From Acidobacteriota bacterium (lineage in GTDB: Bacteria > Acidobacteriota > UBA6911 > RPQK01 > CBDAPI01), in assembly GCA_965205615.1 (NCBI GenBank), contig CBDBHK010000033.1, positions 102,822 through 166,821 of the forward strand: DNA of 64,000 bases. Direction: 5' to 3'. The notes under the pieces are model-generated. The model saw only the letters and a list, made by a program, of their open reading frames with translations, was not told the DNA's origin and did no database searches. Made by a program: the position numbers and the translations under genes. Positions 1 to 64,000 of the stretch are shown piece by piece. Position 1 is the stretch's first letter. The number at the start of each line of letters is the position of its first letter.

Positions 1-85
1 GGAATCGTTGACGCGAGGGTGGAGGGCTGATAAGTTTTGATCATTCATCACCGGGAGGTCAGAGGAAATCGGATCCGAAGTTGAT

Positions 86-1207
86 ATGAGGAATGTCGGG
101 TTAATGGTTAGCAACCGTCGAAAATTCCTCGCGAACTCAATTGCGGGCTTTGGCCTGTTGGCGGGAGCAAGCCGATTACTAGGCCAGGCTTTTGACCACG
201 CCATCATTGGCAGCTACACCAGCATCCCGGGGTACGGCTTGGACCAAGCCATCGAACTCATTCGGCAACTAGGATTCCAAACAATTGAAATGCATCCAAT
301 GGGTGTAGCGGAGCCAAGACCGGGCCTTTCTCCGGGCTTCCAGTTCGATCGCCTGAGCGAGGAAGAAAGACGCAAGATCAAATCTGCTGTGGCAGGCTTT
401 CGCCATGTTTCAATTGAAATGCATCCAATGGGTGTAGCGGAGCCAAGACCGGGCCTTTCTCCGGGCTTCCAGTTCGATCGCCTGAGCGAGGAAGAAAGAC
501 GCAAGATCAAATCTGCTGTGGCAGGCTTTCGCCATGTTTCCACTCATTTGCCCTTTGCCGATCTGCACTGTTTCTCTGCCTATGAGCCGATTGCGGAATT
601 CTCTGTCAAACAGATCGACATTGCACTGAAGGCGAGTGCCTACATTGGCGCGGAGGTCGCGACCATCCATGCACAGGCGCCTCGGCAGCAGACCCTGGAG
701 CAGATTTGGCCTGTCATGCTCGAACGTTTCCGACGCTGGGGGGACATTGCAAAAGAGGCAGGCTTGCGACTGGCAATTGAAACCGGTTACCCCCGCTCGG
801 TGCGTGATTATGTCAGGCTGATCCAGGGAATCGACCACGAATCCGTCGGGGCCACCATTGATGTCGGCCATCAGGGCGGCTACGCCGAATTGGTCAGCAG
901 GGTCAGGCCGGAGGAGCGGGGAACCCCCAAAGGGATCAAGGCCTACAACGATGTCACTCATGAAATCATAGATCGGTTGGGCCCGAAGGTATTCCACTTC
1001 CACGTGCACGACATCGAGCCGGACACATGGGAGGAACACAAGCCGCTTTACTACGGGTTCGTAGACTACCCGCGCCTTCTCAGAAAGCTGCGCGAAATCC
1101 GCTACACCGGCCTGCTTGTGTTCGAACTCGTCGGACCCGCCTCGGAAAGAAGCAAACACCTGGCCGACAGCAAACGGAAACTGGAAGAATACCTTGCCGA
1201 AGCCTGA
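86..1207 (+). CDS. Tat-signal sugar phosphate isomerase/epimerase-like (xylose-isomerase-like TIM barrel) family protein; contains an internal 43-aa tandem duplication
   Basis: 373-aa ORF. N-terminus has a twin-arginine motif (SNRRKFLANS) followed by a hydrophobic stretch. Metal-binding-like HxH/E/D motifs (AIETGY, HFHVHD) typical of the AP-endonuclease-2/xylose-isomerase-like TIM barrel family. Inferred from motifs only. Confidence 0.5.
   Translation: MRNVGLMVSNRRKFLANSIAGFGLLAGASRLLGQAFDHAIIGSYTSIPGYGLDQAIELIRQLGFQTIEMHPMGVAEPRPGLSPGFQFDRLSEEERRKIKSAVAGFRHVSIEMHPMGVAEPRPGLSPGFQFDRLSEEERRKIKSAVAGFRHVSTHLPFADLHCFSAYEPIAEFSVKQIDIALKASAYIGAEVATIHAQAPRQQTLEQIWPVMLERFRRWGDIAKEAGLRLAIETGYPRSVRDYVRLIQGIDHESVGATIDVGHQGGYAELVSRVRPEERGTPKGIKAYNDVTHEIIDRLGPKVFHFHVHDIEPDTWEEHKPLYYGFVDYPRLLRKLREIRYTGLLVFELVGPASERSKHLADSKRKLEEYLAEA
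282..539 (+). repeat. Perfect direct tandem duplication, 2 x 129 bp (282-410 and 411-539), in frame inside the first CDS
   Basis: Read directly in the DNA: the 129-nt unit caattgaaatgcatccaatgggtgtagcgg...ctttcgccatgttt is repeated without mismatch. It encodes IEMHPMGVAEPRPGLSPGFQFDRLSEEERRKIKSAVAGFRHVS twice. Confidence 0.9.
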
Positions 1208-1821
1208 ACCCGTGGGATGGATTGACCTGGGCCTGCCGCCCCACTGGATCCCTCCCGTTCCTCTTCTAAAAACGTCCGCTACTTGCGTCCATCTGATTCT
1301 CCAGTCTACATTCCTCTAAACGGCAGAGCCTGAAGGGCTACACCCTACTTGCCCGTTTCGATGACGTAATGGAGCGTACCTTTGGAGCAGCGGCCTATTG
1401 GCAGCGGCCATTGTTCTTGCAGACCAGCGAACAGCACTCGTTGTCCACTGTGCAGTCTGCATTCTTCGGCTCGCACGAGCAGGCACAATCATCTCTGCAG
1501 TCGAGTTGGTCGGCGCAGTCGGTTCTTCCGTCACAGTCGTTGTCGATGCTGTCGCTACAGGTAAGACCGGAGATTTCTGACTCTATACCTTTTGGCCATG
1601 ACTGTGGCAGTCGTTTCCGAGGTCCAAGTCCCGAAGAACGGGTGCTTTATAGCAGCGGAAGGGGTGCCGGGAGTTACTCCAGGATGGTCACACACGGACC
1701 CTTAGAGTAATTTTTCACACCGTTGCGGCTCAAACCCCTTAGAGACAGTTTGAAGGGAACTTGACAGCCTCTGTCGGAGTGTCGATGCTGGCCGTGGCGT
1801 AACACAAGAGGAGAAACCACC

Positions 1822-2025
1822 ATGGCCACAGACGTTGTTAAACAGATTCGTAGAAGGACTCGCCGGAAGTTTTCCGCCGATGAGAAGAGCCGGATCGTCC
1901 TGGAGGGACTTCGGGGCGAAATCCCGATCACCGAGCTGTGTCGACAACAAGGTATTCAGCCATCGATCTATTACAAATGGTCGAAAGCCTTTCTGGATGC
2001 CGGCAAGAACGGGTTGACTCGGTAA
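1822..2025 (+). pseudogene. IS3-family transposase OrfA (HTH) N-terminal fragment, truncated remnant
   Basis: 67-aa ORF MATDVVKQIRRRTRRKFSADEKSRIVLEGLRGEIPITELCRQQGIQPSIYYKWSKAFLDAGKNGL matches the helix-turn-helix N-terminus of IS3/IS150-type OrfA. It stops after ~65 codons and no orfB follows. Confidence 0.5.
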
Positions 2026-2068
2026 ACGAAGTTGTCACAGTAAGATCTCTTCTTAGAGACCAATGTTG

Positions 2069-3205
2069 CTATGGTGGCGTTGGCTTGGCACTCTCTGCCA
2101 CACGTATGATCGCGTCGAGCTTCTCTTCGATCTCCGAGTCAATTTCTTCGGGTGGCACATACTGAGCGAGCTCATAAAAGCTCTTCTTTCTCATTAGATT
2201 AGGCAGGTCGAGCTTTTTGAAGTACTTCACGAACAGCGGCTCCAGGAAATCGTCGCTCACCTTGGCGTCGGTGCGCCATGGCGAGACTTTACCCAGCGTT
2301 TGCATCGCTCTCTCAACATCCTTGATGGACTCATGCATCGCGCGCATGCGCCGGTCGACTTCAGTGCTTGAAAATAGGGGTCCATGTGCTTCTTGTTCGG
2401 CCGATGCTATTGCATATCTCTCCAGAGTCGCTATGGAGCAAAAATAGTTTTCGATCTCCCGTCGCTCCCAACTTAGATATTCAATGCCATTAATCGTCGG
2501 AGTTTCATCTCCAGAGTGATCGAAAAGAACTGCGGCTTGCAGGTCCGGTAAAGCCTCTTTGAGGCCATAGTAGTGATTTCGGACCGATACCCAATGGCTC
2601 CCTACATAGTGCACAAACGGCCGTTTCAACACTCTATCAGCGTCTTTGTGGTGGAGACGCCTCGCGAACGCTTGCAATATGGCGAGGTCGGTCGAGCCTT
2701 CGAGGTAGAGCACCCATCCAGTCTGTGCTGCTTGACAATAGTGGTCGAAGCCAATCTCATTAAGCGCCTTCCGAACCTGGCTTCCCCGGTCATCAATCCG
2801 GTGCGGCGGCCCCACGAAGGCGATTACCATATCTTTTCTAGCGGCTTCGTTCAGGAGCACCTCGGAGTGGCTTGCAGCGATGATCTGGCTGCGACTCTCG
2901 GAGGCCGCATCTGTGAGCAGTTTATAGATCTCACGCTGGCGAAGAATTTCGAGGTGTGCGTCCGGCTCGTCGAGCAGGAGCACGGCGTCTGGGTTAGCGT
3001 ACATGTACGTCAGAATGAGCAGCGTCTGCTGCAAGCCCCGGCCACTGGAAGAAAGGTCGAGCGTAACCCCATGTTCCTGGTAGGTCATGGTGATCTCGCC
3101 GCGCTCCTTGATATAACGCGCGGGATTGAGCTTCGCCCCGAACAGATCCTCGATCTGCTCGACTAGCTTTTTCCCAATCCTCGGGCTGTTCCTGGTGAAT
3201 ACGGA
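2069..3205 (-). pseudogene. OLD-family ABC-type ATPase + Toprim nuclease (Gabija GajA / PARIS-like class), 5'-truncated (Walker A region missing)
   Basis: The reading frame is open from 3205 (no start codon; ORF finder reports 2069-3088). It contains an ABC Walker-B/D-loop (LLLDEPDAHL) and an H-loop (IIAASHSE). Toprim-like motifs follow: VLYLEGSTD (Glu) and AVLFDHSGDE (DxD). An N-terminal P-loop is absent. The frame ends ~28 bp from the oppositely oriented RT gene. Confidence 0.5.
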
Positions 3206-3232
3206 TTAAAGGTTGGGAAGCTACGGGAGACG

Positions 3233-4659
<1,427 letters not shown>

Positions 4660-4730
4660 ACCACCGCGCCACCTCTCGACTCTACCAGTCGAGTCGTGGA
4701 TCTCTTACGTAAAAGGCCTCGCGGGTATCC

Positions 4731-4857
4731 CGTCCTATCCGAGAATTCGGCCGCGCGTAACCCACTGTGGGAGTTCGACTTGTAAGCGCCTACAATGGCG
4801 GCATGAAGGCCGAAATCCACCAACTTCAAGTGCTACCGGGGGCCAGTCCAGGGGGTC
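4731..4857 (+). repeat. ~127-bp repeat, copy A (about 79% identical to copy B at 5700-5827), 72 nt downstream of the intron-protein stop
   Basis: Pairwise comparison by eye. Shared blocks are cgtcctatccga, taacccactgt, ttcgacttgtaagcgcc, acaatggc, gtgaaggccga, cttcaagtg, taccggg and ccagggggtc, separated by diverged blocks. Confidence 0.7.
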
Positions 4858-5314
4858 CGTCGTGGGGTAAGACCACCTTCCAAGGGTTGTGCCCAAAGTG
4901 TGCCCGCGGGAAACTCACTCCAGCTCACTCCAGCCAAAATAGCGGTTTCGGAGCGACGGAATTTCTGCTTATTTGGAAGGTACTTACAGAACCGGCTTCC
5001 AGGACTTAAAATCCTGTGGGTCGTCGGGTGGGTCGGAGAGACAAGCTAAGTGCCCGGCAATACTCAGAAAGCATGCCTACCTGAACCTGAAATTACCGAA
5101 TACTCAACCAAAGCATTCTCCTGGTCTCCCGGTGTACACGAGCGTATTGATAGCCACCTATATAGCCGCGCGAGGTGAGGGCCAAGGAGAAGCCATGGAG
5201 ACAAATTCATGAGGCCTTTTCATCTCTGGGCAAAGCGGGGCCGGAAGAAGAACAGTCCGGCTCAAAAAGGGAGCAACGCTCACAGCTCGGCGAGTGTGAA
5301 TTGTTGCTGAAGAA

Positions 5315-5662
5315 GTGATCGCTTACGGACTTCGCCGCCATCTTGTGACGCTCGGCACTAATTCTTGGACAGACAAGACAATAAGATCGCGTGCAATGCC
5401 GAAACAACGAAGCGATTTGTTACAGGAGCCTAATTTGGCAAGCGGCATCGATCTCAAGGAGCAGACCCTTGCAATGCTGCAGACGCTGACCCCCAAAGAA
5501 GAACAGATTGTTCGGATGCGCTACGGAATTGACGACGGAATCGAATGCACCCTCGAAGAAGTCGGCCAACAGTTTTCTGCGACTCCTGAGCGGGTCCGTC
5601 AGATCCAGGACCAGGCACTGCGAAAACTGCGCTACGTGTCACTCGGAGAGGAACTACCTTAG
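5315..5662 (+). pseudogene. Orphan sigma-70 (RpoD/RpoS-like) region 4 fragment
   Basis: C-terminal 75 aa (LTPKEEQIVRMRYGIDDGIECTLEEVGQQFSATPERVRQIQDQALRKLR) is a near-canonical sigma-70 region 4.1/4.2. The preceding 40 aa have no sigma homology and regions 1-3 are absent. Confidence 0.5.
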
Positions 5663-5699
5663 AGGGTTGCCCTTCCTTTGCTGCGGCAACTGCGCATGG

Positions 5700-5827
5700 C
5701 GTCCTATCCGAAAAATGAGCCGAGTCGTAACCCACTGTAGGATTTCGACTTGTAAGCGCCCACAATGGCAGGGTGAAGGCCGATACGTGCCCGCTTCAAG
5801 TGTTACCGGGACCAGTTCCAGGGGGTC
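5700..5827 (+). repeat. ~128-bp repeat, copy B (see copy A), 38 nt downstream of the sigma-70 fragment stop
   Basis: Same conserved blocks and same orientation as copy A. Flanks on both sides are unrelated. Confidence 0.7.
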
Positions 5828-6148
5828 GTCATCATCTAAAGGGAAATCCCACCCCCTAAGACTAACTTTTTTCTTTTCGACGATTGAGTAGCAATCTGCT
5901 AGCGAGGGAACAGCTTCCACTTCGTTTCTTCAGCGTCGCCGCGAGTAATCGCCTCCTGGACGTCACGACCAAGTCGGTGTGGCTTTGCGGGCTCCAGAAA
6001 GTAGAGGGTGTAAAGTCCAGGGAAGCTGATGGAGGTCGTCAGGGGGTATACAGACGGGTTCCTCGCACCTTGATTTGACGTCGCCCCTCGCGTGGTCGTG
6101 CAGGGTTGGCGAATTCCGGCCCCACCCCACCTCTGCGGGGGGCCAACT

Positions 6149-7246
6149 TTAGCGCAGCCGGAGCGGCTGGGTGAACGCGCCGTTCCCCGCCACATCCCAC
6201 ACCTCGATCCGGGCGCGGGCCTTGCCCTTGAGCTCCATGGGCCACTCGAACGTCTTCCGTCCGAACTCGCGGGTTTCGGGAAGCTCGACCGTCTGGCGAC
6301 GGCCATCGACCACCAGCTCCACGGTTCGCAGCGGAAAGGTCCATTCGAGATCAGCTTTGATCAGGTCGTTGGTCGCCTCGAAGGAGTGAATCAGCACTTC
6401 GCCGGTGGTGACGAAGAAGTCCCCCCGACGGAGGACGTCGAGGACCGGCGACCAGTCGTCAAACGTGGGCATCTTTTTCAGCCGCAGGTAATTGACGTTC
6501 ATGTGGCCGTAGATCTCGTGGGTGGAGTCAACGGTAAAGCAGTCGACCTCACCGATCAGTTTCTTGTGCTGACCCCAGCGGTTCATGTCGTCCAGGAGGT
6601 CCAGCACGCGAACGCCGAGCCGCCCGTCGGAGAGGTCGCCGGGCATGAACTTCCACCCACCCCCCAGCCAGAGAGAGTCGTCCTTGTACCAGTCACGCTC
6701 CCGGTAGGCGTCGGGGGCGGCGGACGAGGACTTGATTCTCGGGTGGGCGGTCCAGGCGAGTCCCTTGTCGCGTCGGAGGACCTTGACCATGTCGGCCTCG
6801 CTCCCGGTGTGGTAGACGTGACCGTAGGGGGCGATCTCTTCCATGAAGGGCTGGCCTTGTTTGCGGACAAGCGTGAGGTAGACGGGTTTTGGGAACAGGT
6901 AGAGCCAGTGGCCGGGCTTCTGTTTCGCGGGAGGGGGGATGTTGAGATGGGCATTGGCCTCTTCGCCGGGGAGGAGCAGGAAGCGGTGGGTGGAGTATTT
7001 CCGACACGTGTCGAACATGGCCTGGAGCTGAGGAAGACGCTTCGGACCGGAATCGCGGGGATTCCCGTCCCCGTGGAACTCCGCCAGGTGGACGATGTTG
7101 ACGCCCATGTTCTTTAAGAGCCGGGAGAACTCACCGACGCGTGACTTCCCCGCCATCTCACTGACGGTGAGCTTTGCGTGCCAGTGGCTGGTGAGGGTGA
7201 GGCGGTCTTTCATCGGCTTGAAGGTGTCACCGTGGGTGTACTGCAA
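6149..7246 (-). CDS. Hypothetical protein, possible PHP-domain metal-dependent hydrolase (CehA/McbA-like)
   Basis: 365-aa ORF with TTG start. The N-terminal SHWH motif and downstream His/Asp/Glu residues resemble PHP phosphoesterase motifs. Weak, motif-level inference only. Confidence 0.3.
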   Translation of the reverse strand: MQYTHGDTFKPMKDRLTLTSHWHAKLTVSEMAGKSRVGEFSRLLKNMGVNIVHLAEFHGDGNPRDSGPKRLPQLQAMFDTCRKYSTHRFLLLPGEEANAHLNIPPPAKQKPGHWLYLFPKPVYLTLVRKQGQPFMEEIAPYGHVYHTGSEADMVKVLRRDKGLAWTAHPRIKSSSAAPDAYRERDWYKDDSLWLGGGWKFMPGDLSDGRLGVRVLDLLDDMNRWGQHKKLIGEVDCFTVDSTHEIYGHMNVNYLRLKKMPTFDDWSPVLDVLRRGDFFVTTGEVLIHSFEATNDLIKADLEWTFPLRTVELVVDGRRQTVELPETREFGRKTFEWPMELKGKARARIEVWDVAGNGAFTQPLRLR

Positions 7247-7279
7247 TACGCGATCGAAGGCCTCCCGGGGCTTGCCTCC

Positions 7280-7600
7280 ATGGAGGAGGACCTAGTCTCA
7301 CGCCAGTTTGGTGTCTATTGCCTCAACGCCTGCAGAGTCGTCTATTTCGTTGATGAGGAAGACGGTCCAGTTCGTCGTGCCGGGTTCGCCTATGGGACAC
7401 TGCCCAGCCACGTGGAGAAGGGTGAAGAACGGTTCAGCGTCGAGTGGAACCAGGAGACCGATGTGGTCCGCTACGATATCCTGGCCTTCTCTCGACCCAA
7501 CTCATTGGCGACGTGGATAGGGTATCCGCTGTCAAGGAGAATCCAAAAGACGTTTGCAGCTGAGTCTGCGAGGATTCTCCGATCTCGGGTAGATCAGTAA
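7280..7600 (+). pseudogene. DUF1990-family protein, C-terminal fragment
   Basis: GFAYGTLPSHVEKGEERFSVEWNQETDVVRYDILAFSRPNSLATWIGYPL matches the conserved DUF1990 core (GFAYGTLPGH..GEE.F.V....S.RP.). The upstream half of the domain is absent. The fragment is divergent to, and overlaps the start of, the 6149-7246 gene. Confidence 0.35.
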
Positions 7601-7634
7601 GTTCTGCAAGTGCGATGAAATTCATCCCTCTCTC

Positions 7635-9041
7635 CTAACCCATCAACGCTCGTGCCATGGAATAAACCGTCATCAGCAGCATCACCAGGGTCGCCACCCA
7701 AAGCGTCACGCTGATCCAAGGCGCTGGTCGGATCGCGGTGGGCAGGTGGACGTACCGCAAGTAGATCGTCGAGAAGCCAATCACCGGCAGCAGCAGGGCC
7801 TGGGCGACGCCGCCAATCTTGACCATCCATACCGGGTTCTGAAACCACATGAAATAGAGAGACGGCAAGAACAGCAGAAAGACAACGGCGATCCGCATGA
7901 CGCGGATTCTGGCTAAGTAATCCCGTTTGTCGAACACACCCAAAAGACCGAAGAAATCCGCCAAAGTTCGGCTCTGAGAGGCCGTGCCGGCGAATACCGA
8001 AGAGTACAGTACGGCGAAAGCACCGAACAGGAACAAAAACCCGGACCACTCACCCAGGATCTCGGTGTAGAGGTTGGAAAGTGATGCCACCATTTGGGCA
8101 CCTTCCGGGACAATCCCCATGCCCTTGAGAATGCCGGCTCCCAAGACATAGAAGGCAACCGTCGCCGCTGTGTAAACAACCATCGCAGTGATCACGTCGA
8201 CACCCATCACGCGGATCCAGCCGCGGGCTCGGCGTTGCCATTGGTCGCTCTTGTCGCAAGCGCCGGTGAATCGCGCGTATCCCTTTTCAAGGCACCAGTA
8301 CGGATAGATGATCAGGCTCATGGCACTCACCCCGGTCACGCCAAACACGGTCACCGCTGTCACGAAGCCGGTCTCGGGAAGGCGAAAGGACAAGCCATCG
8401 GCCACTCTGGCCCAAGAGAACAGGTCGGGACGCTTCATCAGCAGCACGGCACAGCTAACTGTCAGCGTGCTAAAGATCAACACCAGGGCGATCGACACCT
8501 TTTCGACGACAGCGTAGCGGCCAATCAACAGCAGAGCAACGGTCGCAAAATTCACGATCCACACCCACGAGCCGATGGCGATGGCGGGTACAATGCGGTT
8601 AAGTATTTCGGCGATGCCACCTAACATGCCACCCAGACCGAACAGCGAAAACAAAACGGCCGCGCACCACAACCAGACGACCCAAGAGACTCGCCAGCGC
8701 GGTCCCGGAACTCGATTGAATGCCTCCAGCGTCGTCTGCCCCGTCCCGATGGCATACCGGCCCAGTTCGTTTTGCACGACCGTCTTGATCGTGCAGCTGA
8801 CAAGAATGAGCCACAACAGTCGGTACCCGTTTTCGGCTCCCAGTACCGTCGTCGCCACCAGTTCGCCAGACCCCACCAAACCCCCGGCAAGAATCAGACC
8901 GGGCCCGACCATGCGATAGGTGGCAACGAACCCCCGAGGAGGATCTCGTGAGTCTTCGGGACGCAGTTGGTAGGGGTCCATCTGAGAACGATCATTCATC
9001 GGATATCGGGTCTGATCAGTTAGCTTAACAGACTTCAGCAC
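7635..9041 (-). CDS. Nramp/MntH-superfamily divalent metal transporter-like membrane protein
   Basis: 468 aa with about 11 hydrophobic segments. N-terminal MVGPGLILAGGLVGSGELVATT...YRLLWLIL resembles the Nramp GPG...DPGN...Y.LLW signature, with the DPGN motif replaced by GSGE. Confidence 0.5.
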   Translation of the reverse strand: MLKSVKLTDQTRYPMNDRSQMDPYQLRPEDSRDPPRGFVATYRMVGPGLILAGGLVGSGELVATTVLGAENGYRLLWLILVSCTIKTVVQNELGRYAIGTGQTTLEAFNRVPGPRWRVSWVVWLWCAAVLFSLFGLGGMLGGIAEILNRIVPAIAIGSWVWIVNFATVALLLIGRYAVVEKVSIALVLIFSTLTVSCAVLLMKRPDLFSWARVADGLSFRLPETGFVTAVTVFGVTGVSAMSLIIYPYWCLEKGYARFTGACDKSDQWQRRARGWIRVMGVDVITAMVVYTAATVAFYVLGAGILKGMGIVPEGAQMVASLSNLYTEILGEWSGFLFLFGAFAVLYSSVFAGTASQSRTLADFFGLLGVFDKRDYLARIRVMRIAVVFLLFLPSLYFMWFQNPVWMVKIGGVAQALLLPVIGFSTIYLRYVHLPTAIRPAPWISVTLWVATLVMLLMTVYSMARALMG

Positions 9042-9092
9042 CAGGGGTTATGGCATCCCGCCGCGACCCCATTTCCCTTTGACCGTGCACCC

Positions 9093-10124
9093 CTACTTCT
9101 GCAAACTCATGAGGCCCAACTTCCAGGGCAGAAACGGGTACTTCACGCCCATCTGGTTCTTCATGATTCCCTGGATGAGCCATCGACAGGTCGCCGGGTC
9201 ATATTCCATCCGCTGATCGTAGCCGGTTCTGAGCAGCTCACCATGAGAGACCATCTCGGTCCATGGCTCAACGCCACTGACCGTCACCAGCTGATCGCCC
9301 GTTGCATATCGGGTCGTCACCTTCTTCCAGGGCCCCTCCAGCGCTGTGGCGGTCGCCATCGCAAACGAACGCACCCCCGCATTGTTCAGCTCATAGATCA
9401 TATGATATTTCTCGCGGCCCTTAACCTTGTAGACATGTACGGCTTCACGGTTATCCGTCAGAACCTTCTTTCCTTCGCTCCATCCAGCGGGAAAATCATC
9501 GAAACGGGTAGACCTGACGATGACGGCCCTTTGGGCCTGGGTGTAGAAGAGGTAAACCTTCTCCTCATCACTAATCACCCAGAAGTCGATCCACTTGGCC
9601 TTTTCCTTCTTGGGCAGTAGATCCTCAGGCTTGCTCCATGCTGCCGGATCGTCAACGGTTGCAGCAGTGGAAAAAGCGGGTTGGTAGTTCGAGTCGCGAT
9701 TTTGGAAGATCATGTACCACTTCTTCTGCGGCTCATAGTAGAACACCTGGGGTGCGCAGCCGTAGCGGCTGTTCTTCCCTCTGATCACATCGAGCTGATG
9801 CCTCTTCGCCGAGCTCAGCCCCGTTAGTGTCCTTGCAGAGACGTAGCCCGTGGTGGACTCGGTTTTGCTCCTGGCGGTAAAGAACAGATGCCACTTCCCA
9901 TCATGAAAGACAATAGTCGGATCCTTTACCGACACCTCGTTAAAGGAGCCCTCGCTCCCTCGCGAAAGAATCGGCGCACTGATCTCCCATTTGTTTTCGT
10001 CAACCTGTGCAGAAGCGGAGACCGCAAAGAGAAGGGCAAGGAGGAGAACAATATAGGACCTAGAAGACTTGTGAGCTCCATCAACTGAACACTGAACACG
10101 AAACGCTGAACGCTCCTCTCTCAT
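9093..10124 (-). CDS. Secreted five-bladed beta-propeller glycoside-hydrolase-like protein (GH43/GH117-like)
   Basis: Signal peptide (YIVLLLALLFAVSASA). DPTIVFHDGKWHLFFTA and YYEPQKKWYMIF blades are typical of the GH43-type propeller clan. Confidence 0.4.
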   Translation of the reverse strand: MREERSAFRVQCSVDGAHKSSRSYIVLLLALLFAVSASAQVDENKWEISAPILSRGSEGSFNEVSVKDPTIVFHDGKWHLFFTARSKTESTTGYVSARTLTGLSSAKRHQLDVIRGKNSRYGCAPQVFYYEPQKKWYMIFQNRDSNYQPAFSTAATVDDPAAWSKPEDLLPKKEKAKWIDFWVISDEEKVYLFYTQAQRAVIVRSTRFDDFPAGWSEGKKVLTDNREAVHVYKVKGREKYHMIYELNNAGVRSFAMATATALEGPWKKVTTRYATGDQLVTVSGVEPWTEMVSHGELLRTGYDQRMEYDPATCRWLIQGIMKNQMGVKYPFLPWKLGLMSLQK

Positions 10125-10553
10125 TCACACTCCCACACACATCCCGGCGGAGACCCACCGGACTCTATCCCTCATGCTCACGGCACCTTGCAAACCCGCA
10201 AACCATTCAGCTCGACCGCCCCATCCCTTGCCATCACAGTCAGACTGCCAAAGGGCAGACGTACCGTTGCCGTCAGGGCTTATCTTCTCATCAATTGCCT
10301 GGCCAGACTCAAAATCTGGCGAGATTCACGTCTCGTGCGGATTCGACTCCCCCATCCGGCACTTTAGAATCAACAAGTTACACTGATCTTCAGTCAATCT
10401 GAGTCTCTCCGGATCCCTCGCGTCGTCCGGTTATGGTCCAGTCAAACGTCCACTTGCCGCTGTTTGACATGGCGGCCCACGGCCGGTGGCGCTTCCACCC
10501 TGCATCTGCCACAATGCAAGCTCCAGGCAAGTCCTTGCACCAGGAGCTTCAAT

Positions 10554-13500
10554 ATGTCCCGAATGTTCAGTTATTTCCTGTTCCTGCTCACGACCCCAAC
10601 TCTGGTGTGCGCCGACGTGTTCACCGTCGGTCCGGCCGGCACTCATGCCTCCCTCCAGTCCGCGTTTGACGCGGCGGCCGGCCCGGGCGGCGACCATGAG
10701 ATTCGAATTCAGCAGGGGGTCTTCGATAACGGAACTACCTTTGTCTTTGTAAATGACGATCTGTCGGTGAACATCTCCGGAGGATGGAACGCAGCTTTCA
10801 GTGAAATGACACCGAACCCCTCGCTCACCTCCCTCTCCGGAGGAATGGACTCCAGAGTTCTCTCGGCCAACGCCGGGATCGGGGCAGGAGGAACGCTGCG
10901 CATCGAGAACCTGACTGTAACCGCAGGATTCGTCGAGCAGTCAGCAGCCGGATTGTCGCTCGTGTCCACCGGGAGTGCGAGGGTCGAGATTGTCAATTGT
11001 CGTTTCCTCGACAACAAAAGTGGATTCGACGACGGATCCTCGGTAGACGCTTTCGGAACCGCAATCAACGCCGACTTGAACAACGAGTCCACCCTCTTGA
11101 TTAACGGGTGTCTCTTCCAGGGCAATATCTCTCGGGGAAGCAGTGTGCCGGTGCAGCCCTCGAGCTCTCGGCGAGTCAGGATACCGACCTCGTGGTCACG
11201 AATTGTCATTTTGTGGCAAATGAAGCCCGCGCGGCGAATGACAGCGCCGGTGGCGGGGGACTGCACCTTTTCGCCAGGAACAACTCCTCCGCCGAGATCA
11301 GCAACAACACGTTTCGGGACAATGTGGTGGAGTGTCAGAACGGCAGCGCCATCGGAGGAGGGCTCTCTGCAGGAGCCAGCGAGACGGTCACGCTCGAGAT
11401 CACAGGAAACGTTTTTTTCAAGAACACCGTGATCTCCGACGGCCACAGGACCGGAGGGGGCCTGGACATGACTACATTCGACGACGCTCAGGGGCGTTTC
11501 GAGGATAACCGGATCCAAGGCAATCGTTTTCAGGGAGAGGGAAGCAGCAGTGGGGCCGGGACCCTGTTGGGCACCGCCGGCGAGAGCCAGCTCGTAGCCA
11601 GGCGAAACACCTGGCTGGACAATTCGGGGCCTGAGAGCAGCAACGCGGCACAAGTCTACATTAGCCACTCCAGTGCTTCCTTTATGCTGACCGACTCACT
11701 GATCGCCGATTCGACCCAGAGCGGGCTCAGGGGAGACGGGGTCGGGATGCAGCTCGCAAACCTGACGATTACCAACAACGCAGAAAACGGTATCGGCTTC
11801 CTCATCGCAGAGTTGGACAACTCCATCGTTTTCGGGAACGGAACCGACCTGCTTGACCCCACGAGAATCACGGGAGGCAACAACCTGATCGGAGCCGATC
11901 CGTTCTTTGTCGATCCTGCCGATGCGAACTACCGGATCCTGGCCGGCTCTCCGGCCATCAACTCCGGAAACAACGACCCTCCCGGCGGTCTGGGGGCGTC
12001 CGATTTGGATCGTGAGGATCGGATCTTCGGATCCACCGTGGATGTCGGAGCTTACGAGTTTGCGGGACTTGAGAGCTTTCAATACCTGACACAAATTGGA
12101 AACGGCCAGACCGGTAACATCATGCTCAGCACGGAGATCGACGTGGCGGCCATCCCGGGTGCAGGAGCGGCCGCCTTCACGATCGATTTTTTCGACCCGC
12201 TGGGAGGGCGCTGGGGCTTAGACCTGAACGGCCAGATCCCGGCCGGAGAGGACCTGGAGTCTTCCGTGTCGGCCCGCCTGGATCCCGGGGAGACCTGGCA
12301 TCTGAATACTTCGGGGACAGGGGAGATCGAAGCCGGCTACGCCCGCATCCGCTCCGGAGCAGGAATCGGCGTGACCGGGATCTTCACGCGTCAGGATGTG
12401 GAAACGGGTACGATTCTCTACCAGGCCGGCGTGCCGGCGTCGGAGTGGCTCAACGAAGCCACTCTCTTCGTGGATTCGCTGGGAGATCTGGAGACCGGAC
12501 TGGCGATTGTCAATGTCGCCGATCGGCAACCGTTCCCAACCGAACGACGGTTTCCGGAAGGACGCTCCCCCAAGGGCATACCGGGGAAGATGCTCTTGAG
12601 GCTGTTCGATCAGCAATTCACTCAGCTGGGCGAGATCGATCTGGAACTGGCGGCGGGCCAGCACCAGGCCGCTTTCGTGTCCCAGCTCTTCCCTGACGTC
12701 GAGCAGGCCGCCGAGATGCAGGGGATTCTGCAAGTCGGAAGCCTGGATCCGATCGCCCTGGTTACCCTGCGGCAAAATGACGCTCCTGGTGTTGAGTTTC
12801 CTCAAGAAGTACCGACCCTGGCGGCTTTCCCCGTACTCGAGGGCAGGGCCCCAGAGATTGTGGGGCCGGAACCGCAGGGAGCGATCCAGATTCAGTGCTT
12901 TTTCGCCCAGGTCGGAAACGGGCAAGCGGGAACGATCGGCCTCCAGACTGCCATGAATCTGGCCAACACCGCTGGAGGACAAGCGCCGGTCCAGCTTGAC
13001 TTTTTCGACAGCAGCGGGGCTCCCATGGTGCTCCGGATCGACGGATTGGGAAGCGACTCGACCTTCAATATCCAACTGGCTTCCGGGGAATCCCGGGTGC
13101 TCGAGACCACGGGCCAGGGCGGCATCCAGGCCGGTTACGCGCGGGTCACTTCTGTAGAAGGGGTGGGAGGATCAGCCGTTTTTTCCCGGGTTGATCTCCC
13201 TTCCGGGCTCCTTGAGACAGAATCGGGAGTTCCGGCCTCGCACAAGGCAGCCAGCTTTTCCCTCTTCGTCGACACCACCGGGAATGCCGAAACCGGCCTG
13301 GCTCTGGCCAATCCCTTCCCGGGTCCGGCCGGTGGACCACCGGTGGCTGTGGATCTGCAGCTCCTGGACATGGCCGGACAAGAAGTGGCCACCACCGAAC
13401 TGCAGCTGGCAACCGGCCAGCATACCGCCCAGTTCGTGACCCAGCTGTTTCCGGATGTCGAAGAGGTCGGCTCGATGAGGGGCCTTCTGGTCATTTCCAG

Positions 13501-13579
13501 TGCGGTCCCGATCGTGGCCGTGACCCTGCTTCAGAACGACGATCCGGGCAGCCCCTTTCCACAGACGTCGGAACTCTGA
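10554..13579 (+). pseudogene. Large secreted right-handed parallel beta-helix protein with two tandem ~250-aa C-terminal domains; frameshifted in a G-run near 11133
   Basis: Signal peptide MSRMFSYFLFLLTTPTLVCA. Beta-helix repeats (NISGGW, TNCHFVANEA, ISNNTFRDN, ITGNVFFKN). The reading frame switches from frame 0 (10464-11432 ORF) to frame 2 (11108-13579 ORF) at gggg 11134-11137. The C-terminus holds two paralogous modules (GNGQTGNIMLSTE...AGQHQAAFVSQLFPDVE and GNGQAGTIGLQTA...TGQHTAQFVTQLFPDVE). Confidence 0.55.
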
Positions 13580-13630
13580 CAGCCTTCCCGGTTCTGGAAG
13601 CCATTCACTGAAGGAAACCGAGACCTCTAG

Positions 13631-15367
13631 CCCGCATAGATCACCGATTTGGAAATGAAGGTGATTTTGGCAGGCCGGAACGGTTTTCTGAGAGTTTCGC
13701 TATCGATCCGGTCCAGGTCGAGTGATGCGGTGGTGTGGATGGTCGTGAATGGAGCGTTTTTCGGGTTCGGAAGAGCGTGACGGAATGTATTCAGGCAGAG
13801 CTCGGCCTGAGCGATGGAACGATTTCGTTTTTGGGGGCGTTTGATCGGGACAGACCTCAGCAGCGCAGAGGAATGGCCTGGAGGTTTCGAACGACGGCAG
13901 CGAAGACCTCGCTGTAGGGATAGGCTTCCGACATGGAGATCCAGACGTGGCGGACCGTGAGGCGGACCTGGGCGCCGATCTTGAGGAGCTTCAAGCGAAT
14001 CGTCTGACACTGAGCGCGAGCCAGGGGGGTCTGCTTCAGTCCGAGACGACGCAAGGCGTGCATGAGCATGTAGGCGGCGGAGGACAGATACAGCCGGAGT
14101 TGATTGGCGCGCATCGTTGCCGCGCTGGTCCGGTCGGCGAACAGACCCAACTGCTGTTCTTTTATGCGGTTCTCCATGTCGCCCCGCGCACAGTAGAAGT
14201 CTTCGTAGAGCGCGCGGGCCCCCAGGCGTTCCGGCGACAGGGAGGTGACGACGAATCGGGGATTGGCGCCTTTGTCCAGGAACTCGGCCTTGCCGACGAC
14301 GCGTCGCTCCGAGGTCCAACTGTGGCGAGTCCGGTAGCGGAAATCCTTGAACACCCGCGCCGGTCGCCCGGTGGCGTTGAACTCGGCTTCGGCCTGAGTC
14401 ATCGCTTCGGCGCTCTCTGACTTGAGCCGATCATTGTTGGCCAACCCCATCACGTAATCCACGTGATGGTCTTCACACCAGCGGAGCAAGTCATCCCGGC
14501 AAAAGCCCGAGTCGGCCCGGATGACGATCGAGACCTCCGGCCAGCTCTGCCGAATCCGGCCGACGATCCGTTCCAGTTCCTCCACCGATCCCGCGGCCCC
14601 ATCGATATTGGAACACCGCAACCGGGCGCACAGCAGATGCTCCCCCGAGAAGATGTACAGCGGGAGATAACAGTAGTGGCGGTAGTAACCGTGAAAGAAC
14701 CGGCCTTCCTGCTGGCCATGGATCGGGTCGTCGGTCGCATCCAGATCCAGCACCATCTCCTCGGGCGCCGATTCGTGGGACTCCACGAAGGCATCCACCA
14801 TCCAGCCGTCGATCCGGTCCGGGTCCATCGCGATCTTCTTGTACCGCTCCTGCTCATCGACCTCGGCGCCGGTCAACTCCAACCGGTTCAGCGTACACCT
14901 GCCCGCCAGCGCCTTCCCCCGATCTGAGGCCTGCCGCCGCCTCTCCCCCAACGGATCGGCCTTATTCACCGCCACCGCCAGCATCGGATCGGTGCGCAAC
15001 TGATCATGATCGTTCAGATCCTCGTACCCCAGACAGAGTCCGTAGATGCGCTGCCCCAACAACTCCTCGACCGTGTGTTCGATCAACCGCGGATCCCGGT
15101 GATCCCTGAAACACTCAGCCAGTCCGGCGATCAGACCCGTCCCCCTCTCGACCTCTCGCAACAGCAGCACCCCTGCATCGGAGGTGATCTTCCCGCCGTC
15201 GAACCGCGCCTTCACTTTGCGTTGAAATAGTCCGTGAAATTCGAACCTGGCTTGTTTACACTCTGTTCTCATAAGGACCGCCTCCGTTTGCGTGTGAAAA
15301 CGTTCATTCAAAACGCTTTATACCAAACAGGGCGGCCTTTTCAGGTCCCATCGGTGAGAAATGGCGG
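13631..15367 (-). mobile_element. IS1380-family insertion sequence, copy 1 (intact transposase), 4-bp CTAG target duplication
   Basis: Ends: cccgcatagatcaccgat (13631-13648) and its 13/18-matching inverted partner at 15350-15367. Flanked by ctag on both sides (13627-13630 and 15368-15371). Near-identical to the copy at 55941-57664. Confidence 0.75.
13857..15311 (-). CDS. IS1380-family DDE transposase (DDE_Tnp_1_4-like)
   Basis: 484-aa ORF. N-terminal RFDGGKITSDAGVLLLREVERGTGL is characteristic of IS1380-family transposases. DDE region and C-terminal ARGDMENRIKEQ motif present. Probable true start at MRTECKQ (15272). Confidence 0.75.
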   Translation of the reverse strand: MNERFHTQTEAVLMRTECKQARFEFHGLFQRKVKARFDGGKITSDAGVLLLREVERGTGLIAGLAECFRDHRDPRLIEHTVEELLGQRIYGLCLGYEDLNDHDQLRTDPMLAVAVNKADPLGERRRQASDRGKALAGRCTLNRLELTGAEVDEQERYKKIAMDPDRIDGWMVDAFVESHESAPEEMVLDLDATDDPIHGQQEGRFFHGYYRHYCYLPLYIFSGEHLLCARLRCSNIDGAAGSVEELERIVGRIRQSWPEVSIVIRADSGFCRDDLLRWCEDHHVDYVMGLANNDRLKSESAEAMTQAEAEFNATGRPARVFKDFRYRTRHSWTSERRVVGKAEFLDKGANPRFVVTSLSPERLGARALYEDFYCARGDMENRIKEQQLGLFADRTSAATMRANQLRLYLSSAAYMLMHALRRLGLKQTPLARAQCQTIRLKLLKIGAQVRLTVRHVWISMSEAYPYSEVFAAVVRNLQAIPLRC

Positions 15368-16243
15368 CTAGCTGTCCGCGGTGAGGCCGCCCGGTGGCCG
15401 GACAAGGACCAGAACGCGTGGCCATTCAGCATAATCTTTTCGCACCCCGAGGGTTGCCCAGCCGTTGTCGCGTGCCAGGTTCTCGACCTCTTGCAGGTTG
15501 TCGTGGGCCAACTCCAGGATGAGGCGGCCGTTATTGTGCAGCCGTTCTGGAGATCTTTCGAGAATCTCGCGGTAAAGCGCCGGCCTCCCCTCCTCGCCGA
15601 ACAAGGCCCCTCGTGGTTCATACTCGAGAACGGACCGATCGGCCTGCTCTGCGGAGGTCGGGCTCAGGTAGGGAGGATTGGACAGGATCAAGTGAAACTT
15701 CCGGGTTCCAGCGTAAGCTTGATACTTTTTGCACACGAGCCTCACTCTCTCCGTGCACCCGTACCGTCGGCAGTTTCGGGCAGCAACCTCCAGAGCAACT
15801 GGACTGGGCTCCAGGGCGGTCACCAGGATCCTGGGCTCTTCGCAGGCGAGAGAAACGGCAATGCAGCCCGAGCCGGTGCCGATGTCCAGCGCCGAAAGCT
15901 CATCCTCTTTCAGTCGGCCGGCGAGTCGGAGGGCTTCGTCCACAAGCAGTTCCGTTTCGGGTCGCGGAATCAGGACCCCGGGCCTGACTCGGAAACTGCG
16001 ACCGTAGAACTCCTGCTCTCCCGACATGTACTGGATCGGAAAGTGCTTTTGACGCAGGCGGATCAGTTGTGCATAGAGCTGCCCCTGACTATCGGTCAGC
16101 TTTGAACTCGGGGAGGTTGCGATCCAAATCGGTGCCCGCCTGAGCACCAGTCCCAAAATTGAAAAAGCGTCCACCAAGGGAATGCGGAGTCCAGAGGAGG
16201 ACAACTCATCACGGCCCAGTCGAATGGCTTCTCGAACCGTCAA
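15368..16243 (-). CDS. prmC: Release-factor glutamine N5-methyltransferase PrmC/HemK
   Basis: 291 aa. NPPY motif (LILSNPPYL) and SAM-binding [11 protein letters not shown]. Sits immediately downstream of prfA with overlapping start/stop, the conserved prfA-prmC arrangement. Confidence 0.8.
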
Positions 16244-17313
16244 GAGTGCTCTACTGCTTCTAGAGCTTCAGCCTCGTCATTCGTGGCCAGTGCATCAATG
16301 ACTTCATCCAGATCGCCCTGAAGTACCTGTTCGAGCCGGTGGAGTGTGAGGTTGATGCGATGATCGGTCACGCGGTTCTGGGGGAAGTTGTAAGTTCGGA
16401 TCTTCTCGCTGCGGTCTCCGCTACCCACCATGGCTTTGCGGTTTTCGGCAATCTCCTCCTGCTGTTTCGCTCTGGCCTTTTCGTAGAGTCGGGAGCGCAG
16501 GACTTTCATCGCTTTGGCCTTGTTCTTGTGCCAGGATTTTTCATCCTGGCAGGTCACGACTTCTCCGCTGGGCAGGTGGGTGATGCGAATCGCAGAGTAT
16601 GTCGTGTTGACTGACTGCCCTCCCGGCCCTGACGAGCAGAAAGTGTCTATCTTCAAGTCGTTGGCATCGATAGCCACCTCCAGCTCGTCGGCTTCGGGTA
16701 AAACGGCGACGGTTACCGCAGAGGTGTGGACCCGACCCTGAGTTTCCGTTTCGGGCACCCTTTGCACCCGGTGGACTCCGCTCTCGAATTTGAGCCGGCT
16801 GAAGACGCCCTGGCCTTCAATCGAGGTAATGCTTTCTTTCAGACCGCCTACCGAGGAGTAGTTAGCAGCGACCAGGTCTGTTTTCCAGCGCCTGGAGTCA
16901 GCGTAACGCGTATACATACGGAGCACTTCCTGGGCGAAAAGGGTGGCCTCGTCACCCCCTGTTCCAGCGCGAATCTCCAGGATCACATTCTTCTGGTCAT
17001 TCGGGTCCCTGGGCAAAAGAAGCTGCTTGAGGCGGTCTTCGGATTCCTTTTCGTCGGTCTCCAGCCTGGCCAACTCCTCCCGGGCCAACTGAAGAAGCTC
17101 GGGATCCGTGTCTTCGGAAAGCAGAGACTGTGTGTCGGCGATCTGTCCGGAAAGGGAAAGGTAGTGCCGATATTCGTCGACAATGCCCTGGAGTTCGGAA
17201 TGTGAGCGCGCCGCATCCCGATAACGCTCCGGAGATGCCAGGGTTTCCTGCCGGCTCAGTTCCAGGGAGAGCGCTTCATAGCGAGCTTCCAGTTCTCGTA
17301 ACCGCTGTAACAT
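16240..17313 (-). CDS. prfA: Peptide chain release factor 1
   Basis: 357 aa. GGQ motif ([11 protein letters not shown]) and an RF1-type tripeptide region ([18 protein letters not shown]). Confidence 0.9.
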
Positions 17314-17462
17314 TTTCCCTGACTGCCTCGACGATCCTTCCAGTCTGGTTGAAGACGCCCTACCGGGTGGAAAGTTTCAGTTCTGGGATCGGGGCAGGGT
17401 CTGAGGAGTGTCTCGGCAAAAGGAAGTGTAACAAATCCAGGCCTTTCTAGTCGAATTCCGTT

Positions 17463-17498
17463 TCCTTGACAAAGCCTCGGGGCGCACGGTATAAGAAA
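17463..17498 (+). promoter_or_regulatory. Candidate sigma-70 promoter upstream of rpsA (TTGACA, 18 nt spacer, TATAAG)
   Basis: ttgacaaagcctcggggcgcacggtataag read in the DNA ~170-280 nt upstream of the rpsA start candidates. Confidence 0.4.
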
Positions 17499-17670
17499 TC
17501 TTCAAATTCGATCAAGGATCCTCCGCATCTTGTAAGAAACTCCCATTTCAAGGATTGACTCAAGGCCGGCCACTCGGTTCGATTTCCTCTGATCCTGTCG
17601 CCCTTGATGAAATGCTTGTACGGGAGGTCTATTCAGCGGAAGGATTCTCAAAGGGGAGGCATTTGTTCCA

Positions 17671-19476
17671 ATGGGAGCAACCACGCAGACAGAAGAAAAT
17701 AAAGACAAACAAGCCAAGCCAGAGCAGGCTGTACCTGAGCTACCGCAAATCGTCGAAGAATCCGATGTTGGATACGAAGACATGGAGGCCGCCTACAAGA
17801 CCAGCTTTCGGAGTATTACGGAAGGTGAGGTCGTCGAAGGTCGGGTGCTCAAGGTCATCAGCAATGGCGTCATAGTCGATGTCGGATACAAATCCGAGGG
17901 AATGATATCTCTGCGTGAGTTCCGAAACGAGAAGGGTGAAGTCGAAGTCCAGGCCGGAGACAAAGTAGAAGTCTTACTCGAGCGTGCCGAAGGGCGGGAT
18001 GGATTCGTGGTCCTTTCCCGCGAGAAGGCGGAGCGCATGAAGATCTGGGACACAATCGAGAAGGCCTATCAGGAGCAGACCATTGTAAACGGGCGAGTCA
18101 TTGAAAGGATCAAGGGGGGACTGGCCGTAGATATCGGTGTGAGGGCTTTTCTTCCGGGCTCGCAGATTGACCTTCACCCGATCAGAAACCTGGATGTCTT
18201 CAGAGGCCAGGAGCTCGAGATGCGGGTCATCAAAGTCAATAAGAGACGGGGCAACATCGTCCTCTCGCGAAAGGCGGTTCTGGAGGAGGAGTATTTCAAA
18301 AAGAAGGAGGAGACGCTCAAGTTTCTGGAAGAGGGGCTGATTGTCTCCGGCGTCGTCAAGAACATAACCGACTATGGCGTCTTCGCGGACCTTGGCGGTA
18401 TCGACGGGTTACTCCACATCACGGACATGTCCTGGGGTCGCGTCAACCATCCTTCCGACCTGTTCCACGTGGGAGATGAGATCAATATAAAAATTCTCAA
18501 ATTCGATCGCCTGGAGGAAAAGGTGTCGCTCGGTTATAAGCAGCTGTCCGACGACCCCTGGCTGAGCGCCTCCCGACGTTATCCCAAGGGATCCCGTGTC
18601 GAGACCCGTGTTGTAAGCCTGACGGACTATGGCGCTTTCGTTGAGCTGGAGGAAGGCGTGGAGGGACTGATCCATATTTCGGAGATGACCTGGAACAAAC
18701 GGATCAAACACCCGTCGCAGTTACTGACCATAGGCGATAGTGTTGAGGCGGAAGTACTGGAAATCGATACCGAGGGTCGAAGGATCTCATTGGGGCTCAA
18801 GCAAACCGAGCCGAATCCCTGGGAAGAAATAGAAGCAAACTACGCCATCAACTCCATCGTGACGGGCCAGGTGCGGAACCTTACGGATTTCGGCGCTTTC
18901 ATTGAGGTAGAAGAGGGAGTTGACGGGCTCGTGCACGTGTCTGATTTGAGCTGGACCAAGAAGATCAAGCATCCGTCGGAAGTCTTGCAGAAAGGTGAAG
19001 AAGTCAGCGCCGTCGTCCTGAATGTTGATGCCGAACATCAACGCTTGTCGCTCGGAATCAAACAGCTCGAGCCGGACCGCTGGGAAGGGTTCTTTTCCGA
19101 GAAACAGATTGGCGACGTGATGCAGGGCAAAATCGTCAGGCTGGCTAATTTCGGAGCCTTTGTCGAGTTGGAGGAGGGCATAGAGGGCTTATGTCACGTG
19201 TCGGAACTCGACGTGGAGCGGATCGAGAACCCGGAGGACAAATTCTCGATAGGGCAGGAGCTTGACTTTAAGATCATCAAGATGAATCTTCTCGAGCGTA
19301 AGATTGGGTTGTCTATCAAAGCTCTCCTGGATCCCGGCAGCGACGAAGCTGAAGACACCTGGAGTTATGGCGCAGAAGTCGGGCGGACTTCAATAGGGGA
19401 AATTGCCGGAGACGAGCTGGGGCAGTTGAAGAAAAAGGCCGAGTTGGCAAAGGGGGACGAGAATGACGAAAGCTGA
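17671..19476 (+). CDS. rpsA: 30S ribosomal protein S1
   Basis: 601 aa with six S1 RNA-binding repeats (GxV.G.V..I...G.FV motifs repeated). An alternative start at 17782 (MEAAYKTSF) would remove an atypical N-terminal extension. Confidence 0.9.
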   Translation: MGATTQTEENKDKQAKPEQAVPELPQIVEESDVGYEDMEAAYKTSFRSITEGEVVEGRVLKVISNGVIVDVGYKSEGMISLREFRNEKGEVEVQAGDKVEVLLERAEGRDGFVVLSREKAERMKIWDTIEKAYQEQTIVNGRVIERIKGGLAVDIGVRAFLPGSQIDLHPIRNLDVFRGQELEMRVIKVNKRRGNIVLSRKAVLEEEYFKKKEETLKFLEEGLIVSGVVKNITDYGVFADLGGIDGLLHITDMSWGRVNHPSDLFHVGDEINIKILKFDRLEEKVSLGYKQLSDDPWLSASRRYPKGSRVETRVVSLTDYGAFVELEEGVEGLIHISEMTWNKRIKHPSQLLTIGDSVEAEVLEIDTEGRRISLGLKQTEPNPWEEIEANYAINSIVTGQVRNLTDFGAFIEVEEGVDGLVHVSDLSWTKKIKHPSEVLQKGEEVSAVVLNVDAEHQRLSLGIKQLEPDRWEGFFSEKQIGDVMQGKIVRLANFGAFVELEEGIEGLCHVSELDVERIENPEDKFSIGQELDFKIIKMNLLERKIGLSIKALLDPGSDEAEDTWSYGAEVGRTSIGEIAGDELGQLKKKAELAKGDENDES

Positions 19477-19738
19477 ACTTGTCGACGAGGTGTCCAGGAA
19501 TTCCGACCTGAATAAGAAGGACGCGGAAGTGATCGTCCAGACGGTTCTCGACAGCATCGTGGACTCCCTCAAGTCCGGGGAGAAAGTCGAGCTCCGGGGC
19601 TTCGGCAGTTTTCGTCTCCGCAAAAGAGCGTCCAGGCAGGGACGGAATCCCAAGACCGGGGAAAAGGTGTTCGTGCCGGCCAAACGGGTGCCCTATTTCA
19701 AGCCGGGCAAGGAACTGAAAACTCTCATTAATTCCTGA
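19463..19738 (+). CDS. ihfB: Integration host factor beta / HU-family DNA-binding protein
   Basis: 91 aa: MTKAELVDEVS...RGFGSFRLRKRASRQGRNPKTGEKVFVPAKRVPYFKPGKELK is a canonical IHF/HU fold signature. Position directly after rpsA matches the rpsA-ihfB arrangement. Confidence 0.65.
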   Translation: MTKAELVDEVSRNSDLNKKDAEVIVQTVLDSIVDSLKSGEKVELRGFGSFRLRKRASRQGRNPKTGEKVFVPAKRVPYFKPGKELKTLINS

Positions 19739-20212
19739 TCCATTCCCCCGGATGCGAATGACTCCAGGTCGAGTGCGGGAAACAGCACCGCCCGGAGTGG
19801 TTGCAATTCAGTCAAACCGACAAAACCCGCACATATGAAGGGCGTTGACCGACCCTTTCATAGGCCCGCGGCAGGTTGCCCCGAGCCGCCTCAACAGGAA
19901 TCTGTGATCGCCCTCTAAAAAAAGCCTGGATCCCCTCAGGTTTATCTTTGAAAATGGTATGTAAAATACTGTTGATAAGGTAAAAACCCCCTTTACAGTA
20001 ACCCTCCAAAACTTTTTTGAGAAAAAGCATTTGCAAGGCCGGGAAAGGCATGGTAGGTTTAGGTCCGTTTGGCTCGAGGCTGGTAGGAATTACCACTTTC
20101 CACAACCTGTGAAAAACACTGTGGAAACCTAGGCGGGTTCTGACCGACACGAGGCGTGTGTCGGTCCCCTCCTGAGCAAAAACTAGGGACATTCTAGCTC
20201 CTTTTTGGATAA
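19739..20212 (+). promoter_or_regulatory. Candidate oriC / dnaA promoter region with DnaA-box-like 9-mers and an AT-rich stretch
   Basis: 474-bp non-coding gap upstream of dnaA. DnaA-box-like sites (8/9 or 7/9 to TTATCCACA): tttccacaa (~20097), tgtggaaac (20120-20128, inverted), ttggataag (20203-20211), ttgataagg (19972-19980). Locally AT-rich segment 19940-20040. Confidence 0.5.
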
Positions 20213-21547
20213 GTGCGCATGCAGTTCTGGTCGGCCGTTCTGTCTTCAATAGAGGGACGGGTTTCTAAACAGAATTTTGACATTTGGTTCAGACCCACGG
20301 CTGCTGACTCCGAAAGCGGGCAGGACCGACGCCTGGTTGTTCGCGTCCCCAACGAGTACTTTCGCTATTGGATCCACGAGAACTATTCCTCCGTCATCGA
20401 TGAAGCTCTTCAGGAAGTCGGGTTGGAGGAGTGGACCTGGGCGCTGGTTGTAGCCGATCCGGCGCCCCACCATGACAGACCTGACCCCCGGACTGAGGTC
20501 AATTCAGAAGGGCCCTGCCCTCAGGCTGCCCAGTATAATCTGAATCCCAGGTACACGTTCGATCGTTTTGTGGTGGGCAGCAGTAACCAGTTTGCTCACG
20601 CGGCCTCGCTCGCGGTAGCTGAGCAGCCTTCCAAGGCCTACAATCCCCTCTTCATCTACGGCGGCGTGGGTCTGGGCAAGACTCATCTGATGCATGCGGT
20701 CGGGCACTACATCAAGATCCGTTCCCCTCGGGTTCGTCTCACCTACATGTCGTCTGAACGCTTCATGAATGAACTGATCAATTCGATACGTTACGACAAG
20801 ACGATCCAGTTTCGTGAGAAGTACCGCAGTATCGACGTGCTGCTGATGGATGACATCGAATTCCTGGCTGGCAAGGAGCGAACCCAGGAGGAGTTCTTCC
20901 ATACGTTTAATGCGCTTTACGATAACCAGAAACAGATCGTGATCTCCAGTGACTGTCCGCCTCGCGAGATCCCGACTCTGGAGGAGCGTTTGCACAGCCG
21001 TTTCGAATGGGGGCTGATCGCCGACATTCAGGCACCGGACCTCGAGACCAAGATTGCGATCCTCAAGAAGAAGGCTGAACTGGAAGCGGTCAGCCTTCCT
21101 GACGATGTCGTGTTTTTTATAGCTCAGCACATCCGCTCCAACGTTCGAGAACTGGAAGGCTCTCTGATTCGTCTGGTCGCTTTCAGCAGTTTGACCGGAG
21201 AGAAAATCACCCTGGAGCTGGCCGAAAGGGTCCTCAAGAACATTGCCGACCAGAATGCGAGAATTATTACAGCGGAAGATGTTCAGCGGGTGGTGGCGAG
21301 CCATTTTTCCCTGAGTCCGACCGATCTGAGGACCAAGAACAACTCTCGCCGAATTGCCGAGCCGCGACAGATCGCCATGTACCTGGCACGAGAGCTGACC
21401 AAGGATTCTTTGCCTCAGATTGGCAAGGCATTCGGAGGGAAGCACCATACGACCGTCCTGCATTCGATCAGAAAGATTGAACGGCTTTCCAGAGAGGATC
21501 CTCGCATGAAGGCTTTGCTGGAGCGGTTGAGGGAACTGATCCAGTAA
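20213..21547 (+). CDS. dnaA: Chromosomal replication initiator DnaA
   Basis: 444 aa. Walker [14 protein letters not shown]+ sensor motifs, C-terminal DNA-binding helix ([27 protein letters not shown]). GTG start at 20213 or ATG at 20219. Confidence 0.9.
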
Positions 21548-21584
21548 TTTATCCACGGGAGCCCGGGCCCCGGGGGAATCATCA

Positions 21585-22694
21585 ATGGAATTCGTAGTTC
21601 AGAAGGGAGAAATCCTAAAAGAGCTCCAGTATGTGCAGGGTGTGGTCGAGAAGAAGACCACCGTACCCATCCTTTCCAATCTCCTCCTCGAGACAACAGG
21701 GAACACACTGACCGTTACCGGAACTGATCTGGATGTCACCATACGGTGCAGCTGCCCTGCGGCTGTCAAGGTGGCGGGCTCGGTTACCGTCTCGGCGCGC
21801 AAGCTGTTTGATATCGTGCGACTGCTCCCGGAAGCAGAGATCCACTTCAAGATGGCCGGAGGGGATGAGTGGGTAGCCGTGACCTGCGAGCGCTTGAGAT
21901 TCAAAGTCGCAAGCCTCTCTAAAGAGAACTTTCCAGATGTACCGAAAGTCGATAGTCAGAGAATTGAGCTTCCGGCGGACTCTGTCCGCTACATGATTTC
22001 CCGATGTGTCTTTGCCATCACTCAGGAGGAATCGCGCTTCGCATTGAACGGCGCGCTCCTGATTCTAAAGGCAAACCAGATGACCCTGGTGACGACTGAT
22101 GGCCATCGACTGGCTCTGATCTCAGCGCCTGCCGAGATTCCAGGCCTGGAAGGCGAGACGAAGAGCCTGGTTCCCAAGAAAACCCTGGTCGAACTTGTGA
22201 AGCTGGCAGCTTCCGGTTACGACGTTATCCAATTCGCCAGGGACTCGAACCATCTCCTGTTCGAAGTGGGCGAACGGCTCCTGATCTCCCGGATGTTGAG
22301 TGGCCAGTTTCCCAACTACGAAATGGTGATTCCAGCGGAAAACGACAAGAACGTTCTGATCCCGACGGTTGAACTGAGCGACACGGTCCGAAGGGTTGCG
22401 ATCATGGCAGACGAGCAGTCGCGAGCCATCAAGCTTGATCTCAGTGAAGGCCAGCTGGATGTTTCGTCCAACAATGCGGATCTGGGAGAAGCGACGGCAT
22501 CTTTACCTGTGGAGTTCGAGGGCGAAGGCCTCTCGATTTGCTTTAACGCAGGATACCTGCTGGACTTCCTTTCGGCGCTCGATTCCGACAGGGTTTCCGT
22601 GCTGCTTCGAGACGGAGAAACACAGGGCCTCTTCAGTCCCGCTGACGACGAAGAGTACTCCTATAAGTACGTTGTCATGCCGATGCAGCTCTGA
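21585..22694 (+). CDS. dnaN: DNA polymerase III beta sliding clamp
   Basis: 369 aa, three-domain clamp pattern. Immediately follows dnaA. Confidence 0.9.
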   Translation: MEFVVQKGEILKELQYVQGVVEKKTTVPILSNLLLETTGNTLTVTGTDLDVTIRCSCPAAVKVAGSVTVSARKLFDIVRLLPEAEIHFKMAGGDEWVAVTCERLRFKVASLSKENFPDVPKVDSQRIELPADSVRYMISRCVFAITQEESRFALNGALLILKANQMTLVTTDGHRLALISAPAEIPGLEGETKSLVPKKTLVELVKLAASGYDVIQFARDSNHLLFEVGERLLISRMLSGQFPNYEMVIPAENDKNVLIPTVELSDTVRRVAIMADEQSRAIKLDLSEGQLDVSSNNADLGEATASLPVEFEGEGLSICFNAGYLLDFLSALDSDRVSVLLRDGETQGLFSPADDEEYSYKYVVMPMQL

Positions 22695-22876
22695 AACCGC
22701 GTCCCCACCCTTTCCCATCTTCCAGAAATCCAAAAGTCTTTACAGGTCAGATATTTAGTCTAGCTGCGAAGAGCTGGAGGGATCTCCTTCGAGCCGGAGG
22801 TCTGTGGTAAAATTAGCGTGATCTGAAGGAAGACTTTCCGATAGGCGCTTTGTTCTGAACTTCCCTCCAGGATTAA

Positions 22877-25264
<2,388 letters not shown>

Positions 25265-25268
25265 CAGT

Positions 25269-25294
25269 CCGTGGTGGAAATCGCGCGGGTCGCG
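25269..25294 (+). repeat. REP-like palindromic element (inverted copy of the 25507 unit)
   Basis: ccgtggtggaaatcgcgcgggtcgcg is the reverse complement, with 2 mismatches, of cgcgacccgtgcgattttcaccacgg at 25507-25532. Confidence 0.6.
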
Positions 25295-25506
25295 CGCCAG
25301 GGATTTGCGTTCGCTGGCAAGGCAGGAGGAGGAAACCGATGCTGGTTCATCGGAGACGACGAGAAACGCCGCCAGGGGGCGCAAACCCCTGGCGCCCTTC
25401 GGGTTGCGGGCGGCGCAGGCCCCATCTGCTGCGTTGCCCCTCCTCGCCTATGCTTTGGCATGGACTGCGTCGCTTCGCCTTGCATCTGCACCCACGGCGC
25501 CCGCAA

Positions 25507-25532
25507 CGCGACCCGTGCGATTTTCACCACGG
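25507..25532 (+). repeat. REP-like palindromic element (hairpin cccgtg/cacggg) in the gyrB-gyrA spacer
   Basis: cgcgacccgtgcgattttcaccacgg; related copy at 29325-29350 (cgcgacccgtgggactttcactacgg). Confidence 0.6.
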
Positions 25533-25554
25533 GCTGCTAGGACCCCCATTCTGA

Positions 25555-28023
25555 ATGGCTGAGCCCGGACGAACCGAACTCCCCGTCAACATCGAAGACG
25601 AGATGCGTGAGTCTTATCTGGACTATGCCATGTCCGTGATCATCGGGAGAGCGCTGCCCGACATCAGGGACGGCCTCAAGCCTGTACACCGCCGCATACT
25701 CTACTCCATGCAGGAGTTGTCCAATACCTTCAACAGGGCCCACAAAAAGTCAGCCCGCATCGTTGGGGAAGTCATTGGAAAGTATCATCCCCACGGTGAT
25801 GCGGCGGTCTACGACACCATGGTCCGCATGGCGCAGGGTTTCTCGATGCGTGAGATCCTGGTAGACGGTCAGGGGAACTTTGGATCCGTCGACGGAGACT
25901 CCCCGGCGGCCATGCGCTACACCGAGGTCCGCATGTCGCGGATCGCAACCGAGCTGCTGGCGGATATTGAACGGGACACCGTCGATTTCGTTCCCAACTA
26001 CGACGAGTCTCTAAGCGAGCCAACTGTATTGCCCGCCAGGTTTCCCAACCTGCTGGTCAACGGAACTTCAGGCATTGCTGTCGGTATGGCCACCAACATT
26101 CCGCCTCACAATCTGAGCGAGGTGGTCGATGCAGCTCTTCTGCTCCTGGATAGAGAGGATGCATCTTTGGCCGAGGTTCTTGAACTGATCCCGGGCCCGG
26201 ATTTTCCGACGGGCGCCTTCATCTATGGTCGGCAGGGGATCTTCAGTGCCTATCAGACCGGGCGAGGCATCATTTACCTGAGGGCCAGATCGACGTTCGA
26301 GCCCCTGGGCAAGGACCGGGAGTCGATTATTATTCACGAGCTTCCGTATCAGGTGAACAAAGCTCGGCTCATCGAAAAGATCGCCCAGCTCGTGAATCAG
26401 AAAAAGATCCAGGGCATCAGCGACCTGCGAGATGAGAGTGACCGCCGCGGGATGCGGGTCGTCATCGAGTTAAAAAAGGGCGAACTGCCGCAGATCGTTC
26501 TGAACACTCTTTACAAGCTGACGTCCCTGCAGTCTTCGTTCGGCATTATTCTGCTGGCTATCGTCAATGGCCGCCCCAGGGTCCTTTCCATTACGGAAGT
26601 CATCGGTCACTTCCTCGAGCACAGGAAGGACGTCGTCAGGCGTCGCACGGCTTTCGAACTCGACAAGGCGGTCCGGCGGGCCCACGTGTTGGATGGTCTT
26701 CGCATTGCTCTTGGCCACCTGGATCAGATCATCGATCTGATTCGAAAGGCCCAGAATCCAGCCGCGGCCAAAGAGGCTCTCGTCCAGCAGTTCGAGCTGA
26801 CTGAAATCCAGGCGCAGGCCATCCTGGAAATGCGGTTGCAGCGCCTGACCGGACTGGAACGCGAGAAGATTGAACAGGAATACAGTGGTCGCCAGGAAAC
26901 CATCTTCAGGCTTCGGCAAATCCTGGAAGACAAAGCAGCCCTCAAGGATGTGATTCGCGAAGAGCTGGTCGAGATTCAGGCTACCTACAAGAGCCCCCGT
27001 CGAACGGAGATCGTAGACACGCAGATCGATCTTTCCATGGAGGACCTGATTGCCGAAGAGCAAATGGTCATAACAGCCAGTCGCAACGGCTACATCAAGC
27101 GGACCTCCCTGAGCACCTACCGGAGCCAGCACCGGGGTGGGAAAGGGCGCATCGGGATGTCGACCCGGACCGAGGAAGACATCATCGCGGATCTGTTCGT
27201 GGCTTCCACGCATAGCTACATGCTCATCTTTACTGCCCGGGGAAAGTTGCACTGGCTCAAAGCCTGGAAGATCCCTGAGGTAGGAACGACCGGAAAAGGA
27301 AAACCTATCGTCAACCTCATCAATATCGATTCCGACGACCGAGTTGCCGATATGTTGAACGTCCGTGACTTCGAGGGGCCGGCTCAGGTGGTCACGGCGT
27401 CTCTCCGAGGCTACGTGAAGAAAACTCCTGTGAGTGCGTACTCCAACCCGCGCTCCTCCGGAATCATCGCCTGTGGTGTAGATGAGGGAGACGAATTGAT
27501 GAGCGTCATGCTGGCCGAGGACGACCGCGATATGGTGCTGTTCTCGAGGCAGGGAAAGGCGATTCGCTTCAATTCTGAACAGGTTCGAAGTATGGGCCGC
27601 ACGGCCCGCGGGGTCCGGGGTATAAGACTCCGTCCGGGCGACGAGTTGATCGGAATGGAGATCGTCGATCCGGAACGCGCAGATCTGCTGGCTGTGACGG
27701 AACATGGATTCGGAAAACGCACACCTATCAACCAGTATCGGGCCCAGGGTCGGGGCGGTCAGGGAGTGATCAACATCCGGACCTCCGAGAGAAACGGGGA
27801 TGTCGTCACCTCGTTCCTCGCCAATGATGATTCGGACATCATGATCATCACCGAAAACGGGAAGCTGATCCGGCTCCCGGTCCATCAGATCCGATTGACC
27901 GTGTCGCGCAGCGCCCAGGGAGTAAAGCTGATCGATCTGGGAAAAGACGACCGGGTTGCGGACGTCAGCCTGATCTCAGCTGGTGAGGACGAGGAAGAAG
28001 AGACCTCTTCGGAAGAGAGCTAG
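25555..28023 (+). CDS. gyrA: DNA gyrase subunit A
   Basis: 822 aa. Active-site region ([16 protein letters not shown], catalytic Tyr in [10 protein letters not shown]) and C-terminal beta-pinwheel repeats. Confidence 0.9.
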
Positions 28024-28026
28024 CAG

Positions 28027-28845
28027 TTGCCAGGAATGAAAGTCGTCAGTCGGGGGGTCCTCGGACTTCCGCTCCTGATGCTCGGCTTTGCCATCTTCGT
28101 CGTGAAGCAGAGGGAAGGTCAGCCCCGGGATCTTCTACGCCAGGCCCGGTCCCTGGAGAGGAGCGGTAGCGCAGCAGAAGCACTGGCTGTGTACGATCGT
28201 CTCGTGACGGAGCACTCCGGGACTCACAATGCCTGCCAGGCACTGTGGGAGATGGCATCCATCGAGTATTCGGTGATGCGAGACACCGATAGGGCCCTGC
28301 GTCTGTTCCAGAATCTTGTTGACTCCTGTCAGGGGGACAGGCTCGTAGGCCAGGCGATGCTGATGCTGGCGGACATTCATGAGATCGACCTGCGTGAGCT
28401 CGAGCGTTCGAACCAGCTCAGGCGTGACTATGTGGCGATGGATACGGAATCGGCGCGGTTCCCCGAAACGTTGTTCAAGATCGGAGATGTTCTGTTCAAA
28501 CAAGGGAGATTCTCCCAGGCCACCGAGGCATTCGAACGTCTCCTCGGCCTCAACCCGGGTGAGGAAATTGCGGCACAAGCCAACCTTCGCATGGGAGCCA
28601 TCCTGCAGTTGAATCAGGATTACGACAGATCAATCGGGTATTTTGAGGCAGTAACCCGGGAATCCGGAAGTCCCGCATTCCGGCTCCAGGCGCGCTTGGG
28701 TCTCATCGAAAGTTATGAGTTCATGGAGCAACTCTCGCGGGCCGTTGAGATCGCTCGGGACATTCAGCCTGACGAGTATCCAAACGAACTTAAAAACGAC
28801 ATCCTGATGAGACTCAACAGGAAGAAACTGCATTTCGAGCGATGA
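28027..28845 (+). CDS. Membrane-anchored tetratricopeptide-repeat protein
   Basis: 272 aa. N-terminal TM segment and several TPR-like helical repeats. Confidence 0.45.
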   Translation: MPGMKVVSRGVLGLPLLMLGFAIFVVKQREGQPRDLLRQARSLERSGSAAEALAVYDRLVTEHSGTHNACQALWEMASIEYSVMRDTDRALRLFQNLVDSCQGDRLVGQAMLMLADIHEIDLRELERSNQLRRDYVAMDTESARFPETLFKIGDVLFKQGRFSQATEAFERLLGLNPGEEIAAQANLRMGAILQLNQDYDRSIGYFEAVTRESGSPAFRLQARLGLIESYEFMEQLSRAVEIARDIQPDEYPNELKNDILMRLNRKKLHFER

Positions 28846-29297
28846 GCTGGTGGCAATCAACGGTTGTGCTGGGCTTTGCGATCCTCCTCGCGGTGGGTGG
28901 CGGGGTGTGGTGGCTCTACACGCGCCGCGCCGCAGCCACGAAGGAAAAGGCCCCGGATGACTATCTCACAGCGCTTAAGGACAAGTACCCTGAGGCCTTC
29001 GATGTCCTCTCGCGGTTTGAACGAAAAAAGGGTCTGGCAATCCTGGCGGCAAGTAGTCCCGACCTTGATACGGCGCTCGGCGAAATCAGGAAATATGCAA
29101 AGAGTGAGTCATCAGCCTCCCAAAAGAAATTCGGTCTGGAGATTTCACCCGGCGCCTCAGCCGGAGATACGACCCGGCTGAAGGCGGCCCTTGTGACCAT
29201 TGTCCGCGGGATCTATTCGAACCCCGAGAACGTGAAAAGTCTGGGTGAAGGCGGCCCGGACGCCCTCGACGCGTTCTTGAGTTCCCTGGTCGACTAA
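28842..29297 (+). CDS. Hypothetical membrane-anchored protein
   Basis: 151 aa. Single N-terminal TM helix (VVLGFAILLAVGGGVWWLY). Translationally coupled to the upstream TPR gene. No recognisable domain. Confidence 0.35.
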   Translation: MSWWQSTVVLGFAILLAVGGGVWWLYTRRAAATKEKAPDDYLTALKDKYPEAFDVLSRFERKKGLAILAASSPDLDTALGEIRKYAKSESSASQKKFGLEISPGASAGDTTRLKAALVTIVRGIYSNPENVKSLGEGGPDALDAFLSSLVD

Positions 29298-29324
29298 CAG
29301 TCCCGGGTTGAGAGTCGACTTCAA

Positions 29325-29350
29325 CGCGACCCGTGGGACTTTCACTACGG
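29325..29350 (+). repeat. REP-like palindromic element, third copy
   Basis: cgcgacccgtgggactttcactacgg; family member of the 25507 unit. Confidence 0.55.
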
Positions 29351-29373
29351 GCTCCCAACCCTCGTGGTATAAT
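29341..29373 (+). promoter_or_regulatory. Candidate extended -10 promoter (TGGTATAAT) for rpsU with ~200-nt structured leader
   Basis: tggtataat at 29365-29373. Immediately followed by a perfect 9-bp-stem hairpin agcttcgct-tga-gcgaagct (29387-29406). A further palindrome gcgcgctactgtagcgcgc lies ~29461-29490, before rpsU at 29581. Confidence 0.4.
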
Positions 29374-29580
29374 CCCCGTTCCTTCTAGCTTCGCTTGAGC
29401 GAAGCTGATGGTTGATGTTGAGTAGTTCGGGCCAAAGAGACGCTTGGGCTGAGACGCGCTGTAGTTGGGCGCGCTACTGTAGCGCGCGTGACAACAAGCG
29501 AGCCGGGATGAGTCGCGATCATCAAGCTGCGTGACTCTGACTACTGCTCGTCAGGTACCAAGGAAAGGGGTCTTCGAGGT

Positions 29581-29787
29581 TTGGCGTATGTAAAGGTTCA
29601 GGACGGTGAGTCTCTGGAAAGTGCCCTGCGGCGTTTCAAGCGTAAGGTACAGCAGGAAGACATCATCAAGGACATCAAGAAGCACACCTTCTATTTGAAG
29701 CCCGGAGAACGCAAGCGCCTCAAACAGGCCCTGGCTCGGAAGCGTGCCCGCAAAAAGATGCGCCAGGCCTTCCGGTTTCGAAGATAA
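29581..29787 (+). CDS. rpsU: 30S ribosomal protein S21
   Basis: 68 aa MAYVKVQDGESLESALRRFKRKVQQEDIIKDIKKHTFYLKPGERKRLKQALARKRARKKMRQAF is typical S21. Confidence 0.85.
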   Translation: MAYVKVQDGESLESALRRFKRKVQQEDIIKDIKKHTFYLKPGERKRLKQALARKRARKKMRQAFRFRR

Positions 29788-31021
29788 GTACCTGTTGAGC
29801 CGATTCGTAGGCATTGCGGGAGTTCTGACCATCATCGGGATCGCAGTGCTGGCGTCCCGGGACCGCCGCAGGATTCCCTGGCGCATGGTCTTCTGGGCCA
29901 TCATTCTGCAACTGATTTTCGGCGTCTTTGTTCTCAAGACCCGGCTTGGCCAGGATGTTCTGGGCGGAACCGCAGGGGCAGTTACCGCCTTGATCGGCTA
30001 CGCGGACTACGGAGGGCAGTTCGTCTTTGACTTTCTAGCCAGGGATCCGACACCTTACATTTTCGCGTTCCGCGTTCTCCCGATCGTCATCTTCATTTCT
30101 TGTTTTTTCACCTGTCTGTACCACCTGGGCATCATGCAATTGATAGTTCTGGGAATGGCCAGGATCATGAAAAGGTTCCTGGGAGTGAGCGGTGCCGAGT
30201 CGCTGGCCGCGGCCGCCAACGTTTTCATGGGGCAGACAGAAGCTCCTCTGGTCATCGCGCCGTACATACCCGGCATGACTTACTCCGAACTGATGGCTCT
30301 CATGACGGGTGGAATGGCCACGGTTTCCGGCGCCATCCTGGGTGCCTACATCGGATACGGTATCAATGCGGAATACCTGATCGCCGGCAGCCTCATGGCG
30401 GCGCCCGCAGCCCTGATGATGGCTAAAATCATGGTTCCGGAAACAGGAGAGCCCCTGACCGCGGGAGAGGTCCGACTGAAAATCGAGCGCACCGATGTGA
30501 ATCTGATCGAAGCAGCAGCCCGGGGCGCCGCCCAGGGTCTTAAACTTGCCCTCAATATAGCGGCGATGCTGATCGCCTTTATTGCCATGACGTACCTGCT
30601 CAACGCCGTCCTTTCCTGGTGCGGCCGCGGGGTCGGCCTGGAACGCATCCTGGGTGCCCCCGTCACTCTGCAATTACTACTCGGTTATCTGCTCGCGCCC
30701 CTCGCTTTCGTCATGGGCGTGCCTCTTGCAGAAGCGACCAGCGTGGGACGGCTACTGGGTCTCAAGATCGTGCTCAACGAAGTGATCGCCTACGCTGATC
30801 TGGCTGAGATCAAAGAGACCCTCAGTCCCAGGAGTGAACTGATCGCCACCTTTGCGCTGTGTGGATTCGCCAACTTCGCCAGTCTTGGAATCCAGCTGGG
30901 AGGAATCGGACCACTGGCCCCGGACCGGAGGAAGGACCTGGCGACCGTTGGCCCGCGGGCGCTTCTTGCCGGGGCCCTGGCGACCTGCCTGACAGCCACT
31001 CTGGCCGGACTGATCTCTTAG
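29744..31021 (+). CDS. Concentrative nucleoside transporter (NupC/CNT family)
   Basis: 425 aa polytopic membrane protein with CNT-family conserved segments (GVSGAESLAAAANVFMGQTEAPLVIAPY, GFANFASLGIQLGGIG). The annotated start overlaps rpsU; the true start is probably ~29790-29800. Confidence 0.7.
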   Translation: MPAKRCARPSGFEDKYLLSRFVGIAGVLTIIGIAVLASRDRRRIPWRMVFWAIILQLIFGVFVLKTRLGQDVLGGTAGAVTALIGYADYGGQFVFDFLARDPTPYIFAFRVLPIVIFISCFFTCLYHLGIMQLIVLGMARIMKRFLGVSGAESLAAAANVFMGQTEAPLVIAPYIPGMTYSELMALMTGGMATVSGAILGAYIGYGINAEYLIAGSLMAAPAALMMAKIMVPETGEPLTAGEVRLKIERTDVNLIEAAARGAAQGLKLALNIAAMLIAFIAMTYLLNAVLSWCGRGVGLERILGAPVTLQLLLGYLLAPLAFVMGVPLAEATSVGRLLGLKIVLNEVIAYADLAEIKETLSPRSELIATFALCGFANFASLGIQLGGIGPLAPDRRKDLATVGPRALLAGALATCLTATLAGLIS

Positions 31022-31083
31022 GACGTACTTTATGGAAGAGAACACCTAGTACGGACCCTGTCCGGGAGACCTCTCAAGTGGAT

Positions 31084-31908
31084 ATGGCACGGTACGGGGA
31101 ACGGCTGCAAGAAGCTGTGGACTTCCTGGCGCGGAGGCTGGGAAGCCCTCCGCGGACAGCACTGGTATTGGGCAGTGGACTCGGGGAGTTTGCAGATTCA
31201 GTGCCTCAACGGGAGATCCTTCCCTATCATGAGATCCCTCACTTTCTCACTCCCCGGGTCATCAGTCATGCCGGCCGGCTGATCCTGTCGGAGGGTCGCA
31301 GCGCTCCCTTTGTGACCCTGCAGGGCCGGACTCATTTTTATGAGGGTGTTTCCCAGAAACAGGTAGTGTTTCCGGTTCGCGTACTGGCGTTGTGGGGAGT
31401 GCAGGATTTCGTCGTCACCAACGCGGCCGGTGCCATCAACCTGGACTTTTCCCCCGGTGACCTGATGATCCTTCGAGACCACATCAACCTGTCGGGCGAC
31501 AATCCGCTGGCCGGGGAGAATCTGGAGGTTCTAGGGGAGCGCTTTCCGGACATGACCAATGCGTATCATTCCGAACTGCGCGAGATGGCACTCCAGGCTG
31601 GTCGCCGCCTCGAGCTCGAGTTGAAGCAGGGGGTCTACGTGAGTGTCAAAGGGCCTTCCTACGAGACGCCGGCTGAAATCCGGATGTTCAGGGCGGTGGG
31701 GGCGGACGCCGTGGGGATGTCGACGGTACCGGAAGTCATCAGCTTGAACCACATGCGACGTCGCGTGCTGGGGATTTCCTGCATGACCAACATGGCTGCC
31801 GGGATTCAGCCGGGGCCACTCGTCCATGAACGGGTTCTGGAGACGACCGGAAAGGTGCGGCAGAATTTTGAAAACCTGATCTTGGCCTGTCTGGAGGAAA
31901 TGAATTGA
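31084..31908 (+). CDS. Purine nucleoside phosphorylase (trimeric PNP/MTAP family I)
   Basis: 274 aa from ATG 31084 (the ORF finder extended it to 30859). Motifs LVLGSGLG, VKGPSYETPAEIR, GADAVGMSTVPEV. Confidence 0.8.
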   Translation: MARYGERLQEAVDFLARRLGSPPRTALVLGSGLGEFADSVPQREILPYHEIPHFLTPRVISHAGRLILSEGRSAPFVTLQGRTHFYEGVSQKQVVFPVRVLALWGVQDFVVTNAAGAINLDFSPGDLMILRDHINLSGDNPLAGENLEVLGERFPDMTNAYHSELREMALQAGRRLELELKQGVYVSVKGPSYETPAEIRMFRAVGADAVGMSTVPEVISLNHMRRRVLGISCMTNMAAGIQPGPLVHERVLETTGKVRQNFENLILACLEEMN

Positions 31909-33383
31909 AGGCTGAACGCTGGCGCCGTGGAATTCGAAGGGGCCGGCCTTGTGCCGGCCCGCTTGGTGGGCGACCATCAGGGTCGCCCCTGCGAGTGCTC
32001 ATTCTGACTCTACTGTTTGTTTCCTGTGGGTCCCCGGCTCCACAGAAACCCGGCGAAGCGGTCGACCTGCTGATCAGTGGTGGAACCGTCATCACCATGG
32101 ACGAGGGATTCGCGATTCACGAACCCGGATTCGTCGCCGTGCGTGATGACCGGATTCTGGCTGTTGGCGCTCTCTCGGAGGCCCGGGGGTACAGGGCTGA
32201 GAACACCCTGGACGCGACTGGAAAAATAGTGATGCCGGGTCTCATCAACGGTCATCAGCATGCCGCGATGACGCTCCTTCGTGGTCTGGGGAGCGACCTG
32301 AAGCTGATGGACTGGCTCAACGACTACATTTTTCCAGCCGAGGCCAAGAATGTCGATCCAGACTTTGTCTACTGGGGCACATTGCTCTCGGCCACGGAGA
32401 TGCTGGAATCGGGAACCACAACGTACGTGGATGTCTACTATTTCGAGGAAGAAGCTGCTCGAGCAACGGCAAAAGCAGGGATGCGGGGAATCCTGGGGCA
32501 AACGGTGATCGGATTTCCGGCTCCCGACTACAAAACCCCGCGGGAGGCCCTCCAGGGAGCCGAGGAATTCATTCGCTCCTGGAAGGACGACCCCCTGATC
32601 ACCCCGGCCATTGCGCCTCACGCTCCCTACACCTGTTCAGAGGAGGTGCTCAGGCAATCCAGGGCACTCGCCGAGGAACTGGATGTGCCCCTCCTCATTC
32701 ACCTTGCCGAAACCCGGGATGAAGTCGACCAGGTGGTTGAAAAGACAGGTTTTCGTCCGGTGGCATTTCTCAACAGCATTGGATTGCTCGTGGATCGCCT
32801 GGTTGCGGCCCACGTTGTATGGGCGAATCCGGAGGAGATCCGGTTACTCGTCGACAACGGCGTTGGTGTGATTCACAACCCGGAAAGCAATATGAAACTT
32901 GCTTCCGGAACAGCCCCTGTTCCCGAGCTACTGGAAGCCGGCGTGGCCATCGGTCTGGGCACGGATGGCGCTGCCTCCAACAACAATCTGGACCTCTTCC
33001 AGGAGATGGACACAATGGCCAAGCTGCACAAGCTGGCCGCTTTTGACCCGACGGTTATTCCGGCGCGGGAGGCCCTGGTGGCGGCTACGATCGGAGGCGC
33101 CAGGGCGCTCAACCTGGAGGCCGAACTGGGAAGTCTGGAAGCGGGCAAGAAAGCCGATTTGATTGTTCTGAATCTCGACCAGGCCTCCGCCGTCCCTGCC
33201 TATGATCCTTACGCGCTGATTGTCTACTCCCTGAGCGGATCCGCGGTCGAGACCGTGCTTGTCAACGGCAGGCAGGTGGTCCGGGACGGCGCCATCGTCA
33301 CTATTGATCGGCGGGAATTGTGGCATGAGGTCGAGAGGCTGCGAAGGAAGGTCTTGAGCTCCCTGCAGAATGAGGGCTCATGA
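31905..33383 (+). CDS. Amidohydrolase-superfamily deaminase (MtaD/SsnA/chlorohydrolase-like), probable lipoprotein
   Basis: PGLINGHQHAAMTLLRG metal-binding HxH, HLAETRDE, GLGTDGAASNN. N-terminal LLFVSCGS lipobox-like. Co-located with the nucleoside transporter and PNP. Confidence 0.6.
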   Translation: MKAERWRRGIRRGRPCAGPLGGRPSGSPLRVLILTLLFVSCGSPAPQKPGEAVDLLISGGTVITMDEGFAIHEPGFVAVRDDRILAVGALSEARGYRAENTLDATGKIVMPGLINGHQHAAMTLLRGLGSDLKLMDWLNDYIFPAEAKNVDPDFVYWGTLLSATEMLESGTTTYVDVYYFEEEAARATAKAGMRGILGQTVIGFPAPDYKTPREALQGAEEFIRSWKDDPLITPAIAPHAPYTCSEEVLRQSRALAEELDVPLLIHLAETRDEVDQVVEKTGFRPVAFLNSIGLLVDRLVAAHVVWANPEEIRLLVDNGVGVIHNPESNMKLASGTAPVPELLEAGVAIGLGTDGAASNNNLDLFQEMDTMAKLHKLAAFDPTVIPAREALVAATIGGARALNLEAELGSLEAGKKADLIVLNLDQASAVPAYDPYALIVYSLSGSAVETVLVNGRQVVRDGAIVTIDRRELWHEVERLRRKVLSSLQNEGS

Positions 33384-34897
33384 TCCGCCCCAACCCCCCA
33401 CGACCATCCGGCCTGGGAAAAAAACAGTTCCGCATGCTCACGCTGCTGGCAGGTGCCTGGCTGCTGCTCTCTGGATGTAGCACTCCCCCGCTGACCTCCG
33501 AGAGACCGCCCAACATTCTGCTGGCCATTGCGGACGACTGGGGCTGGCCCCATGCCGGAGTCTACGGCGATCCCGTCGTCAAGACACCGGTCTTCGATCG
33601 ACTTGCCAGGGAAGGGATTCGTTTCCGGCACGCCTATGTCTCGTCTCCGTCGTGCACGCCCTCCAGAGCGGCTCTTTTGACCGGGCAGTGGCACTGGAGA
33701 CTGGAGGAAAGCGCCAATCTGTGGAGTACGCTTCAGACGAGGTTTCCGGTCTACCCGGACCTCCTGGAGGAGGCCGGCTACTTTGTCGGTCATGAAGGGA
33801 AAGCCTGGGGTCCAGGTCGCCTGGCACCAGGTGGGCGGACCCGCAACCCGGCCGGCCCTGAGTTCGAGAACTTTGCCCGGTTTCTGGATGCCAGACCGGG
33901 TCAACAGCCGTTCTGCTACTGGCTGGGCACGTCCGATCCACACCGGCCCTACGAGCCAGGATCGGGCGAAGCCTCCGGAATGGATCTGAACGCTATTCGC
34001 CTGCCTGCCTGTTTTCCTGAAAGCCCAGAGGTGAGAAGCGACATTGCCGACTACTACTTCGAGGTTCAACGGTTCGACAGTCAGGTTGGAGAGGTGTTGA
34101 GGGAGCTGGAGAGACGCAACGAACTGGATAACACCATCATCATCATGACCGGCGATCACGGCATGCCCTTTCCGCGCTGCAAAGGGAATCTTTACGATAC
34201 CGGGACGCGAGTGCCGCTCGCCATTCGCTGGCCGTCCCTGATCGCCGCTGGCCGCCACAGCGATGATTTTGTCAGCCTGACGGATCTGGCGCCAACCATC
34301 CTGGATCTGGCCGGTGTCAGTATTTCGAAGAGTATGACGGGAAGGAGTCTGAAGGCGGTCCTGAGTTCCAGTGAGTCGGGAAGAATCGATCCGGAGCGGG
34401 CTCACGTCCTGACCGGCAAGGAACGCCATGTGCCGGCTCAGGAAGACCCGGACCACGGCGGGACCCCCATGAGGGCGATTCGAACCCACGACTTCCTCTA
34501 CATCTATAATTTCAGACCGGACCGCTGGCCGGCCGGAACCCCCAATCATGAAAAGGCCTTTCTTCCTGGTGCCTGGTACGGGGATGTCGATAACGGTCCG
34601 ACCAAGTTCTATATGGTGGACCACAGGGAAGAAGATGCCACCCACCGGAGGCTATTCGATCTTGCCTTTGCCAGGCGCCCCGCCGAGGAGCTTTTCGACC
34701 TGCAAAAAGATCCCGCCCAGCTCGAGAATGTAGCGGACAACCCGGAGTACGCGGAAACCAAGAAGCGACTGTCCGAACAACTCATGATCGAGCTGGAGTC
34801 CACGATGGATCCTCGCGTTCTGGGATTAGGGGATTTGTTGGAGGCCTATCCCTACTACGGCACGGGACCCCTGGCCCGGGACTGGAAGGGTCAGTAA
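33380..34897 (+). CDS. Sulfatase (formylglycine-dependent arylsulfatase family)
   Basis: Signal peptide. ADDWGWPHAGVYG and the CTPSR formylglycine signature (SSPSCTPSRAALLTGQ). C-terminal GDHG motif. Confidence 0.8.
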   Translation: MIRPNPPRPSGLGKKQFRMLTLLAGAWLLLSGCSTPPLTSERPPNILLAIADDWGWPHAGVYGDPVVKTPVFDRLAREGIRFRHAYVSSPSCTPSRAALLTGQWHWRLEESANLWSTLQTRFPVYPDLLEEAGYFVGHEGKAWGPGRLAPGGRTRNPAGPEFENFARFLDARPGQQPFCYWLGTSDPHRPYEPGSGEASGMDLNAIRLPACFPESPEVRSDIADYYFEVQRFDSQVGEVLRELERRNELDNTIIIMTGDHGMPFPRCKGNLYDTGTRVPLAIRWPSLIAAGRHSDDFVSLTDLAPTILDLAGVSISKSMTGRSLKAVLSSSESGRIDPERAHVLTGKERHVPAQEDPDHGGTPMRAIRTHDFLYIYNFRPDRWPAGTPNHEKAFLPGAWYGDVDNGPTKFYMVDHREEDATHRRLFDLAFARRPAEELFDLQKDPAQLENVADNPEYAETKKRLSEQLMIELESTMDPRVLGLGDLLEAYPYYGTGPLARDWKGQ

Positions 34898-35409
34898 CGT
34901 CTCAGGTGCAGTTTTGAAGTGGTTCTACCTTGTGACTGCAGTTCAATCGTCAACTCCCCCCGTACCTGCTCATAAATGATCCTTCCGGGGGAGCCCTCCT
35001 GTACTTTCAGGCCGTCAAAGACGGCGCGCGAACTGGTCAGTCCTACGAGTTGGTAGACAAGGGGCTCCTGCTCTCGCTCCCACCGCCGCAGCGCGGGGGT
35101 AAAGTGATTGAGCCTGAGAATCACTGCCTTCTCCTCTTCGAGCAGTGTGCGCAGCTCCAGGACACGAGTCTGACCGGCTACGACCAGGCGAAACAGGCTC
35201 ACGATCGATTTGCCTGCCGGAGCGCTCCAGTGCTCCTCAACCGTTCCCTCAAAGCCCGGTCCGGTCCAGTTCCCTTCCAGCCAGGCAAGGTTTTCGAGGG
35301 TGAGGTCAATAGAATTCGGCGAATCCTGCCCATTTTGTGAACAGCCGCCAAGTGACAGGATTAAGGCCACCAGCTTCACTCCAGCTACTCGGTATCCGGG
35401 CCGCAACAC
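34891..35409 (-). CDS. Hypothetical lipoprotein
   Basis: 172 aa. Lipobox LSLGGCS. No recognisable domain. Confidence 0.3.
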   Translation of the reverse strand: MLRPGYRVAGVKLVALILSLGGCSQNGQDSPNSIDLTLENLAWLEGNWTGPGFEGTVEEHWSAPAGKSIVSLFRLVVAGQTRVLELRTLLEEEKAVILRLNHFTPALRRWEREQEPLVYQLVGLTSSRAVFDGLKVQEGSPGRIIYEQVRGELTIELQSQGRTTSKLHLRRY

Positions 35410-35513
35410 GATGTCATTTTAGCGCGCCGGGTACATACCTTAGAACCTTGATAAGCCCACGGGTTCTTGAAAACCTTCAACTTTGCACCTTGAACCTGTA
35501 ACTTGGTGAGCAG

Positions 35514-36336
35514 ATGTTCGCGATAAGGCTTCTGCTGGGACTGGCCATTGGAGTTGTCGCAAGCCTGACTCTGCTCTGGCTGTGTCTTCCCTACCTGGAG
35601 CAGCGCATGGTCTTTTTTCCAACCCGTGATTGGGAGGTTGAGCCTTCCGATTTGGGCGTCCGGGCGCAGGAGCGAACCTTTGAGACTGAGGACGGCATAA
35701 GACTTTCAGGTCTGTGGATGGAGTCACCCACTCCGGGAGGAGTCGTGCTTTACGCCCACGGCAATGCCGGAAATCTCTCCCACCGTATTCCGATGGCTGA
35801 GGTCTGGAGGCGGGATCTGGGTCTATCCGTCCTGCTCTTTGACTACCGCGGGTATGGCCGGAGTCAGGGCCGCCCCAGCGAAGCGGGTCTGCTCAAGGAT
35901 ATTCGCGCTGCCTACGACCAGGCATTGCAACTGGGTGGCGAAATCCCCGATCGTTGCCGGACGGAGCCTGGGCACGGTTCCGGCGATTCAGCTGGCTGCG
36001 GAGCGTGAAGTTCGTGGGTTGCTTCTGGACTCGCCTCTGGCAAGTGCGGCACGTATGGCTCCGCGAGTCCTGCCTCTCCCCGGAATACACCGTTTCTTGT
36101 CGATCCAACTGGACAATGTCAGCGCCATCGCCGGGGCGCTGTGCCCGATCCTGATTCTGCACGGAGAACTCGATCGCGTGATTCCAATCGAGCACGGACG
36201 GGAAGTGTACGCGGCGGCCTCCGGAGCCCGTTTCGTGGTTCTGCGGGGTCAGGGACACAACGACCCGAGAACCACCACGGAGATTCTGACTCCGATTCGG
36301 GACTTTGTCTCGGTATTGCCCCGGCGACTCTTGTGA
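35514..36336 (+). pseudogene. Alpha/beta hydrolase (GxSxG: GRSLG), frameshifted near 35935-35945
   Basis: N-terminal half in frame 1 (35514-36008, HGNAG oxyanion motif). Nucleophile elbow IVAGRSLGT and C-terminal His region (LRGQGHND) in frame 2 (35764-36336). The two translations overlap around AYDQALQLGG. Confidence 0.55.
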
Positions 36337-36355
36337 TTGCGGGCCCGGACCCTTC

Positions 36356-36829
36356 CTAACTTCGCTCGTAAGTGCCTGTCAACTCCGTTTTACCCAGTAC
36401 GTGCTCTTCCATCTCCCGCTGCAGCTGAGCTTTCGTGACGGAACCCAGATCCGGCAGAACCGTGTCCAGAGCGTAGAGTTTGAGAAAGTATCGATGCCTT
36501 CCTGTCGGGGGGCAGGGCCCTCGATACCCGGTACGCCTCCAGTCGTTCAAACCCTCTACTGTTCCTGATGGAAGGTCTTGGTGGTCCGTTGCTTCAGGAA
36601 GGCCTGAGATGGAGGGAGGGATGTTGTACAGAACCCAGTGTACCCAGGTCAGCTTTGGTGCAGAGGGGTCGGGAGCGTCCGGATCGTCAACGATCAACAC
36701 CAGGCTTCGGGTCCCCTCGGGGACATCGGACCAGGCCAGGGGCGGGGAAAGGTCGGGCCCGTCGCACGTGTATCTCGCCGGAATCTCTGCAGCCGGCTCG
36801 AAAGCCCGTGAGGTCAGTGTGAAACCCAT
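36356..36829 (-). CDS. YbhB/YbcL-type phosphatidylethanolamine-binding (PEBP/Raf-kinase-inhibitor-like) protein
   Basis: MGFTLTSRAFEPAAEIPARYTCDGPDLSPPLAWSDVPEGTRSLVLIVDDPDAP...HWVLYNIP is the bacterial PEBP signature. The ORF finder extended 49 codons upstream to 36976. Confidence 0.7.
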   Translation of the reverse strand: MGFTLTSRAFEPAAEIPARYTCDGPDLSPPLAWSDVPEGTRSLVLIVDDPDAPDPSAPKLTWVHWVLYNIPPSISGLPEATDHQDLPSGTVEGLNDWRRTGYRGPCPPTGRHRYFLKLYALDTVLPDLGSVTKAQLQREMEEHVLGKTELTGTYERS

Positions 36830-36939
36830 CTTGAATTCCCTCCGGTGGTCATCGTGCAGCTTCCTCGGATATGTCCTATCATGCCTGAGCAGACCCGCAT
36901 AGAAAAGACCGCCAAGAATGGGAGAGAGTTTTTCGACTG

Positions 36940-38136
36940 ATGTGGACTCGAGCCCTGCCACGATTCGCTCCTGCATTGGCGTTGGGAACTCTGGCAGTTC
37001 CTGTTACCGTCACCTGCCAGGAAGCGAATCCCGCGGGTCTCTATGAGAAGGTGGTCAAGGATTTCCAGGAGGCCGACTATCGTCGGGCCCTGGCAGCCTT
37101 TGAAAGGCTTATCCAGGACGAATCTCGGTCAGAATACCATTTTAATGTTGGCGTTTGTCAATTCCTGCTCGGCAACTACCCCGCGTCTCACGCTGCCTTC
37201 GACAAAGCCGTGCGGGGAGACCCTCGGTCAGCGGATTTTCGGCTGGGTCTGGCCAAGGCTCTGTTTCGCCTCGACCGAAAGTCGGAGTCCCGGACCGAGT
37301 TTGCCCGGGTCCTGGAGCAGCAGCCCCGCAGTGCCGAGGCCCTTTACCATCTGGGACTGGTGGCCCTGGCCGAACGAGATTATACGAGTGCACTGGAGTA
37401 CTTCGAGCGAGTGATCCAGCTCGACCCGATGCATGCAGGGGCACTCTTTAACGCGGGTCGTGCGCTGATTCGCCTTCAGGATCCCGATCGGGGTCGCGCT
37501 TATCTTGCCCGACACGAGCAGACCGTCAAGAGGCTGGCCAGACTAACCCGGATGAAAAAGTCCGTCGAGTCCGGGACCTCCACCTCGAGCCAGTGGATGA
37601 CGCTCGGCAATGCCTACCTGGAGGCCGGACTTCAGACAGAAGCCCTGGAAGCCTTCCAGGAAGCTCGTCAGATGGGCCACGAACCGCTGAGCCCCACCGC
37701 TATTGGTTCTGATCCGGCACAGACGCAACACCCGGGGCCAATGCAGAATATTCCCGCGGGATCGGAAGAGTCGCTCAGGACTGCAAAAGCCCATCGCAAA
37801 GCCGGGCGTCTGCCGGAAGCCGCCGAGGATTTTCGGCAGGCCTGGCTGGCGGATCCGGAGAAAGCAGAACCGCTGCTGGCCCTGGCTGAGGTTCTGATTG
37901 CAATGGAGGAGTGGCAGGCGGCGTTGGAGGCCGCTCGTTCTCTCACCCGGCATTTTCCGGCTCTCGCCCGGGGTCACTACTACAGGGCCTCCTGCCTGGC
38001 CCGGCTTGGTCGTCCCAGAGCGTCCCGGCGCTGGGTGAAAAAGGCGCTCCAGCTGGAGCCGACACTCGAAGCTGGCCGTGAGCTGCTGGATCAGCTCAAC
38101 CGGCACCTGGAGAAGCAACAGGAGCACCCGGGGTGA
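36940..38136 (+). CDS. Secreted tetratricopeptide-repeat protein
   Basis: 398 aa with signal peptide and multiple TPR repeats. Stop overlaps the GTG start of the next gene (GTGA). Confidence 0.5.
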   Translation: MWTRALPRFAPALALGTLAVPVTVTCQEANPAGLYEKVVKDFQEADYRRALAAFERLIQDESRSEYHFNVGVCQFLLGNYPASHAAFDKAVRGDPRSADFRLGLAKALFRLDRKSESRTEFARVLEQQPRSAEALYHLGLVALAERDYTSALEYFERVIQLDPMHAGALFNAGRALIRLQDPDRGRAYLARHEQTVKRLARLTRMKKSVESGTSTSSQWMTLGNAYLEAGLQTEALEAFQEARQMGHEPLSPTAIGSDPAQTQHPGPMQNIPAGSEESLRTAKAHRKAGRLPEAAEDFRQAWLADPEKAEPLLALAEVLIAMEEWQAALEAARSLTRHFPALARGHYYRASCLARLGRPRASRRWVKKALQLEPTLEAGRELLDQLNRHLEKQQEHPG

Positions 38137-39794
38137 TCCTGTTAGCCCTGCTTGTGGTGATCAACCCGGCCCTGGCAGAAAGTGGTGCCGGCCACGCGCT
38201 GGTGCCGGAGTTCGTTGAAGTTGAGGGTGAGCGCGGCCTGACGTTCCTGCATTCTCAGGGGGGAGAGGGACACAGATTCATGATCGAAACCGTCGGGTCC
38301 GGAGCGGGTTTCCTGGACTATGACAACGACGGCTGATCGGACATCTACCTGGTTCAGAGCGGCTCTCACGAGGCGGCGGGCCGCGCCCCGAATCGACTCT
38401 TTCGCAACAACGGAAACGGCACTTTTTCGCGCGTAGAAGGAAGCGGGGCCGAGGATCGGGGGTACGGGATGGGCTGCACTTTCGGGGACTTCGACAATGA
38501 CGGCTGGTCGGATATCTACGTGACCAATTTCGGTCCCAACCGGCTCTTTCGCAACCGGGGCGACGGGAGCTTTGAAGAGGTTTCCGAGCAAGCCGGAGTC
38601 GATGATGAAAGCTGGAGTTCCAGCGCTGCCTTTGCAGACGTCAACAGTGACGGCTGGCTGGATCTCTATGTTGGGAACTACGTTGATTTCACCTTTGAAA
38701 ACCACGTTTCCTGCACGACTCGCGGGGTCCCGGGTTACTGCCCCCCGACGACCTACGAGGAAAAAGAAAACTCTTTCTATCTCAATCTTGGAGACGGCAC
38801 CTTTCGCCGGGCCAATGCCGAGCACGGCCTGGTACCGGGCAACCCGGCGGCCAGCAAGACGCTGGGAGTGCTTTTCTTTGATATGGACAACGACGGAGAC
38901 CAGGATCTGTATGTCGCCAACGACATGACAGCCAATTTTCTGTTCGAGAATCAGGGCCGGGGACGGTTCACGGACATTTCCGCTCTCTCCGGGGCGGCCT
39001 ACAACCTGGACGGAGAAACGGAGGCCGGAAGGGGGGTTGACGCTGCGGACGTCGACAGGAACGGGCGCTTCGACCTGATCGTCTCTCACTTCGATATAGA
39101 AACGAACACCCTCTATTTGAATGAGGGAGACGGTCTTTTTAGTGACAACAGCGAGGCAGCGGGAATTGCCGGTCCCAGCCGGACCAGTGTCGGATTCGGG
39201 ATCAACTTTGCGGACTTCAACAATTCCGGCAACCCCGACCTGTTCGTTGCCAACGGTCATGTGAACGACACCATCGCCGAAACCAATCGGACCTTCAGGT
39301 TTGCCCAGCCCAACCGGCTTCTCATTAACCTGGGGAAAGGGCGTTTCGCCGATGTCACTGCGGATGCGGGGCCGTCGCTGAGCCGGGAAGAGGTGTCTCG
39401 TGGGTCGGCAGTCGCCGATTTTGACCAGGACGGCGACCTGGACTTGCTCGTAACCAACAACAACGGCCCGGTCCGTCGCTTGCTCAATCGTCTCAATGAA
39501 CGCCAGGCACCACATTCCTGGGTGCAGTTCGTCCTTCAGGGTAGCGACTGCAATCGCAACGCCGTCGGCGCCCGCCTGCGTCTCACCTCAGCCGGAACCC
39601 TCCAAGAGCGGGAGGTTCGCAGTGCCAGCGGTTATCTCAGTCAGAGTGAACGGGTCGTCCACTTTGGCCTCGGCAATCAGAAGGCTTCGCCACGCCTCGA
39701 GGTCAGATGGCCCTGCGGGAAAAGGCAGAGTGTTGACTCTCTGGAACCGAACAGACGTCACCGGCTGGTCGAACCCTCGCGATCCGGGGAGTGA
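38133..39794 (+). pseudogene. FG-GAP repeat / ASPIC-UnbV (CRTAC1-like) protein with in-frame TGA at 38334-38336 replacing a conserved Trp
   Basis: Single continuous frame. It reads DYDNDG-[TGA]-SDIY at the first calcium-binding-like repeat. Later repeats read DFDNDGWSDIY and DVNSDGWLDLY. C-terminal ASPIC/UnbV-like segment (RLEVRWPCGKRQ). The ORF finder split it into 38133-38336 and 38469-39794. Confidence 0.6.
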
Positions 39795-39861
39795 ATGCGG
39801 CTGAAGAGAATGGCGGTTTTGGGGTATTCTTAGTGAAAGCCTAAAACTCAGGAGTGTAGCC

Positions 39862-40311
39862 ATGAAATACGTCAGGGACGTCCTTGGGAACAAAGGACGC
39901 GACATCTGGTCTGTGGCTCCCGACAAGCCGGTCTACAAGGCTCTGCAGTTGATGTCCGAAAAGAACTGTGGGGCCGTACTGGTGCTCGAACATGAGACGC
40001 TGGTGGGTATTGTGTCCGAGCGGGACTATGCCCGAAAGGTCATCCTCGAGGGTAAGTCGTCCAAGGACACGCCGGTCGAGGAGATCATGAGCCGGCGGGT
40101 CGTTTGCGTCCAGCCCGACAACACGATCGATGAGTGTATGGCGCTGATGACGGATAAGCGCATTCGACACTTACCGGTGTTGAAAGACGAGGAGACGCTG
40201 GTTGGCCTGATCTCGATCGGGGACGTGGTCAAAGAGGTGATCTCGGAGCAGGAATTCATCATCCACCAGCTGGAAAGCTACATCCAGGGCTCCCCCGTAA
40301 CACACTTGTAA
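39862..40311 (+). CDS. CBS-domain pair protein
   Basis: 149 aa with two CBS motifs (GAVLVLEHETLVGIVSERD; HLPVLKDEETLVGLISIGD). Confidence 0.7.
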   Translation: MKYVRDVLGNKGRDIWSVAPDKPVYKALQLMSEKNCGAVLVLEHETLVGIVSERDYARKVILEGKSSKDTPVEEIMSRRVVCVQPDNTIDECMALMTDKRIRHLPVLKDEETLVGLISIGDVVKEVISEQEFIIHQLESYIQGSPVTHL

Positions 40312-40516
40312 CAGGGTGCAAGCCGAAGCCAGGGAGTAGCGGCTGGCAGCGAGAAAAGTGCCGCTTGACCGCCGGCCCACACCGACGATTCACTTTCCGG
40401 AAACGCCGCACTAGCTCCTATCAGTGTTTCATGAGATCATGACCCGCGCTTCCGGTACCGTGTACCTGCAGGCCAGCTAACAACCGCAGCATGTCCGACT
40501 CGAATCGTACTAGTTC

Positions 40517-41056
40517 ATGACCCTTCTTACCGCACAGGTCGCCTTCTACTACATGGCGGCCGCCAGCGTCACCAGCGCGATCCTGGCCGTGACGCGGAGG
40601 AGTCCCGTCCACAGCATGCTCTGGGTGCTGGCCCTCTTTCTGCACGTGGCGGGAATCTTTCTGCTGCTGGGCGCGGAGTTCCTGGCGGCCGTCCAGGTCA
40701 TCGTGTATGCCGGAGCCATCCTGGTCTTTTATCTCTTTGTCCTGATGTTGCTCGACTTACCGGGCGAGGAGGCCCGGCCCCGCTTTGGCGCCCACTGGCC
40801 TCTGGCGGCTGCCGTGGGCCTGGGATTCGGGCTGCTGGCCTGGCTGGCCCTGGTCGGGACTTTCGACCCGGTAGGAGCCGGGATTGCAGAGGCTGCTCCG
40901 TCAGGCCAGGGAGAAGGTCCGCCACTGGGAAGTCTTGCGCAGGTGGGCAGGGCACTTTTCGGTCCGTTCGCACTGCCCTTTGAAATGGCCTCTCTGATCC
41001 TTCTGGCCGCCATCGTGAGCGCGGTCGTGCTGGCCAGAAGGAGGGCAGAACGATGA
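40517..41056 (+). CDS. nuoJ: NADH-quinone oxidoreductase subunit J
   Basis: 179 aa, five TM segments, NuoJ/ND6-like. First gene of the membrane-arm block. Confidence 0.75.
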   Translation: MTLLTAQVAFYYMAAASVTSAILAVTRRSPVHSMLWVLALFLHVAGIFLLLGAEFLAAVQVIVYAGAILVFYLFVLMLLDLPGEEARPRFGAHWPLAAAVGLGFGLLAWLALVGTFDPVGAGIAEAAPSGQGEGPPLGSLAQVGRALFGPFALPFEMASLILLAAIVSAVVLARRRAER

Positions 41057-41358
41057 TCGTCCCGGTGGGCGTGGTTCTGGCCCTGAGTGCGGTCCTCTTC
41101 GGGATCGGAGTATTCGGCTTTCTGGCCCGCCGCAACCTGATCCTGATGCTGGTTTCGATCGAGGTCATGCTCAATGCCGTCAACCTCAGCCTGGCCGGAT
41201 TCAGCCGTCACTTCAATGATCCAACCGGGCAGGTCCTGGCCCTTTTCGTGATCGCGGTGGCGGCGGCGGAAGCCGGGGTGGGTCTGGGGCTCGTGATCGC
41301 TCTGAACCGGAACAAGCCGGGGGCCAGTGTGACGGACCTGACCGATCTCAAATGGTGA
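41053..41358 (+). CDS. nuoK: NADH-quinone oxidoreductase subunit K
   Basis: 101 aa, three TM helices with conserved Glu residues (SIEVMLNAVNL, AAAEAGVGLGL). Confidence 0.8.
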   Translation: MIVPVGVVLALSAVLFGIGVFGFLARRNLILMLVSIEVMLNAVNLSLAGFSRHFNDPTGQVLALFVIAVAAAEAGVGLGLVIALNRNKPGASVTDLTDLKW

Positions 41359-41377
41359 GGGCAGTGGAGGCGGCACA

Positions 41378-42838
41378 TTGAGTTCGATCACACCGCTTCT
41401 GGCCGTGCTGGTTTCTGCCCTGGGTGCACTCCTGATTGCCTTCACGGGCCGGCGTCGCGCCAATCTGAGAGAGTTCTGGTCGGTTGCCGCCGGTGTGGCG
41501 ATGTTCGCCCTGGTCGCCAGCATGATCCCGGAGGTTCTGGCCGGCGGCACGCCGGAATGCAAGCTCTTCAGCCTTCTTCCCGGCATTGAGCTCGCTTTTC
41601 GAGTGGATGCCTTCGGTCTCCTCTTTGCCCTGGGGGCCTCGCTCCTGTGGATCCTGACCTCGTTCTATTCGATTGGTTACATGCGTTCCCTCAAAGAGCA
41701 CGCGCAAACCCGCTATTTTGCCTGTTTCGCCCTGGCCCTCTCTGCCACCCTGGGGGTGGCCTTCTCGGCCAACCTGTTCACCCTGTTTCTGTTTTACGAG
41801 GGCCTGACCCTGGTCACCTACCCCCTGGTGGGTCACAAGGAGACCGCCGAAGCCAGGGCCGGCGCCCGCAAGTACGTCATCTATCTTCTGGGCGCCGCCA
41901 AGGTGCTTCTCATCGCTGCCATCATCCTGATCTACAACGTGGCCGGAACCCTGGAGTTCCGCCTGGGCGGGATCCTGCCGTTTGAGGAGGTGACCGCGCA
42001 GCCCCGGCTTCTCTATCTCATTTTCGCGCTGTTCCTGTTCGGATTTGCCAAAAACGCGCTTGTCCCCCTGCACGGGTGGCTGCCGGCGGCTATGGTGGCT
42101 CCCACCCCCGTGAGCGCTTTGCTGCACGCCGTGGCCGTGGTTAAAACCGGCGTGTTTTCCACGCTTCGGGTCTTTCTGTTTATTTTCGGCGCCGACGCCA
42201 TGCGCGAGATCGGCGCCGACCACCTGGCGCTGGGAGCCGCCTCGATAACCATCCTGGTCGGTTCGCTGCTCGCCCTGGGACAGGATAATCTCAAGGCCCG
42301 GCTGGCCTTTTCGACGGTGAGCCAGCTCTCCTACATCATCCTGGGAGCGGCGCTCCTGAACCAGAGCGGGATCCTGGGCGGGGTCTCCCACATCACGAAC
42401 CACGCCGTATCAAAGATCACGCTTTTTCTGTGCGCCGGCTCCATTTACGTGTCCACGCACAAGACCAAGATCAGCCAGATGTCCGGACTGGCCAGGCGTA
42501 TGCCCTGGACCATGGCGGCGTTTGCGGTGGCTTCGCTGAGCATAGTGGGCATTCCCGGTACCTCCGGGTTCGTCTCCAAGTGGTACCTGGCCCTGGGCTC
42601 GCTGGAGCTGCACAGCCTGGCCCTCCTGGGCGTACTTCTGATCAGCTCGCTTCTGAACGCAGCCTACCTTGGCCCGGTCGTGTACAAAGCCTATTTTGAA
42701 GAGGCGCCCCCCACTCACGAGGAGGTCCGCGAGGTTCCCTGGATGGTTGCGCCCCTGGCCATCAGCGCGGCAGCCAGCCTGCTCCTGGGCCTGTACCCGG
42801 CCCCGGTGCTGGAACTGGCCGGAAGGGCCGTACCGTGA
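41378..42838 (+). CDS. Additional NuoL/MrpA-like antiporter-type subunit (486 aa, no long C-terminal helix), extra to the canonical L, M, N set
   Basis: 14-TM antiporter core. FLFYEG (TM5 Glu). FAKNALVPLHGWLPAAMVAPTPVSALLHAVAVVKTG resembles NuoL/MrpA ([26 protein letters not shown]), but the LPDA aspartate is Ala. Lies between nuoK and the 589-aa nuoL. Confidence 0.7.
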   Translation: MSSITPLLAVLVSALGALLIAFTGRRRANLREFWSVAAGVAMFALVASMIPEVLAGGTPECKLFSLLPGIELAFRVDAFGLLFALGASLLWILTSFYSIGYMRSLKEHAQTRYFACFALALSATLGVAFSANLFTLFLFYEGLTLVTYPLVGHKETAEARAGARKYVIYLLGAAKVLLIAAIILIYNVAGTLEFRLGGILPFEEVTAQPRLLYLIFALFLFGFAKNALVPLHGWLPAAMVAPTPVSALLHAVAVVKTGVFSTLRVFLFIFGADAMREIGADHLALGAASITILVGSLLALGQDNLKARLAFSTVSQLSYIILGAALLNQSGILGGVSHITNHAVSKITLFLCAGSIYVSTHKTKISQMSGLARRMPWTMAAFAVASLSIVGIPGTSGFVSKWYLALGSLELHSLALLGVLLISSLLNAAYLGPVVYKAYFEEAPPTHEEVREVPWMVAPLAISAAASLLLGLYPAPVLELAGRAVP

Positions 42839-43098
42839 ACTTCCTGGAGAGGCAGCTCGAAAACCCGGTCCGTCTGGCCCGTATCAAGCGCTGGTTCTAC
42901 CTGGGCCTGGTCGTCGTCGCTGTGGGGGAAATCGTTCTGCCCAGGGTACTTCACGGTTCCCACCCCCATTTCTGGTTCGAGGGCTTTCCCGCCTGGGGAT
43001 CTCTCTACGGATTGGCTTCCTGCGTGGCGATCATCGTCGTGTCCAAGCTGATCGGGAAAGTGTGGCTGATGCGCCGGGAAGACTATTATGACTCTTGA
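42835..43098 (+). CDS. Small 2-TM membrane protein encoded between the extra antiporter subunit and nuoL
   Basis: 87 aa. GTG start overlaps the stop of the upstream gene (GTGA). Its stop overlaps the nuoL ATG (ATGA). Two hydrophobic helices (WFYLGLVVVAVGEIVLP; LYGLASCVAIIVVSKLIG). High third-position GC consistent with coding. Confidence 0.55.
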   Translation: MNFLERQLENPVRLARIKRWFYLGLVVVAVGEIVLPRVLHGSHPHFWFEGFPAWGSLYGLASCVAIIVVSKLIGKVWLMRREDYYDS

Positions 43099-44857
43099 GT
43101 GGGTGCATCCTGGACTAGTGCTGATCCTGGGAGCCTGGGTCCTGCCCTTCCTCAAAGGCCGGGCCAGGAGCCTGGCCATGCTCCTGCTTCCTGCGGCGGC
43201 ACTCGGCATCTGCCTGCGCATGACGCCGGGTATCTACGGCGCAGTGAGTTTCCTCGGACAAGACCTGGTGTTTGGCCGGGTGGACCAGTTGAGCCTGGTC
43301 TTTTCCTACGTTTTCTCGATCATGGCGTTCCTGGGGATGGTCTACGCGCTGCATGTCCAGGATAATGCCCAGCACGTGGCGGCCCTGACCTATGGGGGGG
43401 GCGCGCTGGGGGTCACGTTTGCCGGGGACTTCCTCTCCCTGCTCGTGTTCTGGGAACTCATGGCCCTCTCCTCGGCACTTCTGGTCTGGCAGCGCCGCCA
43501 GACGGCCGCCCTGGCAGCCGGTTTCCGTTATCTGCTGGTCCACGTCGTGGGCGGGCTCCTTCTCCTGGCGGGGATCGTGCTCCACTGGTCTCAGACCGGG
43601 TCGATTGCCTTCGAGGACATGGGCACTCTTGCGGGCGGCATGGCCTGGACCCTCATCCTCGTCGCCTTTCTCATCAACGCGGCCGTCCCACCTCTGGGCG
43701 CCTGGCTTCCGGACGCCTACCCCGAGGCCACGGTTACGGGCGCGGTTTTCATGACCGCCTTTACCACCAAGTCGGCGGTCTACGTCTTGATCCGCGGATT
43801 TCCCGGGACGGAGCTCCTGGTGTGGCTGGGAGCCATCATGGCCGTCTACGGCGTCGTCTACGCCGTGCTGGAAAACGACGCGCGGCGGCTCCTGGCCTAC
43901 CACATCGTCAGCCAGGTCGGTTACATGGTGTGCGGGGTGGGAATCGGGACCTCTCTGGCTCTAAACGGCGCCACGGCCCACGCTTTCGCACACATCCTCT
44001 ACAAGGGGCTTCTTTTCATGGGTGCCGGCGCTGTCCTGGAGGTGACCCGACTGCGAAAGCTGAGCGACATGGGAGGGCTCTACAAGACCATGCCGATCAC
44101 CCTTGGTCTTTACATGGTCGGCGCCTTCGCCATTTCGGCCGTGCCGCTCTTCAGCGGCTTCGTGAGTAAGTCGATGGTCGTGTCAGCCGCCGGCGAGGCT
44201 CACCTCGGACTGATCTTTCTCATGCTCACTCTCGCCTCTGCCGGGACGTTCCTGCACACGGGTCTCAAGCTTCCCTACTACATGTTCTTCGCCAAGGATT
44301 CAGGCCGGCGAGCCCAGGAACCTCCCCGCAATATGCTCCTGGCCATGGGCCTGGCTGCGACAGCGTGCATTGTGATCGGAGTGTTCCCGGGCCTCCTCTA
44401 CCGGCATCTGCCCAACCCGGTGGACTATGCCCCCTATACCCTGCAGCACGTCACCAGCACCCTGGGGATGCTGGGCTTTACGGCGCTGGGCTTCTTCCTG
44501 CTGCTCAAGCATCTCGACCCGGAGCCCAAGATCAGCCTCGACACGGACTGGTTTTATCGCCGGGGTGCGGCGGTCTTCATGATGGTCGTACAGAGGCCAC
44601 TGGCGCATCTGGATTCAGAGTTCGTGGGAGAGATCTATGAGTTTGTCATCCGCAAACCGGTGCTGGGCGTGGCCCGCCTCCTGCGGCAGGTCGACGCCCG
44701 GGTGGTCGATTCAGCGGCGCTGGGCGTGGGCCGTTTGACGCTGGCCTGGAGCCAGGCGTTGAAGACCACTGTCAGCGGCAACGCCCAGCATTACGGGCTG
44801 ATCATGGCGGCCGCAGTCCTGGCACTGCTCGCTCTGGCGCTAATGGCATCACCATGA
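43088..44857 (+). CDS. nuoL: NADH-quinone oxidoreductase subunit L (589 aa, with C-terminal long helix + final TM)
   Basis: FWELMAL TM5 motif, WLPDAYPEA broken-helix motif. C-terminal ~65-residue amphipathic segment followed by a last TM (YGLIMAAAVLALLALALMA) consistent with the NuoL horizontal helix. Confidence 0.7.
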   Translation: MTLEWVHPGLVLILGAWVLPFLKGRARSLAMLLLPAAALGICLRMTPGIYGAVSFLGQDLVFGRVDQLSLVFSYVFSIMAFLGMVYALHVQDNAQHVAALTYGGGALGVTFAGDFLSLLVFWELMALSSALLVWQRRQTAALAAGFRYLLVHVVGGLLLLAGIVLHWSQTGSIAFEDMGTLAGGMAWTLILVAFLINAAVPPLGAWLPDAYPEATVTGAVFMTAFTTKSAVYVLIRGFPGTELLVWLGAIMAVYGVVYAVLENDARRLLAYHIVSQVGYMVCGVGIGTSLALNGATAHAFAHILYKGLLFMGAGAVLEVTRLRKLSDMGGLYKTMPITLGLYMVGAFAISAVPLFSGFVSKSMVVSAAGEAHLGLIFLMLTLASAGTFLHTGLKLPYYMFFAKDSGRRAQEPPRNMLLAMGLAATACIVIGVFPGLLYRHLPNPVDYAPYTLQHVTSTLGMLGFTALGFFLLLKHLDPEPKISLDTDWFYRRGAAVFMMVVQRPLAHLDSEFVGEIYEFVIRKPVLGVARLLRQVDARVVDSAALGVGRLTLAWSQALKTTVSGNAQHYGLIMAAAVLALLALALMASP

Positions 44858-46317
44858 CAGACTACCCGGTCCTGACCGTTACAACCTTTCTGCCCCTGGC
44901 GGGCGCGGTAGCCATCTTGTTTCTGGGCGGCGCGCGGCAGGCACGCTGGATCGCCCTGGCCACAACCCTTGCCACCCTGGCGGTCTCAGCCCCTCTCTAC
45001 AGAGGATTCGACAAGTCGTCGAGCGCACTGCAGTTCGTCGAGTCCTCAGACTGGATCCCGGGGTGGAATATCTCCTACGAGATGGGCGTGGACGGAATCA
45101 GTCTTCCCTTTATTTTCCTTGCGGCTGTCTTGAGTGTCCTCTGCGTGGGCGGTTCGTGGACTGCGGTGGACTCGAGAGTGAAAGAATTCTACGCTGCGCT
45201 GCTGGTTGCCGAAACCGCCATGATCGGGCTCTTCGCCGCCACCAATTTATTTATCTTCTATATTTTCTGGGAGCTGATGATCGTTCCTCTTTTCCTGCTC
45301 ATCGGAGTCTGGGGAGGCCCGGGGCGAGTCTACGCGGCGGTCAAGTTTCTGCTCTTCACCCTGGCCGGAAGCGTTTTGATGCTGGTGGGCATGGTTGCCC
45401 TCTACCACGCCTGCGGCACGCTGAACTTCAAGGAGCTGGCGGCCACCACCCTTCAGCCCGCCTTTCAGGCCGGGCTCTTCGCGGCCTTTCTGGCGGCGTT
45501 TGCGGTGAAGGTTCCCATGTTCCCGGTGCACACCTGGCTCCCGGATGCTCACACGGAGGCCCCGACCGCCGGGAGCGTGATCCTGGCCGGGATCCTCCTC
45601 AAAATGGGCGCCTACGGGTTCCTGCGGGTTTCGCTTCCCATCCTTCCCGACGCCGTACAGCTTTTTCTGACGCCCATGCTGGTGATCTCGGCAGTGGCTA
45701 TCGTGTATGGCGCCTACGTGACTCTGGTCCAGACAGACGTCAAACGCCTCATCGCTTTTTCGAGCGTGAGCCACATGGGCTTCGTCACCCTGGGAATCTT
45801 CACTCTCAACCACAACGGGGTGGAAGGGGCCATCCTGCAGATGATCAACCACGGGATCATCTCCGCGGCGCTGTTCCTGTGCGTGGGCATGATCTACGAG
45901 CGAACCCACTCGCGGGAAATCAAGGACTACGGGGGGGTCGCCAGGATCGCGCCGGTCTACTCGTCCCTGCTGGCGTTCTTTTGCCTGGCCGCCGCGGGTT
46001 TCCCCGGTTTGAACTCCTTCGTGGGAGAGTTCCTGATTATCAGCGGGGCCTTCCAGACCAGGCCCTGGCTCGGCGCCATGGCTGTCTGGGGAGTAGCCCT
46101 GGGGACAGCTTACCTGGTCTGGCTCTACTACCGGGTGGCCATGGGCCGGACGAACTCCGGGCTGGAGGGACTCAAGCTCGAGCTCAATGCCCGCGAGGTG
46201 GCGACTCTGGCCCCTCTGGCGTTGCTGGCACTCTGTCTGGGGCTCTACCCTGAGCTCGTCCTTTCCTATCTTCGTGCTCCCGTGGCCGAACTCCTGGCTG
46301 GAGGAGTAACGCCATGA
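44854..46317 (+). CDS. nuoM: NADH-quinone oxidoreductase subunit M
   Basis: 487 aa. FYIFWELMIVPLFLLIG and HTWLPDAHTEAPTAGSVILAGILLKMGAYG are NuoM hallmarks. Confidence 0.85.
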   Translation: MTDYPVLTVTTFLPLAGAVAILFLGGARQARWIALATTLATLAVSAPLYRGFDKSSSALQFVESSDWIPGWNISYEMGVDGISLPFIFLAAVLSVLCVGGSWTAVDSRVKEFYAALLVAETAMIGLFAATNLFIFYIFWELMIVPLFLLIGVWGGPGRVYAAVKFLLFTLAGSVLMLVGMVALYHACGTLNFKELAATTLQPAFQAGLFAAFLAAFAVKVPMFPVHTWLPDAHTEAPTAGSVILAGILLKMGAYGFLRVSLPILPDAVQLFLTPMLVISAVAIVYGAYVTLVQTDVKRLIAFSSVSHMGFVTLGIFTLNHNGVEGAILQMINHGIISAALFLCVGMIYERTHSREIKDYGGVARIAPVYSSLLAFFCLAAAGFPGLNSFVGEFLIISGAFQTRPWLGAMAVWGVALGTAYLVWLYYRVAMGRTNSGLEGLKLELNAREVATLAPLALLALCLGLYPELVLSYLRAPVAELLAGGVTP

Positions 46318-47735
46318 AGGGTGCGAGCCTGGCTGACCTGGCCTTACTCTGGCCGGAGCTGATTCTGTGCGCGGTGGCCCTGGCTCTGATCCTGGTGGCG
46401 CGCCGGATTCAGAAAGCGCCACCGGCCGCCGCCCTCACGGTTCTCGCAGCGCTGGCCGCCGGACTGGCCTCGGCCTGGGTCCTGGCCCCGGGTCCCCGGA
46501 CCGGGTTTGGCGGTATGATCACCGTGGACGGCTACTCTCAGTTCTTCAAGGTGTTGATCGCCGGGGCCCTGGCCCTGGCTGCGCTTCTGTCCGTGAAACG
46601 AGTCGACACCGATCATGTTCGGCCCGCCGAGTACCATGCCCTGCTCCTTCTGGCCTCGACGGGCATGATGTTGGCCGTCTCAGCCCTGGATCTCCTGACC
46701 CTCTACCTGGGCCTGGAACTCATGACGCTCTGCTCGTACAGCCTGGTCGGCGTCACGGTGGAAAAACAGAGATCGAACGAAGCTGCGATCAAGTATTTCC
46801 TGCTGGCCTCTTTCGCCTCGGCCCTTCTCCTCTACGGCATAGCTGTGGTCTATGGAGTAACGGGCTCTACGGGCTTTACGGCCATTGCCTCGACGCTGTC
46901 TGCGGGCAGTCCGGGGAGCTATCAAATCCTCCTGGCTGCGATCGGTCTGGTGGCCGCGGGACTCGCCTTTAAGATTGCGGCGGTTCCCTTTCATGCCTGG
47001 GCGCCCGACGCCTACCAGGGTGCCAGCGCGCCCGTTGCCGCCTTTCTGGCGGCCGCCTCCAAGGCCGCTGGTTTAGCCGCGCTGGGCCGCGTCTACCTGG
47101 TCGCCTTCGCCTCTCAAGCCCTTGTCCTGTCGGTGGTTCTAGCCGGGCTGGCAGCGCTCTCCATCGTCGTGGGGAGCATCATCGCCCTGGCCCAGACCGA
47201 CATGAAACGCCTGTTGGCGTATTCCTCGATTTCTCATGCGGGATACGCCCTTCTCGGCTTTATGTCCGGATCGGCCGAAGGGGCAGCGGCAACCATGACC
47301 TATGCCTTTCTCTATGTCTTCATGACGCTGGGAGCCTTCGGGATCGTTGTCGCACTGGGCCGGCGCGGCGAGAGTCTCGAAGGTTACCGCGGCCTGGCCG
47401 CGCAGCGACCCGCAACGGCCGCGCTGATGCTGCTTTTCCTCCTTTCCCTGACCGGCATCCCACCCACGGCCGGGTTCGCCGCCAAATTCGTCGTCATCCT
47501 CAGTGCTGTGCGCGCCGGCTATGTGGCGCTGGCAGTCCTGGCCGTGGCTTGTAGTGTGATCTCGGCCTTCGTCTACCTGCGGGTGGCCGTGTTCATGTAC
47601 ATGAGAAAACCCCGGGAGCCTGAGCCTTCCCGCTACCCGCTGGCCGTGTCGGCTGCGCTGGCGGTGGCTGCGCTGGTCACTGTAATCGGCGGAATCTTTC
47701 CGGGTAGTCTCAGCTTCTGGACGGTGGCGCCATGA
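46314..47735 (+). CDS. nuoN: NADH-quinone oxidoreductase subunit N
   Basis: 473 aa. HAWAPDAYQGASAPVAAFLAAASKAAG matches the NuoN TM7 motif. Confidence 0.85.
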   Translation: MKGASLADLALLWPELILCAVALALILVARRIQKAPPAAALTVLAALAAGLASAWVLAPGPRTGFGGMITVDGYSQFFKVLIAGALALAALLSVKRVDTDHVRPAEYHALLLLASTGMMLAVSALDLLTLYLGLELMTLCSYSLVGVTVEKQRSNEAAIKYFLLASFASALLLYGIAVVYGVTGSTGFTAIASTLSAGSPGSYQILLAAIGLVAAGLAFKIAAVPFHAWAPDAYQGASAPVAAFLAAASKAAGLAALGRVYLVAFASQALVLSVVLAGLAALSIVVGSIIALAQTDMKRLLAYSSISHAGYALLGFMSGSAEGAAATMTYAFLYVFMTLGAFGIVVALGRRGESLEGYRGLAAQRPATAALMLLFLLSLTGIPPTAGFAAKFVVILSAVRAGYVALAVLAVACSVISAFVYLRVAVFMYMRKPREPEPSRYPLAVSAALAVAALVTVIGGIFPGSLSFWTVAP

Positions 47736-47789
47736 GGGCGAAAGACATCATGATTCAGGGCACCAACTCGGGATCCGGGGGCGTCGCCA

Positions 47790-47823
47790 TGCTGTGTATA
47801 ATTGGAGTTTGGTAAGGGAGTTC
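47790..47823 (+). promoter_or_regulatory. Candidate internal promoter / RBS between nuoN and nuoA (TATAAT at 47797-47802; aagggag RBS)
   Basis: ctgtgtataattggagtttggtaagggagttcATG read in the 88-bp nuoN-nuoA gap. Confidence 0.4.
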
Positions 47824-48177
47824 ATGAGCGAGTACGCCGGTATCGCAGTCTGTTTTCTCCTGGCCGGAGGGATCACCGGGTTGATGGTGTTGTTGGCCTC
47901 CACGCTGGGTAAGAAGAAGCCCTCGGCCGTAAAGTCCGAGCCCTTCGAGTGCGGGCAGGATCCCCTCTCGATTCCCGGCGGGAAGCTGGCGATCAAGTTC
48001 TATCTGACTGCCATTTTGTTCATCCTGTTCGACGTTGAGCTCGTCTTTCTCTACCCCTGGGCTGTGATTTACCGACAGCTGGGGATGCTGGGCCTGGTCG
48101 AGATGGGAATCTTTCTGGGAATCCTGATGGTGGGCTTCGTTTACGCCTGGGACAACGGTGCCCTGGAATGGAAGTGA
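47824..48177 (+). CDS. nuoA: NADH-quinone oxidoreductase subunit A
   Basis: MSEYAGIAVCFLLAGG...FECGQDP...FDVELVFLYPWA is canonical NuoA. ATG at 47824 with RBS is preferred over the GTG at 47794. Confidence 0.85.
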   Translation: MSEYAGIAVCFLLAGGITGLMVLLASTLGKKKPSAVKSEPFECGQDPLSIPGGKLAIKFYLTAILFILFDVELVFLYPWAVIYRQLGMLGLVEMGIFLGILMVGFVYAWDNGALEWK

Positions 48178-48682
48178 CATGCTGACCGATAAGCTGTTTC
48201 TGACCAGTCGCCTCGATGAGGCTCTGGGTTGGGCGCGCAAGTTTTCCATCTTTCAGTACCCGTTTGTTACCGCGTGCTGCGGCATGGAATATATGGCCAC
48301 GGCCTGTTCTCACTACGACGTCGACCGTTTCGGAGCCGGTTTGCCCCGATTCTCCCCGCGCCAGGCGGACGTGCTTTTCGTTGTGGGCACAATCAGTCAC
48401 AAAATGGCGCCGGTCCTGGAACGCATCCACGAGCAGATGGCCGAGCCCAAATGGGTTGTCGCTTTCGGGGTCTGCACCTGCACGGGTGGCTTCTACGACA
48501 ACTACGCAACCGTGATGGGTATTGACACGATCATACCCGTGGACGTCTACATACCGGGTTGCCCTCCGCGGCCGGAAAACGTTATTGACGGGCTGATGAA
48601 GCTCCAGGACAAAATTCAGGACGAGCACTCCAGCGGCCGCCGATCCGCACCCGAGAGTCGTCCGGACGTTTTGACAGAATGA
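48178..48682 (+). CDS. nuoB: NADH-quinone oxidoreductase subunit B
   Basis: CCGMEYMATA, GVCTCTGG, PGCPPRP: the N2 cluster cysteines of NuoB. Confidence 0.9.
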
Positions 48683-49260
48683 GTATCTCCACTCTCATTG
48701 AGTCTGTCAGCGACCGCTTCCCCGAGGCTGTAGCGGCTTCTCACGCTTATCGTGGCGACGAAACCGTGGTTTTGCGCCGGGAGTTCCTGGTCGAGGTCGC
48801 ACGCTTTCTCAAAGAGGACCCGTCCCTGCAAATGAACTTCCTCATGGATGTGACAGCCGTGGACTATTCTTCTTTCGGGAAGAGTTCCGCGCCGGCTTTC
48901 TTCGCATCCTCGGGTGTCGGTGTGAATCCCCTGACCCAGATCCAGGATGAGGACCCCTGGCCCGGACCCCCGGGGGATGAGCGTTTTGCGGTCGTGTACC
49001 ACTTCTATTCTCTGAAGTACAAGCACCGCCTGCGGCTGGTGGTTCCCGTGGAGGAGGGGGAGCCCGAAGTAGATTCGCTGAACTCGCTGTGGGGCGGAGC
49101 AAACTGGCTCGAGCGTGAAGTCTGGGACATGTTTGGAATCCGATTCCGTGGACATCCGGATCTCAAGCGCATTCTCATGTACGAAGAGTTCGAGGGACAT
49201 GCGCTGCGCAAGGACTACCCCGTCAATAAGCGTCAACCTTTGACCGGACCCCTGAACTGA
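48679..49260 (+). CDS. nuoC: NADH-quinone oxidoreductase subunit C
   Basis: 193 aa. NuoC motifs (ANWLEREVWDMFGIRFRGHPDLKRIL). Confidence 0.85.
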   Translation: MSISTLIESVSDRFPEAVAASHAYRGDETVVLRREFLVEVARFLKEDPSLQMNFLMDVTAVDYSSFGKSSAPAFFASSGVGVNPLTQIQDEDPWPGPPGDERFAVVYHFYSLKYKHRLRLVVPVEEGEPEVDSLNSLWGGANWLEREVWDMFGIRFRGHPDLKRILMYEEFEGHALRKDYPVNKRQPLTGPLN

Positions 49261-49303
49261 TGAAAACCCCAACCTCCAATCGTCGCTCCCCGGCTCAAGC
49301 TCG

Positions 49304-50680
49304 ATGATGCCCGAATCAGCCCCTCCCAGGGAGACCTCCCAACACGAGGCCGCGGACCTCGAGACCCGGGACATGATGCTCAACATCGGCCCCGCCCACC
49401 CGGCCATGCACGGGATCGTCAGGATCGTGGCGGAACTCGACGGGGAGCAGATCCAGGAAGCTGAAGTGGAGATCGGCTATCTCCACCGCGGCTTTGAGAA
49501 GATGGCGGAAGTAGTGGACTACAACGGCGTCATCCCCTACACCGATCGCCTCAACTACGTCTCGCCGCTCATCAACAACATGGGCTACTGCATGACCGTC
49601 GAGAAACTGCTCGGGATATCGGTCCCGGAGCGCTGCCACTACGTCAGGGTCATCACTTCGGAGATCTCCCGCATCTCGGACCATCTCACTTGCGTGGGAG
49701 CGACGGCCATGGAGCTGGGCGCTTTCAGCGTTTTCCTCTACATGATCAAGGCCCGGGAGTATCTCTGGGAGCTGGTGGAGATGGTCACCGGGGCGCGCCT
49801 GACGGTCAGCTACTGTCGCGTCGGCGGCGTGAAGGCCGACCTTCCCGAGGACTTTGCCGAGGGTTGTCGCAAGGCCTTCGAGGAAACCCGCAAGGTCCTG
49901 GACGAGGCCTCCGGTCTGCTGACGCGCAACCGGATTTTCACCGACCGAATGAACGACACGGGAGTGATCTCGGCGGAAGACGCCATCTCCTACGGCATCA
50001 CCGGCCCCTTTCTGCGCGCCAGTGGCGCCGACTATGACGTTCGGAAGGACTGCCCCTACTCCGTCTACGACCGGATCCCTTTCGATGTGCCCGTCGGAAC
50101 CCGTGGCGACAACATGGATCGCTACCTGGTTCGCATGGAGGAGATGGAGCAGTCCATGCGCATCGTGGAGACGGCGCTGCGAGATCTGCCTTCCGGCCCG
50201 GTTCAGGTCCACCCGGAGACGGGTCGGCCGATTCCGGCCGCGGAGATGGTGGATCTTGCCAAGGTGGGTGACATCGCGGCCATTTCGGGCGGAAGCGCCA
50301 TCACCGGTCCAACCCTGGAGGGATCCGGCCGCGACCGGTATCCATCCATAGCCACGGACGAAAAACGCGCCTTCCTCCCTCCCAAAGAGGATACCTATGG
50401 CAACATCGAGGGACTCATGCACCACTTTAAGCTGGTCATGTACGGCCACGGTGTGCGGCCGCCCAGGGGAGAGGTGTACTTCCCCGTCGAGGGAGCTAAC
50501 GGAGAACTCGGGTTTTACGTGGTGAGCGATGGAGCGGGGACCGCCTACCGGGTTCGGGTTCGTCCCCCCTGCTTCGCCATTATGTCGGCCCTGCCCGAGC
50601 TTGTGGTGGGCGATATGATGGCCGACCTGGTCCCCACCTTCGGGTCCGTCAATATGATCGGAGGAGAGCTCGACCGATGA
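49304..50680 (+). CDS. nuoD: NADH-quinone oxidoreductase subunit D
   Basis: MMLNIGPAHPAMHGIVRIV...IGYLHRGFEK...RPPCFA is canonical NuoD/49-kDa. Alternative start at 49373 is likely. Contains a ~40-aa insertion relative to compact NuoD. Confidence 0.85.
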   Translation: MMPESAPPRETSQHEAADLETRDMMLNIGPAHPAMHGIVRIVAELDGEQIQEAEVEIGYLHRGFEKMAEVVDYNGVIPYTDRLNYVSPLINNMGYCMTVEKLLGISVPERCHYVRVITSEISRISDHLTCVGATAMELGAFSVFLYMIKAREYLWELVEMVTGARLTVSYCRVGGVKADLPEDFAEGCRKAFEETRKVLDEASGLLTRNRIFTDRMNDTGVISAEDAISYGITGPFLRASGADYDVRKDCPYSVYDRIPFDVPVGTRGDNMDRYLVRMEEMEQSMRIVETALRDLPSGPVQVHPETGRPIPAAEMVDLAKVGDIAAISGGSAITGPTLEGSGRDRYPSIATDEKRAFLPPKEDTYGNIEGLMHHFKLVMYGHGVRPPRGEVYFPVEGANGELGFYVVSDGAGTAYRVRVRPPCFAIMSALPELVVGDMMADLVPTFGSVNMIGGELDR

Positions 50681-52476
50681 AGCTTTCCGATCTTGAGCCC
50701 GGGGCCAGAGAGATCCTGCAACGCTACGAACGATCCAGGGCGGCTATGTTGCCGGTGTTGTGGCTCGTCCAGGAAAACCAGGGGTACGTCTCTCAGGAGG
50801 CGGAGGTCTGGGTGGCGAGCATCCTGAGTGTAGCCCGTGCCCAGGTACGCGAGGCGGTCTCCTTTTACAACATGTTCCACACACGGCCGGTGGGCCGTCG
50901 CGAGCTTCGAGTGTGCACCAGTCTGCCCTGTATGTTGCGGGGTGCCGGGGAGTTACTGGAGCAGATTCAGGAGCGCTGGAAGATTCGTCCGGGCCAGACC
51001 ACGGCAGGTGGGGAGGTCACGCTCACCGAGGTCGAGTGTCTCTGTGCCTGCGAGATGTCCCCTATGGCCCAGCTCGACGAAGCTTTTCTCGGGCCCCTGG
51101 AGAGAGGGACACTGGAAACCGTCCTGCGGGCCGGGCTCGAGGATCCCGAAGATTCGCGACCCCTTTCCGAGCCTGAGCCCTATATCTCCACAGACGGTCC
51201 GGTGCTTTCCACGCGCTTCGAGAACCCGGCCGGAATCTGGTTGCAAGACTACGTGACCGACAATGGGTATGAGGGCGCTGCCAGGGCTCTCACTTCCATG
51301 ACACCGGAGCAGGTGATCGAGGAGATATCCGGAGCCAACTTGCGGGGTCTCGGCGGCGCGGGGTTTCCAGCCGGCAGAAAATGGTCCTTCGTGCCCAGGG
51401 AATCGCAAAAGCCCAAGTTCCTGGTGGCGAACGCAGACGAAGGGGAACCGGGCACTTTCAAGGATCGCTACATCATGGAGCGCGACCCGCACGCACTCAT
51501 CGAAGGCATGATTATTGCCGCCTATGCCATCGGGAGTCACAAGGCCTACGTGTATATTCGGGGCGAGTACTTCCGGTCGGCCAGGCGTTTACAACGCGCC
51601 CTCGATGAAGCCTACAGCCAGGGCTGGCTGGGTAAGGATATCCAGGGGTCCGGTTTTGATCTGGATGTGGTCATTCACCGGGGCGCGGGGGCCTATATCT
51701 GCGGCGAAGAAACCGCGCTCCTGACTTCGCTCGAGGGCGGGAAGGGTTTCCCCAAGCTCAAGCCTCCGTTCCCCGCCATTTCGGGTCTCTTTCAATGCCC
51801 GACCATCGTCAACAACATTGAGACTCTCGCCTGTGTCCCATTCATTCTGAACCATGGAGCCGAGCGTTTTGCCGGCATTGGCACGGACCGGCAGGGCGGT
51901 ACGCGGCTCTTTTGCGTGAGCGGACATGTGGTCCGACCGGGGGTCTATGAGGAGCCGGTCGGCATCACCCTGAGAGAACTGATCGAGAAGGCGGGGGGTG
52001 TCCGGGACGGCAAGAGGCTCAAGGCCGTCATCCCCGGAGGCATTTCGGCCAAAATTCTGACCGCCGATGAGATTGACGTGGCCATGGACTTTGACTCCCT
52101 GATGGCGGCCGGCAGCATGGCCGGATCGGGGGGAGTGATCGTGATGGACGAGAGCACCTGCATGGTCGAGGCACTCGACTCCGCGGCCCGGTTTTTCGCC
52201 GACGAGTCGTGCGGACAATGCTCGCCCTGCCGTGAGGGTACGGGGTGGGTCCATCGGATTGTCCGCCGTATTGTGGAAGGCAGGGGGAACCTCCAGGATC
52301 TGGACCAGTTGCTCGCCATCGCCGGCGACATGGAAGGCAATACGATCTGCGTCTTCGCCGACGCAGCCGCCTGGCCTGTCCAGTCTTACATCGCGAAATT
52401 TCGGGACGAGTTCGAGGACTACATTCGGAGCGGCCGTGGAGCCGGGAAAAAGGAGGCCGATGCATGCCCAGCCTGA
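50677..52476 (+). CDS. nuoEF: Fused NuoE-NuoF (24-kDa 2Fe-2S subunit joined to 51-kDa FMN/NADH-binding subunit) in one 599-aa ORF
   Basis: Residues ~1-160 are NuoE (CTSLPC...VECLCACEMSP cysteine pairs). A ~90-aa linker follows. Then comes NuoF (GLGGAGFPAGRKW FMN/NADH motifs, ESCGQCSPCREG N3 cluster). No stop codon lies between them in this sequence. Confidence 0.75.
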   Translation: MKLSDLEPGAREILQRYERSRAAMLPVLWLVQENQGYVSQEAEVWVASILSVARAQVREAVSFYNMFHTRPVGRRELRVCTSLPCMLRGAGELLEQIQERWKIRPGQTTAGGEVTLTEVECLCACEMSPMAQLDEAFLGPLERGTLETVLRAGLEDPEDSRPLSEPEPYISTDGPVLSTRFENPAGIWLQDYVTDNGYEGAARALTSMTPEQVIEEISGANLRGLGGAGFPAGRKWSFVPRESQKPKFLVANADEGEPGTFKDRYIMERDPHALIEGMIIAAYAIGSHKAYVYIRGEYFRSARRLQRALDEAYSQGWLGKDIQGSGFDLDVVIHRGAGAYICGEETALLTSLEGGKGFPKLKPPFPAISGLFQCPTIVNNIETLACVPFILNHGAERFAGIGTDRQGGTRLFCVSGHVVRPGVYEEPVGITLRELIEKAGGVRDGKRLKAVIPGGISAKILTADEIDVAMDFDSLMAAGSMAGSGGVIVMDESTCMVEALDSAARFFADESCGQCSPCREGTGWVHRIVRRIVEGRGNLQDLDQLLAIAGDMEGNTICVFADAAAWPVQSYIAKFRDEFEDYIRSGRGAGKKEADACPA

Positions 52477-54101
52477 CCATCAACGGGCGTGAGACCACGG
52501 TTCCTGACGGAACCACGGTTATCCAGGCGGCCGAGAAGATGGGAATCTTCGTTCCCCGCTACTGCTATCATCCCGGGCTCTCTATCGCGGGCAACTGCCG
52601 CATCTGCCTCGTCGAAGTGGAAAAATTCCCCAAGCTCCAGATTGCCTGTAACCTGCCGGCCACGGAGGGGATGGTCGTGCACACCCTGAGCGACAAAGCC
52701 GAGGCCGGCCGCCGCGCCGTACTGGAGTTTCTGCTTGCCAACCACCCTCTGGACTGCCCGGTCTGCGACCAGTCCGGTGAGTGTGACCTGCAGAACTTCT
52801 ACATGAACTTCGGGCTCTACGACCCGCGCTTCAGGGAGCACAAAGTCAAGAAGCGAAAAGCCGTTGAAATAGGTCCGCATGTCATGCTGGATCAGGAACG
52901 CTGTATCCTCTGCTCCCGCTGTGTCCGCTTTACCGACGAGATCACGCGGACCGGGGAGTTCGGGATCTTTAACCGCGGAGACCGGGCTGAGCTGGGTCTG
53001 TGCCCCGACGAGGTGCTCGACAATCCCTACTCGGCCAACGTGGTGGACATCTGCCCGGTGGGGGCCCTGACCGAGGCTGATTTCCGTTTCAAGGCCAGGG
53101 TCTGGTACCTCTCCAGCGCTCCCACGGTATGCAACGGGTGCAGCCAGGGCTGTAACATGGATCTCCACTTTGTGCTCGACAGACCCCACCTGAACGACGG
53201 GGCACGGGTGGTGCGCATCAAGCCCCGTCCCAACCCGGATGTCAACCAGTGGTGGCTGTGCGATGAAGGGCGCTACGGCTTTGACTGGGTCGACCGGGAT
53301 CGCCTGGACAAGGTACGCGGCCCGTCGCCGGACGCGACCTGGGAGCGGGCCCTTACAGAGATCTCACTCGCCCTGGCCGGGTTGCGCCGGGAGGGAGCCG
53401 CAGCCCGGGAAGGGGCAGACTGTCGGATCGGCGTCATCGCTTCGGCCCAACTCACCACCGAGGAGCTCTTTTTGATCCGGGAAATCTTTCAGACCGCCCT
53501 GGGCGCCCGGGTGACGGCCCTGGTTCCTGAGGAACCGGGAACCAGCGATGACTTCCTGATCAAGGCGGATAAGAATCCGAATACCGCGGGTGCAACTCTG
53601 CTGGGCCTGGCCGGCCCGGACTCGCCGGAAGCCCGCCAGCTGGTGGACGAAGCGCTGGGCGGAACCCTCGACGTTCTGTGGGTCTTCGGGCACGATCTGG
53701 TGCGACCCTTCGGAGAAAAAACAGTCCGGCGACTGTCGGAGCAAGTGCCTCTCTTCGTGTTCTCGGGAACCAACAAAAATGCCACCGCGGCTCTGGCACA
53801 CTGGGTGCTTCCCACCGCAGCCTACATGGAGAAGGACGGGACCTTTGTGAACTGCCATGGCCGCGTCCAGCGCATCGGTTGCGCTTTTCCGCCTCTCGCG
53901 GACTCCCGGGAAGAGTGGCGCATTCTCCTGGAGGTGGCCACGAAGCTGGGTCTGTCTTTCGATTGGCGGAAACCGGAGGAGATCTTTGGGGGGATGAGCA
54001 GGACCTTGGCGCCTTTTCAGGGATTGAGTTATGCAAGGATCGGGGCCCAGGGGGTTGACCTGGGGACGGCCCAGCCCCCGGCCGGGAGGGCTGCACCATG
54101 A
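52464..54101 (+). CDS. nuoG: NADH-quinone oxidoreductase subunit G (short, 545-aa form)
   Basis: Starts at ATG 52464 (MPSLTINGRETTVPDG), overlapping the nuoEF end. 2Fe-2S CRICLVEV, HPLDCPVCDQSGEC, CILCSRCVRF, CPVGAL cluster motifs. Confidence 0.85.
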   Translation: MPSLTINGRETTVPDGTTVIQAAEKMGIFVPRYCYHPGLSIAGNCRICLVEVEKFPKLQIACNLPATEGMVVHTLSDKAEAGRRAVLEFLLANHPLDCPVCDQSGECDLQNFYMNFGLYDPRFREHKVKKRKAVEIGPHVMLDQERCILCSRCVRFTDEITRTGEFGIFNRGDRAELGLCPDEVLDNPYSANVVDICPVGALTEADFRFKARVWYLSSAPTVCNGCSQGCNMDLHFVLDRPHLNDGARVVRIKPRPNPDVNQWWLCDEGRYGFDWVDRDRLDKVRGPSPDATWERALTEISLALAGLRREGAAAREGADCRIGVIASAQLTTEELFLIREIFQTALGARVTALVPEEPGTSDDFLIKADKNPNTAGATLLGLAGPDSPEARQLVDEALGGTLDVLWVFGHDLVRPFGEKTVRRLSEQVPLFVFSGTNKNATAALAHWVLPTAAYMEKDGTFVNCHGRVQRIGCAFPPLADSREEWRILLEVATKLGLSFDWRKPEEIFGGMSRTLAPFQGLSYARIGAQGVDLGTAQPPAGRAAP

Positions 54102-55192
54102 TGGAAGTTCTGATCATCAAGGTGGCGCTGGCCGGCGTCGTTTTTTTCGGGATCTTGAACTTCGCAGGGTTTCACACCTGGGTGGAGCGCAAACAGTCGG
54201 CCCTGATCCAGGACCGGATCGGTGCCAATCGGGCCTCGATCTTCGGATTCCGGGCGCTGGGACTTTTCCACGGCCTGGCCGATGTGCTCAAGATGTTCAC
54301 CAAAGAGGACATCGTCCCCACAGGGGCCGACAGGACGCTCCACACCCTGGCCCCGCTGTTCTCGGTGTTTTTTGCTCTGGTGGCCTTTGCCGCGATCCCT
54401 TTTGGAGACCGCCTCATCCTGGGCGACGGTCTGGTTATCGACCTGCAGGTGGCCAAGATCGACGCGGCTCTGCTCTATGTCTTCGCCATGCTCTCGCTCG
54501 GGGTCTACGGCGTGATTCTGGCCGGCTTCGCCTCGGGCAGCAACTACGCCATCATCGGGGGGCTGAGAGCCATGGCGCAGATGATCTCCTACGAGATCGC
54601 CCTGGGCATTGCCGTTGTCGGAGTGATCATGGTCTATGGGACCATGGATCTGGGTGAACTGGTGCGGGGCCAGGGGTACCTGATCGGCGGGTGGATCCCC
54701 TTCTGGGGCTTTCTCGCCCAGCCGGTCGCCTTCTTCATCTTCGTGACGGCGGCCCTGGCTGAAACCAAGCGACTTCCCTTCGACCTGCCGGAAGGCGAGT
54801 CGGAGATTATCGGATACTTTGTGGAGTACAGCGGCATGAAGTTCGGGATGTTTTTCCTCACGGATTTCCTGGAAACCATCATGGTCGCCTGTCTGGCCAC
54901 AACGCTTTTCTTCGGCGGCTGGCAGGTGCCTTTTCTGATGCCGGACGGTTTCCACTTCCCCTGGGGGGCACAGCTGCCGGTTCCCCATTTGATGTATGTG
55001 CTTCTCGGGGTGGCCAGCTTTTCAACCAAGGTCGTGATTTTCTGCTGGTTCTTCATGCAACTGCGCTGGACCCTGCCGCGCTTCCGCTACGACCAGCTCA
55101 TGAGTCTGGGCTGGAAGGGGCTCTTTCCCATCGCAGTGGCGAACGTGGTGGTGACAGCCGTAGTGCTGGTCTTTTTCGGGGAGGCGTCGTGA
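54098..55192 (+). CDS. nuoH: NADH-quinone oxidoreductase subunit H
   Basis: 364 aa. NuoH/ND1 motifs (SGSNYAIIGGLRAMAQMISYEI, EAKRLPFDLPEGESE). Confidence 0.9.
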   Translation: MMEVLIIKVALAGVVFFGILNFAGFHTWVERKQSALIQDRIGANRASIFGFRALGLFHGLADVLKMFTKEDIVPTGADRTLHTLAPLFSVFFALVAFAAIPFGDRLILGDGLVIDLQVAKIDAALLYVFAMLSLGVYGVILAGFASGSNYAIIGGLRAMAQMISYEIALGIAVVGVIMVYGTMDLGELVRGQGYLIGGWIPFWGFLAQPVAFFIFVTAALAETKRLPFDLPEGESEIIGYFVEYSGMKFGMFFLTDFLETIMVACLATTLFFGGWQVPFLMPDGFHFPWGAQLPVPHLMYVLLGVASFSTKVVIFCWFFMQLRWTLPRFRYDQLMSLGWKGLFPIAVANVVVTAVVLVFFGEAS

Positions 55193-55818
55193 TGGCCGTA
55201 AAAGTAGTCAGCAGACCCGAATTGACTTTCTGGGAAAAGCTCTACGTTCCGCAGATCCTGTGCGGCCTCAAAATCACCTCGGCCCATTTCTTCCGAAATC
55301 TTTTTCTTCACATCCTCCACCTCATCGGTCGCTTCAAGCATCTGCCCGCCTCGGTGACGATTCAATACCCCGATGAGCTGAGGCCGCTCATGTCGCGCTT
55401 CCGCAGTCGCCACCGGCTCACTCTGCGCGAGGATGACACCCCGCGCTGTGTGGGGTGCATGCTTTGCGAGACCGTCTGCCCGGCCAAATGCATCACGATC
55501 GTGCCCGGCGAGCACCCCGATCCCCACATCGAGAAGTATCCAATCCGCTTCGACATCGACCTGGGGATTTGCGTTTACTGCGGGTACTGCGTCGAGGCCT
55601 GCCCGGAGGACGCCATCCGAATGGACACAGGTATCCTCGACATCGCGGCCTACTCCAGGGAAGCAATGCAACTGGACATCCATGAGCTCATGGACCCGAA
55701 GTTACGGAAGCCGATCAAGGACTGCAGCCTGGAGTTCCCCCACCAGTGCGAGCTGCACGGTGGAGACATGAAGGGCAGCTGGGAAGCGGTGGATGGCTCG
55801 GTGGGACAAAAAGCCTAG
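55189..55818 (+). CDS. nuoI: NADH-quinone oxidoreductase subunit I (with ~50-aa C-terminal extension)
   Basis: Two 4Fe-4S ferredoxin motifs (CVGCMLCETVCP, CVYCGYCVEACP). 209 aa, longer than typical NuoI. Confidence 0.85.
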   Translation: MMAVKVVSRPELTFWEKLYVPQILCGLKITSAHFFRNLFLHILHLIGRFKHLPASVTIQYPDELRPLMSRFRSRHRLTLREDDTPRCVGCMLCETVCPAKCITIVPGEHPDPHIEKYPIRFDIDLGICVYCGYCVEACPEDAIRMDTGILDIAAYSREAMQLDIHELMDPKLRKPIKDCSLEFPHQCELHGGDMKGSWEAVDGSVGQKA

Positions 55819-55940
55819 ACACGGTCCGCCGAATGACTCTACAGTGGTTCGAGGTTCAGCAGTACACGAACCAGGCCCGCAGGCCATCGAGCCGCAATCT
55901 TGCCGAGCATGGAGTTCAATATGGGGATCATCAGTACTAA

Positions 55941-57664
55941 CCCGCATAGATCACCGATAGGACCTGAAAAGGCCGCCCTGTTTGGTATAAAGCGTTTTGA
56001 ATGAAAGACTTCAAAGCCAAACGGAGGCGGCCCTTATGAGAACAGAGTGTAAACAAGACAGGTTCGAATTTCACGGACTATTTCAACGCAAAGTGAAGGC
56101 GCGGTTCGACGGCGGGAAGATCACCTCCGATGCAGGGGTGCTGCTGTTGCGAGAGGTCGAGAGGGGGACGGGTCTGATCGCCGGACTGGCTGAGTGTTTC
56201 AGGGATCACCGGGATCCGCGGTTGATCGAACACACGGTCGAGGAGTTGTTGGGGCAGCGCATCTACGGACTCTGTCTGGGGTACGAGGATCTGAACGATC
56301 ATGATCAGTTGCGCACCGATCCGATGCTGGCGGTGGCGGTGAATAAGGCCGATCCGTTGGGGGAGAGGCGGCGGCAGGCCTCAGATCGGGGGAAGGCGCT
56401 GGCGGGCAGGTGTACGCTGAACCGGTTGGAGTTGACCGGCGCCGAGGTCGATGAGCAGGAGCGGTACAAGAAGATCGCGATGGACCCGGACCGGATCGAC
56501 GGCTGGATGGTGGATGCCTTCGTGGAGTCCCACGAATCGGCGCCCGAGGAGATGGTGCTGGATCTGGATGCGACCGACGACCCGATCCATGGCCAGCAGG
56601 AAGGCCGGTTCTTTCACGGTTACTACCGCCACTACTGTTATCTCCCGCTGTACATCTTCTCGGGGGAGCATCTGCTGTGCGCCCGGTTGCGGTGTTCCAA
56701 TATCGATGGGGCCGCGGGATCGGTGGAGGAACTGGAACGGATCGTCGGCCGGATTCGGCAGAGCTGGCCGGAGGTCTCGATCGTCATCCGGGCCGACTCG
56801 GGCTTTTGCCGGGATGACTTGCTCCGCTGGTGTGAAGACCATCACGTGGATTACGTGATGGGGTTGGCCAACAATGATCGGCTCAAGTCAGAGAGAGCCG
56901 AAGCGATGACTCAGGCCGAAGCCGAGTTCAACGCCACCGGGCGACCGGCGCGGGTGTTCAAGGATTTCCGCTACCGGACTCGCCACAGTTGGACCTCGGA
57001 GCGACGCGTCGTCGGCAAGGCCGAGTTCCTGGACAAAGGCGCCAATCCCCGATTCGTCGTCACCTCCCTGTCGCCGGAACGCCTGGGGGCCCGCGCGCTC
57101 TACGAAGACTTCTACTGTGCGCGGGGCGACATGGAGAACCGCATAAAAGAACAGCAGTTGGGTCTGTTCGCCGACCGGACCAGCGCGCCAATCAACTCCG
57201 GCTGTATCTGTCCTCCGCCGCCTACATGCTCATGCACGCCTTGCGTCGTCTCGGACTGAAGCAGACCCCCCTGGCTCGCGCTCAGTGTCAGACGATTCGC
57301 TTGAAGCTCCTCAAGATCGGCGCCCAGGTCCGCCTCACGGTCCGCCACGTCTGGATCTCCATGTCGGAAGCCTATCCCTACAGCGAGGTCTTCGCTGCCG
57401 TCGTTCGAAACCTCCAGGCCATTCCTCTGCGCTGCTGAGGTCTGTCCCGATCAAACGCCCCCAAAAACGAAATCGTTCCATCGCTCAGGCCGAGCTCTGC
57501 CTGAATACATTCCGTCACGCTCTTCCGAACCCGAAAAACGCTCCATTCACGACCATCCACACCACCGCATCACTCGACCTGGACCGGATCGATAGCGAAA
57601 CTCTCAGAAAACCGTTCCGGCCTGCCAAAATCACCTTCATTTCCAAATCGGTGATCTATGCGGG
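55941..57664 (+). mobile_element. IS1380-family insertion sequence, copy 2 (inverted relative to copy 1; transposase inactivated by 13-bp deletion)
   Basis: Perfect 18-bp terminal inverted repeats cccgcatagatcaccgat (55941-55958) / atcggtgatctatgcggg (57647-57664). Flanks ctaa / ctag. Internal sequence near-identical to copy 1. Confidence 0.8.
55997..57438 (+). pseudogene. IS1380-family transposase with 13-nt deletion (gcaacgatgcgcg missing after 57187) causing frameshift
   Basis: Direct DNA comparison with copy 1: accagcgcg|ccaatc here versus accagcgcg-gcaacgatgcgcg-ccaatc in copy 1. The deletion is flanked by a gcgcg microhomology. The ORF splits into 55997-57259 and 56989-57438. Confidence 0.8.
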
Positions 57665-57667
57665 CTA

Positions 57668-58806
57668 GTGGTGAGACATAGAAGTAACACTATAGTTTCT
57701 TCCAAATGTAAGGCCTCGGATTTTCATTGAGGTAGCTGATGCCCTTCTGCAGCCCCGCTTCGATTTGTGCCGGTGTCCGATAATCGGTGTTCTGCAAGGC
57801 GGTCAGGTGTAGGGTCGCAAAGTAGGATTCGATCAAATTGAGCCAGGAACTATTGGTGGGCGTCCAATGCAGTTGAATTCGCCGGCAGTGCTGGGCCAAG
57901 AATTTGCGGACTGGCGGAGCCTTGTGTGGGCGCTCAGATTGTCCAGAATGAGATGGATTCGCCCTTCGGGCCACTCCCGCAGGACCACCTCCTGCAGAAA
58001 GGCCCGACAGTTGTCGCTGTTTTTGTTGGGAGTTGAGCGGCCCACGGCCCGACCGGTGTGAGGAGAAAATGCGGCGAAGAACTGCAGAACTCCATGCTTG
58101 CGTTGGTAGCGGTTGGATCGGGGGGCGGCGCGGACTCCCCAGCTGCGCCCGCCCCGCGGAATGGTCTGCAAAGGTCCCAACTCGTCGAAGCAGACCACGG
58201 GGCCATCGTCCGGAGGATGCCGATAGAGCCGGATTATGGCGTTTTTTTTACTTCGTAGTCCGGGTCGGTACTCCGGCACCAGCTTTGACCGGTCAGAAAA
58301 CGCAGCCCATGGCGATGAAGAATGCGCCGGATGGTCTCGCGGCTCAGCACCTCTTCTTGGGCGCGCAGGTAGCCTTCCAGCTTGATCAGCGACCAGGTGG
58401 TAAAGGGCAAACCCAGATCCGGAGGGCGGGAGGTGGCCGCCTCGATCACCCGTGTTTCGGTCTTTTGATCGTAGAGTCGGGGTCGGCCCGGCCGCGGGAG
58501 TCCCAGCAGACGAGGCAATCCCTCGCTCTGGAAACGCTTGGCCCATGCGTGGGCGTTGGTGTAATGCAGACCCGTGATTACAGAAGCTTGCGCGAGGTTG
58601 TAGCCTGCCGCCAAAAGCCAGATCAAGCGACATCGGCGAAAAACCGAAGCGGAAGTCTTTTCGGCCCTCAGCAGACGTTGCAGTTCGAGCAGTTCGTCCG
58701 CCGCGAGGGATCGCAGTGGAAACCGTTTGTTGGCCATTGACTGCGATCATACTATGCGGCCTCTTTTCAGGCAATTAAATATAGTAGTATTATGTGTCAC
58801 GCCACT
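57668..58806 (-). mobile_element. IS630 (Tc1/mariner)-family insertion sequence, TA-flanked, transposase frameshifted
   Basis: Imperfect terminal inverted repeats gtggtgagacatagaagtaacactatag (57668-) and ctatagtagtattatgtgtcacgccac (-58806). TA on both flanks (57666-57667; 58807-58808). 1139 bp. Confidence 0.65.
57690..58737 (-). pseudogene. IS630-family DDE transposase, split over three reading frames
   Basis: HTH N-terminus (58234-58737: RCRLIWLLAAGYNLAQASVITGLHYTNAHAWAKRF). DDE core (57833-58774 frame). C-terminus (57690-57974: WLNLIESYFATL). At least two frame changes. Confidence 0.65.
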
Positions 58807-59206
58807 AGGTCTTCCACCCAGAAGGTCTAACGGGTTGTAGTTCACTGTGAGCGGCCTCGTTCAACACATCGCCGACCCATTGATTCAAACTCTTTCCCGC
58901 GGCGGTTGCAGCTTCTACCGCCTCCTGGTGAAGTTCCGGTGGTATGCGGACATTGAACTTGCCAGAAAACTTCTTGCGAGGTTCTATACCACGTTGCTCG
59001 CATGCTTTTAGAAAGACCTTAAGGGAGGTCGCACCCTCTTTACGTAGCCCCTTAATATCGGAGGCGTAAAAGTCAGCTCCGCCGTTCAGCCCGATAAATT
59101 CCCCGCGGATCATATCGATGTCTGGATCGTAAGTGACAACGGCCTTGAAGCCACTGATGTCCAATGTATTGCTCATCATGGTGTTACTCCGTTTGCCTTC
59201 AGCCAA
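58805..59206 (-). CDS. hicB: HicB-family antitoxin (type II toxin-antitoxin)
   Basis: VVTYDPDIDMIRGEFIGLNGGADFYASDIKGLRKEGATSLKVFLKACEQRGIEPRKKFSGKFNVRIPPELHQEAVEAATAAGKSLNQWV matches the HicB N-domain plus C-terminal RHH (SGKFNLRIPPELH...GKSLNQWV) consensus. Alternative start MMSNTLD at 59179. Confidence 0.75.
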   Translation of the reverse strand: MAEGKRSNTMMSNTLDISGFKAVVTYDPDIDMIRGEFIGLNGGADFYASDIKGLRKEGATSLKVFLKACEQRGIEPRKKFSGKFNVRIPPELHQEAVEAATAAGKSLNQWVGDVLNEAAHSELQPVRPSGWKT

Positions 59207-59367
59207 TCTCTCACGCTTGCGACAGCGCCTTTGTCAGTGGAGGGGCTAGGGTGGGGGCGATGGTACACTCGCACCTCACCCAACAGAAAAACTACTACAC
59301 GGCTTCCTTCGCGCTCCTCCAGTTCAGCACCCAATTCCTTCAGCAAGCCCTTAACATCAACCCACTT
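59176..59367 (-). CDS. hicA: Putative HicA-like toxin, 5' end abutting (possibly truncated by) the IS3 left end
   Basis: C-terminal 63 aa of the 59176-59481 ORF, KGLLKELGAELEEREGSRVVVFLLGEVRVYHRPHPSPSTDKGAVASVRDWLKANGV, loosely follows the HicA pattern (LLEKDGW..GSH....HP...V..H...l..Gtl.sILKqAG). The upstream part of the ORF lies inside IS3-A and is not counted. No ATG precedes it. Confidence 0.35.
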   Translation of the reverse strand, partial: KWVDVKGLLKELGAELEEREGSRVVVFLLGEVRVYHRPHPSPSTDKGAVASVRDWLKANGVTP

Positions 59368-59421
59368 TGGAGTTCCCCCGGTTTCGTGGACACCTAATCC
59401 TTTGGGAGAATGGAGGACACG

Positions 59422-59736
59422 ATGCCAAGAACAAGACGAGCTTATCCACCCGAGTTTCGCCAGCAGATAGTCGAGCTTCATCGAGCCGGGCGCAGCCCCG
59501 GTGAGCTGGCCCGAGAGTTTGAACCCAACGAACAGACGATCCGCAACTGGATCGCCCAGGCAGACCTGGATGAAGGCCGTCGTAGAGACGGCCTGACGAC
59601 GGTAGAACGAGCCGAGCTGCGGAAGTTGCGCAAAGAAAATAGGCAGCTGAGGGTTGAGCGGGAAATATTGGCAAAAGCCGCGGCCTGGTTCGCACGGGAG
59701 AGCGATCCGATTTCCAAGAAGTCTTCAGGTTCGTGA
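59422..59736 (+). CDS. IS3-family transposase OrfA (HTH + leucine zipper)
   Basis: MPRTRRAYPPEFRQQIVELHRAGRSPGELAREF...LRKLRKENRQLRVEREILAKAAAWFARE. Stop overlaps the orfB ATG (ATGA). Confidence 0.7.
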   Translation: MPRTRRAYPPEFRQQIVELHRAGRSPGELAREFEPNEQTIRNWIAQADLDEGRRRDGLTTVERAELRKLRKENRQLRVEREILAKAAAWFARESDPISKKSSGS

Positions 59737-60121
59737 AAGTGAATCAGGCCGACTATCCAATCACCACCATGTGCCGTTTGCTGGGTGTCTCCACCAGTGG
59801 CTACTACGCGTGGGTCGATCGCGGACCTTCGACTCGCGATGAAGCGAATGCTCGTCTTCTGGAAACAATCAACGGGATCCACCAGCAAAGTCGTCGGACC
59901 TATGGAGCTCCCCGCATTACGGCGGAACTTCGAGAGGAAGGTCACCTGGTGGGCAAAAACCGGGTGGCCCGACTGATGAAAGTCGCCGGCATTGAAGGCG
60001 TTAGCCGCAGACGCAAGACACGCACGACCCTGAGAGGCCAAGACAGCCGTCCGGCTCCGGATCTGGTGGAGCGAAACTTCCAGGTCAGCCGCCCCAACCG
60101 ACTGTGGGTTGCAGACATCAG

Positions 60122-60742
60122 TGTGCCGCAGCAAGCGGCGTGAGAGATGGGAGTAGGCCTCCCGCAACCGGCTTGCAGGAGCAGGTTGCAAACCACCGTA
60201 AGTGGCTGTGGTCAAAAGCCGCGGTCGTGAGCGTTACGGAAAAGGTGCTCTAGAAGCATCAGGTGTGGATCAGGAAGACGAACACAAGTGAACCACCGTT
60301 CAAGTGCCGAAAGGACGAGATGGTGTCGAAACCGGGGAGTTGATGTTGCCCCGGGACGAATCTGGCGGAAACCTGTCTACTGGCCAGGTGGCACCCGGCA
60401 TAGAGGTGGCGTGAGCTTGATCTGGGCTCTCATGTTGAACTGCGGGAACCTGGAGCAACGATGCTAAGAGAAAGGCACAAGCAGAGAACCTGCGAGGCCG
60501 ACAGTATCGAAGCGTTGCCCAGGGGCGGACAAGCTCGTAGTAGCGATGAGGCTGTCGTAATGGCAGCGGAGCGAAGGGGCTTGGTCACTCGGCTACAGAC
60601 AAGCGGCCAACTGCTAGGCAGGAGGAGCCCTTGAAAGTAGCAAAGCCATTTTGTGGCTTGAGTGATAGGAGCCGGATGAGCTGAGAGGTTCACGTCCGGT
60701 TCTTGGAGGGGCTGGGGGTGAGACTCCCCCGGCCTACTCAAC
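60122..60742 (+). mobile_element. ORF-less group II intron (621 nt) inserted in IS3-A orfB
   Basis: 5' GUGUG (60122-60126). 3' end ...AAC (60742). Domain V gagccggatgagctgagaggttcacgtccggttct (60669-60703) with AGC triad, G-U pair, AC bulge and GAGA tetraloop. Domain VI hairpin ggggctggggg-tgagact-cccccggcc with bulged A 60736, 7 nt from the 3' end. Candidate EBS1 TGATGT (60351-60356, in a ccgggg/ccccgg hairpin loop) complementary to the last 6 exon nt ACATCA. No RT ORF inside. Confidence 0.75.
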
Positions 60743-60978
60743 CGTACGTGCCGAGTTGGGCAGGTTTCGTCTACCTGGCCGTAGTGGTCGACGCTTTCAG
60801 TCGTCGAGTGGTCGGCTGGTCGCTCAGAAATGATCTCAAGACCCGGCTAGTGACCGATGCCCTGCAAATGGCACTTCAAGAGCGTGAATCCGACGGGGTG
60901 ATCCATCACTCGGACCAGGGGACGGAACGTGTCAACAACTTTGAGACACTTTGGTGAATAAATTACTGTAGTTTCATC

Positions 60979-61977
60979 TCAAAAGTTCTCCTTTTCGGGA
61001 GGGTTGATCCAGACCGCCTCGGGAAGAGGAGGAGGAACGGGGTTGCCGTTGGGAAATCTCTCCGGGAAGAGTGCATGGGCGGCCTCCAATGTTTGGGATC
61101 GATCGCGACGGGTGGTGATGGCGGTGAGGTAGTGCACATCCGCGGGAGTGTGCAGGCCGATACCCGAATGGCGATGGTCGCGGTTATACCAATCGAAGAA
61201 ATCCCGACAGAAGTCTCTGGCTTGCTGAATGGTGCCGAAACGAGCCGGGAATTCGGGACGGTACTTGAGGGTCTTGAATTGGGATTCCGAGTAGGGATTG
61301 TCGTCACAGACATGAGGCCGAGAGTGAGACTTGGTGACTCCCAGATCGGCCAGTAGCAAGGCCAGTGCTTTGGAACTCATCGACGAGCCACGATCGGCAT
61401 GCAGGGTGAGACCACCCGCTACGATCTCCTGCTTGGAGTAGCTCTGGGCGATCAAGACCTTGGCCAGGCGGGAGCTTTCCTGGGTGGCCACCATCCAGCC
61501 CACCACATAGCGGCTGAAGATGTCCAGGATCACGTAGAGGTAGTAATAGCTCCATTTGACGGGCCCCTTCAGCTTGGTGATGTCCCACGACCAGCATTGG
61601 TTCGGGCCGGTGGCCAGAAGTTCCGGCTTGGAGTATTGGGGATGGCGGCGCTGGCGACGGCGTTCTCTAACTTCCAGACGTTTGGCCAGAATGCGGTACA
61701 TGGTTCGAATCGAGCACAAGTATCGCCCTTCGTCCAGCAGCTCCGCCCATACGGCGGCAGGAGCTTTGTCGATAAACTGTCGGCTGTGCAGGACCTCCAC
61801 AACGGCTTCCCTTTCGGGCGGGCTCAAGGCGCGTGGGGATGCGGCCCGAGGCCGAGGATCCAGCGCCGGCCGTTCGCGCCGAAGTTTCTCCCGATACAGA
61901 CTCGATGGCGGCAGATCCAGAGCCTGACAGCCGGCACGGACTCCGTGGGATTGTGAGAATCGCAAAGCTTCGTCCAT
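60979..61977 (-). CDS. IS3-B transposase OrfB (rve integrase core, DDE)
   Basis: 332 aa. WSWDITK (D), HADRGSSMSS (D), CDDNPYSESQFKTLK (E) with the conserved K/R. C-terminal HRHSGIGLHTPADVH. Confidence 0.7.
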   Translation of the reverse strand: MDEALRFSQSHGVRAGCQALDLPPSSLYREKLRRERPALDPRPRAASPRALSPPEREAVVEVLHSRQFIDKAPAAVWAELLDEGRYLCSIRTMYRILAKRLEVRERRRQRRHPQYSKPELLATGPNQCWSWDITKLKGPVKWSYYYLYVILDIFSRYVVGWMVATQESSRLAKVLIAQSYSKQEIVAGGLTLHADRGSSMSSKALALLLADLGVTKSHSRPHVCDDNPYSESQFKTLKYRPEFPARFGTIQQARDFCRDFFDWYNRDHRHSGIGLHTPADVHYLTAITTRRDRSQTLEAAHALFPERFPNGNPVPPPLPEAVWINPPEKENF

Positions 61978-62477
61978 CAGCTCTCGTCTCCGTTCTCTTC
62001 GCTGCTCGCCAGAGAGATTCCCAACAGTTGCGAGACTTTTTTTTGGAGATCCAGCATGGCTTCAAACTTCTCGAGCTTGCGTTTCAGCTTCCGATTCTCA
62101 GCCTCCACTTGCCTCAGTTGATGATCCAGAGGATTGACCGGCTTTGCCTTTCGTCCCCGCTTGCGAGGGGTCAATGCCTGCAGCGTTCCGTGCTCGCGTT
62201 GGCGTCGCCAGGTCTGCAGATTCGACCAGTAAAGTCCTTCTCGGCGCAGTAATGCTCCCACTTCGCCCGACTCTTCGCAGCCATCGGCCTGCTCCAGGAC
62301 CCGGAGCTTATAGCGGGCTGAAAACCGGCGACGGGTTGCCTTGGCAGGAACTTCCGGGTCGGGTCGCGGCAACGCCTTCTCGGGCTCGGTCCGTCCCGCA
62401 GCGATTTTGGAGACCTCTCCCCTCCGCTCCGAGGTTTCCAAAATCCTCAGTTTCTTGTCGCTTCTGTTTTCTATCAT
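61977..62477 (-). CDS. IS3-B transposase OrfA
   Basis: 166 aa with HTH and leucine-zipper segments. Ends at an ATGA overlap with orfB. Confidence 0.65.
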   Translation of the reverse strand: MIENRSDKKLRILETSERRGEVSKIAAGRTEPEKALPRPDPEVPAKATRRRFSARYKLRVLEQADGCEESGEVGALLRREGLYWSNLQTWRRQREHGTLQALTPRKRGRKAKPVNPLDHQLRQVEAENRKLKRKLEKFEAMLDLQKKVSQLLGISLASSEENGDES

Positions 62478-62805
62478 TCTGTAATCCAGCTTCTCGCCCT
62501 CTACTCTAATTTAGCCGGGAAGAAGTATCTCACCATTATTGGCACAGAGGGGGACGCAATACACGTCGATCGAGTTCGGGCTGCGCTGCAAGAGAGCCGG
62601 CATCAGACCCTCCATGGGCTCGGTCGGTGACTGTTATGACAACGCGCTGTGTGAGAGCTTTTTTGCCTCTCTGGAGTGTGAACTGATCGACCGGCACAGC
62701 TTCCGCAGCAAGCTGCAGGCCAGGCTTGCTGTCTTTGACTACATCGAGGGCTTTTTACAACCCTCACAGGCGGCACTCGTCACTGGACTATCTGTCGCCG
62801 ATCAA

Positions 62806-63407
62806 CTATGAATCGAGGCACTCAGATGTGGCTTGATTCGAAAGCCGTAAACTGTCCACAAAAGTGGGGTAACTGCACTTTACGTTACCGCTATGCTTGT
62901 CGTCATCCGTCACCCGGAAGCCTACCGGATGTTTTTTCGGCGGTTCGGGCGGCTCCAGTAACCCTTGGATGTGCTCGAAGAGGATGCCGATTGCCTGGTC
63001 GTGCTGGGCGACCTTGCGGGCCAGTTCCTCATTGGTCGCCAGCATCCGGCGGAGCCGGACGAAGGTCCGCATGATCGCGACATTCACCTGTAGGCGATCT
63101 TGCTACGAAGGATGCCTGAGAGCATCGCCACGCCTTGCTCCGTGAATGCATAGGGTGCGTAGCGTCGCCCACCCCAACTTGAGGTGCCAGTTTGGCTTCT
63201 CAAGTTGTCGAACTCTTCCTTGGTTAGTTGAAAGGCGAAATCCTCCGGGAAGCGGTCAAGGTTGCGCTTCATGGCCCGAACCAGCGCTCCGGTCTCGACG
63301 TGATAGAGTTCGGCCAGATCGGCATCGAGCATGATGCTTTCGCCGCGGATTACGTAGATCTGCGTGGCGATGCGTTCGATCGGAATGACGCTTTTCTCCC
63401 TGGCCAT
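62806..63407 (-). pseudogene. ORF6N-domain (KilA-N-like) protein, frameshifted (~63085), with its 3' end overlapped by the IS3-A terminus
   Basis: N-part [65 protein letters not shown]...[22 protein letters not shown] (63084-63407). It continues in another frame as NVAIMRTFVRLRRMLATNEELARKV...PKKHPVGF (62806-63087). Confidence 0.55.
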
Positions 63408-63438
63408 TCGGTCACTGTGGCGAAGCGCGGAGTCGCTG

Positions 63439-64000
63439 TCAAGGGGGCTCTTTCCCCCTGCTCTCTCCTTTCGCTTCTGGGTCTAGTCCCGCCAGTTCCC
63501 GAAGCCGATAGGCGCTCGAGTGGCGCCCGAGATCGCGGAGGGCTCGGGACAAGACGTTCTCTCTTGCGCCAGTCTGGAACTTCGAAATCAGGAGCGATGC
63601 GGTCACCCAACCCAACTTGAGTGAGCCGGCCACCCGGAGGAGTTCGTCCCAGTTGTCGAGTAGGGTCTTGCTCCGAACCAATCCCTTCAGCAGAACCGCG
63701 ACCCCTTCTTTTTGCGGAGGAGCATCGAGACGATACAAGCGCTGAGCGCCCAAGTCCCGGATGCGCGGGGCGCACTGCAGCCCCAGAAGATGAAACAGGG
63801 CGAAGACGATCTCGGTGTAGCCAGCGGTGTCCGTCGTGTGCTCGAGGATCTCGTCGAGGACATAGGTCGCGTCACGAACCGTAGACGAGATGACCTTCGA
63901 CCCGTACTGCGAGTACTGGTCCGAGGTCCAGGTGTAGAAAGTGAGGCCCCTTCCGAGGCCGAAATATTTCGGGAGCGCGGTCGCGTTCTCCGCCGAACCT
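63439..64000 (-). CDS. tnpA: Tn3-family transposase TnpA, C-terminal ~187 aa (partial; gene continues beyond the window end)
   Basis: Continuous minus-strand frame from the window edge: [73 protein letters not shown]...[18 protein letters not shown] is the conserved Tn3 TnpA C-terminus. The ORF finder showed only 63439-63753 from an internal Met. Confidence 0.65.

What the first reader, a model, noticed from the sequence alone, without database searches (positions are those of the whole stretch)
50677..52476. nuoE and nuoF fused into one 599-aa ORF
The 24-kDa [2Fe-2S] subunit (CTSLPC / CLCAC cysteines) and the 51-kDa FMN/NADH subunit (GLGGAGFPAGRKW; ESCGQCSPCREG) are normally separate, tightly interacting proteins. 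Here they are one polypeptide joined by a ~90-aa Pro/Glu-rich linker, with no stop codon between them. Such fusions are uncommon. If real, the fusion fixes the 1:1 stoichiometry of the NADH-dehydrogenase module.
Basis: seen in the sequence. Interest (0 to 1): 0.55.

Follow-up and report, generated by a model that had tools for sequence, protein, structure and literature searches.

The report
Fused NuoE–NuoF subunit of complex I
The two NADH-oxidising subunits of respiratory complex I (NuoE and NuoF) really are made as one 599-residue protein here, but the fusion is conserved in hundreds of Acidobacteriota, Planctomycetota and Omnitrophota genomes, so it is a modest evolutionary curiosity and not a rarity or an error.

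Summary
The 599-codon ORF at 50677-52476 (+) is real and encodes a NuoE domain (aa 11-151), a short connector (aa 152-176) and a full NuoF (aa 177-583). All four N1a cysteines, the FMN/NADH motifs and the N3 cysteines are intact.

It is not a sequencing artefact. The identical ORF occurs on independent contigs. All 240 listed homologues from two protein searches, and 73 of 80 species-representative loci, carry the same fusion. The linker has a fixed length (25 aa in 65 of 73), a conserved PEPxP[FY] motif and coding-type substitution patterns. No conserved internal start exists.

The gene sits in a translationally coupled nuo cluster (J-K-MrpD-like-small ORF-MrpD-like-M-N-A-B-C-D-EF-G-H-I). This cluster is collinear with the published "green complex I" of rhizobial symbiotic plasmids. 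There, and in Rokubacteria, nuoE and nuoF are separate but in the same frame (TAA GCC ATG; TAG ATG). Loss of one stop codon therefore explains the fusion.

NuoE-like/NuoF-like fusions are already known structurally (formate dehydrogenase beta, HoxF, HydB). I found no paper describing an EF fusion in complex I itself. Verdict: a genuine, conserved, modestly interesting variant of a known system.

The parts
50677..52476 (+). nuoEF: single ORF of 599 codons plus TGA, encoding the fused NuoE-NuoF flavoprotein
   Evidence: ORF list and translation. Pfam and NCBIfam domains. Identical protein on independent contigs.
50707..51129 (+). NuoE (24-kDa, thioredoxin-like [2Fe-2S] N1a) domain, aa 11-151. 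Cluster ligands are C80, C85, C121 and C125, with an extra clade-specific C123.
   Evidence: PF01257 E 9e-43. Best PDB matches are NDUFV2/NuoE with the Cys residues aligned. The Cys residues are invariant in alignment A1.
51130..51204 (+). Connector, aa 152-176 (AGLEDPEDSRPLSEPEPYISTDGPV), containing the conserved PEPxP[FY]-I[SC]xDGPV motif
   Evidence: Length is 25 aa in 65 of 73 intact homologues, and the motif is conserved. The pos1+2/pos3 divergence ratio is 0.51 against 0.87 for the C-tail. AF2 pLDDT is 79-87. There is no stop and no ATG with a Shine-Dalgarno.
51205..52425 (+). NuoF (51-kDa) part, aa 177-583. It holds the FMN loop GLGGAGF, NADEGEPGTFKDR, GAGAYICGEETAL, and the N3 ligands C512, C515, C518 and C558.
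   Evidence: TIGR01959 at 608 bits, above the 558.65 cut-off. Residue-level alignments to 8qby_F, 8x9v_F, 8e9g_F and 2fug_1.
52426..52473 (+). Poorly conserved C-terminal tail, aa 584-599. Its last 13 nt (including the stop codon) overlap the start of nuoG.
   Evidence: Conservation 0.50. Divergence ratio 0.87. pLDDT about 30.
49304..50680 (+). nuoD (458 aa, with an insertion of about 50 aa). Its TGA overlaps the nuoEF ATG (ATGA), and a GGAGGAG lies upstream.
   Evidence: PF00346 and TIGR01962. Junction sequence.
52464..54101 (+). nuoG (545 aa from ATG 52464, with an AAGGAGG 7 nt upstream). It overlaps the nuoEF end by 13 nt.
   Evidence: Pfam domains start at aa 76 of the longer GTG ORF. Junction sequence. 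The gene caller gives the same 545-aa product.
47794..49260 (+). nuoA (47794-48177), nuoB (48158-48682) and nuoC (48679-49260)
   Evidence: Pfam Oxidored_q4, Oxidored_q6 and Complex1_30kDa.
54098..55818 (+). nuoH (54098-55192) and nuoI (55189-55818)
   Evidence: Pfam NADHdh and Fer4 dicluster.
40517..47735 (+). Membrane-arm genes placed upstream of nuoA: nuoJ 40517-41056, nuoK 41053-41358, MrpD-like 41378-42838, small 87-aa ORF 42835-43098, MrpD-like with NuoL-type C-terminus 43088-44857, nuoM 44854-46317, nuoN 46314-47735
   Evidence: Pfam and NCBIfam. ORF list. Collinear with S. meliloti pSymA and with the related loci.

Best explanation
The ORF encodes one polypeptide that combines the two flavoprotein-module subunits of proton-pumping NADH:quinone oxidoreductase (complex I).

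How it works. The C-terminal NuoF part binds NADH and FMN and holds the [4Fe-4S] cluster N3, which passes electrons on to NuoG. The N-terminal NuoE part holds the off-pathway [2Fe-2S] cluster N1a. An ordered connector of about 25 residues ties the end of the NuoE fold to the start of NuoF. The enzyme should therefore work like an ordinary NuoE:NuoF heterodimer, with co-translation and 1:1 stoichiometry built in (inferred).

Context. The gene belongs to a translationally coupled cluster of the 'green complex I' type. That type has a rearranged gene order and two MrpD-like subunits in place of NuoL.

Origin. The fusion most likely arose once, by loss of the nuoE stop codon in an ancestor where nuoE and nuoF lay head-to-tail in the same reading frame. 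That arrangement still exists in Rokubacteria (TAG ATG) and in rhizobial pSymA (TAA GCC ATG). The connector occupies the position of the NuoE C-terminal tail of the rhizobial protein.

Shown versus inferred. Shown: the ORF, domain identity, cofactor motifs, conservation of the fusion and linker, operon context, and the in-frame split relatives. Inferred: that the protein stays uncleaved, that it assembles into complex I, the direction of the evolutionary event, and any selective benefit.
For: ORF and domains:
- The ORF has no internal stop.
- Domain models place NuoE at aa 11-151 and NuoF at aa 177-583.
- Both halves match complex I subunits best: 8qby_F at 464 bits and NDUFV2 at 96 bits, with the ligand Cys aligned.

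Conservation of the fusion:
- All 120 listed hits at 80-100% identity, and all 120 in a second sub-clade, are 548-638 aa with both Pfam domains.
- 73 of 80 species-representative loci carry intact ORFs of 593-628 aa. They come from Acidobacteriota (five orders or classes), Planctomycetota, Omnitrophota and Elusimicrobia.
- The identical ORF occurs on contigs of two samples, at 4x and 29x coverage.

Linker:
- It is 25 aa in 65 of 73 sequences and carries a conserved motif.
- Its substitution pattern indicates purifying selection (ratio 0.51).
- Its predicted pLDDT is 79-87, in a model with pTM 0.87.
- No conserved internal start exists: 2 of 73 have an SD-like motif.

Operon and relatives:
- The nuoD/EF junction is an ATGA overlap and the EF/nuoG overlap is 13 nt.
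- The same cluster order is seen in most loci, and the cluster is collinear with S. meliloti pSymA, including the 87-aa ORF.
- The 'green complex I' description comes from PMC9040806 and PMC7415380.
- In-frame split junctions occur in Rokubacteria and S. meliloti.
- Rokubacteria share the clade markers ECLCAC and GLGGAGF and are sister to the fused clade in an NJ tree.

Structure:
- The model superposes over its full length on the naturally fused FDH1 beta chain 7xqw_B: 580 columns, TM 0.78/0.85.
Against: - There is no protein-level evidence. Post-translational cleavage in the connector cannot be excluded.
- TIGR01958 (nuoE_fam) scores 133.7 bits, just below its 142.4 cut-off.
- The NJ tree has no support values, and other fused lineages (P0244-P0247) fall nearby. 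The direction (fusion versus secondary fission in Rokubacteria) and the number of events are therefore not firmly established.
- One locus (L070) has a frameshift inside the NuoE part.
- The relative orientation of the E and F domains was compared only with a fused FDH chain, not directly with a NuoE:NuoF heterodimer.
Confidence: 0.85

Rival explanations
1. Artefact: a sequencing or assembly error hides a stop codon and start in the junction, and the organism really has separate nuoE and nuoF.
For: One relative (L070) shows a frameshift in the NuoE part. One database entry (P0243) is a noisy, frameshifted copy of this very gene. Errors of this kind do occur in such assemblies.
Against: - The identical 599-aa product occurs on independent contigs of two samples, one at 29x coverage, and on up to 6 contigs.
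- 73 intact fused ORFs occur in different species, with constant linker length.
- The linker has a coding-type substitution pattern.
Confidence: 0.01
2. One gene, two proteins: the fused ORF is translated but yields separate NuoE and NuoF. This could happen by internal initiation near V176 (GTG) or by proteolytic cleavage at the conserved PEPxP[FY] connector.
For: - GTG is the codon at position 176 in 54 of 73 sequences.
- The connector motif is conserved, which could in principle mark a processing site.
- The split ancestors functioned with two chains.
Against: - Only 2 of 73 sequences have an SD-like motif upstream of that codon, and GTG is simply the common Val codon in these GC-rich genomes.
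- An in-frame ATG anywhere in aa 150-200 occurs in only 16 of 73.
- The connector is predicted to be ordered (pLDDT 79-87).
- The naturally fused FDH1 beta chain is solved as one uncleaved chain with the same architecture.
Confidence: 0.07
3. Not complex I: the protein is the diaphorase subunit of a soluble NAD-linked enzyme (HoxF, FdsB or HydB type) that merely sits near nuo genes.
For: Solved fused chains with this architecture belong to formate dehydrogenases and hydrogenases. The model's best full-length structural match is FDH1 beta.
Against: - Sequence scores are far higher for complex I NuoF (464 bits against 309 for 7e5z_B) and for NuoE/NDUFV2 (96 bits against 36).
- TIGR01959 passes its equivalog cut-off.
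- The gene overlaps nuoD and nuoG at both ends.
- It sits between them in 70 or more loci.
- No hydrogenase or FDH catalytic gene is adjacent.
Confidence: 0.02
4. Reverse history: the fused gene is ancestral for this complex I lineage, and the in-frame split forms in Rokubacteria and rhizobia arose by secondary fission, through gain of a stop and start within the connector.
For: - Split forms keep the same reading frame with the stop and start directly adjacent, which is also what a fission by point mutation would leave.
- Other fused lineages lie nearby in the crude tree.
- Fused E-F chains are frequent in the wider superfamily.
Against: - Canonical complex I, and the more distant green complex I of rhizobia, are split.
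- Fused sequences form a single clade with one split sister group. A single fusion is the more parsimonious reading.
Confidence: 0.2

Closest known systems
'Green complex I' of rhizobia (second nuo cluster on Sinorhizobium meliloti pSymA; Degli Esposti & Martinez-Romero 2016, as described in PMC9040806 and PMC7415380)
   Same: - The rearranged gene order is the same: J-K-MrpD-like-small ORF-MrpD-like-M-N-A-B-C-D-E-F-G.
- Two MrpD-like subunits replace NuoL, at 60% and 69% identity.
- The 87-aa ORF is conserved at 40% identity.
- The NuoF part is 55% identical and the NuoE part 39%.
   Different: - In pSymA, nuoE and nuoF are two genes, in frame and separated by TAA GCC.
- nuoH and nuoI lie on the opposite strand there.
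- The rhizobial proteins have ECLGAC and GRGGAGF instead of ECLCAC and GLGGAGF.
Beta subunit of Methylorubrum extorquens NAD-dependent formate dehydrogenase 1 (PDB 7xqw_B, 7vw6_B, 7e5z_B, 8j83_B)
   Same: It is a single chain with an N-terminal NuoE-like domain followed by a NuoF-like FMN/[4Fe-4S] domain. The model superposes over 573-582 columns at TM 0.76-0.85 and rmsd about 5.2 A.
   Different: Sequence identity is only 33-34%. It is part of a soluble formate dehydrogenase and is not encoded in a nuo cluster. The sequence score is far lower than to complex I subunits.
HoxF / HydB / NfnB-type subunits of NAD-linked and electron-bifurcating hydrogenases (e.g. 5xf9_A, 7p5h_B, 7t2r_B, 8a6t_B)
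   Same: A NuoE-like or thioredoxin-like N-terminal domain is fused to a NuoF-like core.
   Different: They carry extra ferredoxin-like domains. The domain arrangement differs (rmsd 10-13 A over the full length). They partner with hydrogenase subunits, and a separate NuoE-like subunit (HydC or HoxE) is usually also present.
Canonical split NuoE + NuoF (Nqo2 + Nqo1) of complex I: Paracoccus 8qby, M. smegmatis 8e9g, T. thermophilus 2fug, Aquifex NuoEF 6hl3
   Same: The folds, cofactor ligands and catalytic motifs are the same. Identity in the F part is 44-51%.
   Different: These are two polypeptides from two genes.
NuoCD and NuoBCD fusions of complex I (E. coli and clade E; Thermodesulfobacteriota)
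   Same: The principle is the same: adjacent, physically interacting peripheral-arm subunits are encoded as one chain and conserved within a clade.
   Different: Those fusions affect the quinone module, not the NADH module. They are well documented, whereas I found no documentation of an EF fusion.

Membership tests
Complex I subunit NuoF (51 kDa) | Scores above the curated equivalog cut-off of TIGR01959 | tested here: met
   608 bits against a cut-off of 558.65, covering aa 177-583 and model positions 2-410 of 410.
Complex I subunit NuoF (51 kDa) | FMN/NADH-binding motifs and four Cys ligands of cluster N3 | tested here: met
   GLGGAGFPAGRKW, NADEGEPGTFKDR, GAGAYICGEETAL, C512-x2-C515-x2-C518 and C558 align to 8qby_F, 8x9v_F, 8e9g_F and 2fug_1. 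They are invariant in A1. The deviations are R to L and S to G.
Complex I subunit NuoE (24 kDa) | Thioredoxin-like [2Fe-2S] domain model | tested here: met
   PF01257 at 146 bits against a cut-off of 24.8, aa 11-151. Best PDB matches are NDUFV2/NuoE.
Complex I subunit NuoE (24 kDa) | Scores above the curated cut-off of TIGR01958 (nuoE_fam) | tested here: not met
   133.7 bits against a cut-off of 142.4. This is a near miss for a domain embedded in a longer chain.
Complex I subunit NuoE (24 kDa) | Four Cys ligands of cluster N1a (CxxxxC ... CxxxC) | tested here: met
   C80, C85, C121 and C125 align to the ligands of NDUFV2. They are invariant in 67 sequences.
Complex I (NADH:quinone oxidoreductase) gene cluster | Encoded among the other nuo genes, between nuoD and nuoG | tested here: met
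   A to I and J to N were all identified. Junctions overlap. The context is the same in more than 70 loci.
'Green complex I' (Degli Esposti & Martinez-Romero 2016) | Two MrpD-like subunits in place of canonical NuoL | tested here: met
   - NF006236 scores 652 bits for one subunit and NF009310 scores 750 bits (above its cut-off) for the other.
- The NuoL model TIGR01974 scores only 195 and 149 bits against a cut-off of 407.
- The definition is taken from PMC9040806.
'Green complex I' (Degli Esposti & Martinez-Romero 2016) | Rearranged gene order, collinear with the rhizobial pSymA cluster | tested here: met
   All subunits match L081 in the same order from J to G. The annotation of CP073679.1 agrees. 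[quoted passage not shown] The original 2016 paper was not available to read.
NAD-dependent formate dehydrogenase beta / HoxF diaphorase subunits | Encoded next to, and working with, a formate dehydrogenase or hydrogenase catalytic subunit | tested here: not met
   The neighbours are nuoD and nuoG. The FDH gamma and HoxE models score below their cut-offs.
Complex I flavoprotein module (function) | NADH oxidation activity and assembly into the membrane complex as one uncleaved chain | not testable with these tools
   This needs proteomics, purification or cryo-EM.

The most novel reading that the evidence does not exclude
The EF-fused enzymes may form a large, so far undescribed branch of 'green complex I'. 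This branch dominates in Acidobacteriota and occurs in Planctomycetota, Omnitrophota and Elusimicrobia. In it, the conserved, ordered PEPxP[FY] connector would be a new structural element of the N-module with a role of its own, such as docking onto NuoG or another partner, or tuning access to cluster N1a, and not a passive tether. Its clade-specific changes (extra Cys in ECLCAC, R to L in the FMN loop) would go with altered redox or ROS properties.
Probability: 0.12. Interest if true: 0.45.

Novelty: new variant of a known kind. Interest (0 to 1): 0.3.

Why it matters
It adds a third, N-module fusion (EF) to the known CD and BCD fusions of complex I. It also shows a simple route for such fusions: adjacent genes that are already in the same frame, followed by loss of one stop codon.

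Practically, annotation pipelines label these proteins just 'NuoF'. Subunit-counting surveys may therefore score such genomes as lacking NuoE and as having an incomplete complex I. That would understate complex I in Acidobacteriota and Planctomycetota.

A natural single-chain NuoEF could also be a convenient object for expressing the flavoprotein module. The effect on enzyme mechanism is probably small.

Tried and rejected
- The cluster look-up for names of the ten closest proteins returned no names. Organism identity came from the genome scan instead.
- Literature searches for 'nuoEF fusion' and similar phrases found only unrelated uses: cbb3 oxidase fusion in Nitrospina, ActB in MBNT15, and a ciliate hydrogenosomal hydrogenase with NuoE/NuoF-like domains (PMC6993867).
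- Spero 2015, the 2025 GBE survey and Degli Esposti 2015 mention only CD and BCD fusions.
- Chadwick et al. 2018 and Degli Esposti & Martinez-Romero 2016 are not held in the library. I could not check whether either mentions the EF fusion.
- I first suspected a '2M' complex I (second NuoM). I rejected this because NCBIfam shows two MrpD-like subunits plus one NuoM and one NuoN, which matches green complex I.
- I considered that the low-complexity look of the connector meant a disordered spacer. I rejected this because of its fixed length, the conserved motif and the pLDDT of 79-87.
- I looked for a hidden internal start and found none conserved.
- The exhaustive representative search could not tell which of the other fused lineages belong to complex I, because it gives no context.
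Full report
**1. Observation**

The window holds an ATG-initiated ORF at 50677-52476 (+) of 599 codons, with no internal stop.
- Pfam places a thioredoxin-like [2Fe-2S] domain (PF01257) at aa 11-151. The NuoF domains follow at 218-388 (Complex1_51K), 411-477 (SLBB) and 500-581 (NADH_4Fe-4S).
- The NCBIfam NuoF equivalog TIGR01959 covers aa 177-583 at 608 bits (cut-off 558.65). The NuoE model TIGR01958 scores 133.7 bits, just under its 142.4 cut-off.
- The one factual error is the linker. The gap between the domain models is aa 152-176, about 25 residues (AGLEDPEDSRPLSEPEPYISTDGPV), not ~90.

**2. Is it real?**

The junction DNA has no in-frame stop and no ATG with a ribosome-binding site.

Conservation in homologues:
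- The same 599-aa protein is on record from several contigs and on contigs of two ENA samples, at 4x and 29x coverage.
- In the 5.8-billion-protein collection, all 120 listed hits (80-100% identity) carry both Pfam domains. So do all 120 hits of a second search seeded with a 61%-identical Omnitrophota homologue.
- A scan of one genome per GTDB species returned 80 loci. Of these, 73 contain an intact fused ORF of 593-628 aa, 4 are cut by a contig end (one of them also from the split-type group), 1 has a frameshift inside the NuoE part (L070), and 3 Rokubacteria loci are truly split.

Behaviour of the linker:
- It is 25 aa in 65 of 73 sequences (range 22-33) and carries a conserved motif, PEPxP[FY]-I[SC]xDGPVLS.
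- Its codons show more change at third positions than at first and second positions. The ratio is 0.51, compared with 0.40 for NuoE, 0.25 for NuoF and 0.87 for the unconstrained C-terminal tail. It is therefore translated in this frame and under constraint.
- A conserved internal start is absent. Only 2 of 73 sequences have an SD-like motif before the Val-176 codon.

A sequencing artefact is thus excluded for practical purposes.

**3. What the two halves are**

- The N-terminal 150 residues align best to mitochondrial NDUFV2 and bacterial NuoE. C80, C85, C121 and C125 fall on the four N1a ligands, and these are invariant in a 67-sequence alignment.
- The C-terminal part aligns over its whole length to NuoF of Paracoccus, Xanthomonas, Mycobacterium and Thermus, with the catalytic motifs and N3 cysteines conserved. 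Structure-based identities to these and other complex I NuoF chains are 44-51%.
- The deviations are R to L in LRGLGGAGF and S to G in NADEGEPG.
- From my own knowledge, prompted by the title of PDB entry 9q8i: Pro84 and Met130 correspond to the positions (V96 and N142 in E. coli NuoE) that set the N1a potential, and here they are of the mitochondrial type. This suggests a low-potential N1a. It is an inference only.

**4. Context**

- The nuoD stop overlaps the nuoEF start (ATGA), and nuoG starts at ATG 52464 behind AAGGAGG, overlapping the end of nuoEF by 13 nt.
- The cluster reads nuoJ, nuoK, an MrpD-like gene, an 87-aa ORF, a second MrpD-like gene with a NuoL-type C-terminus, nuoM, nuoN, nuoA, B, C, D, EF, G, H, I.
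- No ORF reaches the NuoL model cut-off. The two extra subunits score as Mrp antiporter subunit D.
- This arrangement recurs in most Acidobacteriota and Planctomycetota loci.
- It matches the 'green complex I' described for rhizobia, in which two MrpD-like subunits replace NuoL and the gene order is rearranged (PMC9040806; PMC7415380).
- The S. meliloti pSymA cluster is collinear with the window from nuoJ to nuoG, including the small ORF.

**5. Origin of the fusion**

- In pSymA, nuoE and nuoF are separate but in the same frame, separated by TAA GCC. In three Rokubacteria genomes the junction is TAG ATG.
- Rokubacteria share the clade markers ECLCAC and GLGGAGF with the fused proteins, whereas S. 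meliloti and other lineages do not. Rokubacteria are sister to a single clade of all fused sequences in a neighbour-joining tree of the NuoF domain (no support values).
- The connector of the fused proteins occupies the same position, and has about the same length, as the C-terminal tail of S. meliloti NuoE.
- The simplest account is loss of the nuoE stop codon in an ancestor with this in-frame arrangement. A secondary fission in Rokubacteria is not excluded.

**6. Structure**

- AlphaFold2 with the 67-sequence alignment gives pTM 0.87 and mean pLDDT 82. The connector scores 79-87, and low confidence is confined to cofactor loops and the C-terminal tail.
- Foldseek against the PDB finds complex I NuoF chains for the F part (TM about 0.86 relative to the target).
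- The whole chain superposes on the naturally fused beta subunit of Methylorubrum extorquens formate dehydrogenase 1: 573-582 columns, TM 0.76-0.85, rmsd about 5.2 A.
- Fused HydB-type chains align with a different domain arrangement (rmsd 10-13 A).
- The fused architecture is therefore structurally plausible and has a solved precedent.

**7. How common is it?**

- An exhaustive HMMER search of 1.84 billion cluster representatives collapses the window's clade to essentially one 50%-identity cluster.
- About 45 of the best 150 other representatives align in a single stretch across both domains. E-F fusion is therefore frequent in the wider NuoF superfamily.
- Within complex I itself, the surveys I could read report only CD and BCD fusions. 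Phrase searches found no description of an EF fusion. Sources label these proteins simply 'NuoF'.
- Two key papers could not be read.

**8. Verdict**

This is a genuine, conserved single-chain NuoE-NuoF in a green-type complex I. It most likely functions like the ordinary heterodimer, with fixed stoichiometry. It is a minor variant of a known system. Its main consequences are for annotation (an apparent lack of NuoE) and as a tidy example of fusion by stop-codon loss between in-frame neighbours.

Noticed in passing
window 41378-44857: There is no canonical NuoL. Instead there are two Mrp-antiporter-D-like subunits (486 aa and 589 aa, the latter with a NuoL-type C-terminal tail), separated by a conserved 87-aa membrane ORF (42835-43098). 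This gives four antiporter-like subunits in total and matches the published 'green complex I' of rhizobia.
   Followed up: partly
window 40517-55818: The gene order is permuted relative to the usual nuoA-N: J-K-L'-x-L''-M-N precede A-B-C-D-EF-G-H-I on the same strand. This order is conserved in most related Acidobacteriota and Planctomycetota loci. Omnitrophota and Planctomycetia loci (L065, L067, L068, L072) instead have N, M and L-like genes downstream on the opposite strand.
   Followed up: partly
window 55997-62477: Several insertion-sequence genes lie directly after nuoI: a DDE_Tnp_1_4 transposase (55997-57259, +), a DDE_3 endonuclease (57833-58774, -), and an rve integrase with an HTH_Tnp_1 partner (60979-62477, -). 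They do not interrupt the nuo cluster.
   Followed up: no
window 49304-50680: NuoD is unusually long (458 aa), with an insertion of roughly 50 residues relative to the Pfam and TIGR models (two matched stretches). NuoG is short (545 aa).
   Followed up: no
window 51037-51051 (aa 121-125) and 51346-51366 (aa 224-230): Two clade-specific deviations occur in cofactor motifs: an extra, nearly invariant Cys in ECLCAC (307 of 315 sequences), and Leu replacing the usual Arg in the FMN loop, GLGGAGF (312 of 315). Both are shared with the split Rokubacteria genes but not with S. meliloti or other lineages.
   Followed up: partly
window 39862-40311: A CBS-pair domain ORF (149 aa) lies just upstream of nuoJ. 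A homologue lies next to the cluster in 12 of 81 loci examined, including S. meliloti pSymA (annotated as a CBS domain-containing protein). The flanks were too short to judge the others.
   Followed up: partly
L009, L021-L023, L025, L031, L046 versus L001-L008: MAGs labelled Planctomycetota and Acidobacteriota share 73-81% identical NuoEF and the same cluster order. This identity is unexpectedly high for different phyla and suggests horizontal transfer of the whole cluster or mis-binning.
   Followed up: no
L015 1816-3666: One homologue (labelled Chloroflexota) has a tandem GGPLE-type repeat insertion of about 20 aa near the end of the NuoE domain, giving a 619-aa protein.
   Followed up: no
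L070 1989-3738; protein P0243: There are two error-like copies. L070 has a frameshift or deletion within the NuoE part (around aa 127-145). P0243 is a 470-aa frameshift-ridden version of the window's own gene, and it serves as the cluster representative in the 50%-identity library.
   Followed up: partly

Follow-up and report, generated by a model that had tools for sequence, protein, structure and literature searches.

An IS3-family element interrupted by an ORF-less group II intron and another IS3-family element in a mobile patch 3ʹ of nuoI

The region 3ʹ of nuoI

We analyzed a 64-kb stretch of an Acidobacteriota contig (the window), in which mobile DNA lies 3ʹ of nuoI. Four related contigs share nuoI with the window, and their mobile elements differ from position 55941 onward, in keeping with the first-pass annotation, which had described a transposition hotspot beside the nuo operon. 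Every element it had listed is present, with equal or near-equal boundaries. Pfam matches, element ends and target duplications support the same order: IS1380 copy 2, IS630, hicB-hicA, IS3-A, ORF6N and Tn3.

The IS1380-type element (55941-57664, plus strand) has the ends CCCGCATAG...CTATGCGGG, inverted repeats and a DDE_Tnp_1_4 domain (Pfam, E 2e-124). Copy 1 of the same element (13623-15357, minus strand) shares 98.6% identity with it. The flanks here are CTAA and CTAG, compared with a CTAG duplication in the other copies. Indels have shortened its transposase ORF (55997-57259) relative to the 471-aa version in L010, a related strain. The left end of the element is a synteny breakpoint in comparisons with the contigs L009, L011 and L012. 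Next to it is an IS630-type element with a split transposase (57668-58805, minus strand; Pfam DDE_3 and HTH_32/HTH_29). Inverted repeats of about 30 nt can be read from its sequence, and it combines a DDE_3-type transposase with a TA on both sides (57666-57667 and 58806-58807), as expected for the IS630 family. The target TA belongs to the CTAG that borders the IS1380 end, where it had been proposed to be, and forms part of the hicB stop codon.

The antitoxin gene hicB (58805-59206, minus strand; Pfam HicB, E 1.9e-21) is intact, and many contigs, including several circular ones, encode the identical 124-aa product. Its partner is decayed and split, so the locus does not hold the adjacent, intact hicA (PF07927) and hicB (PF05534) of a HicAB system. 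The hicA remnant (59176-59367, minus strand; Pfam HicA_toxin, E 1.7e-8) runs from the W codon of ...SGNVK/WVDVKG... to the stop codon (here and below, a slash marks an insertion point), and the five codons upstream are at 62878-62892, on the far side of IS3-A. Comparison with a native HicA (L153), and with L156 and L010, shows that the first ~17 codons of hicA had been replaced by the 3ʹ end of an ORF6N segment before IS3-A arrived. The suggestion that IS3-A abuts and may truncate hicA is correct in that IS3-A splits the remnant, but the start of the gene was lost earlier.

The ORF6N-family gene (62893-63407, minus strand; Pfam ORF6N, E 8.9e-35 for 63084-63407) is a pseudogene, as previously annotated. 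Its reading frame shifts internally near 63087, and loss of the stop codon has fused the gene to the hicA remnant. Its 3ʹ end is not overrun by IS3-A, as had been thought: the intact version in L156 is 172 aa long and ends ...DDDKH, and this natural stop is upstream of the insertion point. A Tn3-family transposase fragment (63439-64000, minus strand; Pfam DDE_Tnp_Tn3, E 1.4e-43, profile positions 115-278 of 389) runs off the end of the window. L010 has an extra IS200-type insertion at this fragment that is absent from the window.

Two IS3-family elements

IS3-A (59368-62877, plus strand) is 1256 bp long without its two inserts, and is flanked by CTT (59365-59367 and 62878-62880), a duplication within the 3-5 bp range of the IS3 family. 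Its ends are TGGAGTTCCCCC... and ...GGGGTAACTGCA, with inverted repeats TGGAGTT.../...AACTGCA that have the TG...CA termini of the family. The first gene, orfA (59422-59736, plus strand; Pfam HTH_Tnp_1), encodes 104 aa, or 108 aa from an upstream ATG at 59410, and the exact OrfA product occurs in 251 assembly-index blocks. The second, orfB, is in the -1 frame relative to orfA. We read the -1 overlap from the coordinates, and GCAAAAG near 59668 is a candidate slippery site. For intact copies of IS3-A, OrfB scores 338.7 bits against the NCBIfam model NF033516 (cutoff 160).

In the window, orfB is in three pieces, all on the plus strand. Piece 1 (59733-60120; Pfam HTH_21) ends within the T codon of WVADIT. 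Piece 2 (60743-60922; ...YVPSWAGFVYLAVVVD...HHSDQG; Pfam rve) and piece 3 (62555-62830; Pfam rve_3) follow. The three were joined by reconstruction, piece 3 with a single-base repair: its T run at 62752-62756 is one T too long, which puts the sequence out of frame, and the run is T4 in all 17 of the other full-length copies compared. Reconstructed in this way, the pieces form a single frame that includes ...RLWVADITYVPSWAGF... and ...HHSDQGTQYTSIEF.... Four differences, the extra T among them, are private to the window copy in a table of SNPs; they could be real decay or errors of long-read assembly.

Excision of both inserts restores a 1256-bp element that is collinear with, and 99.2-99.6% identical to, six intact, intron-less, 1255-bp copies elsewhere (L014 and L018-L022). 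In addition, L010 has the empty IS3-A site, with flanks 99.4% identical to those in the window. Together, the independent copies and the empty-site allele place the boundaries of IS3-A and IS3-B where the first-pass annotation had drawn them, and all three orfB pieces come from a single IS copy. The target-site duplications, a proposed check, are CTT for IS3-A, GGA for IS3-B and TA for IS630. The nest is two levels deep rather than three as described, since the intron and IS3-B each lie directly within IS3-A, separated by 180 bp. A 3-bp target duplication flanks IS3-A in 12 of 18 copies; because the other six lack one, recombination between IS3-A copies also shapes these loci.

IS3-B (60923-62551, minus strand) is an intact, 1629-bp IS3-family element flanked by GGA (60920-60922 and 62552-62554). 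Its orfA (62477-61977, minus strand; Pfam HTH_Tnp_1) and orfB (61977-60979, minus strand; Pfam rve/rve_3) are in 0/-1 frames, with the slippery site CCAAAAAAAAG, an A8G run at about 62036-62044. The element scores 177.3 bits against NF033516 (cutoff 160). We set its ends from eight other copies, which are at different loci. IS3-A and IS3-B resemble other IS3-family members in their 0/-1 orfA/orfB arrangement, A-rich slippery site (a candidate in IS3-A), rve DDE domain, 3-bp duplications and size (1.25-1.63 kb). In contrast to the usual TG...CA, the extreme termini of IS3-B are CCCTCTGTGCC... and ...GACACGTTCCG, and its inverted-repeat match starts six bases inside. As previously suggested, IS3-B is probably active, since the eight copies elsewhere are 99.9-100% identical to it and seven have perfect 3-bp duplications. 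IS3-B is absent from this orfB site in all of the other IS3-A copies compared. This, and its near-identity to the copies at other loci, suggest that it was the last element to arrive.

An ORF-less group II intron in orfB

The other insert in IS3-A is a 622-nt group II intron (60121-60742, plus strand) in the sense orientation in orfB, within the codons for W-V-A-D-I-T/Y. It matches two Rfam models, RF01999 over D1 (111.9 bits; gathering threshold 36) and RF00029 over D5/D6 (59.6 bits; gathering threshold 40). The boundaries are known exactly from intron-less IS3-A alleles, and GUGUG...CUCAAC conforms to the 5ʹ GUGYG and 3ʹ AY of group II introns. All six ribozyme domains are present, and the predicted fold has a z of -4.95. 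D5 (60669-60702, plus strand) has the AGC triad and the 2-nt bulge, and D6 has a bulged branch A (60736, plus strand) 7 nt from the 3ʹ end. Aligned relatives show 49 compensatory pairs. EBS1 (60341-60347, plus strand), UGAUGUU, pairs over 7 bp with GACAUCA in the exon, and EBS1/IBS1 have undergone compensatory changes in relatives with other targets (L035, L036/L088, L062, L089 and L123).

Domain IV contains no RT/maturase gene, just a 17-codon remnant ORF (60631-60684). Because parent copies do encode the protein (IEP), we class the intron as an ORF-less derivative, a recognized subtype. Two such parents, L016 and L040, have the same ribozyme and an additional insert of 1213-1214 nt, as estimated from BLAST coordinates. 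The parent intron is 1835 nt long and encodes a 422-aa RT/maturase (TIGR04416, 380 bits; cutoff 300). The deletion junction, GCCATTT joined to TGTGGCTT, falls between 60651 and 60652 in the D4 stub (60642-60659, plus strand). Judged from these sequences, the 622-nt intron derives from the 1835-nt parent by an in-frame deletion that removed 405 RT/maturase codons.

The parent IEP, which lacks an En domain, shares 51% identity with that of an ISEc1-resident intron of E. coli. The 64-kb window contains no intact matching IEP; the sole IEP there (3233-4659) is frameshifted and 31% identical. The IEP is split in the only full-length intron found inside IS3-A (L016), and full-length introns with intact IEPs are present in a related Acidobacteriota MAG. 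The ORF-less intron occupies the same IS3-A site at no fewer than 12 other loci, six of which have their own 3-bp duplications. The truncated-OrfB signature occurs in 67 index blocks, versus 251 for OrfA. Five of the six IS3-A-resident ORF-less introns that we compared have 0-2 differences, none in D5 or D6; an IS has inserted into the sixth (L017). Members of the clade home mostly into the first catalytic-Asp motif of IS3 and IS6 transposase genes. This preference, the deletion-derivative origin and the at least 12 further loci are new relative to the first-pass annotation.

How might such an intron persist? It would be a non-autonomous retroelement that has kept its six ribozyme domains. With the 405 codons lost, its splicing and retrohoming would depend on protein from full-length sister copies, as expected for introns of this family. 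Its site would be recognized by pairing of EBS1 with GACAUCA, the sequence that specifies D-I-T in the transposase's first catalytic aspartate motif. Since the intron lies in sense, its removal by splicing would yield a restored transposase mRNA, and this is the likely reason that intron-bearing copies of IS3-A can still spread.

Order of insertion and spread of the intron

What sequence of events produced this arrangement? All of the components are of known kinds, and a mobile-DNA pile-up of this sort is well documented and ordinary. IS3 elements move by a copy-out/paste-in mechanism. We consider it very likely that serial insertions accumulated in a hicAB/ORF6N/Tn3 patch 3ʹ of nuoI, that IS3-A arrived with the intron, and that IS3-B came last. 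The patch itself would be plasmid- and Tn3-derived, with insertions gathering in a readable order. An IS1380-type element lies 120 bp 3ʹ of nuoI, marking the synteny breakpoint, and an IS630-type element would have followed into the TA of the CTAG at its end. The 5ʹ end of hicA had already been lost to the ORF6N segment when IS3-A transposed into the remnant, duplicating CTT and most likely bringing the ORF-less intron along in orfB. IS3-B, presumably the final insertion, lies within orfB between copies of GGA and kills this copy of IS3-A.

The intron probably came into hicA with IS3-A. A derived SNP, G at column 816, is present in six of 12 intron-bearing IS3-A copies and in none of seven intron-less copies, and L010, in which hicA has no insertion, carries an intron-bearing IS3-A about 3 kb away. 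From this one informative SNP and parsimony, intron first is the most likely order. The alternative is that an intron-less IS3-A inserted first and the intron then retrohomed into it, using an IEP in trans, before IS3-B arrived. Such a sequence is possible, if rather unlikely: the 7-bp EBS1/IBS1 complementarity, which covaries in relatives, marks a genuine homing site, IS3-A is often found without the intron, intact IEPs exist in the related MAG, and trans-mobilized or trans-spliced ORF-less introns have been documented (PMC2882425, PMC4424553). However, the confinement of G816 to intron-bearing copies is more easily explained by transposition of the composite. Moreover, no intron-less IS3-A was found in hicA, and the sole empty-site strain already has an intron-bearing IS3-A nearby.

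Does the intron still work? If the intron no longer splices in vivo, the intron-bearing IS3-A would be dead, moved by transposase supplied in trans, and the intron would be a passenger. Intact IS3-A copies able to supply OrfAB are abundant, intron-bearing copies have intact IS3 ends, and no matching intact IEP was found on the same contigs. We nonetheless doubt this explanation: the ribozyme is conserved among copies, with D5, the branch A and EBS1 all intact, and its structure is maintained through compensatory changes in ORF-less relatives from other phyla. Both the conservation and the compensatory changes argue for continuing selection on RNA function. Finally, it is very improbable that the nest is a long-read mis-assembly of repeats, or that its orfB pieces come from different IS copies: the homopolymer indel, the other differences private to the window copy, and ORFs of IS1380 and IS630 that are broken relative to L010 suggest imperfect consensus quality, but the target duplications expected at the junctions (CTT, GGA and TA) are all present, the pieces join in frame and are >99% identical to and collinear with intact copies, and both IS3-A with the intron and IS insertions inside such elements recur in independent assemblies.

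The closest precedent for an intron in this position is provided by E.c.I4 and S.f.I1, bacterial class A introns of E. coli and Shigella that are multi-copy, confined to IS elements (IS629, IS911, ISEc16 and ISEc31) and home in the sense orientation into IS3-family orfB (PMC3522654). E.c.I4 is 2271 nt long and its IEP has 502 aa (PMC3552965); its class probably differs from that of the window intron. These two papers report no ORF-less derivative (PMC3522654, PMC3552965). Like the window intron, E.c.I4 lies in sense in an IS3-family orfB at the motif W-x-x-D-(I/V)-T-Y, but its insertion point in E. coli E24377A, ...WCGDVTYI/..., is 6 nt downstream of the equivalent site. The E. coli relatives of the window ribozyme are ISEc1-resident introns (66-72% identity), and E.c.I4 is not among them.

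ISRm2011-2, the host of RmInt1 in Sinorhizobium meliloti, is an IS630-family element. RmInt1, a class D intron, resembles the parent of the window intron in having an RT/maturase without an En domain and in living inside an insertion sequence, and its splicing has been discussed as a control on the spread of the host IS (PMC4238363, PMC3035460). It differs in its host IS family and target, and in being full-length and autonomous. IStrons, chimeras of a group I intron and an IS200/IS605-type transposon, can move as DNA, with splicing to limit the damage (PMC4227781). They likewise couple a self-splicing intron physically to a DNA transposon, but there the IS lies within or next to the intron and the two insert together into host genes, whereas here a group II intron splits the transposase gene of the IS itself.

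Tentatively, we propose that IS3-A and the ORF-less intron form an IStron-like composite, in which the intron spreads mainly by IS transposition and IEP-dependent splicing gates the transposase. The wider clade may specialize in one target, the first catalytic aspartate codons of DDE transposases (IS3 and IS6, in several phyla), with recurrent ORF loss. If so, a ribozyme without its own reverse transcriptase spreads chiefly at the DNA level through its IS host. Bacterial ORF-less introns have been described as rare (PMC4424553). Those of the Thermosynechococcus elongatus family and the "ORF-less" set of the Zimmerly database similarly have a complete ribozyme with the ORF deleted from D4, and close full-length copies in the same lineage that may act in trans (PMC2882425, PMC4424553). 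In contrast to these, ORF-less copies here are far more numerous inside IS3-A than full-length ones, and reside in a DNA transposon able to carry them.

Structure and unity of the nested IS3 elements

The IS3-family element that occupies the hicA remnant (IS3-A; 59368-62877, forward strand) is delimited by imperfect inverted repeats, which we identified by listing ORFs, searching for repeats and reading 59100-63500 directly. Its left end reads TGGAGTTCCCCCGGTTTCGTGGACA from 59368, its right end is the reverse complement of TGCAGTTACCCCACTTTTGTGGACA and finishes at 62877, and a CTT target duplication lies at 59365-67 and 62878-80. Pfam identifies orfA (59410-59736) and three rve/HTH_21 pieces of orfB, which are separated by a group II intron and by a second, minus-strand IS3-family element, IS3-B. 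We cut out 60121-60742 and 60925-62556, the latter (1632 nt) consisting of IS3-B and one copy of its duplication. The remaining 1256 bp contain orfA and a continuous orfB in the -1 frame, which reads ...RLWVADITYVPSWAGFVYLAVVVD...HHSDQGTQYTSIEF...; the sole frame break is one extra T in the T-run at 62752-62756. Six intact IS3-A copies (contigs L014 and L018-L022; 1255 bp, 99.2-99.6% identical) are collinear across both insertion points, and their 280-aa OrfB scores 338.7 bits against the NCBIfam IS3 transposase model (cutoff 160). Together, the rejoined orfB and the collinear intact copies exclude an origin of the pieces from different IS copies, in agreement with the first-pass annotation, which had assigned them to one element. 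The exact OrfA protein occurs in 251 blocks of a public assembly index, and a perfect 3-bp duplication flanks 12 of the 18 IS3-A copies examined.

One contig, L010, shares nuoH exactly with the window and is collinear with window positions 55000-59368 and then 62876-63491, at 99.4-99.5% identity. IS3-A is therefore absent from hicA in L010, and hence its insertion in the window is a genuine difference between strains. A copy of IS3-A with the same intron is nonetheless present in L010, ~3 kb further on and in the opposite orientation. No record matched the chimeric IS3-A/hicA ORF, and we found no strain with exactly the same insertion. Two intron-bearing IS3-A copies, at 18113-19989 of L010 and 4947-6823 of L015, have a common right flank within a resolvase gene (cgtagcggtaga) and different left flanks, and of the two only the L015 copy is flanked by a duplication, a pattern consistent with recombination between copies of IS3-A.

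IS3-B extends from 60923 to 62551 (1629 bp). Its ends, CCCTCTGTGCC... and ...GACACGTTCCG, were aligned with those of eight other copies and differ from the usual TG...CA; the GGA target duplication lies at 60920-22 and 62552-54. The other copies (L001-L008, from four samples) are 99.9-100% identical to IS3-B over 1627-1632 nt and encode the identical 332-aa OrfB, and all but one (7/8) have perfect 3-bp duplications. IS3-B had been proposed to be still active. The intact orfA/orfB pair (62477-60979, minus strand; Pfam), a slippery run, CCAAAAAAAAG, with orfB in the -1 frame, a score of 177.3 bits against the IS3 model (cutoff 160) and the eight near-identical copies all support this proposal, and on these sequence features IS3-B is very probably active.

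An ORF-less intron and its full-length parent

The intron in orfB (60121-60742) scores well above the Rfam gathering thresholds for group II domain D1 (RF01999, 60149-60264, 111.9 bits) and for D5/D6 (RF00029, 60667-60742, 59.6 bits). Its ends are set exactly by intron-less IS3-A alleles: the 622-nt intron reads GUGUG...CUCAAC, lies on the same strand as orfB, and splits the Thr codon of W-V-A-D-I-T-Y between its first and second bases. The single-sequence fold has six domains (z = -4.95), with an AGC triad in D5 and a bulged A in D6, 7 nt from the 3ʹ end. Compensatory changes among seven ORF-less relatives affect 49 of 197 predicted pairs.

There is no ORF in the 622 nt apart from a 17-codon remnant. 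The same ribozyme, at 98.9-100% identity, occurs in L016 and at about a dozen loci of the Acidobacteriota MAG CBDEGM01, where D4 carries an insert of an estimated 1213-1214 nt (from BLAST coordinates). This insert codes for a 422-aa reverse transcriptase/maturase (the intron-encoded protein, IEP) that lacks an endonuclease domain, starts with TTG at intron nt 511, stops inside D5, and reaches 380 bits against TIGR04416 (cutoff 300). The 622-nt intron is an in-frame deletion of the full-length form, with the loss of about 405 codons (1215 nt, counting one base common to both sides of the junction). The junction reads GCCATTT|TGTGGCTT. What is left is a short D4 hairpin and the remnant ORF (60631-60684, forward strand; MKVAKPFCGLSDRSRMS), in which the opening 7 codons of the IEP run directly into its final 10. 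The junction differs in a second ORF-less copy, L085, and each ORF-less relative from other phyla (L028, L105, L123, L049 and L135) has its own short D4; hence, ORF loss recurs in this intron clade. The junction of L028, a Competibacteraceae MAG copy with 88.5% identity, is at the same position as in the window intron.

Near-identical loci come from two MAGs, CBDBGQ01 and CBDEGM01, both titled Acidobacteriota bacterium. A contig scan with a 34-mer from D5, which provided this host assignment and many relatives, returned >116 loci, a number that is not a census of this intron since introns of many phyla share the 34-mer. ORF-less introns with sister IEPs have been described, and are considered rare among bacteria (PMC4424553, PMC2882425); there are also known cases of introns within IS transposase genes (PMC3522654, PMC4238363). 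The intron described here is a natural, high-copy case of a bacterial ORF-less group II intron for which both the full-length parent and the DNA vehicle are defined, making the system suitable for testing trans-mobilization of ORF-less introns.

Could the helper be encoded in the window? We rejected the IEP at 3233-4659, which is frameshifted and only 31% identical to the IEP of the IS3-A intron. It belongs to a second, unrelated group II intron remnant (3100-4685, forward strand), with its reverse transcriptase/maturase broken into 3233-3664 and 3697-4659, and D5/D6 at 4532-4685 (RF00029, 45.2 bits). D1-D3 of the remnant appear to be missing, since only ~130 nt separate the IEP start at 3233 from the neighboring gene. 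In L146, a 418-aa RVT_1 protein is encoded at 6073-7329, ~1 kb downstream of an intron-bearing IS3-A copy; at only 37% identity to the intron IEP, it is a different reverse transcriptase.

Target choice and spread of the intron

In a hairpin loop, the bases UGAUGUU (60341-60347) are complementary to the final seven exon bases, GACAUCA. This loop, EBS1, covaries with the 5ʹ exon among relatives that have other exons: TGAAGT with ACTTCA (L036, L088), AGATGT with ACATCT (L062), TCTCGT with ATGAGA (L035), TTATGT with ACATAA (L089) and TGACGT with ATGTCA (L123). TGG is conserved at positions -15 to -13. The IS3-type pattern W-x-x-D-(I/F/V/L/M)-(T/S)|(Y/F/N) is present in 15 of 25 distinct insertion contexts, or about 14 without L122, where the match looks like a chance mimic. 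Two further contexts, one on a Gloeocapsopsis plasmid, have the W-x-V-D-E-T|(Y/F) of IS6-type transposases. The ORF-less intron in the window is located at the catalytic-aspartate codons of its host IS transposase. At least five full-length copies in CBDEGM01 (L071, L076, L078, L103 and L138) share a single recurrent site, ...GGTGGGTTTCATCGTCA|CCAATATGAGC..., within a gene that encodes ...FYNGRGTAEQWI, a product resembling an IS1380-type transposase. These copies have an A-to-G change in EBS1 (UGGUGU), and the site has the appearance of a second homing target for this intron.

Homing at the catalytic-Asp codons of transposases is not new in kind. E.c.I4, an E. coli group II intron in an IS3-family orfB, which we located in strain E24377A via the supplement of PMC3522654, lies in ...W-C-G-D-V-T-Y-I|..., 6 nt downstream of the position equivalent to that of the window intron. 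The E. coli relatives of the ribozyme are not E.c.I4; they are an ISEc1/ISAs1-resident intron with 66-72% identity. Our literature search found nothing specific on group II introns targeting DDE motifs, although such a description may still exist.

The identical ORF-less intron occupies the same IS3-A site at no fewer than 12 other loci (L010, L013, L015, L017, L027/L149, L067, L143, L145-L148 and L150), six of which have their own 3-bp duplications; the full-length intron is in IS3-A at one further locus, L016. A 134-aa truncated OrfB, a marker of intron-bearing copies, occurs in 67 index blocks. In a SNP test of hitch-hiking versus retrohoming, one column of the IS3-A alignment, 816, was informative: a derived G is present in six intron-bearing copies versus none of seven intron-less copies. 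This single site is only suggestive that the IS3-A and intron composite transposes as a unit. Transposase for the composite could come from spliced mRNA, for which the predicted ligated orfB exon junction is GCAGACATCA|CGTACGTGCC, or from intact copies in trans. The system also suits tests of splicing control of IS transposition, an idea previously raised for RmInt1. SNPs within the intron itself set the IS3-A-resident copies apart from copies in another MAG, but are silent on which event came first. At other loci the nests are three levels deep, with a relative of IS3-B (89% identical; L017/L142 5700-7949, and L150) or an IS1380-type element (L027/L149) lying inside the ORF-less intron inside IS3-A.

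Surroundings of the nest and other features

Pfam bore out every gene call of the first-pass annotation, whose description was right except for small details. Every component of the nest is assignable to a known family. Current concepts are unchanged; for annotation, the gain lies in exact boundaries, target duplications and event order for five mobile elements next to nuo.

IS1380 copy 2 (55941-57664; transposase 55997-57259, DDE_Tnp_1_4) is 98.6% identical to a first, minus-strand copy at 13623-15357, which is flanked by a CTAG duplication and whose left inverted repeat is divergent. Other IS1380 copies are flanked by CTAG, whereas copy 2 has CTAA and CTAG. Synteny with L009, L011 and L012 stops exactly at its left end (55941; 11843 in those contigs). 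Because of this break and the CTAA/CTAG mismatch, we suggest that the hicAB/ORF6N/Tn3 patch may have been brought beside nuo by IS1380-mediated rearrangement. The IS630-type element (57668-58805, TA on both sides; split minus-strand transposase 57690-58737, DDE_3/HTH) occupies the TA of the CTAG beside IS1380 copy 2, and the same TA is in the hicB stop codon.

HicB (58805-59206), HicA (59176-59367) and ORF6N (63084-63407) are all encoded on the minus strand, and a Tn3 DDE fragment runs off the window. IS3-A had been thought to overrun ORF6N and possibly to truncate hicA; comparison with L153, L156 and L010 rejects both ideas. Native HicA (L153) begins MKRKHQKTLELIFRRPVSGNVKW..., and in L156, L010 and the window the ORF6N gene 3ʹ end replaces the first ~17 HicA codons, at the junction KH|SGNVKW. 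Since all three share this junction, hicA was already truncated when IS3-A inserted five codons past it. The natural ORF6N stop lies upstream of IS3-A, so IS3-A did not overrun the gene; an internal frameshift near 63087 is what makes it a pseudogene. Identical hicB genes are found on many circular, plasmid-like contigs beside Tn3 remnants. The whole patch is imported mobile DNA, and the nuo-adjacent region is an island, derived from plasmids and Tn3, that varies among strains.

At the other end of the window, a minus-strand AAA_21/AAA_15 (AbiEii/OLD-like) ATPase ORF (2069-3088) aligns with the Pfam profiles at their C-terminal end only and is probably a 5ʹ-truncated gene abutting the second intron remnant. 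An isolated 67-aa IS3-type orfA fragment (1822-2025, forward strand; HTH_Tnp_1) has no adjoining orfB. Lastly, a perfect 129-bp tandem duplication (282-540, forward strand; 2.0 copies, 100% match) repeats 43 codons within the ORF at 86-1207, and may reflect either a genuine in-frame duplication or an artefact of assembly.

What the first reader, a model, noticed from the sequence alone, without database searches (positions are those of the whole stretch)
60122..60742. Compact 621-nt ORF-less group II intron interrupting an IS3 transposase gene
The insertion begins GUGUG and ends AAC. It has a textbook domain V (gagccggatgag-ctgagagg-ttcacgtccggttct: AGC triad, G-U wobble, AC bulge, GAGA loop). 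Domain VI has a bulged adenosine (60736) 7 nt from the 3' end. A hairpin-loop hexamer TGATGT (60351-60356) complements the last six exon nucleotides ACATCA (EBS1-IBS1). Removing exactly 60122-60742 restores the conserved IS3 OrfB sequence ADITYVPSW in frame. Bacterial group II introns without an intron-encoded protein are uncommon and must be mobilised in trans. A related but frameshifted RT/maturase gene sits 56 kb away at 3233-4659.
Basis: seen in the sequence. Interest (0 to 1): 0.7.

Follow-up and report, generated by a model that had tools for sequence, protein, structure and literature searches.

The report
ORF-deleted group II intron in IS3
This is a real self-splicing-type (group II) intron that has lost its own reverse-transcriptase gene by one clean 1,215-base deletion and sits inside a jumping-gene (IS3) transposase; it is a well-documented kind of element rather than a new one.

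Summary
The intron is 60121-60742 (622 nt, not 60122/621), and the EBS1 hexamer is at 60341-60346 (not 60351-56). Rfam hits domain I (111.9 bits) and domains V-VI (59.6 bits). Intron-less copies of the same IS3 read ...GACATCA|CGTACG..., proving the boundaries. D1-D3 fold with 70 of 131 pairs showing compensatory changes across 20 relatives.

It is a deletion derivative of a 1,837-nt full-length intron: identical apart from 4 harmless substitutions and an in-frame loss of 405 codons of a 422-aa RT/maturase with no endonuclease domain. The Shine-Dalgarno, start codon and domain IVa arm are kept. The parent occupies the same IS3 site in metagenome contigs and has about 48 copies in one MAG. The IEP is 51% identical to E.c.I2, so the lineage is probably class D, the RmInt1 class.

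The RT at 3233-4659 is not the cognate helper: 31% identity, frameshifted, no detectable domain I. This IS3 copy is also broken by a nested IS and a frameshift.

ORF loss recurs in this lineage, which habitually occupies IS transposase genes. Whether the ORF-less copies spread by retrohoming in trans or by riding IS3 transposition is unresolved. EBS2 is unresolved. This is a new member of a known kind.

The parts
60121..60742 (+). ORF-less (deltaORF) group II intron, 622 nt, GUGUG...CUCAAC
   Evidence: Rfam hits. Only this excision restores orfB. Exact empty sites in L001/L004/L005. Equals the 1,837-nt full-length intron minus 1,215 nt.
60114..60120 (+). IBS1 (GACAUCA, exon -7..-1)
   Evidence: Pairs with EBS1. 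95-96% of cells are paired over 33 intron/target pairs, with compensatory changes.
60126..60445 (+). Domain I (intron positions 6-325)
   Evidence: RF01999 at 60149-60264, 111.9 bits. RNAalifold consensus and covariation on 20 relatives.
60290..60294 (+). EBS2 candidate A (GAACC): canonical class D position about 50 nt 5' of EBS1
   Evidence: Family-conserved GUGAAC(C/U). Resembles the experimentally defined RmInt2 EBS2 GAACU (PMC4615759). 5/5 bp with the MAG's main target and 4/5 with the IS3 target. Not proven.
60341..60347 (+). EBS1 (UGAUGUU) in the terminal loop of hairpin 60332-60354
   Evidence: Best-pairing segment of all of domain I against exon -7..-1. Covariation in L075, L121, L127, L157, L112.
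60371..60375 (+). EBS2 candidate B (ACCUG) in the loop of hairpin 60360-60389
   Evidence: Pairs 5/5 with exon UGGGU (-16..-12) in 6 of 12 independent targets. Both sides are invariant, so there is no covariation. Not proven.
60446..60526 (+). Domain II (intron 326-406)
   Evidence: Consensus structure with compensatory pairs.
60527..60586 (+). Domain III (intron 407-466)
   Evidence: Consensus structure with compensatory pairs.
60584..60667 (+). Domain IV remnant: basal stem, DIVa arm, and the short hairpin AAGCC-AUUUUGU-GGCUU that replaces the ORF loop
   Evidence: The same Y-shaped fold, with compensatory stem variants, appears in 12 ORF-less family members.
60620..60684 (+). Retained Shine-Dalgarno AGGAGG (60620-25), TTG start (60631-33) and 17-codon remnant ORF MKVAKPF|CGLSDRSRMS*. 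The deletion junction is at 60651|60652.
   Evidence: The full-length IEP starts MKVAKPF... and ends ...GVFPCGLSDRSRMS*. The 1,215 nt = 405 codons were removed in frame, with 1-nt microhomology.
60669..60702 (+). Domain V (34 nt; AGC triad, AC bulge, GAGA loop)
   Evidence: RF00029, 59.6 bits. Invariant in 20 relatives and identical across several phyla.
60706..60739 (+). Domain VI with bulged branch-point A at 60736
   Evidence: RF00029 alignment. Consensus fold with 4 covarying pairs and an unpaired A.
60743..60743 (+). IBS3 (+1 C)
   Evidence: The +1 base is C at nearly all target sites. The partner EBS3 was not identified.
59368..62877 (+). Host IS3-family element. IRs TGGAGTTCCCCC... / ...GGGGTAACTGCA, 3-bp duplication CTT. 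orfA 59410-59736. orfB pieces 59733-60120, 60743-60924 and 62550-62811.
   Evidence: Pfam HTH_Tnp_1, HTH_21 and a full rve domain on the reconstituted OrfB. Boundaries from copies in L001-L010. Extra 1-nt insertion near the orfB 3' end.
60925..62549 (-). Nested second IS3-family element inside the host orfB (orfA 61977-62477, orfB 60979-61977). Approximate ends, flanked by the repeat GGGGACG.
   Evidence: Pfam rve/rve_3/HTH_Tnp_1. Absent from the other deltaORF-bearing IS3 copies L020, L049, L056, L002, L003.
3233..4685 (+). Unrelated relic group II intron: frameshifted RT/maturase (3233-3664 and 3697-4659) and DV-DVI (4532-4685). Not the cognate helper.
   Evidence: RF00029, 45.2 bits. No D1 family hit at E<=1 in 1500-5500. 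31% identity to the cognate IEP. No blastn similarity to the ORF-less intron.

Best explanation
Window 60121-60742 is a non-autonomous group II intron. It is a deltaORF derivative of a 1,837-nt IIB-type intron, most probably class D, whose 422-aa IEP has RT and maturase (X) domains but no endonuclease domain.

One deletion removed codons 8-412 of the IEP from the domain IVb loop. It left an apparently intact ribozyme: domains I-III, V and VI, EBS1 and the branch A. It also left the domain IVa arm with the Shine-Dalgarno and start codon. By analogy with Ll.LtrB, this arm is where the IEP binds.

The intron sits in the sense strand of IS3 orfB, immediately after the first base of the Thr codon in [9 protein letters not shown]. 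I take the Asp here to be the first catalytic residue of the DDE transposase (my own knowledge, not tested). An unspliced transcript therefore cannot make transposase.

Shown: identity, boundaries, structure, the parent-derivative relationship, and multiple copies all sharing one junction.

Inferred: it can still splice and reverse-splice only when the cognate RT/maturase is supplied in trans by a full-length sibling. Such siblings occur at the same IS3 site in the same metagenome sample and in about 48 copies in a related MAG. No such helper is encoded in this window.

This particular copy is a fossil. Its host IS3 is also broken by a nested IS and a frameshift, so splicing here would rescue nothing.
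For: - Rfam RF01999 at 111.9 bits and RF00029 at 59.6 bits.
- Frame restoration only with 60121-60742.
- Exact empty sites in L001/L004/L005.
- L007/L008 carry the same intron (99.8% over positions 1-531) at the same IS3 site with an RT ORF starting at the retained AGGAGG...TTG.
- Full-length copies are 1,837 nt. The deltaORF form equals the full-length form minus exactly 1,215 nt plus 4 substitutions. Three of the four match the family consensus and one turns C-G into U.G.
- The IEP family is 422 aa with RVT_1 and GIIM.
- D1-D3: 131 pairs, 70 with compensatory changes; 98.1% of cells paired against 88.0% in shuffles and 35-42% when slid.
- EBS1-IBS1 was recovered blind as the best-pairing segment, with covariation.
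- Twelve ORF-less relatives keep the same DIV architecture.
- All deltaORF copies in IS3 share one junction.
- Precedents: 17 Thermosynechococcus ORF-less introns with identical DIVb breakpoints are mobilised by related IEPs (PMC2882425). RmInt deltaORF RNAs retrohome when the IEP is supplied from outside DIV (PMC4615759).
Against: - No splicing or mobility data exist.
- No cognate IEP is encoded in the 64-kb window.
- In MAG CBDBGQ01, all four DV-DVI pattern hits are deltaORF copies in IS3 and none is full-length. A helper may therefore be absent from some host genomes.
- Every copy with this junction is at the one IS3 site. There is no direct sign that it retrohomed after the deletion.
- EBS2 and EBS3 partners are not established.
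- Several sibling copies are themselves disrupted by other mobile DNA (L003, L006, L013), as expected for decaying rather than maintained elements.
- Class D is assigned only from 51% IEP identity to E.c.I2, without a phylogeny.
Confidence: 0.85

Rival explanations
1. Hitch-hiker model. After losing its ORF, the intron no longer moves as a retroelement. It multiplies only as cargo of IS3 when the IS transposes, with transposase coming from spliced transcripts or from intact IS3 copies. It is then a splicing-only or inert passenger.
For: - All copies with the shared junction lie at the identical IS3 position in different genomic contexts: window, L002, L003, L010, L013, L020, L049, L056.
- By contrast, near-identical full-length copies occupy at least 12 different targets.
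- MAG CBDBGQ01 shows four deltaORF::IS3 loci and no full-length copy with the pattern.
- Three of those IS3 copies share a private SNP.
- A review states that IEP-less group II introns have lost retromobility (PMC4424553).
Against: - The same pattern arises from retrohoming into the intron's natural homing site.
- Empty and filled IS3 copies co-occur in the same samples.
- One SNP is shared by an empty copy (L004) and a filled copy (L006).
- IS3 haplotypes are too similar to decide.
- ORF-less introns are demonstrably trans-mobilised in Thermosynechococcus (PMC2882425).
Confidence: 0.35
2. The frameshifted RT/maturase at 3233-4659 is, or recently was, the helper for this intron.
For: - It is a group II RT/maturase (RVT_1 + GIIM) in the same 64-kb window.
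- Its domain V shares the GCCGGAUG...CGUCCGGUU lower stem.
Against: - Only 31% identical to the cognate IEP, whereas the real parent's IEP is 98% identical to the remnant context.
- The ORF is frameshifted.
- No domain I is detectable upstream, and the region abuts a truncated ATPase gene.
- No nucleotide similarity between the two introns.
Confidence: 0.03
3. The ORF-less state is ancestral or long-standing: an old independent ribozyme lineage. On this view the ORF-containing copies acquired their ORF, or the two forms merely share ends.
For: ORF-less relatives with the same DIV hairpin and compensatory changes occur in several phyla (L014, L128, L145, L152, L185 and others).
Against: - The window's intron differs from the full-length copies by only 4 of 622 positions, but is about 10-30% diverged from the other ORF-less members. 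The ORF-less forms are therefore polyphyletic and recent.
- The remnant reading frame keeps the IEP's first 7 and last 10 codons.
- L026 is an independent deletion with a different junction.
Confidence: 0.03
4. It is not a functional intron at all: either a chance resemblance or a decayed pseudo-intron.
For: - This host IS3 copy is dead (nested IS, frameshift).
- Sibling copies are hit by other insertions.
Against: - Rfam scores are far above the gathering thresholds.
- Boundaries are exact.
- 99.4% identity to a ribozyme that has about 48 copies at many sites.
- None of the four substitutions is disruptive.
Confidence: 0.05

Closest known systems
Thermosynechococcus elongatus TeI3 ORF-less introns, derived from TeI4 (Mohr, Ghanem & Lambowitz 2010, PMC2882425)
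   Same: - A single deletion in domain IVb removes most of the ORF.
- Breakpoints are identical in all copies.
- N- and C-terminal ORF remnants are visible, and DIVa is retained.
- The copies coexist with full-length siblings whose IEPs act in trans.
   Different: - TeI introns are CL-type IIB with En-containing IEPs. Here the IEP lacks En and is probably class D.
- TeI3 copies sit at many different sites with good EBS/IBS pairing, which shows mobility after the deletion. Here every copy with the junction is at one IS3 site.
- Trans-mobilisation is experimentally shown there and only inferred here.
Class D (IIB3) group II introns: RmInt1/Sr.me.I1 in ISRm2011-2, E.c.I2 in ISEc1, Ma.sp.I3 and Pr.vi.I1 in 'integrase, catalytic region' genes (PMC3552965 Table S1; PMC4615759)
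   Same: - The 1,837-nt size falls in the class range of about 1.8-2.0 kb.
- RT-X IEP without D/En: 422 aa here, against about 401-439 aa for most full-length class members.
- 51% IEP identity to E.c.I2.
- Residence in IS transposase genes.
- EBS3-IBS3 is compatible with G-C (+1 C).
- Engineered deltaORF RNAs of this class retrohome when the IEP is supplied separately.
   Different: - Natural ORF-less class D members are not described in the papers read.
- Class membership here rests on pairwise identity and Rfam family RF01999, not on a phylogeny or the class D C-terminal signature.
- EBS2 is not identified.
E.c.I4 / IntA (class A) in conserved positions of IS3-like transposases IS629, IS911, ISEc16, ISEc31 (PMC3522654; Han 2004)
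   Same: - Group II intron with an En-less IEP.
- Homes into conserved regions of IS3-family transposase genes.
- Proliferates with them, up to 15 copies per genome.
   Different: - A different ORF class (A).
- Probably not recovered by blastn with our ribozyme: at most 4 places per genome against the 15 copies reported in IAI39, and only two hits were inspected.
- Whether the insertion site is the same D-x-T|Y codon was not tested.
- E.c.I4 copies are ORF-containing.
IStrons (group I intron + IS200/605 chimeras, PMC4227781)
   Same: A self-splicing ribozyme physically coupled to a DNA transposon, so that the ribozyme can travel with the IS.
   Different: - IStrons are group I ribozymes fused at the end of the IS and render IS insertions harmless to host genes.
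- Here a group II ribozyme lies inside the transposase gene.
- No evidence yet shows the pair behaves as one unit.

Membership tests
Group II intron (ribozyme) | 5' GUGYG and 3' AY termini at exact exon boundaries | tested here: met
   GUGUG at 60121 and ...CUCAAC at 60742. Empty sites in L001/L004/L005 join precisely.
Group II intron (ribozyme) | 34-nt domain V with AGC triad, 2-nt bulge and tetraloop | tested here: met
   RF00029 at 59.6 bits against a gathering score of 40. Invariant in 20 relatives.
Group II intron (ribozyme) | Domain VI with a bulged branch-point adenosine 7-8 nt from the 3' end | tested here: met
   A60736 is unpaired in the consensus fold. The helix has 4 covarying pairs.
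Group II intron (ribozyme) | Six-domain architecture with a conserved domain I | tested here: met
   RF01999 at 111.9 bits. 131 consensus pairs in D1-D3, 70 with compensatory changes; shuffle and slide controls. DIV fold.
Group II intron (ribozyme) | EBS1-IBS1 pairing with the 5' exon | tested here: met
   Intron 221-227 pairs with exon -7..-1 in 95-96% of cells over 33 pairs. Compensatory changes occur in 5 relatives.
Group II intron (IIA/IIB) | EBS2-IBS2 pairing | tested here: inconclusive
   No covarying segment was found against -13..-8. There are two candidates, GAACC 60290-94 and ACCUG 60371-75. The ranking test does not discriminate between them.
Group II intron (IIB) | EBS3-IBS3 (coordination loop) pairing with 3' exon +1 | tested here: inconclusive
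   The +1 base is C at nearly all sites, compatible with a G EBS3 as in RmInt1. The partner nucleotide was not identified.
Group II intron (ribozyme) | Tertiary contacts epsilon, lambda, gamma, zeta, kappa | not tested
   These were not individually mapped. Only the overall conservation of the Rfam D1 core was assessed.
Group II intron (ribozyme) | Splicing via lariat, and reverse splicing | not testable with these tools
   Requires RNA data or biochemistry.
Mobile (autonomous) group II intron retroelement | RT/maturase ORF in domain IV | tested here: not met
   Only a 17-codon remnant remains. The element is therefore non-autonomous.
Class D (IIB3) group II introns | RT-X IEP without D/En domains that groups with class D ORFs | tested here: inconclusive
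   The parent IEP is 422 aa with RVT_1 + GIIM only. It is 51% identical to E.c.I2, a listed class D member. No phylogeny or class D C-terminal motif test was done.
ORF-less intron dependent on a related IEP in trans | Closely related IEP-encoding intron in the same genome | tested here: inconclusive
   Full-length siblings occur at the same IS3 site in the same sample as a deltaORF copy (JGI 3300047102: L007, L009, L010). None is in this window. None was hit in MAG CBDBGQ01. The source genome was not identified.
IS3 family (host element) | orfA (HTH) and orfB (rve DDE) in overlapping frames, TG...CA inverted repeats, 3-bp duplication | tested here: met
   Pfam HTH_Tnp_1, HTH_21 and a full-length rve match on the reconstituted OrfB. 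IRs and the CTT duplication were read from the sequence. Intact 282-aa OrfB in L001/L005.

The most novel reading that the evidence does not exclude
The deltaORF intron and IS3 may form a group II counterpart of an IStron. On this reading, a ribozyme that has given up retromobility persists and multiplies as cargo inside the transposase gene. It sits at the codons of what I take to be the first catalytic Asp. Transposase production, and therefore transposition of the composite, would depend on splicing, which in turn depends on a maturase supplied by sibling introns. That would be a three-party dependency among mobile elements.

Coupled to this, the lineage seems to have specialised on the conserved D-x-T|Y motif of rve transposases across phyla, and it sheds its ORF recurrently with convergent DIV hairpins.
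Probability: 0.25. Interest if true: 0.55.

Novelty: new member of a known kind. Interest (0 to 1): 0.35.

Why it matters
[quoted passage not shown] Cases where both the parent and the exact deletion are in hand are useful natural experiments on how retroelements become non-autonomous, which is a step in the proposed path towards spliceosomal-type introns.

This locus offers several things:
- A parent/derivative pair differing by one clean 1,215-nt deletion.
- Several independent ORF losses in the same lineage that converge on the same domain IV hairpin.
- A lineage that habitually occupies a conserved D-x-T|Y motif of IS3-type transposases.

For annotation, it shows that 'split' IS3 transposase pseudogenes may hide 0.6-kb ribozymes that ORF-based intron finders miss. 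None of this changes current understanding. It extends known patterns to uncultured lineages: MAGs labelled Acidobacteriota that carry planctomycete-type genes.

Tried and rejected
- A metagenome scan for any short-DIV derivative (DIVa arm, up to 40 nt, then DV) found nothing. The pattern itself is valid. It therefore gave no evidence of deltaORF copies at other targets in that collection.
- IS3 haplotype comparison of empty, deltaORF and full-length-bearing copies showed almost only private SNPs. It cannot separate hitch-hiking from homing.
- A blind scan and a ranking test for EBS2 gave no discriminating signal.
- An exact-protein look-up to identify the window's source genome found nothing on record. 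Look-ups of P0003 and P0010 led only to a sister strain of the CBDEGM MAG.
- The window's own RT (3233-4659) was tested as helper and rejected.
- E.c.I4 was probably not recovered by blastn with our ribozyme, and only two of those hits were inspected. E.c.I4 itself was not retrieved, so identity of the insertion codon is untested.
- L031 and L023 matched only DV-DVI and were not used as full introns. L145 and L185 lack a clear GUGYG start, and L152 is cut by the contig end. All were left out of the whole-intron alignment.
- Simon et al. 2008 (PMC2525955) could not be read.

Full report
**Observation**

GTGTG begins at 60121. Only excision of 60121-60742 (622 nt) restores the IS3 OrfB sequence ...[30 protein letters not shown].... 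Excision of 60122-60742 leaves a frameshift.

The hexamer TGATGT is at 60341-60346, in the loop of hairpin 60332-60354, not at 60351-60356. Rfam's curated models hit at gathering score. RF01999 (group-II-D1D4-2) matches 60149-60264 at 111.9 bits. RF00029 (domains V-VI) matches 60667-60742 at 59.6 bits, ending exactly at the predicted 3' splice site with A60736 bulged. The longest ORF inside the intron is 103 aa, on the opposite strand.

**Exact boundaries from empty sites**

Looking up the exact OrfA protein of the host IS3 returned ten contigs that carry the same IS (over 99% nucleotide identity) in different genomic contexts.
- L001, L004 and L005 are uninterrupted and read ...GCAGACATCA|CGTACGTGCC....
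- L002, L003 and L010 carry the 0.6-kb insertion at that very position. L006 carries an intron at the same site but diverges after position 177, so its form is unknown.
- The reconstituted OrfB gives a complete rve (DDE) domain.

**Origin: a clean ORF deletion**

Contigs L007 and L008 carry the same intron (99.8% over positions 1-531) at the same IS3 site. After position 531 they continue into a reverse-transcriptase ORF, which begins at the AGGAGG-N5-TTG that the window's copy still has.

The IEP family is 422 aa with RVT_1 and GIIM domains and no endonuclease domain. Complete copies are 1,837 nt (L012). The window's intron equals that sequence minus exactly 1,215 nt (405 codons, in frame, 1-nt microhomology) plus four substitutions. 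The remnant ORF reads MKVAKPF|CGLSDRSRMS*, which is the IEP's first 7 and last 10 codons.

Three of the four substitutions restore the family consensus, including A223 in EBS1, which makes a Watson-Crick pair with the IS3 target. The fourth turns a C-G pair into U.G. All 0.6-kb copies in IS3 share the same junction, so they descend from one deletion event.

**Structure**

An alignment of 20 family members (67-99% identical) gives a D1-D3 consensus of 131 pairs:
- 70 pairs have compensatory double changes.
- 98.1% of cells are paired, against 88.0% in shuffles (0 of 500 reach the observed value) and 35-42% when partners are slid.

Domain V is invariant, and domain VI has four covarying pairs and the unpaired A. 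In intron numbering the domains are D1 6-325, D2 326-406, D3 407-466, D4 about 464-547, D5 549-582 and D6 586-619.

Domain IV folds as a Y with three parts:
- a basal stem;
- a DIVa arm carrying the Shine-Dalgarno and start codon;
- a short hairpin, AAGCC-loop-GGCUU, where the ORF loop was.

Twelve ORF-less family members show the same Y. Their hairpin stems vary in a compensatory way (AAACC/GGUUU, GCCGG/CCGGC, AACCC/GGGUU).

**Exon recognition**

I scanned all of domain I against each intron's own 5' exon. Positions 221-227 (window 60341-60347) came out as the best partner of exon -7..-1, with 95-96% of cells paired over 33 distinct intron/target pairs. Compensatory changes occur in L075, L121, L127, L157 and L112. 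The +1 base is C almost everywhere, which is compatible with a G-C EBS3-IBS3 pair as in RmInt1 (PMC4615759).

EBS2 could not be established:
- No segment covaries with -13..-8.
- Near-identical introns at 12 targets nearly all keep GGG(U) around -15..-12.
- Two candidates exist. GAACC (60290-94) is in the canonical position and resembles RmInt2's experimentally defined GAACU. ACCUG (60371-75) has better complementarity.
- The ranking test does not discriminate between them.

I treat it as unresolved rather than failed, because EBS2 also needed selection experiments in TeI4h and RmInt2 (PMC2882425, PMC4615759).

**Family context**

A DV-DVI pattern scan of one genome per species found 56 loci.
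- One MAG (CBDEGM01/OZ250158) holds about 48 full-length copies. About 25 are in an IS1380/IS4-type transposase at ...GFIVT|NMS.... The rest are at unique sites. One independently derived 621-nt ORF-less copy (L026) has a different junction.
- A second MAG (CBDBGQ01) gave four hits. All are the deltaORF form in the IS3, and none is full-length.
- A 34-nt DV scan of metagenomes gave 120 loci. Most are full-length, with D1 to D5 spanning about 1,760 nt. Roughly 7-10 of 100 classifiable loci are ORF-less.
- Nearly all relatives with at least 77% D1 identity sit at the homologous D-x-T|Y-(I/V)...G(F/W)xY site of rve transposases. One of these is the ORF-less L128, and L014, found in the genome scan, occupies the homologous site of another IS3.

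The ORF-less forms are polyphyletic. Ours is 99.4% identical to a full-length copy but only about 70-90% identical to the other ORF-less members.

**The nearby RT**

The RT/maturase at 3233-4659 is frameshifted and only 31% identical to the cognate IEP. It belongs to an intron with a different domain V and no detectable domain I, and it abuts a truncated ATPase gene. The window encodes no cognate IEP.

**State of this copy**

The host IS3 (59368-62877) is also interrupted by a second IS3-family element (about 60925-62549, minus strand). That element is absent from the other deltaORF-bearing copies. The host also has a 1-nt insertion near the orfB 3' end. This IS3 copy is dead regardless of splicing.

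**Mechanism**

Shown: a non-autonomous derivative with an apparently intact ribozyme and a retained DIVa arm.

Inferred: splicing and any retrohoming depend on the 422-aa RT/maturase supplied in trans. This rests on analogy with Thermosynechococcus TeI3/TeI4 and with RmInt deltaORF constructs (PMC2882425, PMC4615759). It also rests on full-length and deltaORF copies co-occurring at the same IS3 site in the same sample.

The main rival is that these copies spread only as cargo of IS3 transposition. All copies with this junction are in the one IS3 site. IS3 haplotypes are too similar to decide. A scan for the junction elsewhere found nothing.

**Comparison with known systems**

- ORF-less bacterial group II introns are 'rare' but known, and nearly always accompany related IEP-encoding introns (PMC4424553).
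- The Thermosynechococcus case matches in almost every anatomical respect (PMC2882425).
- The IEP is 51% identical to that of E.c.I2, which is listed as class D together with RmInt1. The same list includes introns in 'integrase, catalytic region' and IS3/IS911 genes.
- Homing of E.c.I4 (class A) into conserved regions of IS3-family transposases is also on record.

The finding is therefore a new member of a known kind. The most interesting residue is the possible IStron-like dependence between the ORF-less ribozyme and IS3, together with the recurrent, convergent ORF loss in this lineage.

Noticed in passing
window 60925-62549 (minus strand): A second, apparently intact IS3-family element (orfA 61977-62477, orfB 60979-61977) is nested inside the host IS3 orfB. 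It is flanked by the repeat GGGGACG and is absent from the other deltaORF-bearing IS3 copies.
   Followed up: partly
window about 62740-62811: The host IS3 orfB has a 1-nt insertion near its 3' end. The tail reads ...YIEGFLQPSQAALV... instead of ...YIEGFYNPHRRHSSLDYL... as in L003. This is a third lesion in this IS copy.
   Followed up: partly
window 2069-4685: A relic group II intron with a frameshifted RT/maturase (3233-3664 and 3697-4659) and DV-DVI (4532-4685) but no detectable domain I. It directly abuts a 5'-truncated AAA_21 (AbiEii-like) ATPase ORF on the opposite strand (2069-3088).
   Followed up: partly
window 13627-15340 and 55968-57668: Two inverted copies of a roughly 1.7-kb IS encoding a DDE_Tnp_1_4-type transposase. 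The same IS truncates a sibling intron copy in L013.
   Followed up: no
window 86-1207: The 373-aa ORF contains a perfect tandem duplication of about 44 aa (IEMHPMGVAEPRPGLSPGFQFDRLSEEERRKIKSAVAGFRHVS, twice). This may be a real duplication or an assembly artefact.
   Followed up: no
L003:5731-7462; L006 after 6418; L013 about 6468: Sibling copies of the intron are themselves disrupted. L003 has a 1,732-nt element with terminal inverted repeats (GCCCGGATTATG...) and no long ORF at intron position 134. L006 has an unrelated sequence after position 177. L013 is truncated by an IS at about position 130.
   Followed up: partly
L015-L068 (MAG CBDEGM01 / OZ250158.1): About 48 full-length 1,837-nt copies lie in one MAG. 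About 25 are in an IS1380/IS4-like transposase at ...GFIVT|NMS..., and empty copies of that site are also present. The MAG is labelled Acidobacteriota but carries PSCyt1/PSD1/DUF1501 genes, which I associate with Planctomycetota (my own knowledge, not tested).
   Followed up: partly
L026:2873-3493 (minus strand): An independent 621-nt ORF-less derivative of the same intron. It has a different junction (GCCATTTGAGGTT|TGAGTGATAG) at a non-IS3 target. It rebuilds the DIV hairpin from ORF codons 8-10.
   Followed up: partly
L064:225-2672: A SAR324 relative shows one domain I hit followed by two DV-DVI hits about 640 nt apart. This could be a tandem 3' end or a nested fragment.
   Followed up: no
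L012:1223-5327 and L191: Two full-length copies are inserted in opposite orientations about 430 nt apart within one PSCyt/PSD1 gene. The arrangement is conserved in a sister strain.
   Followed up: no
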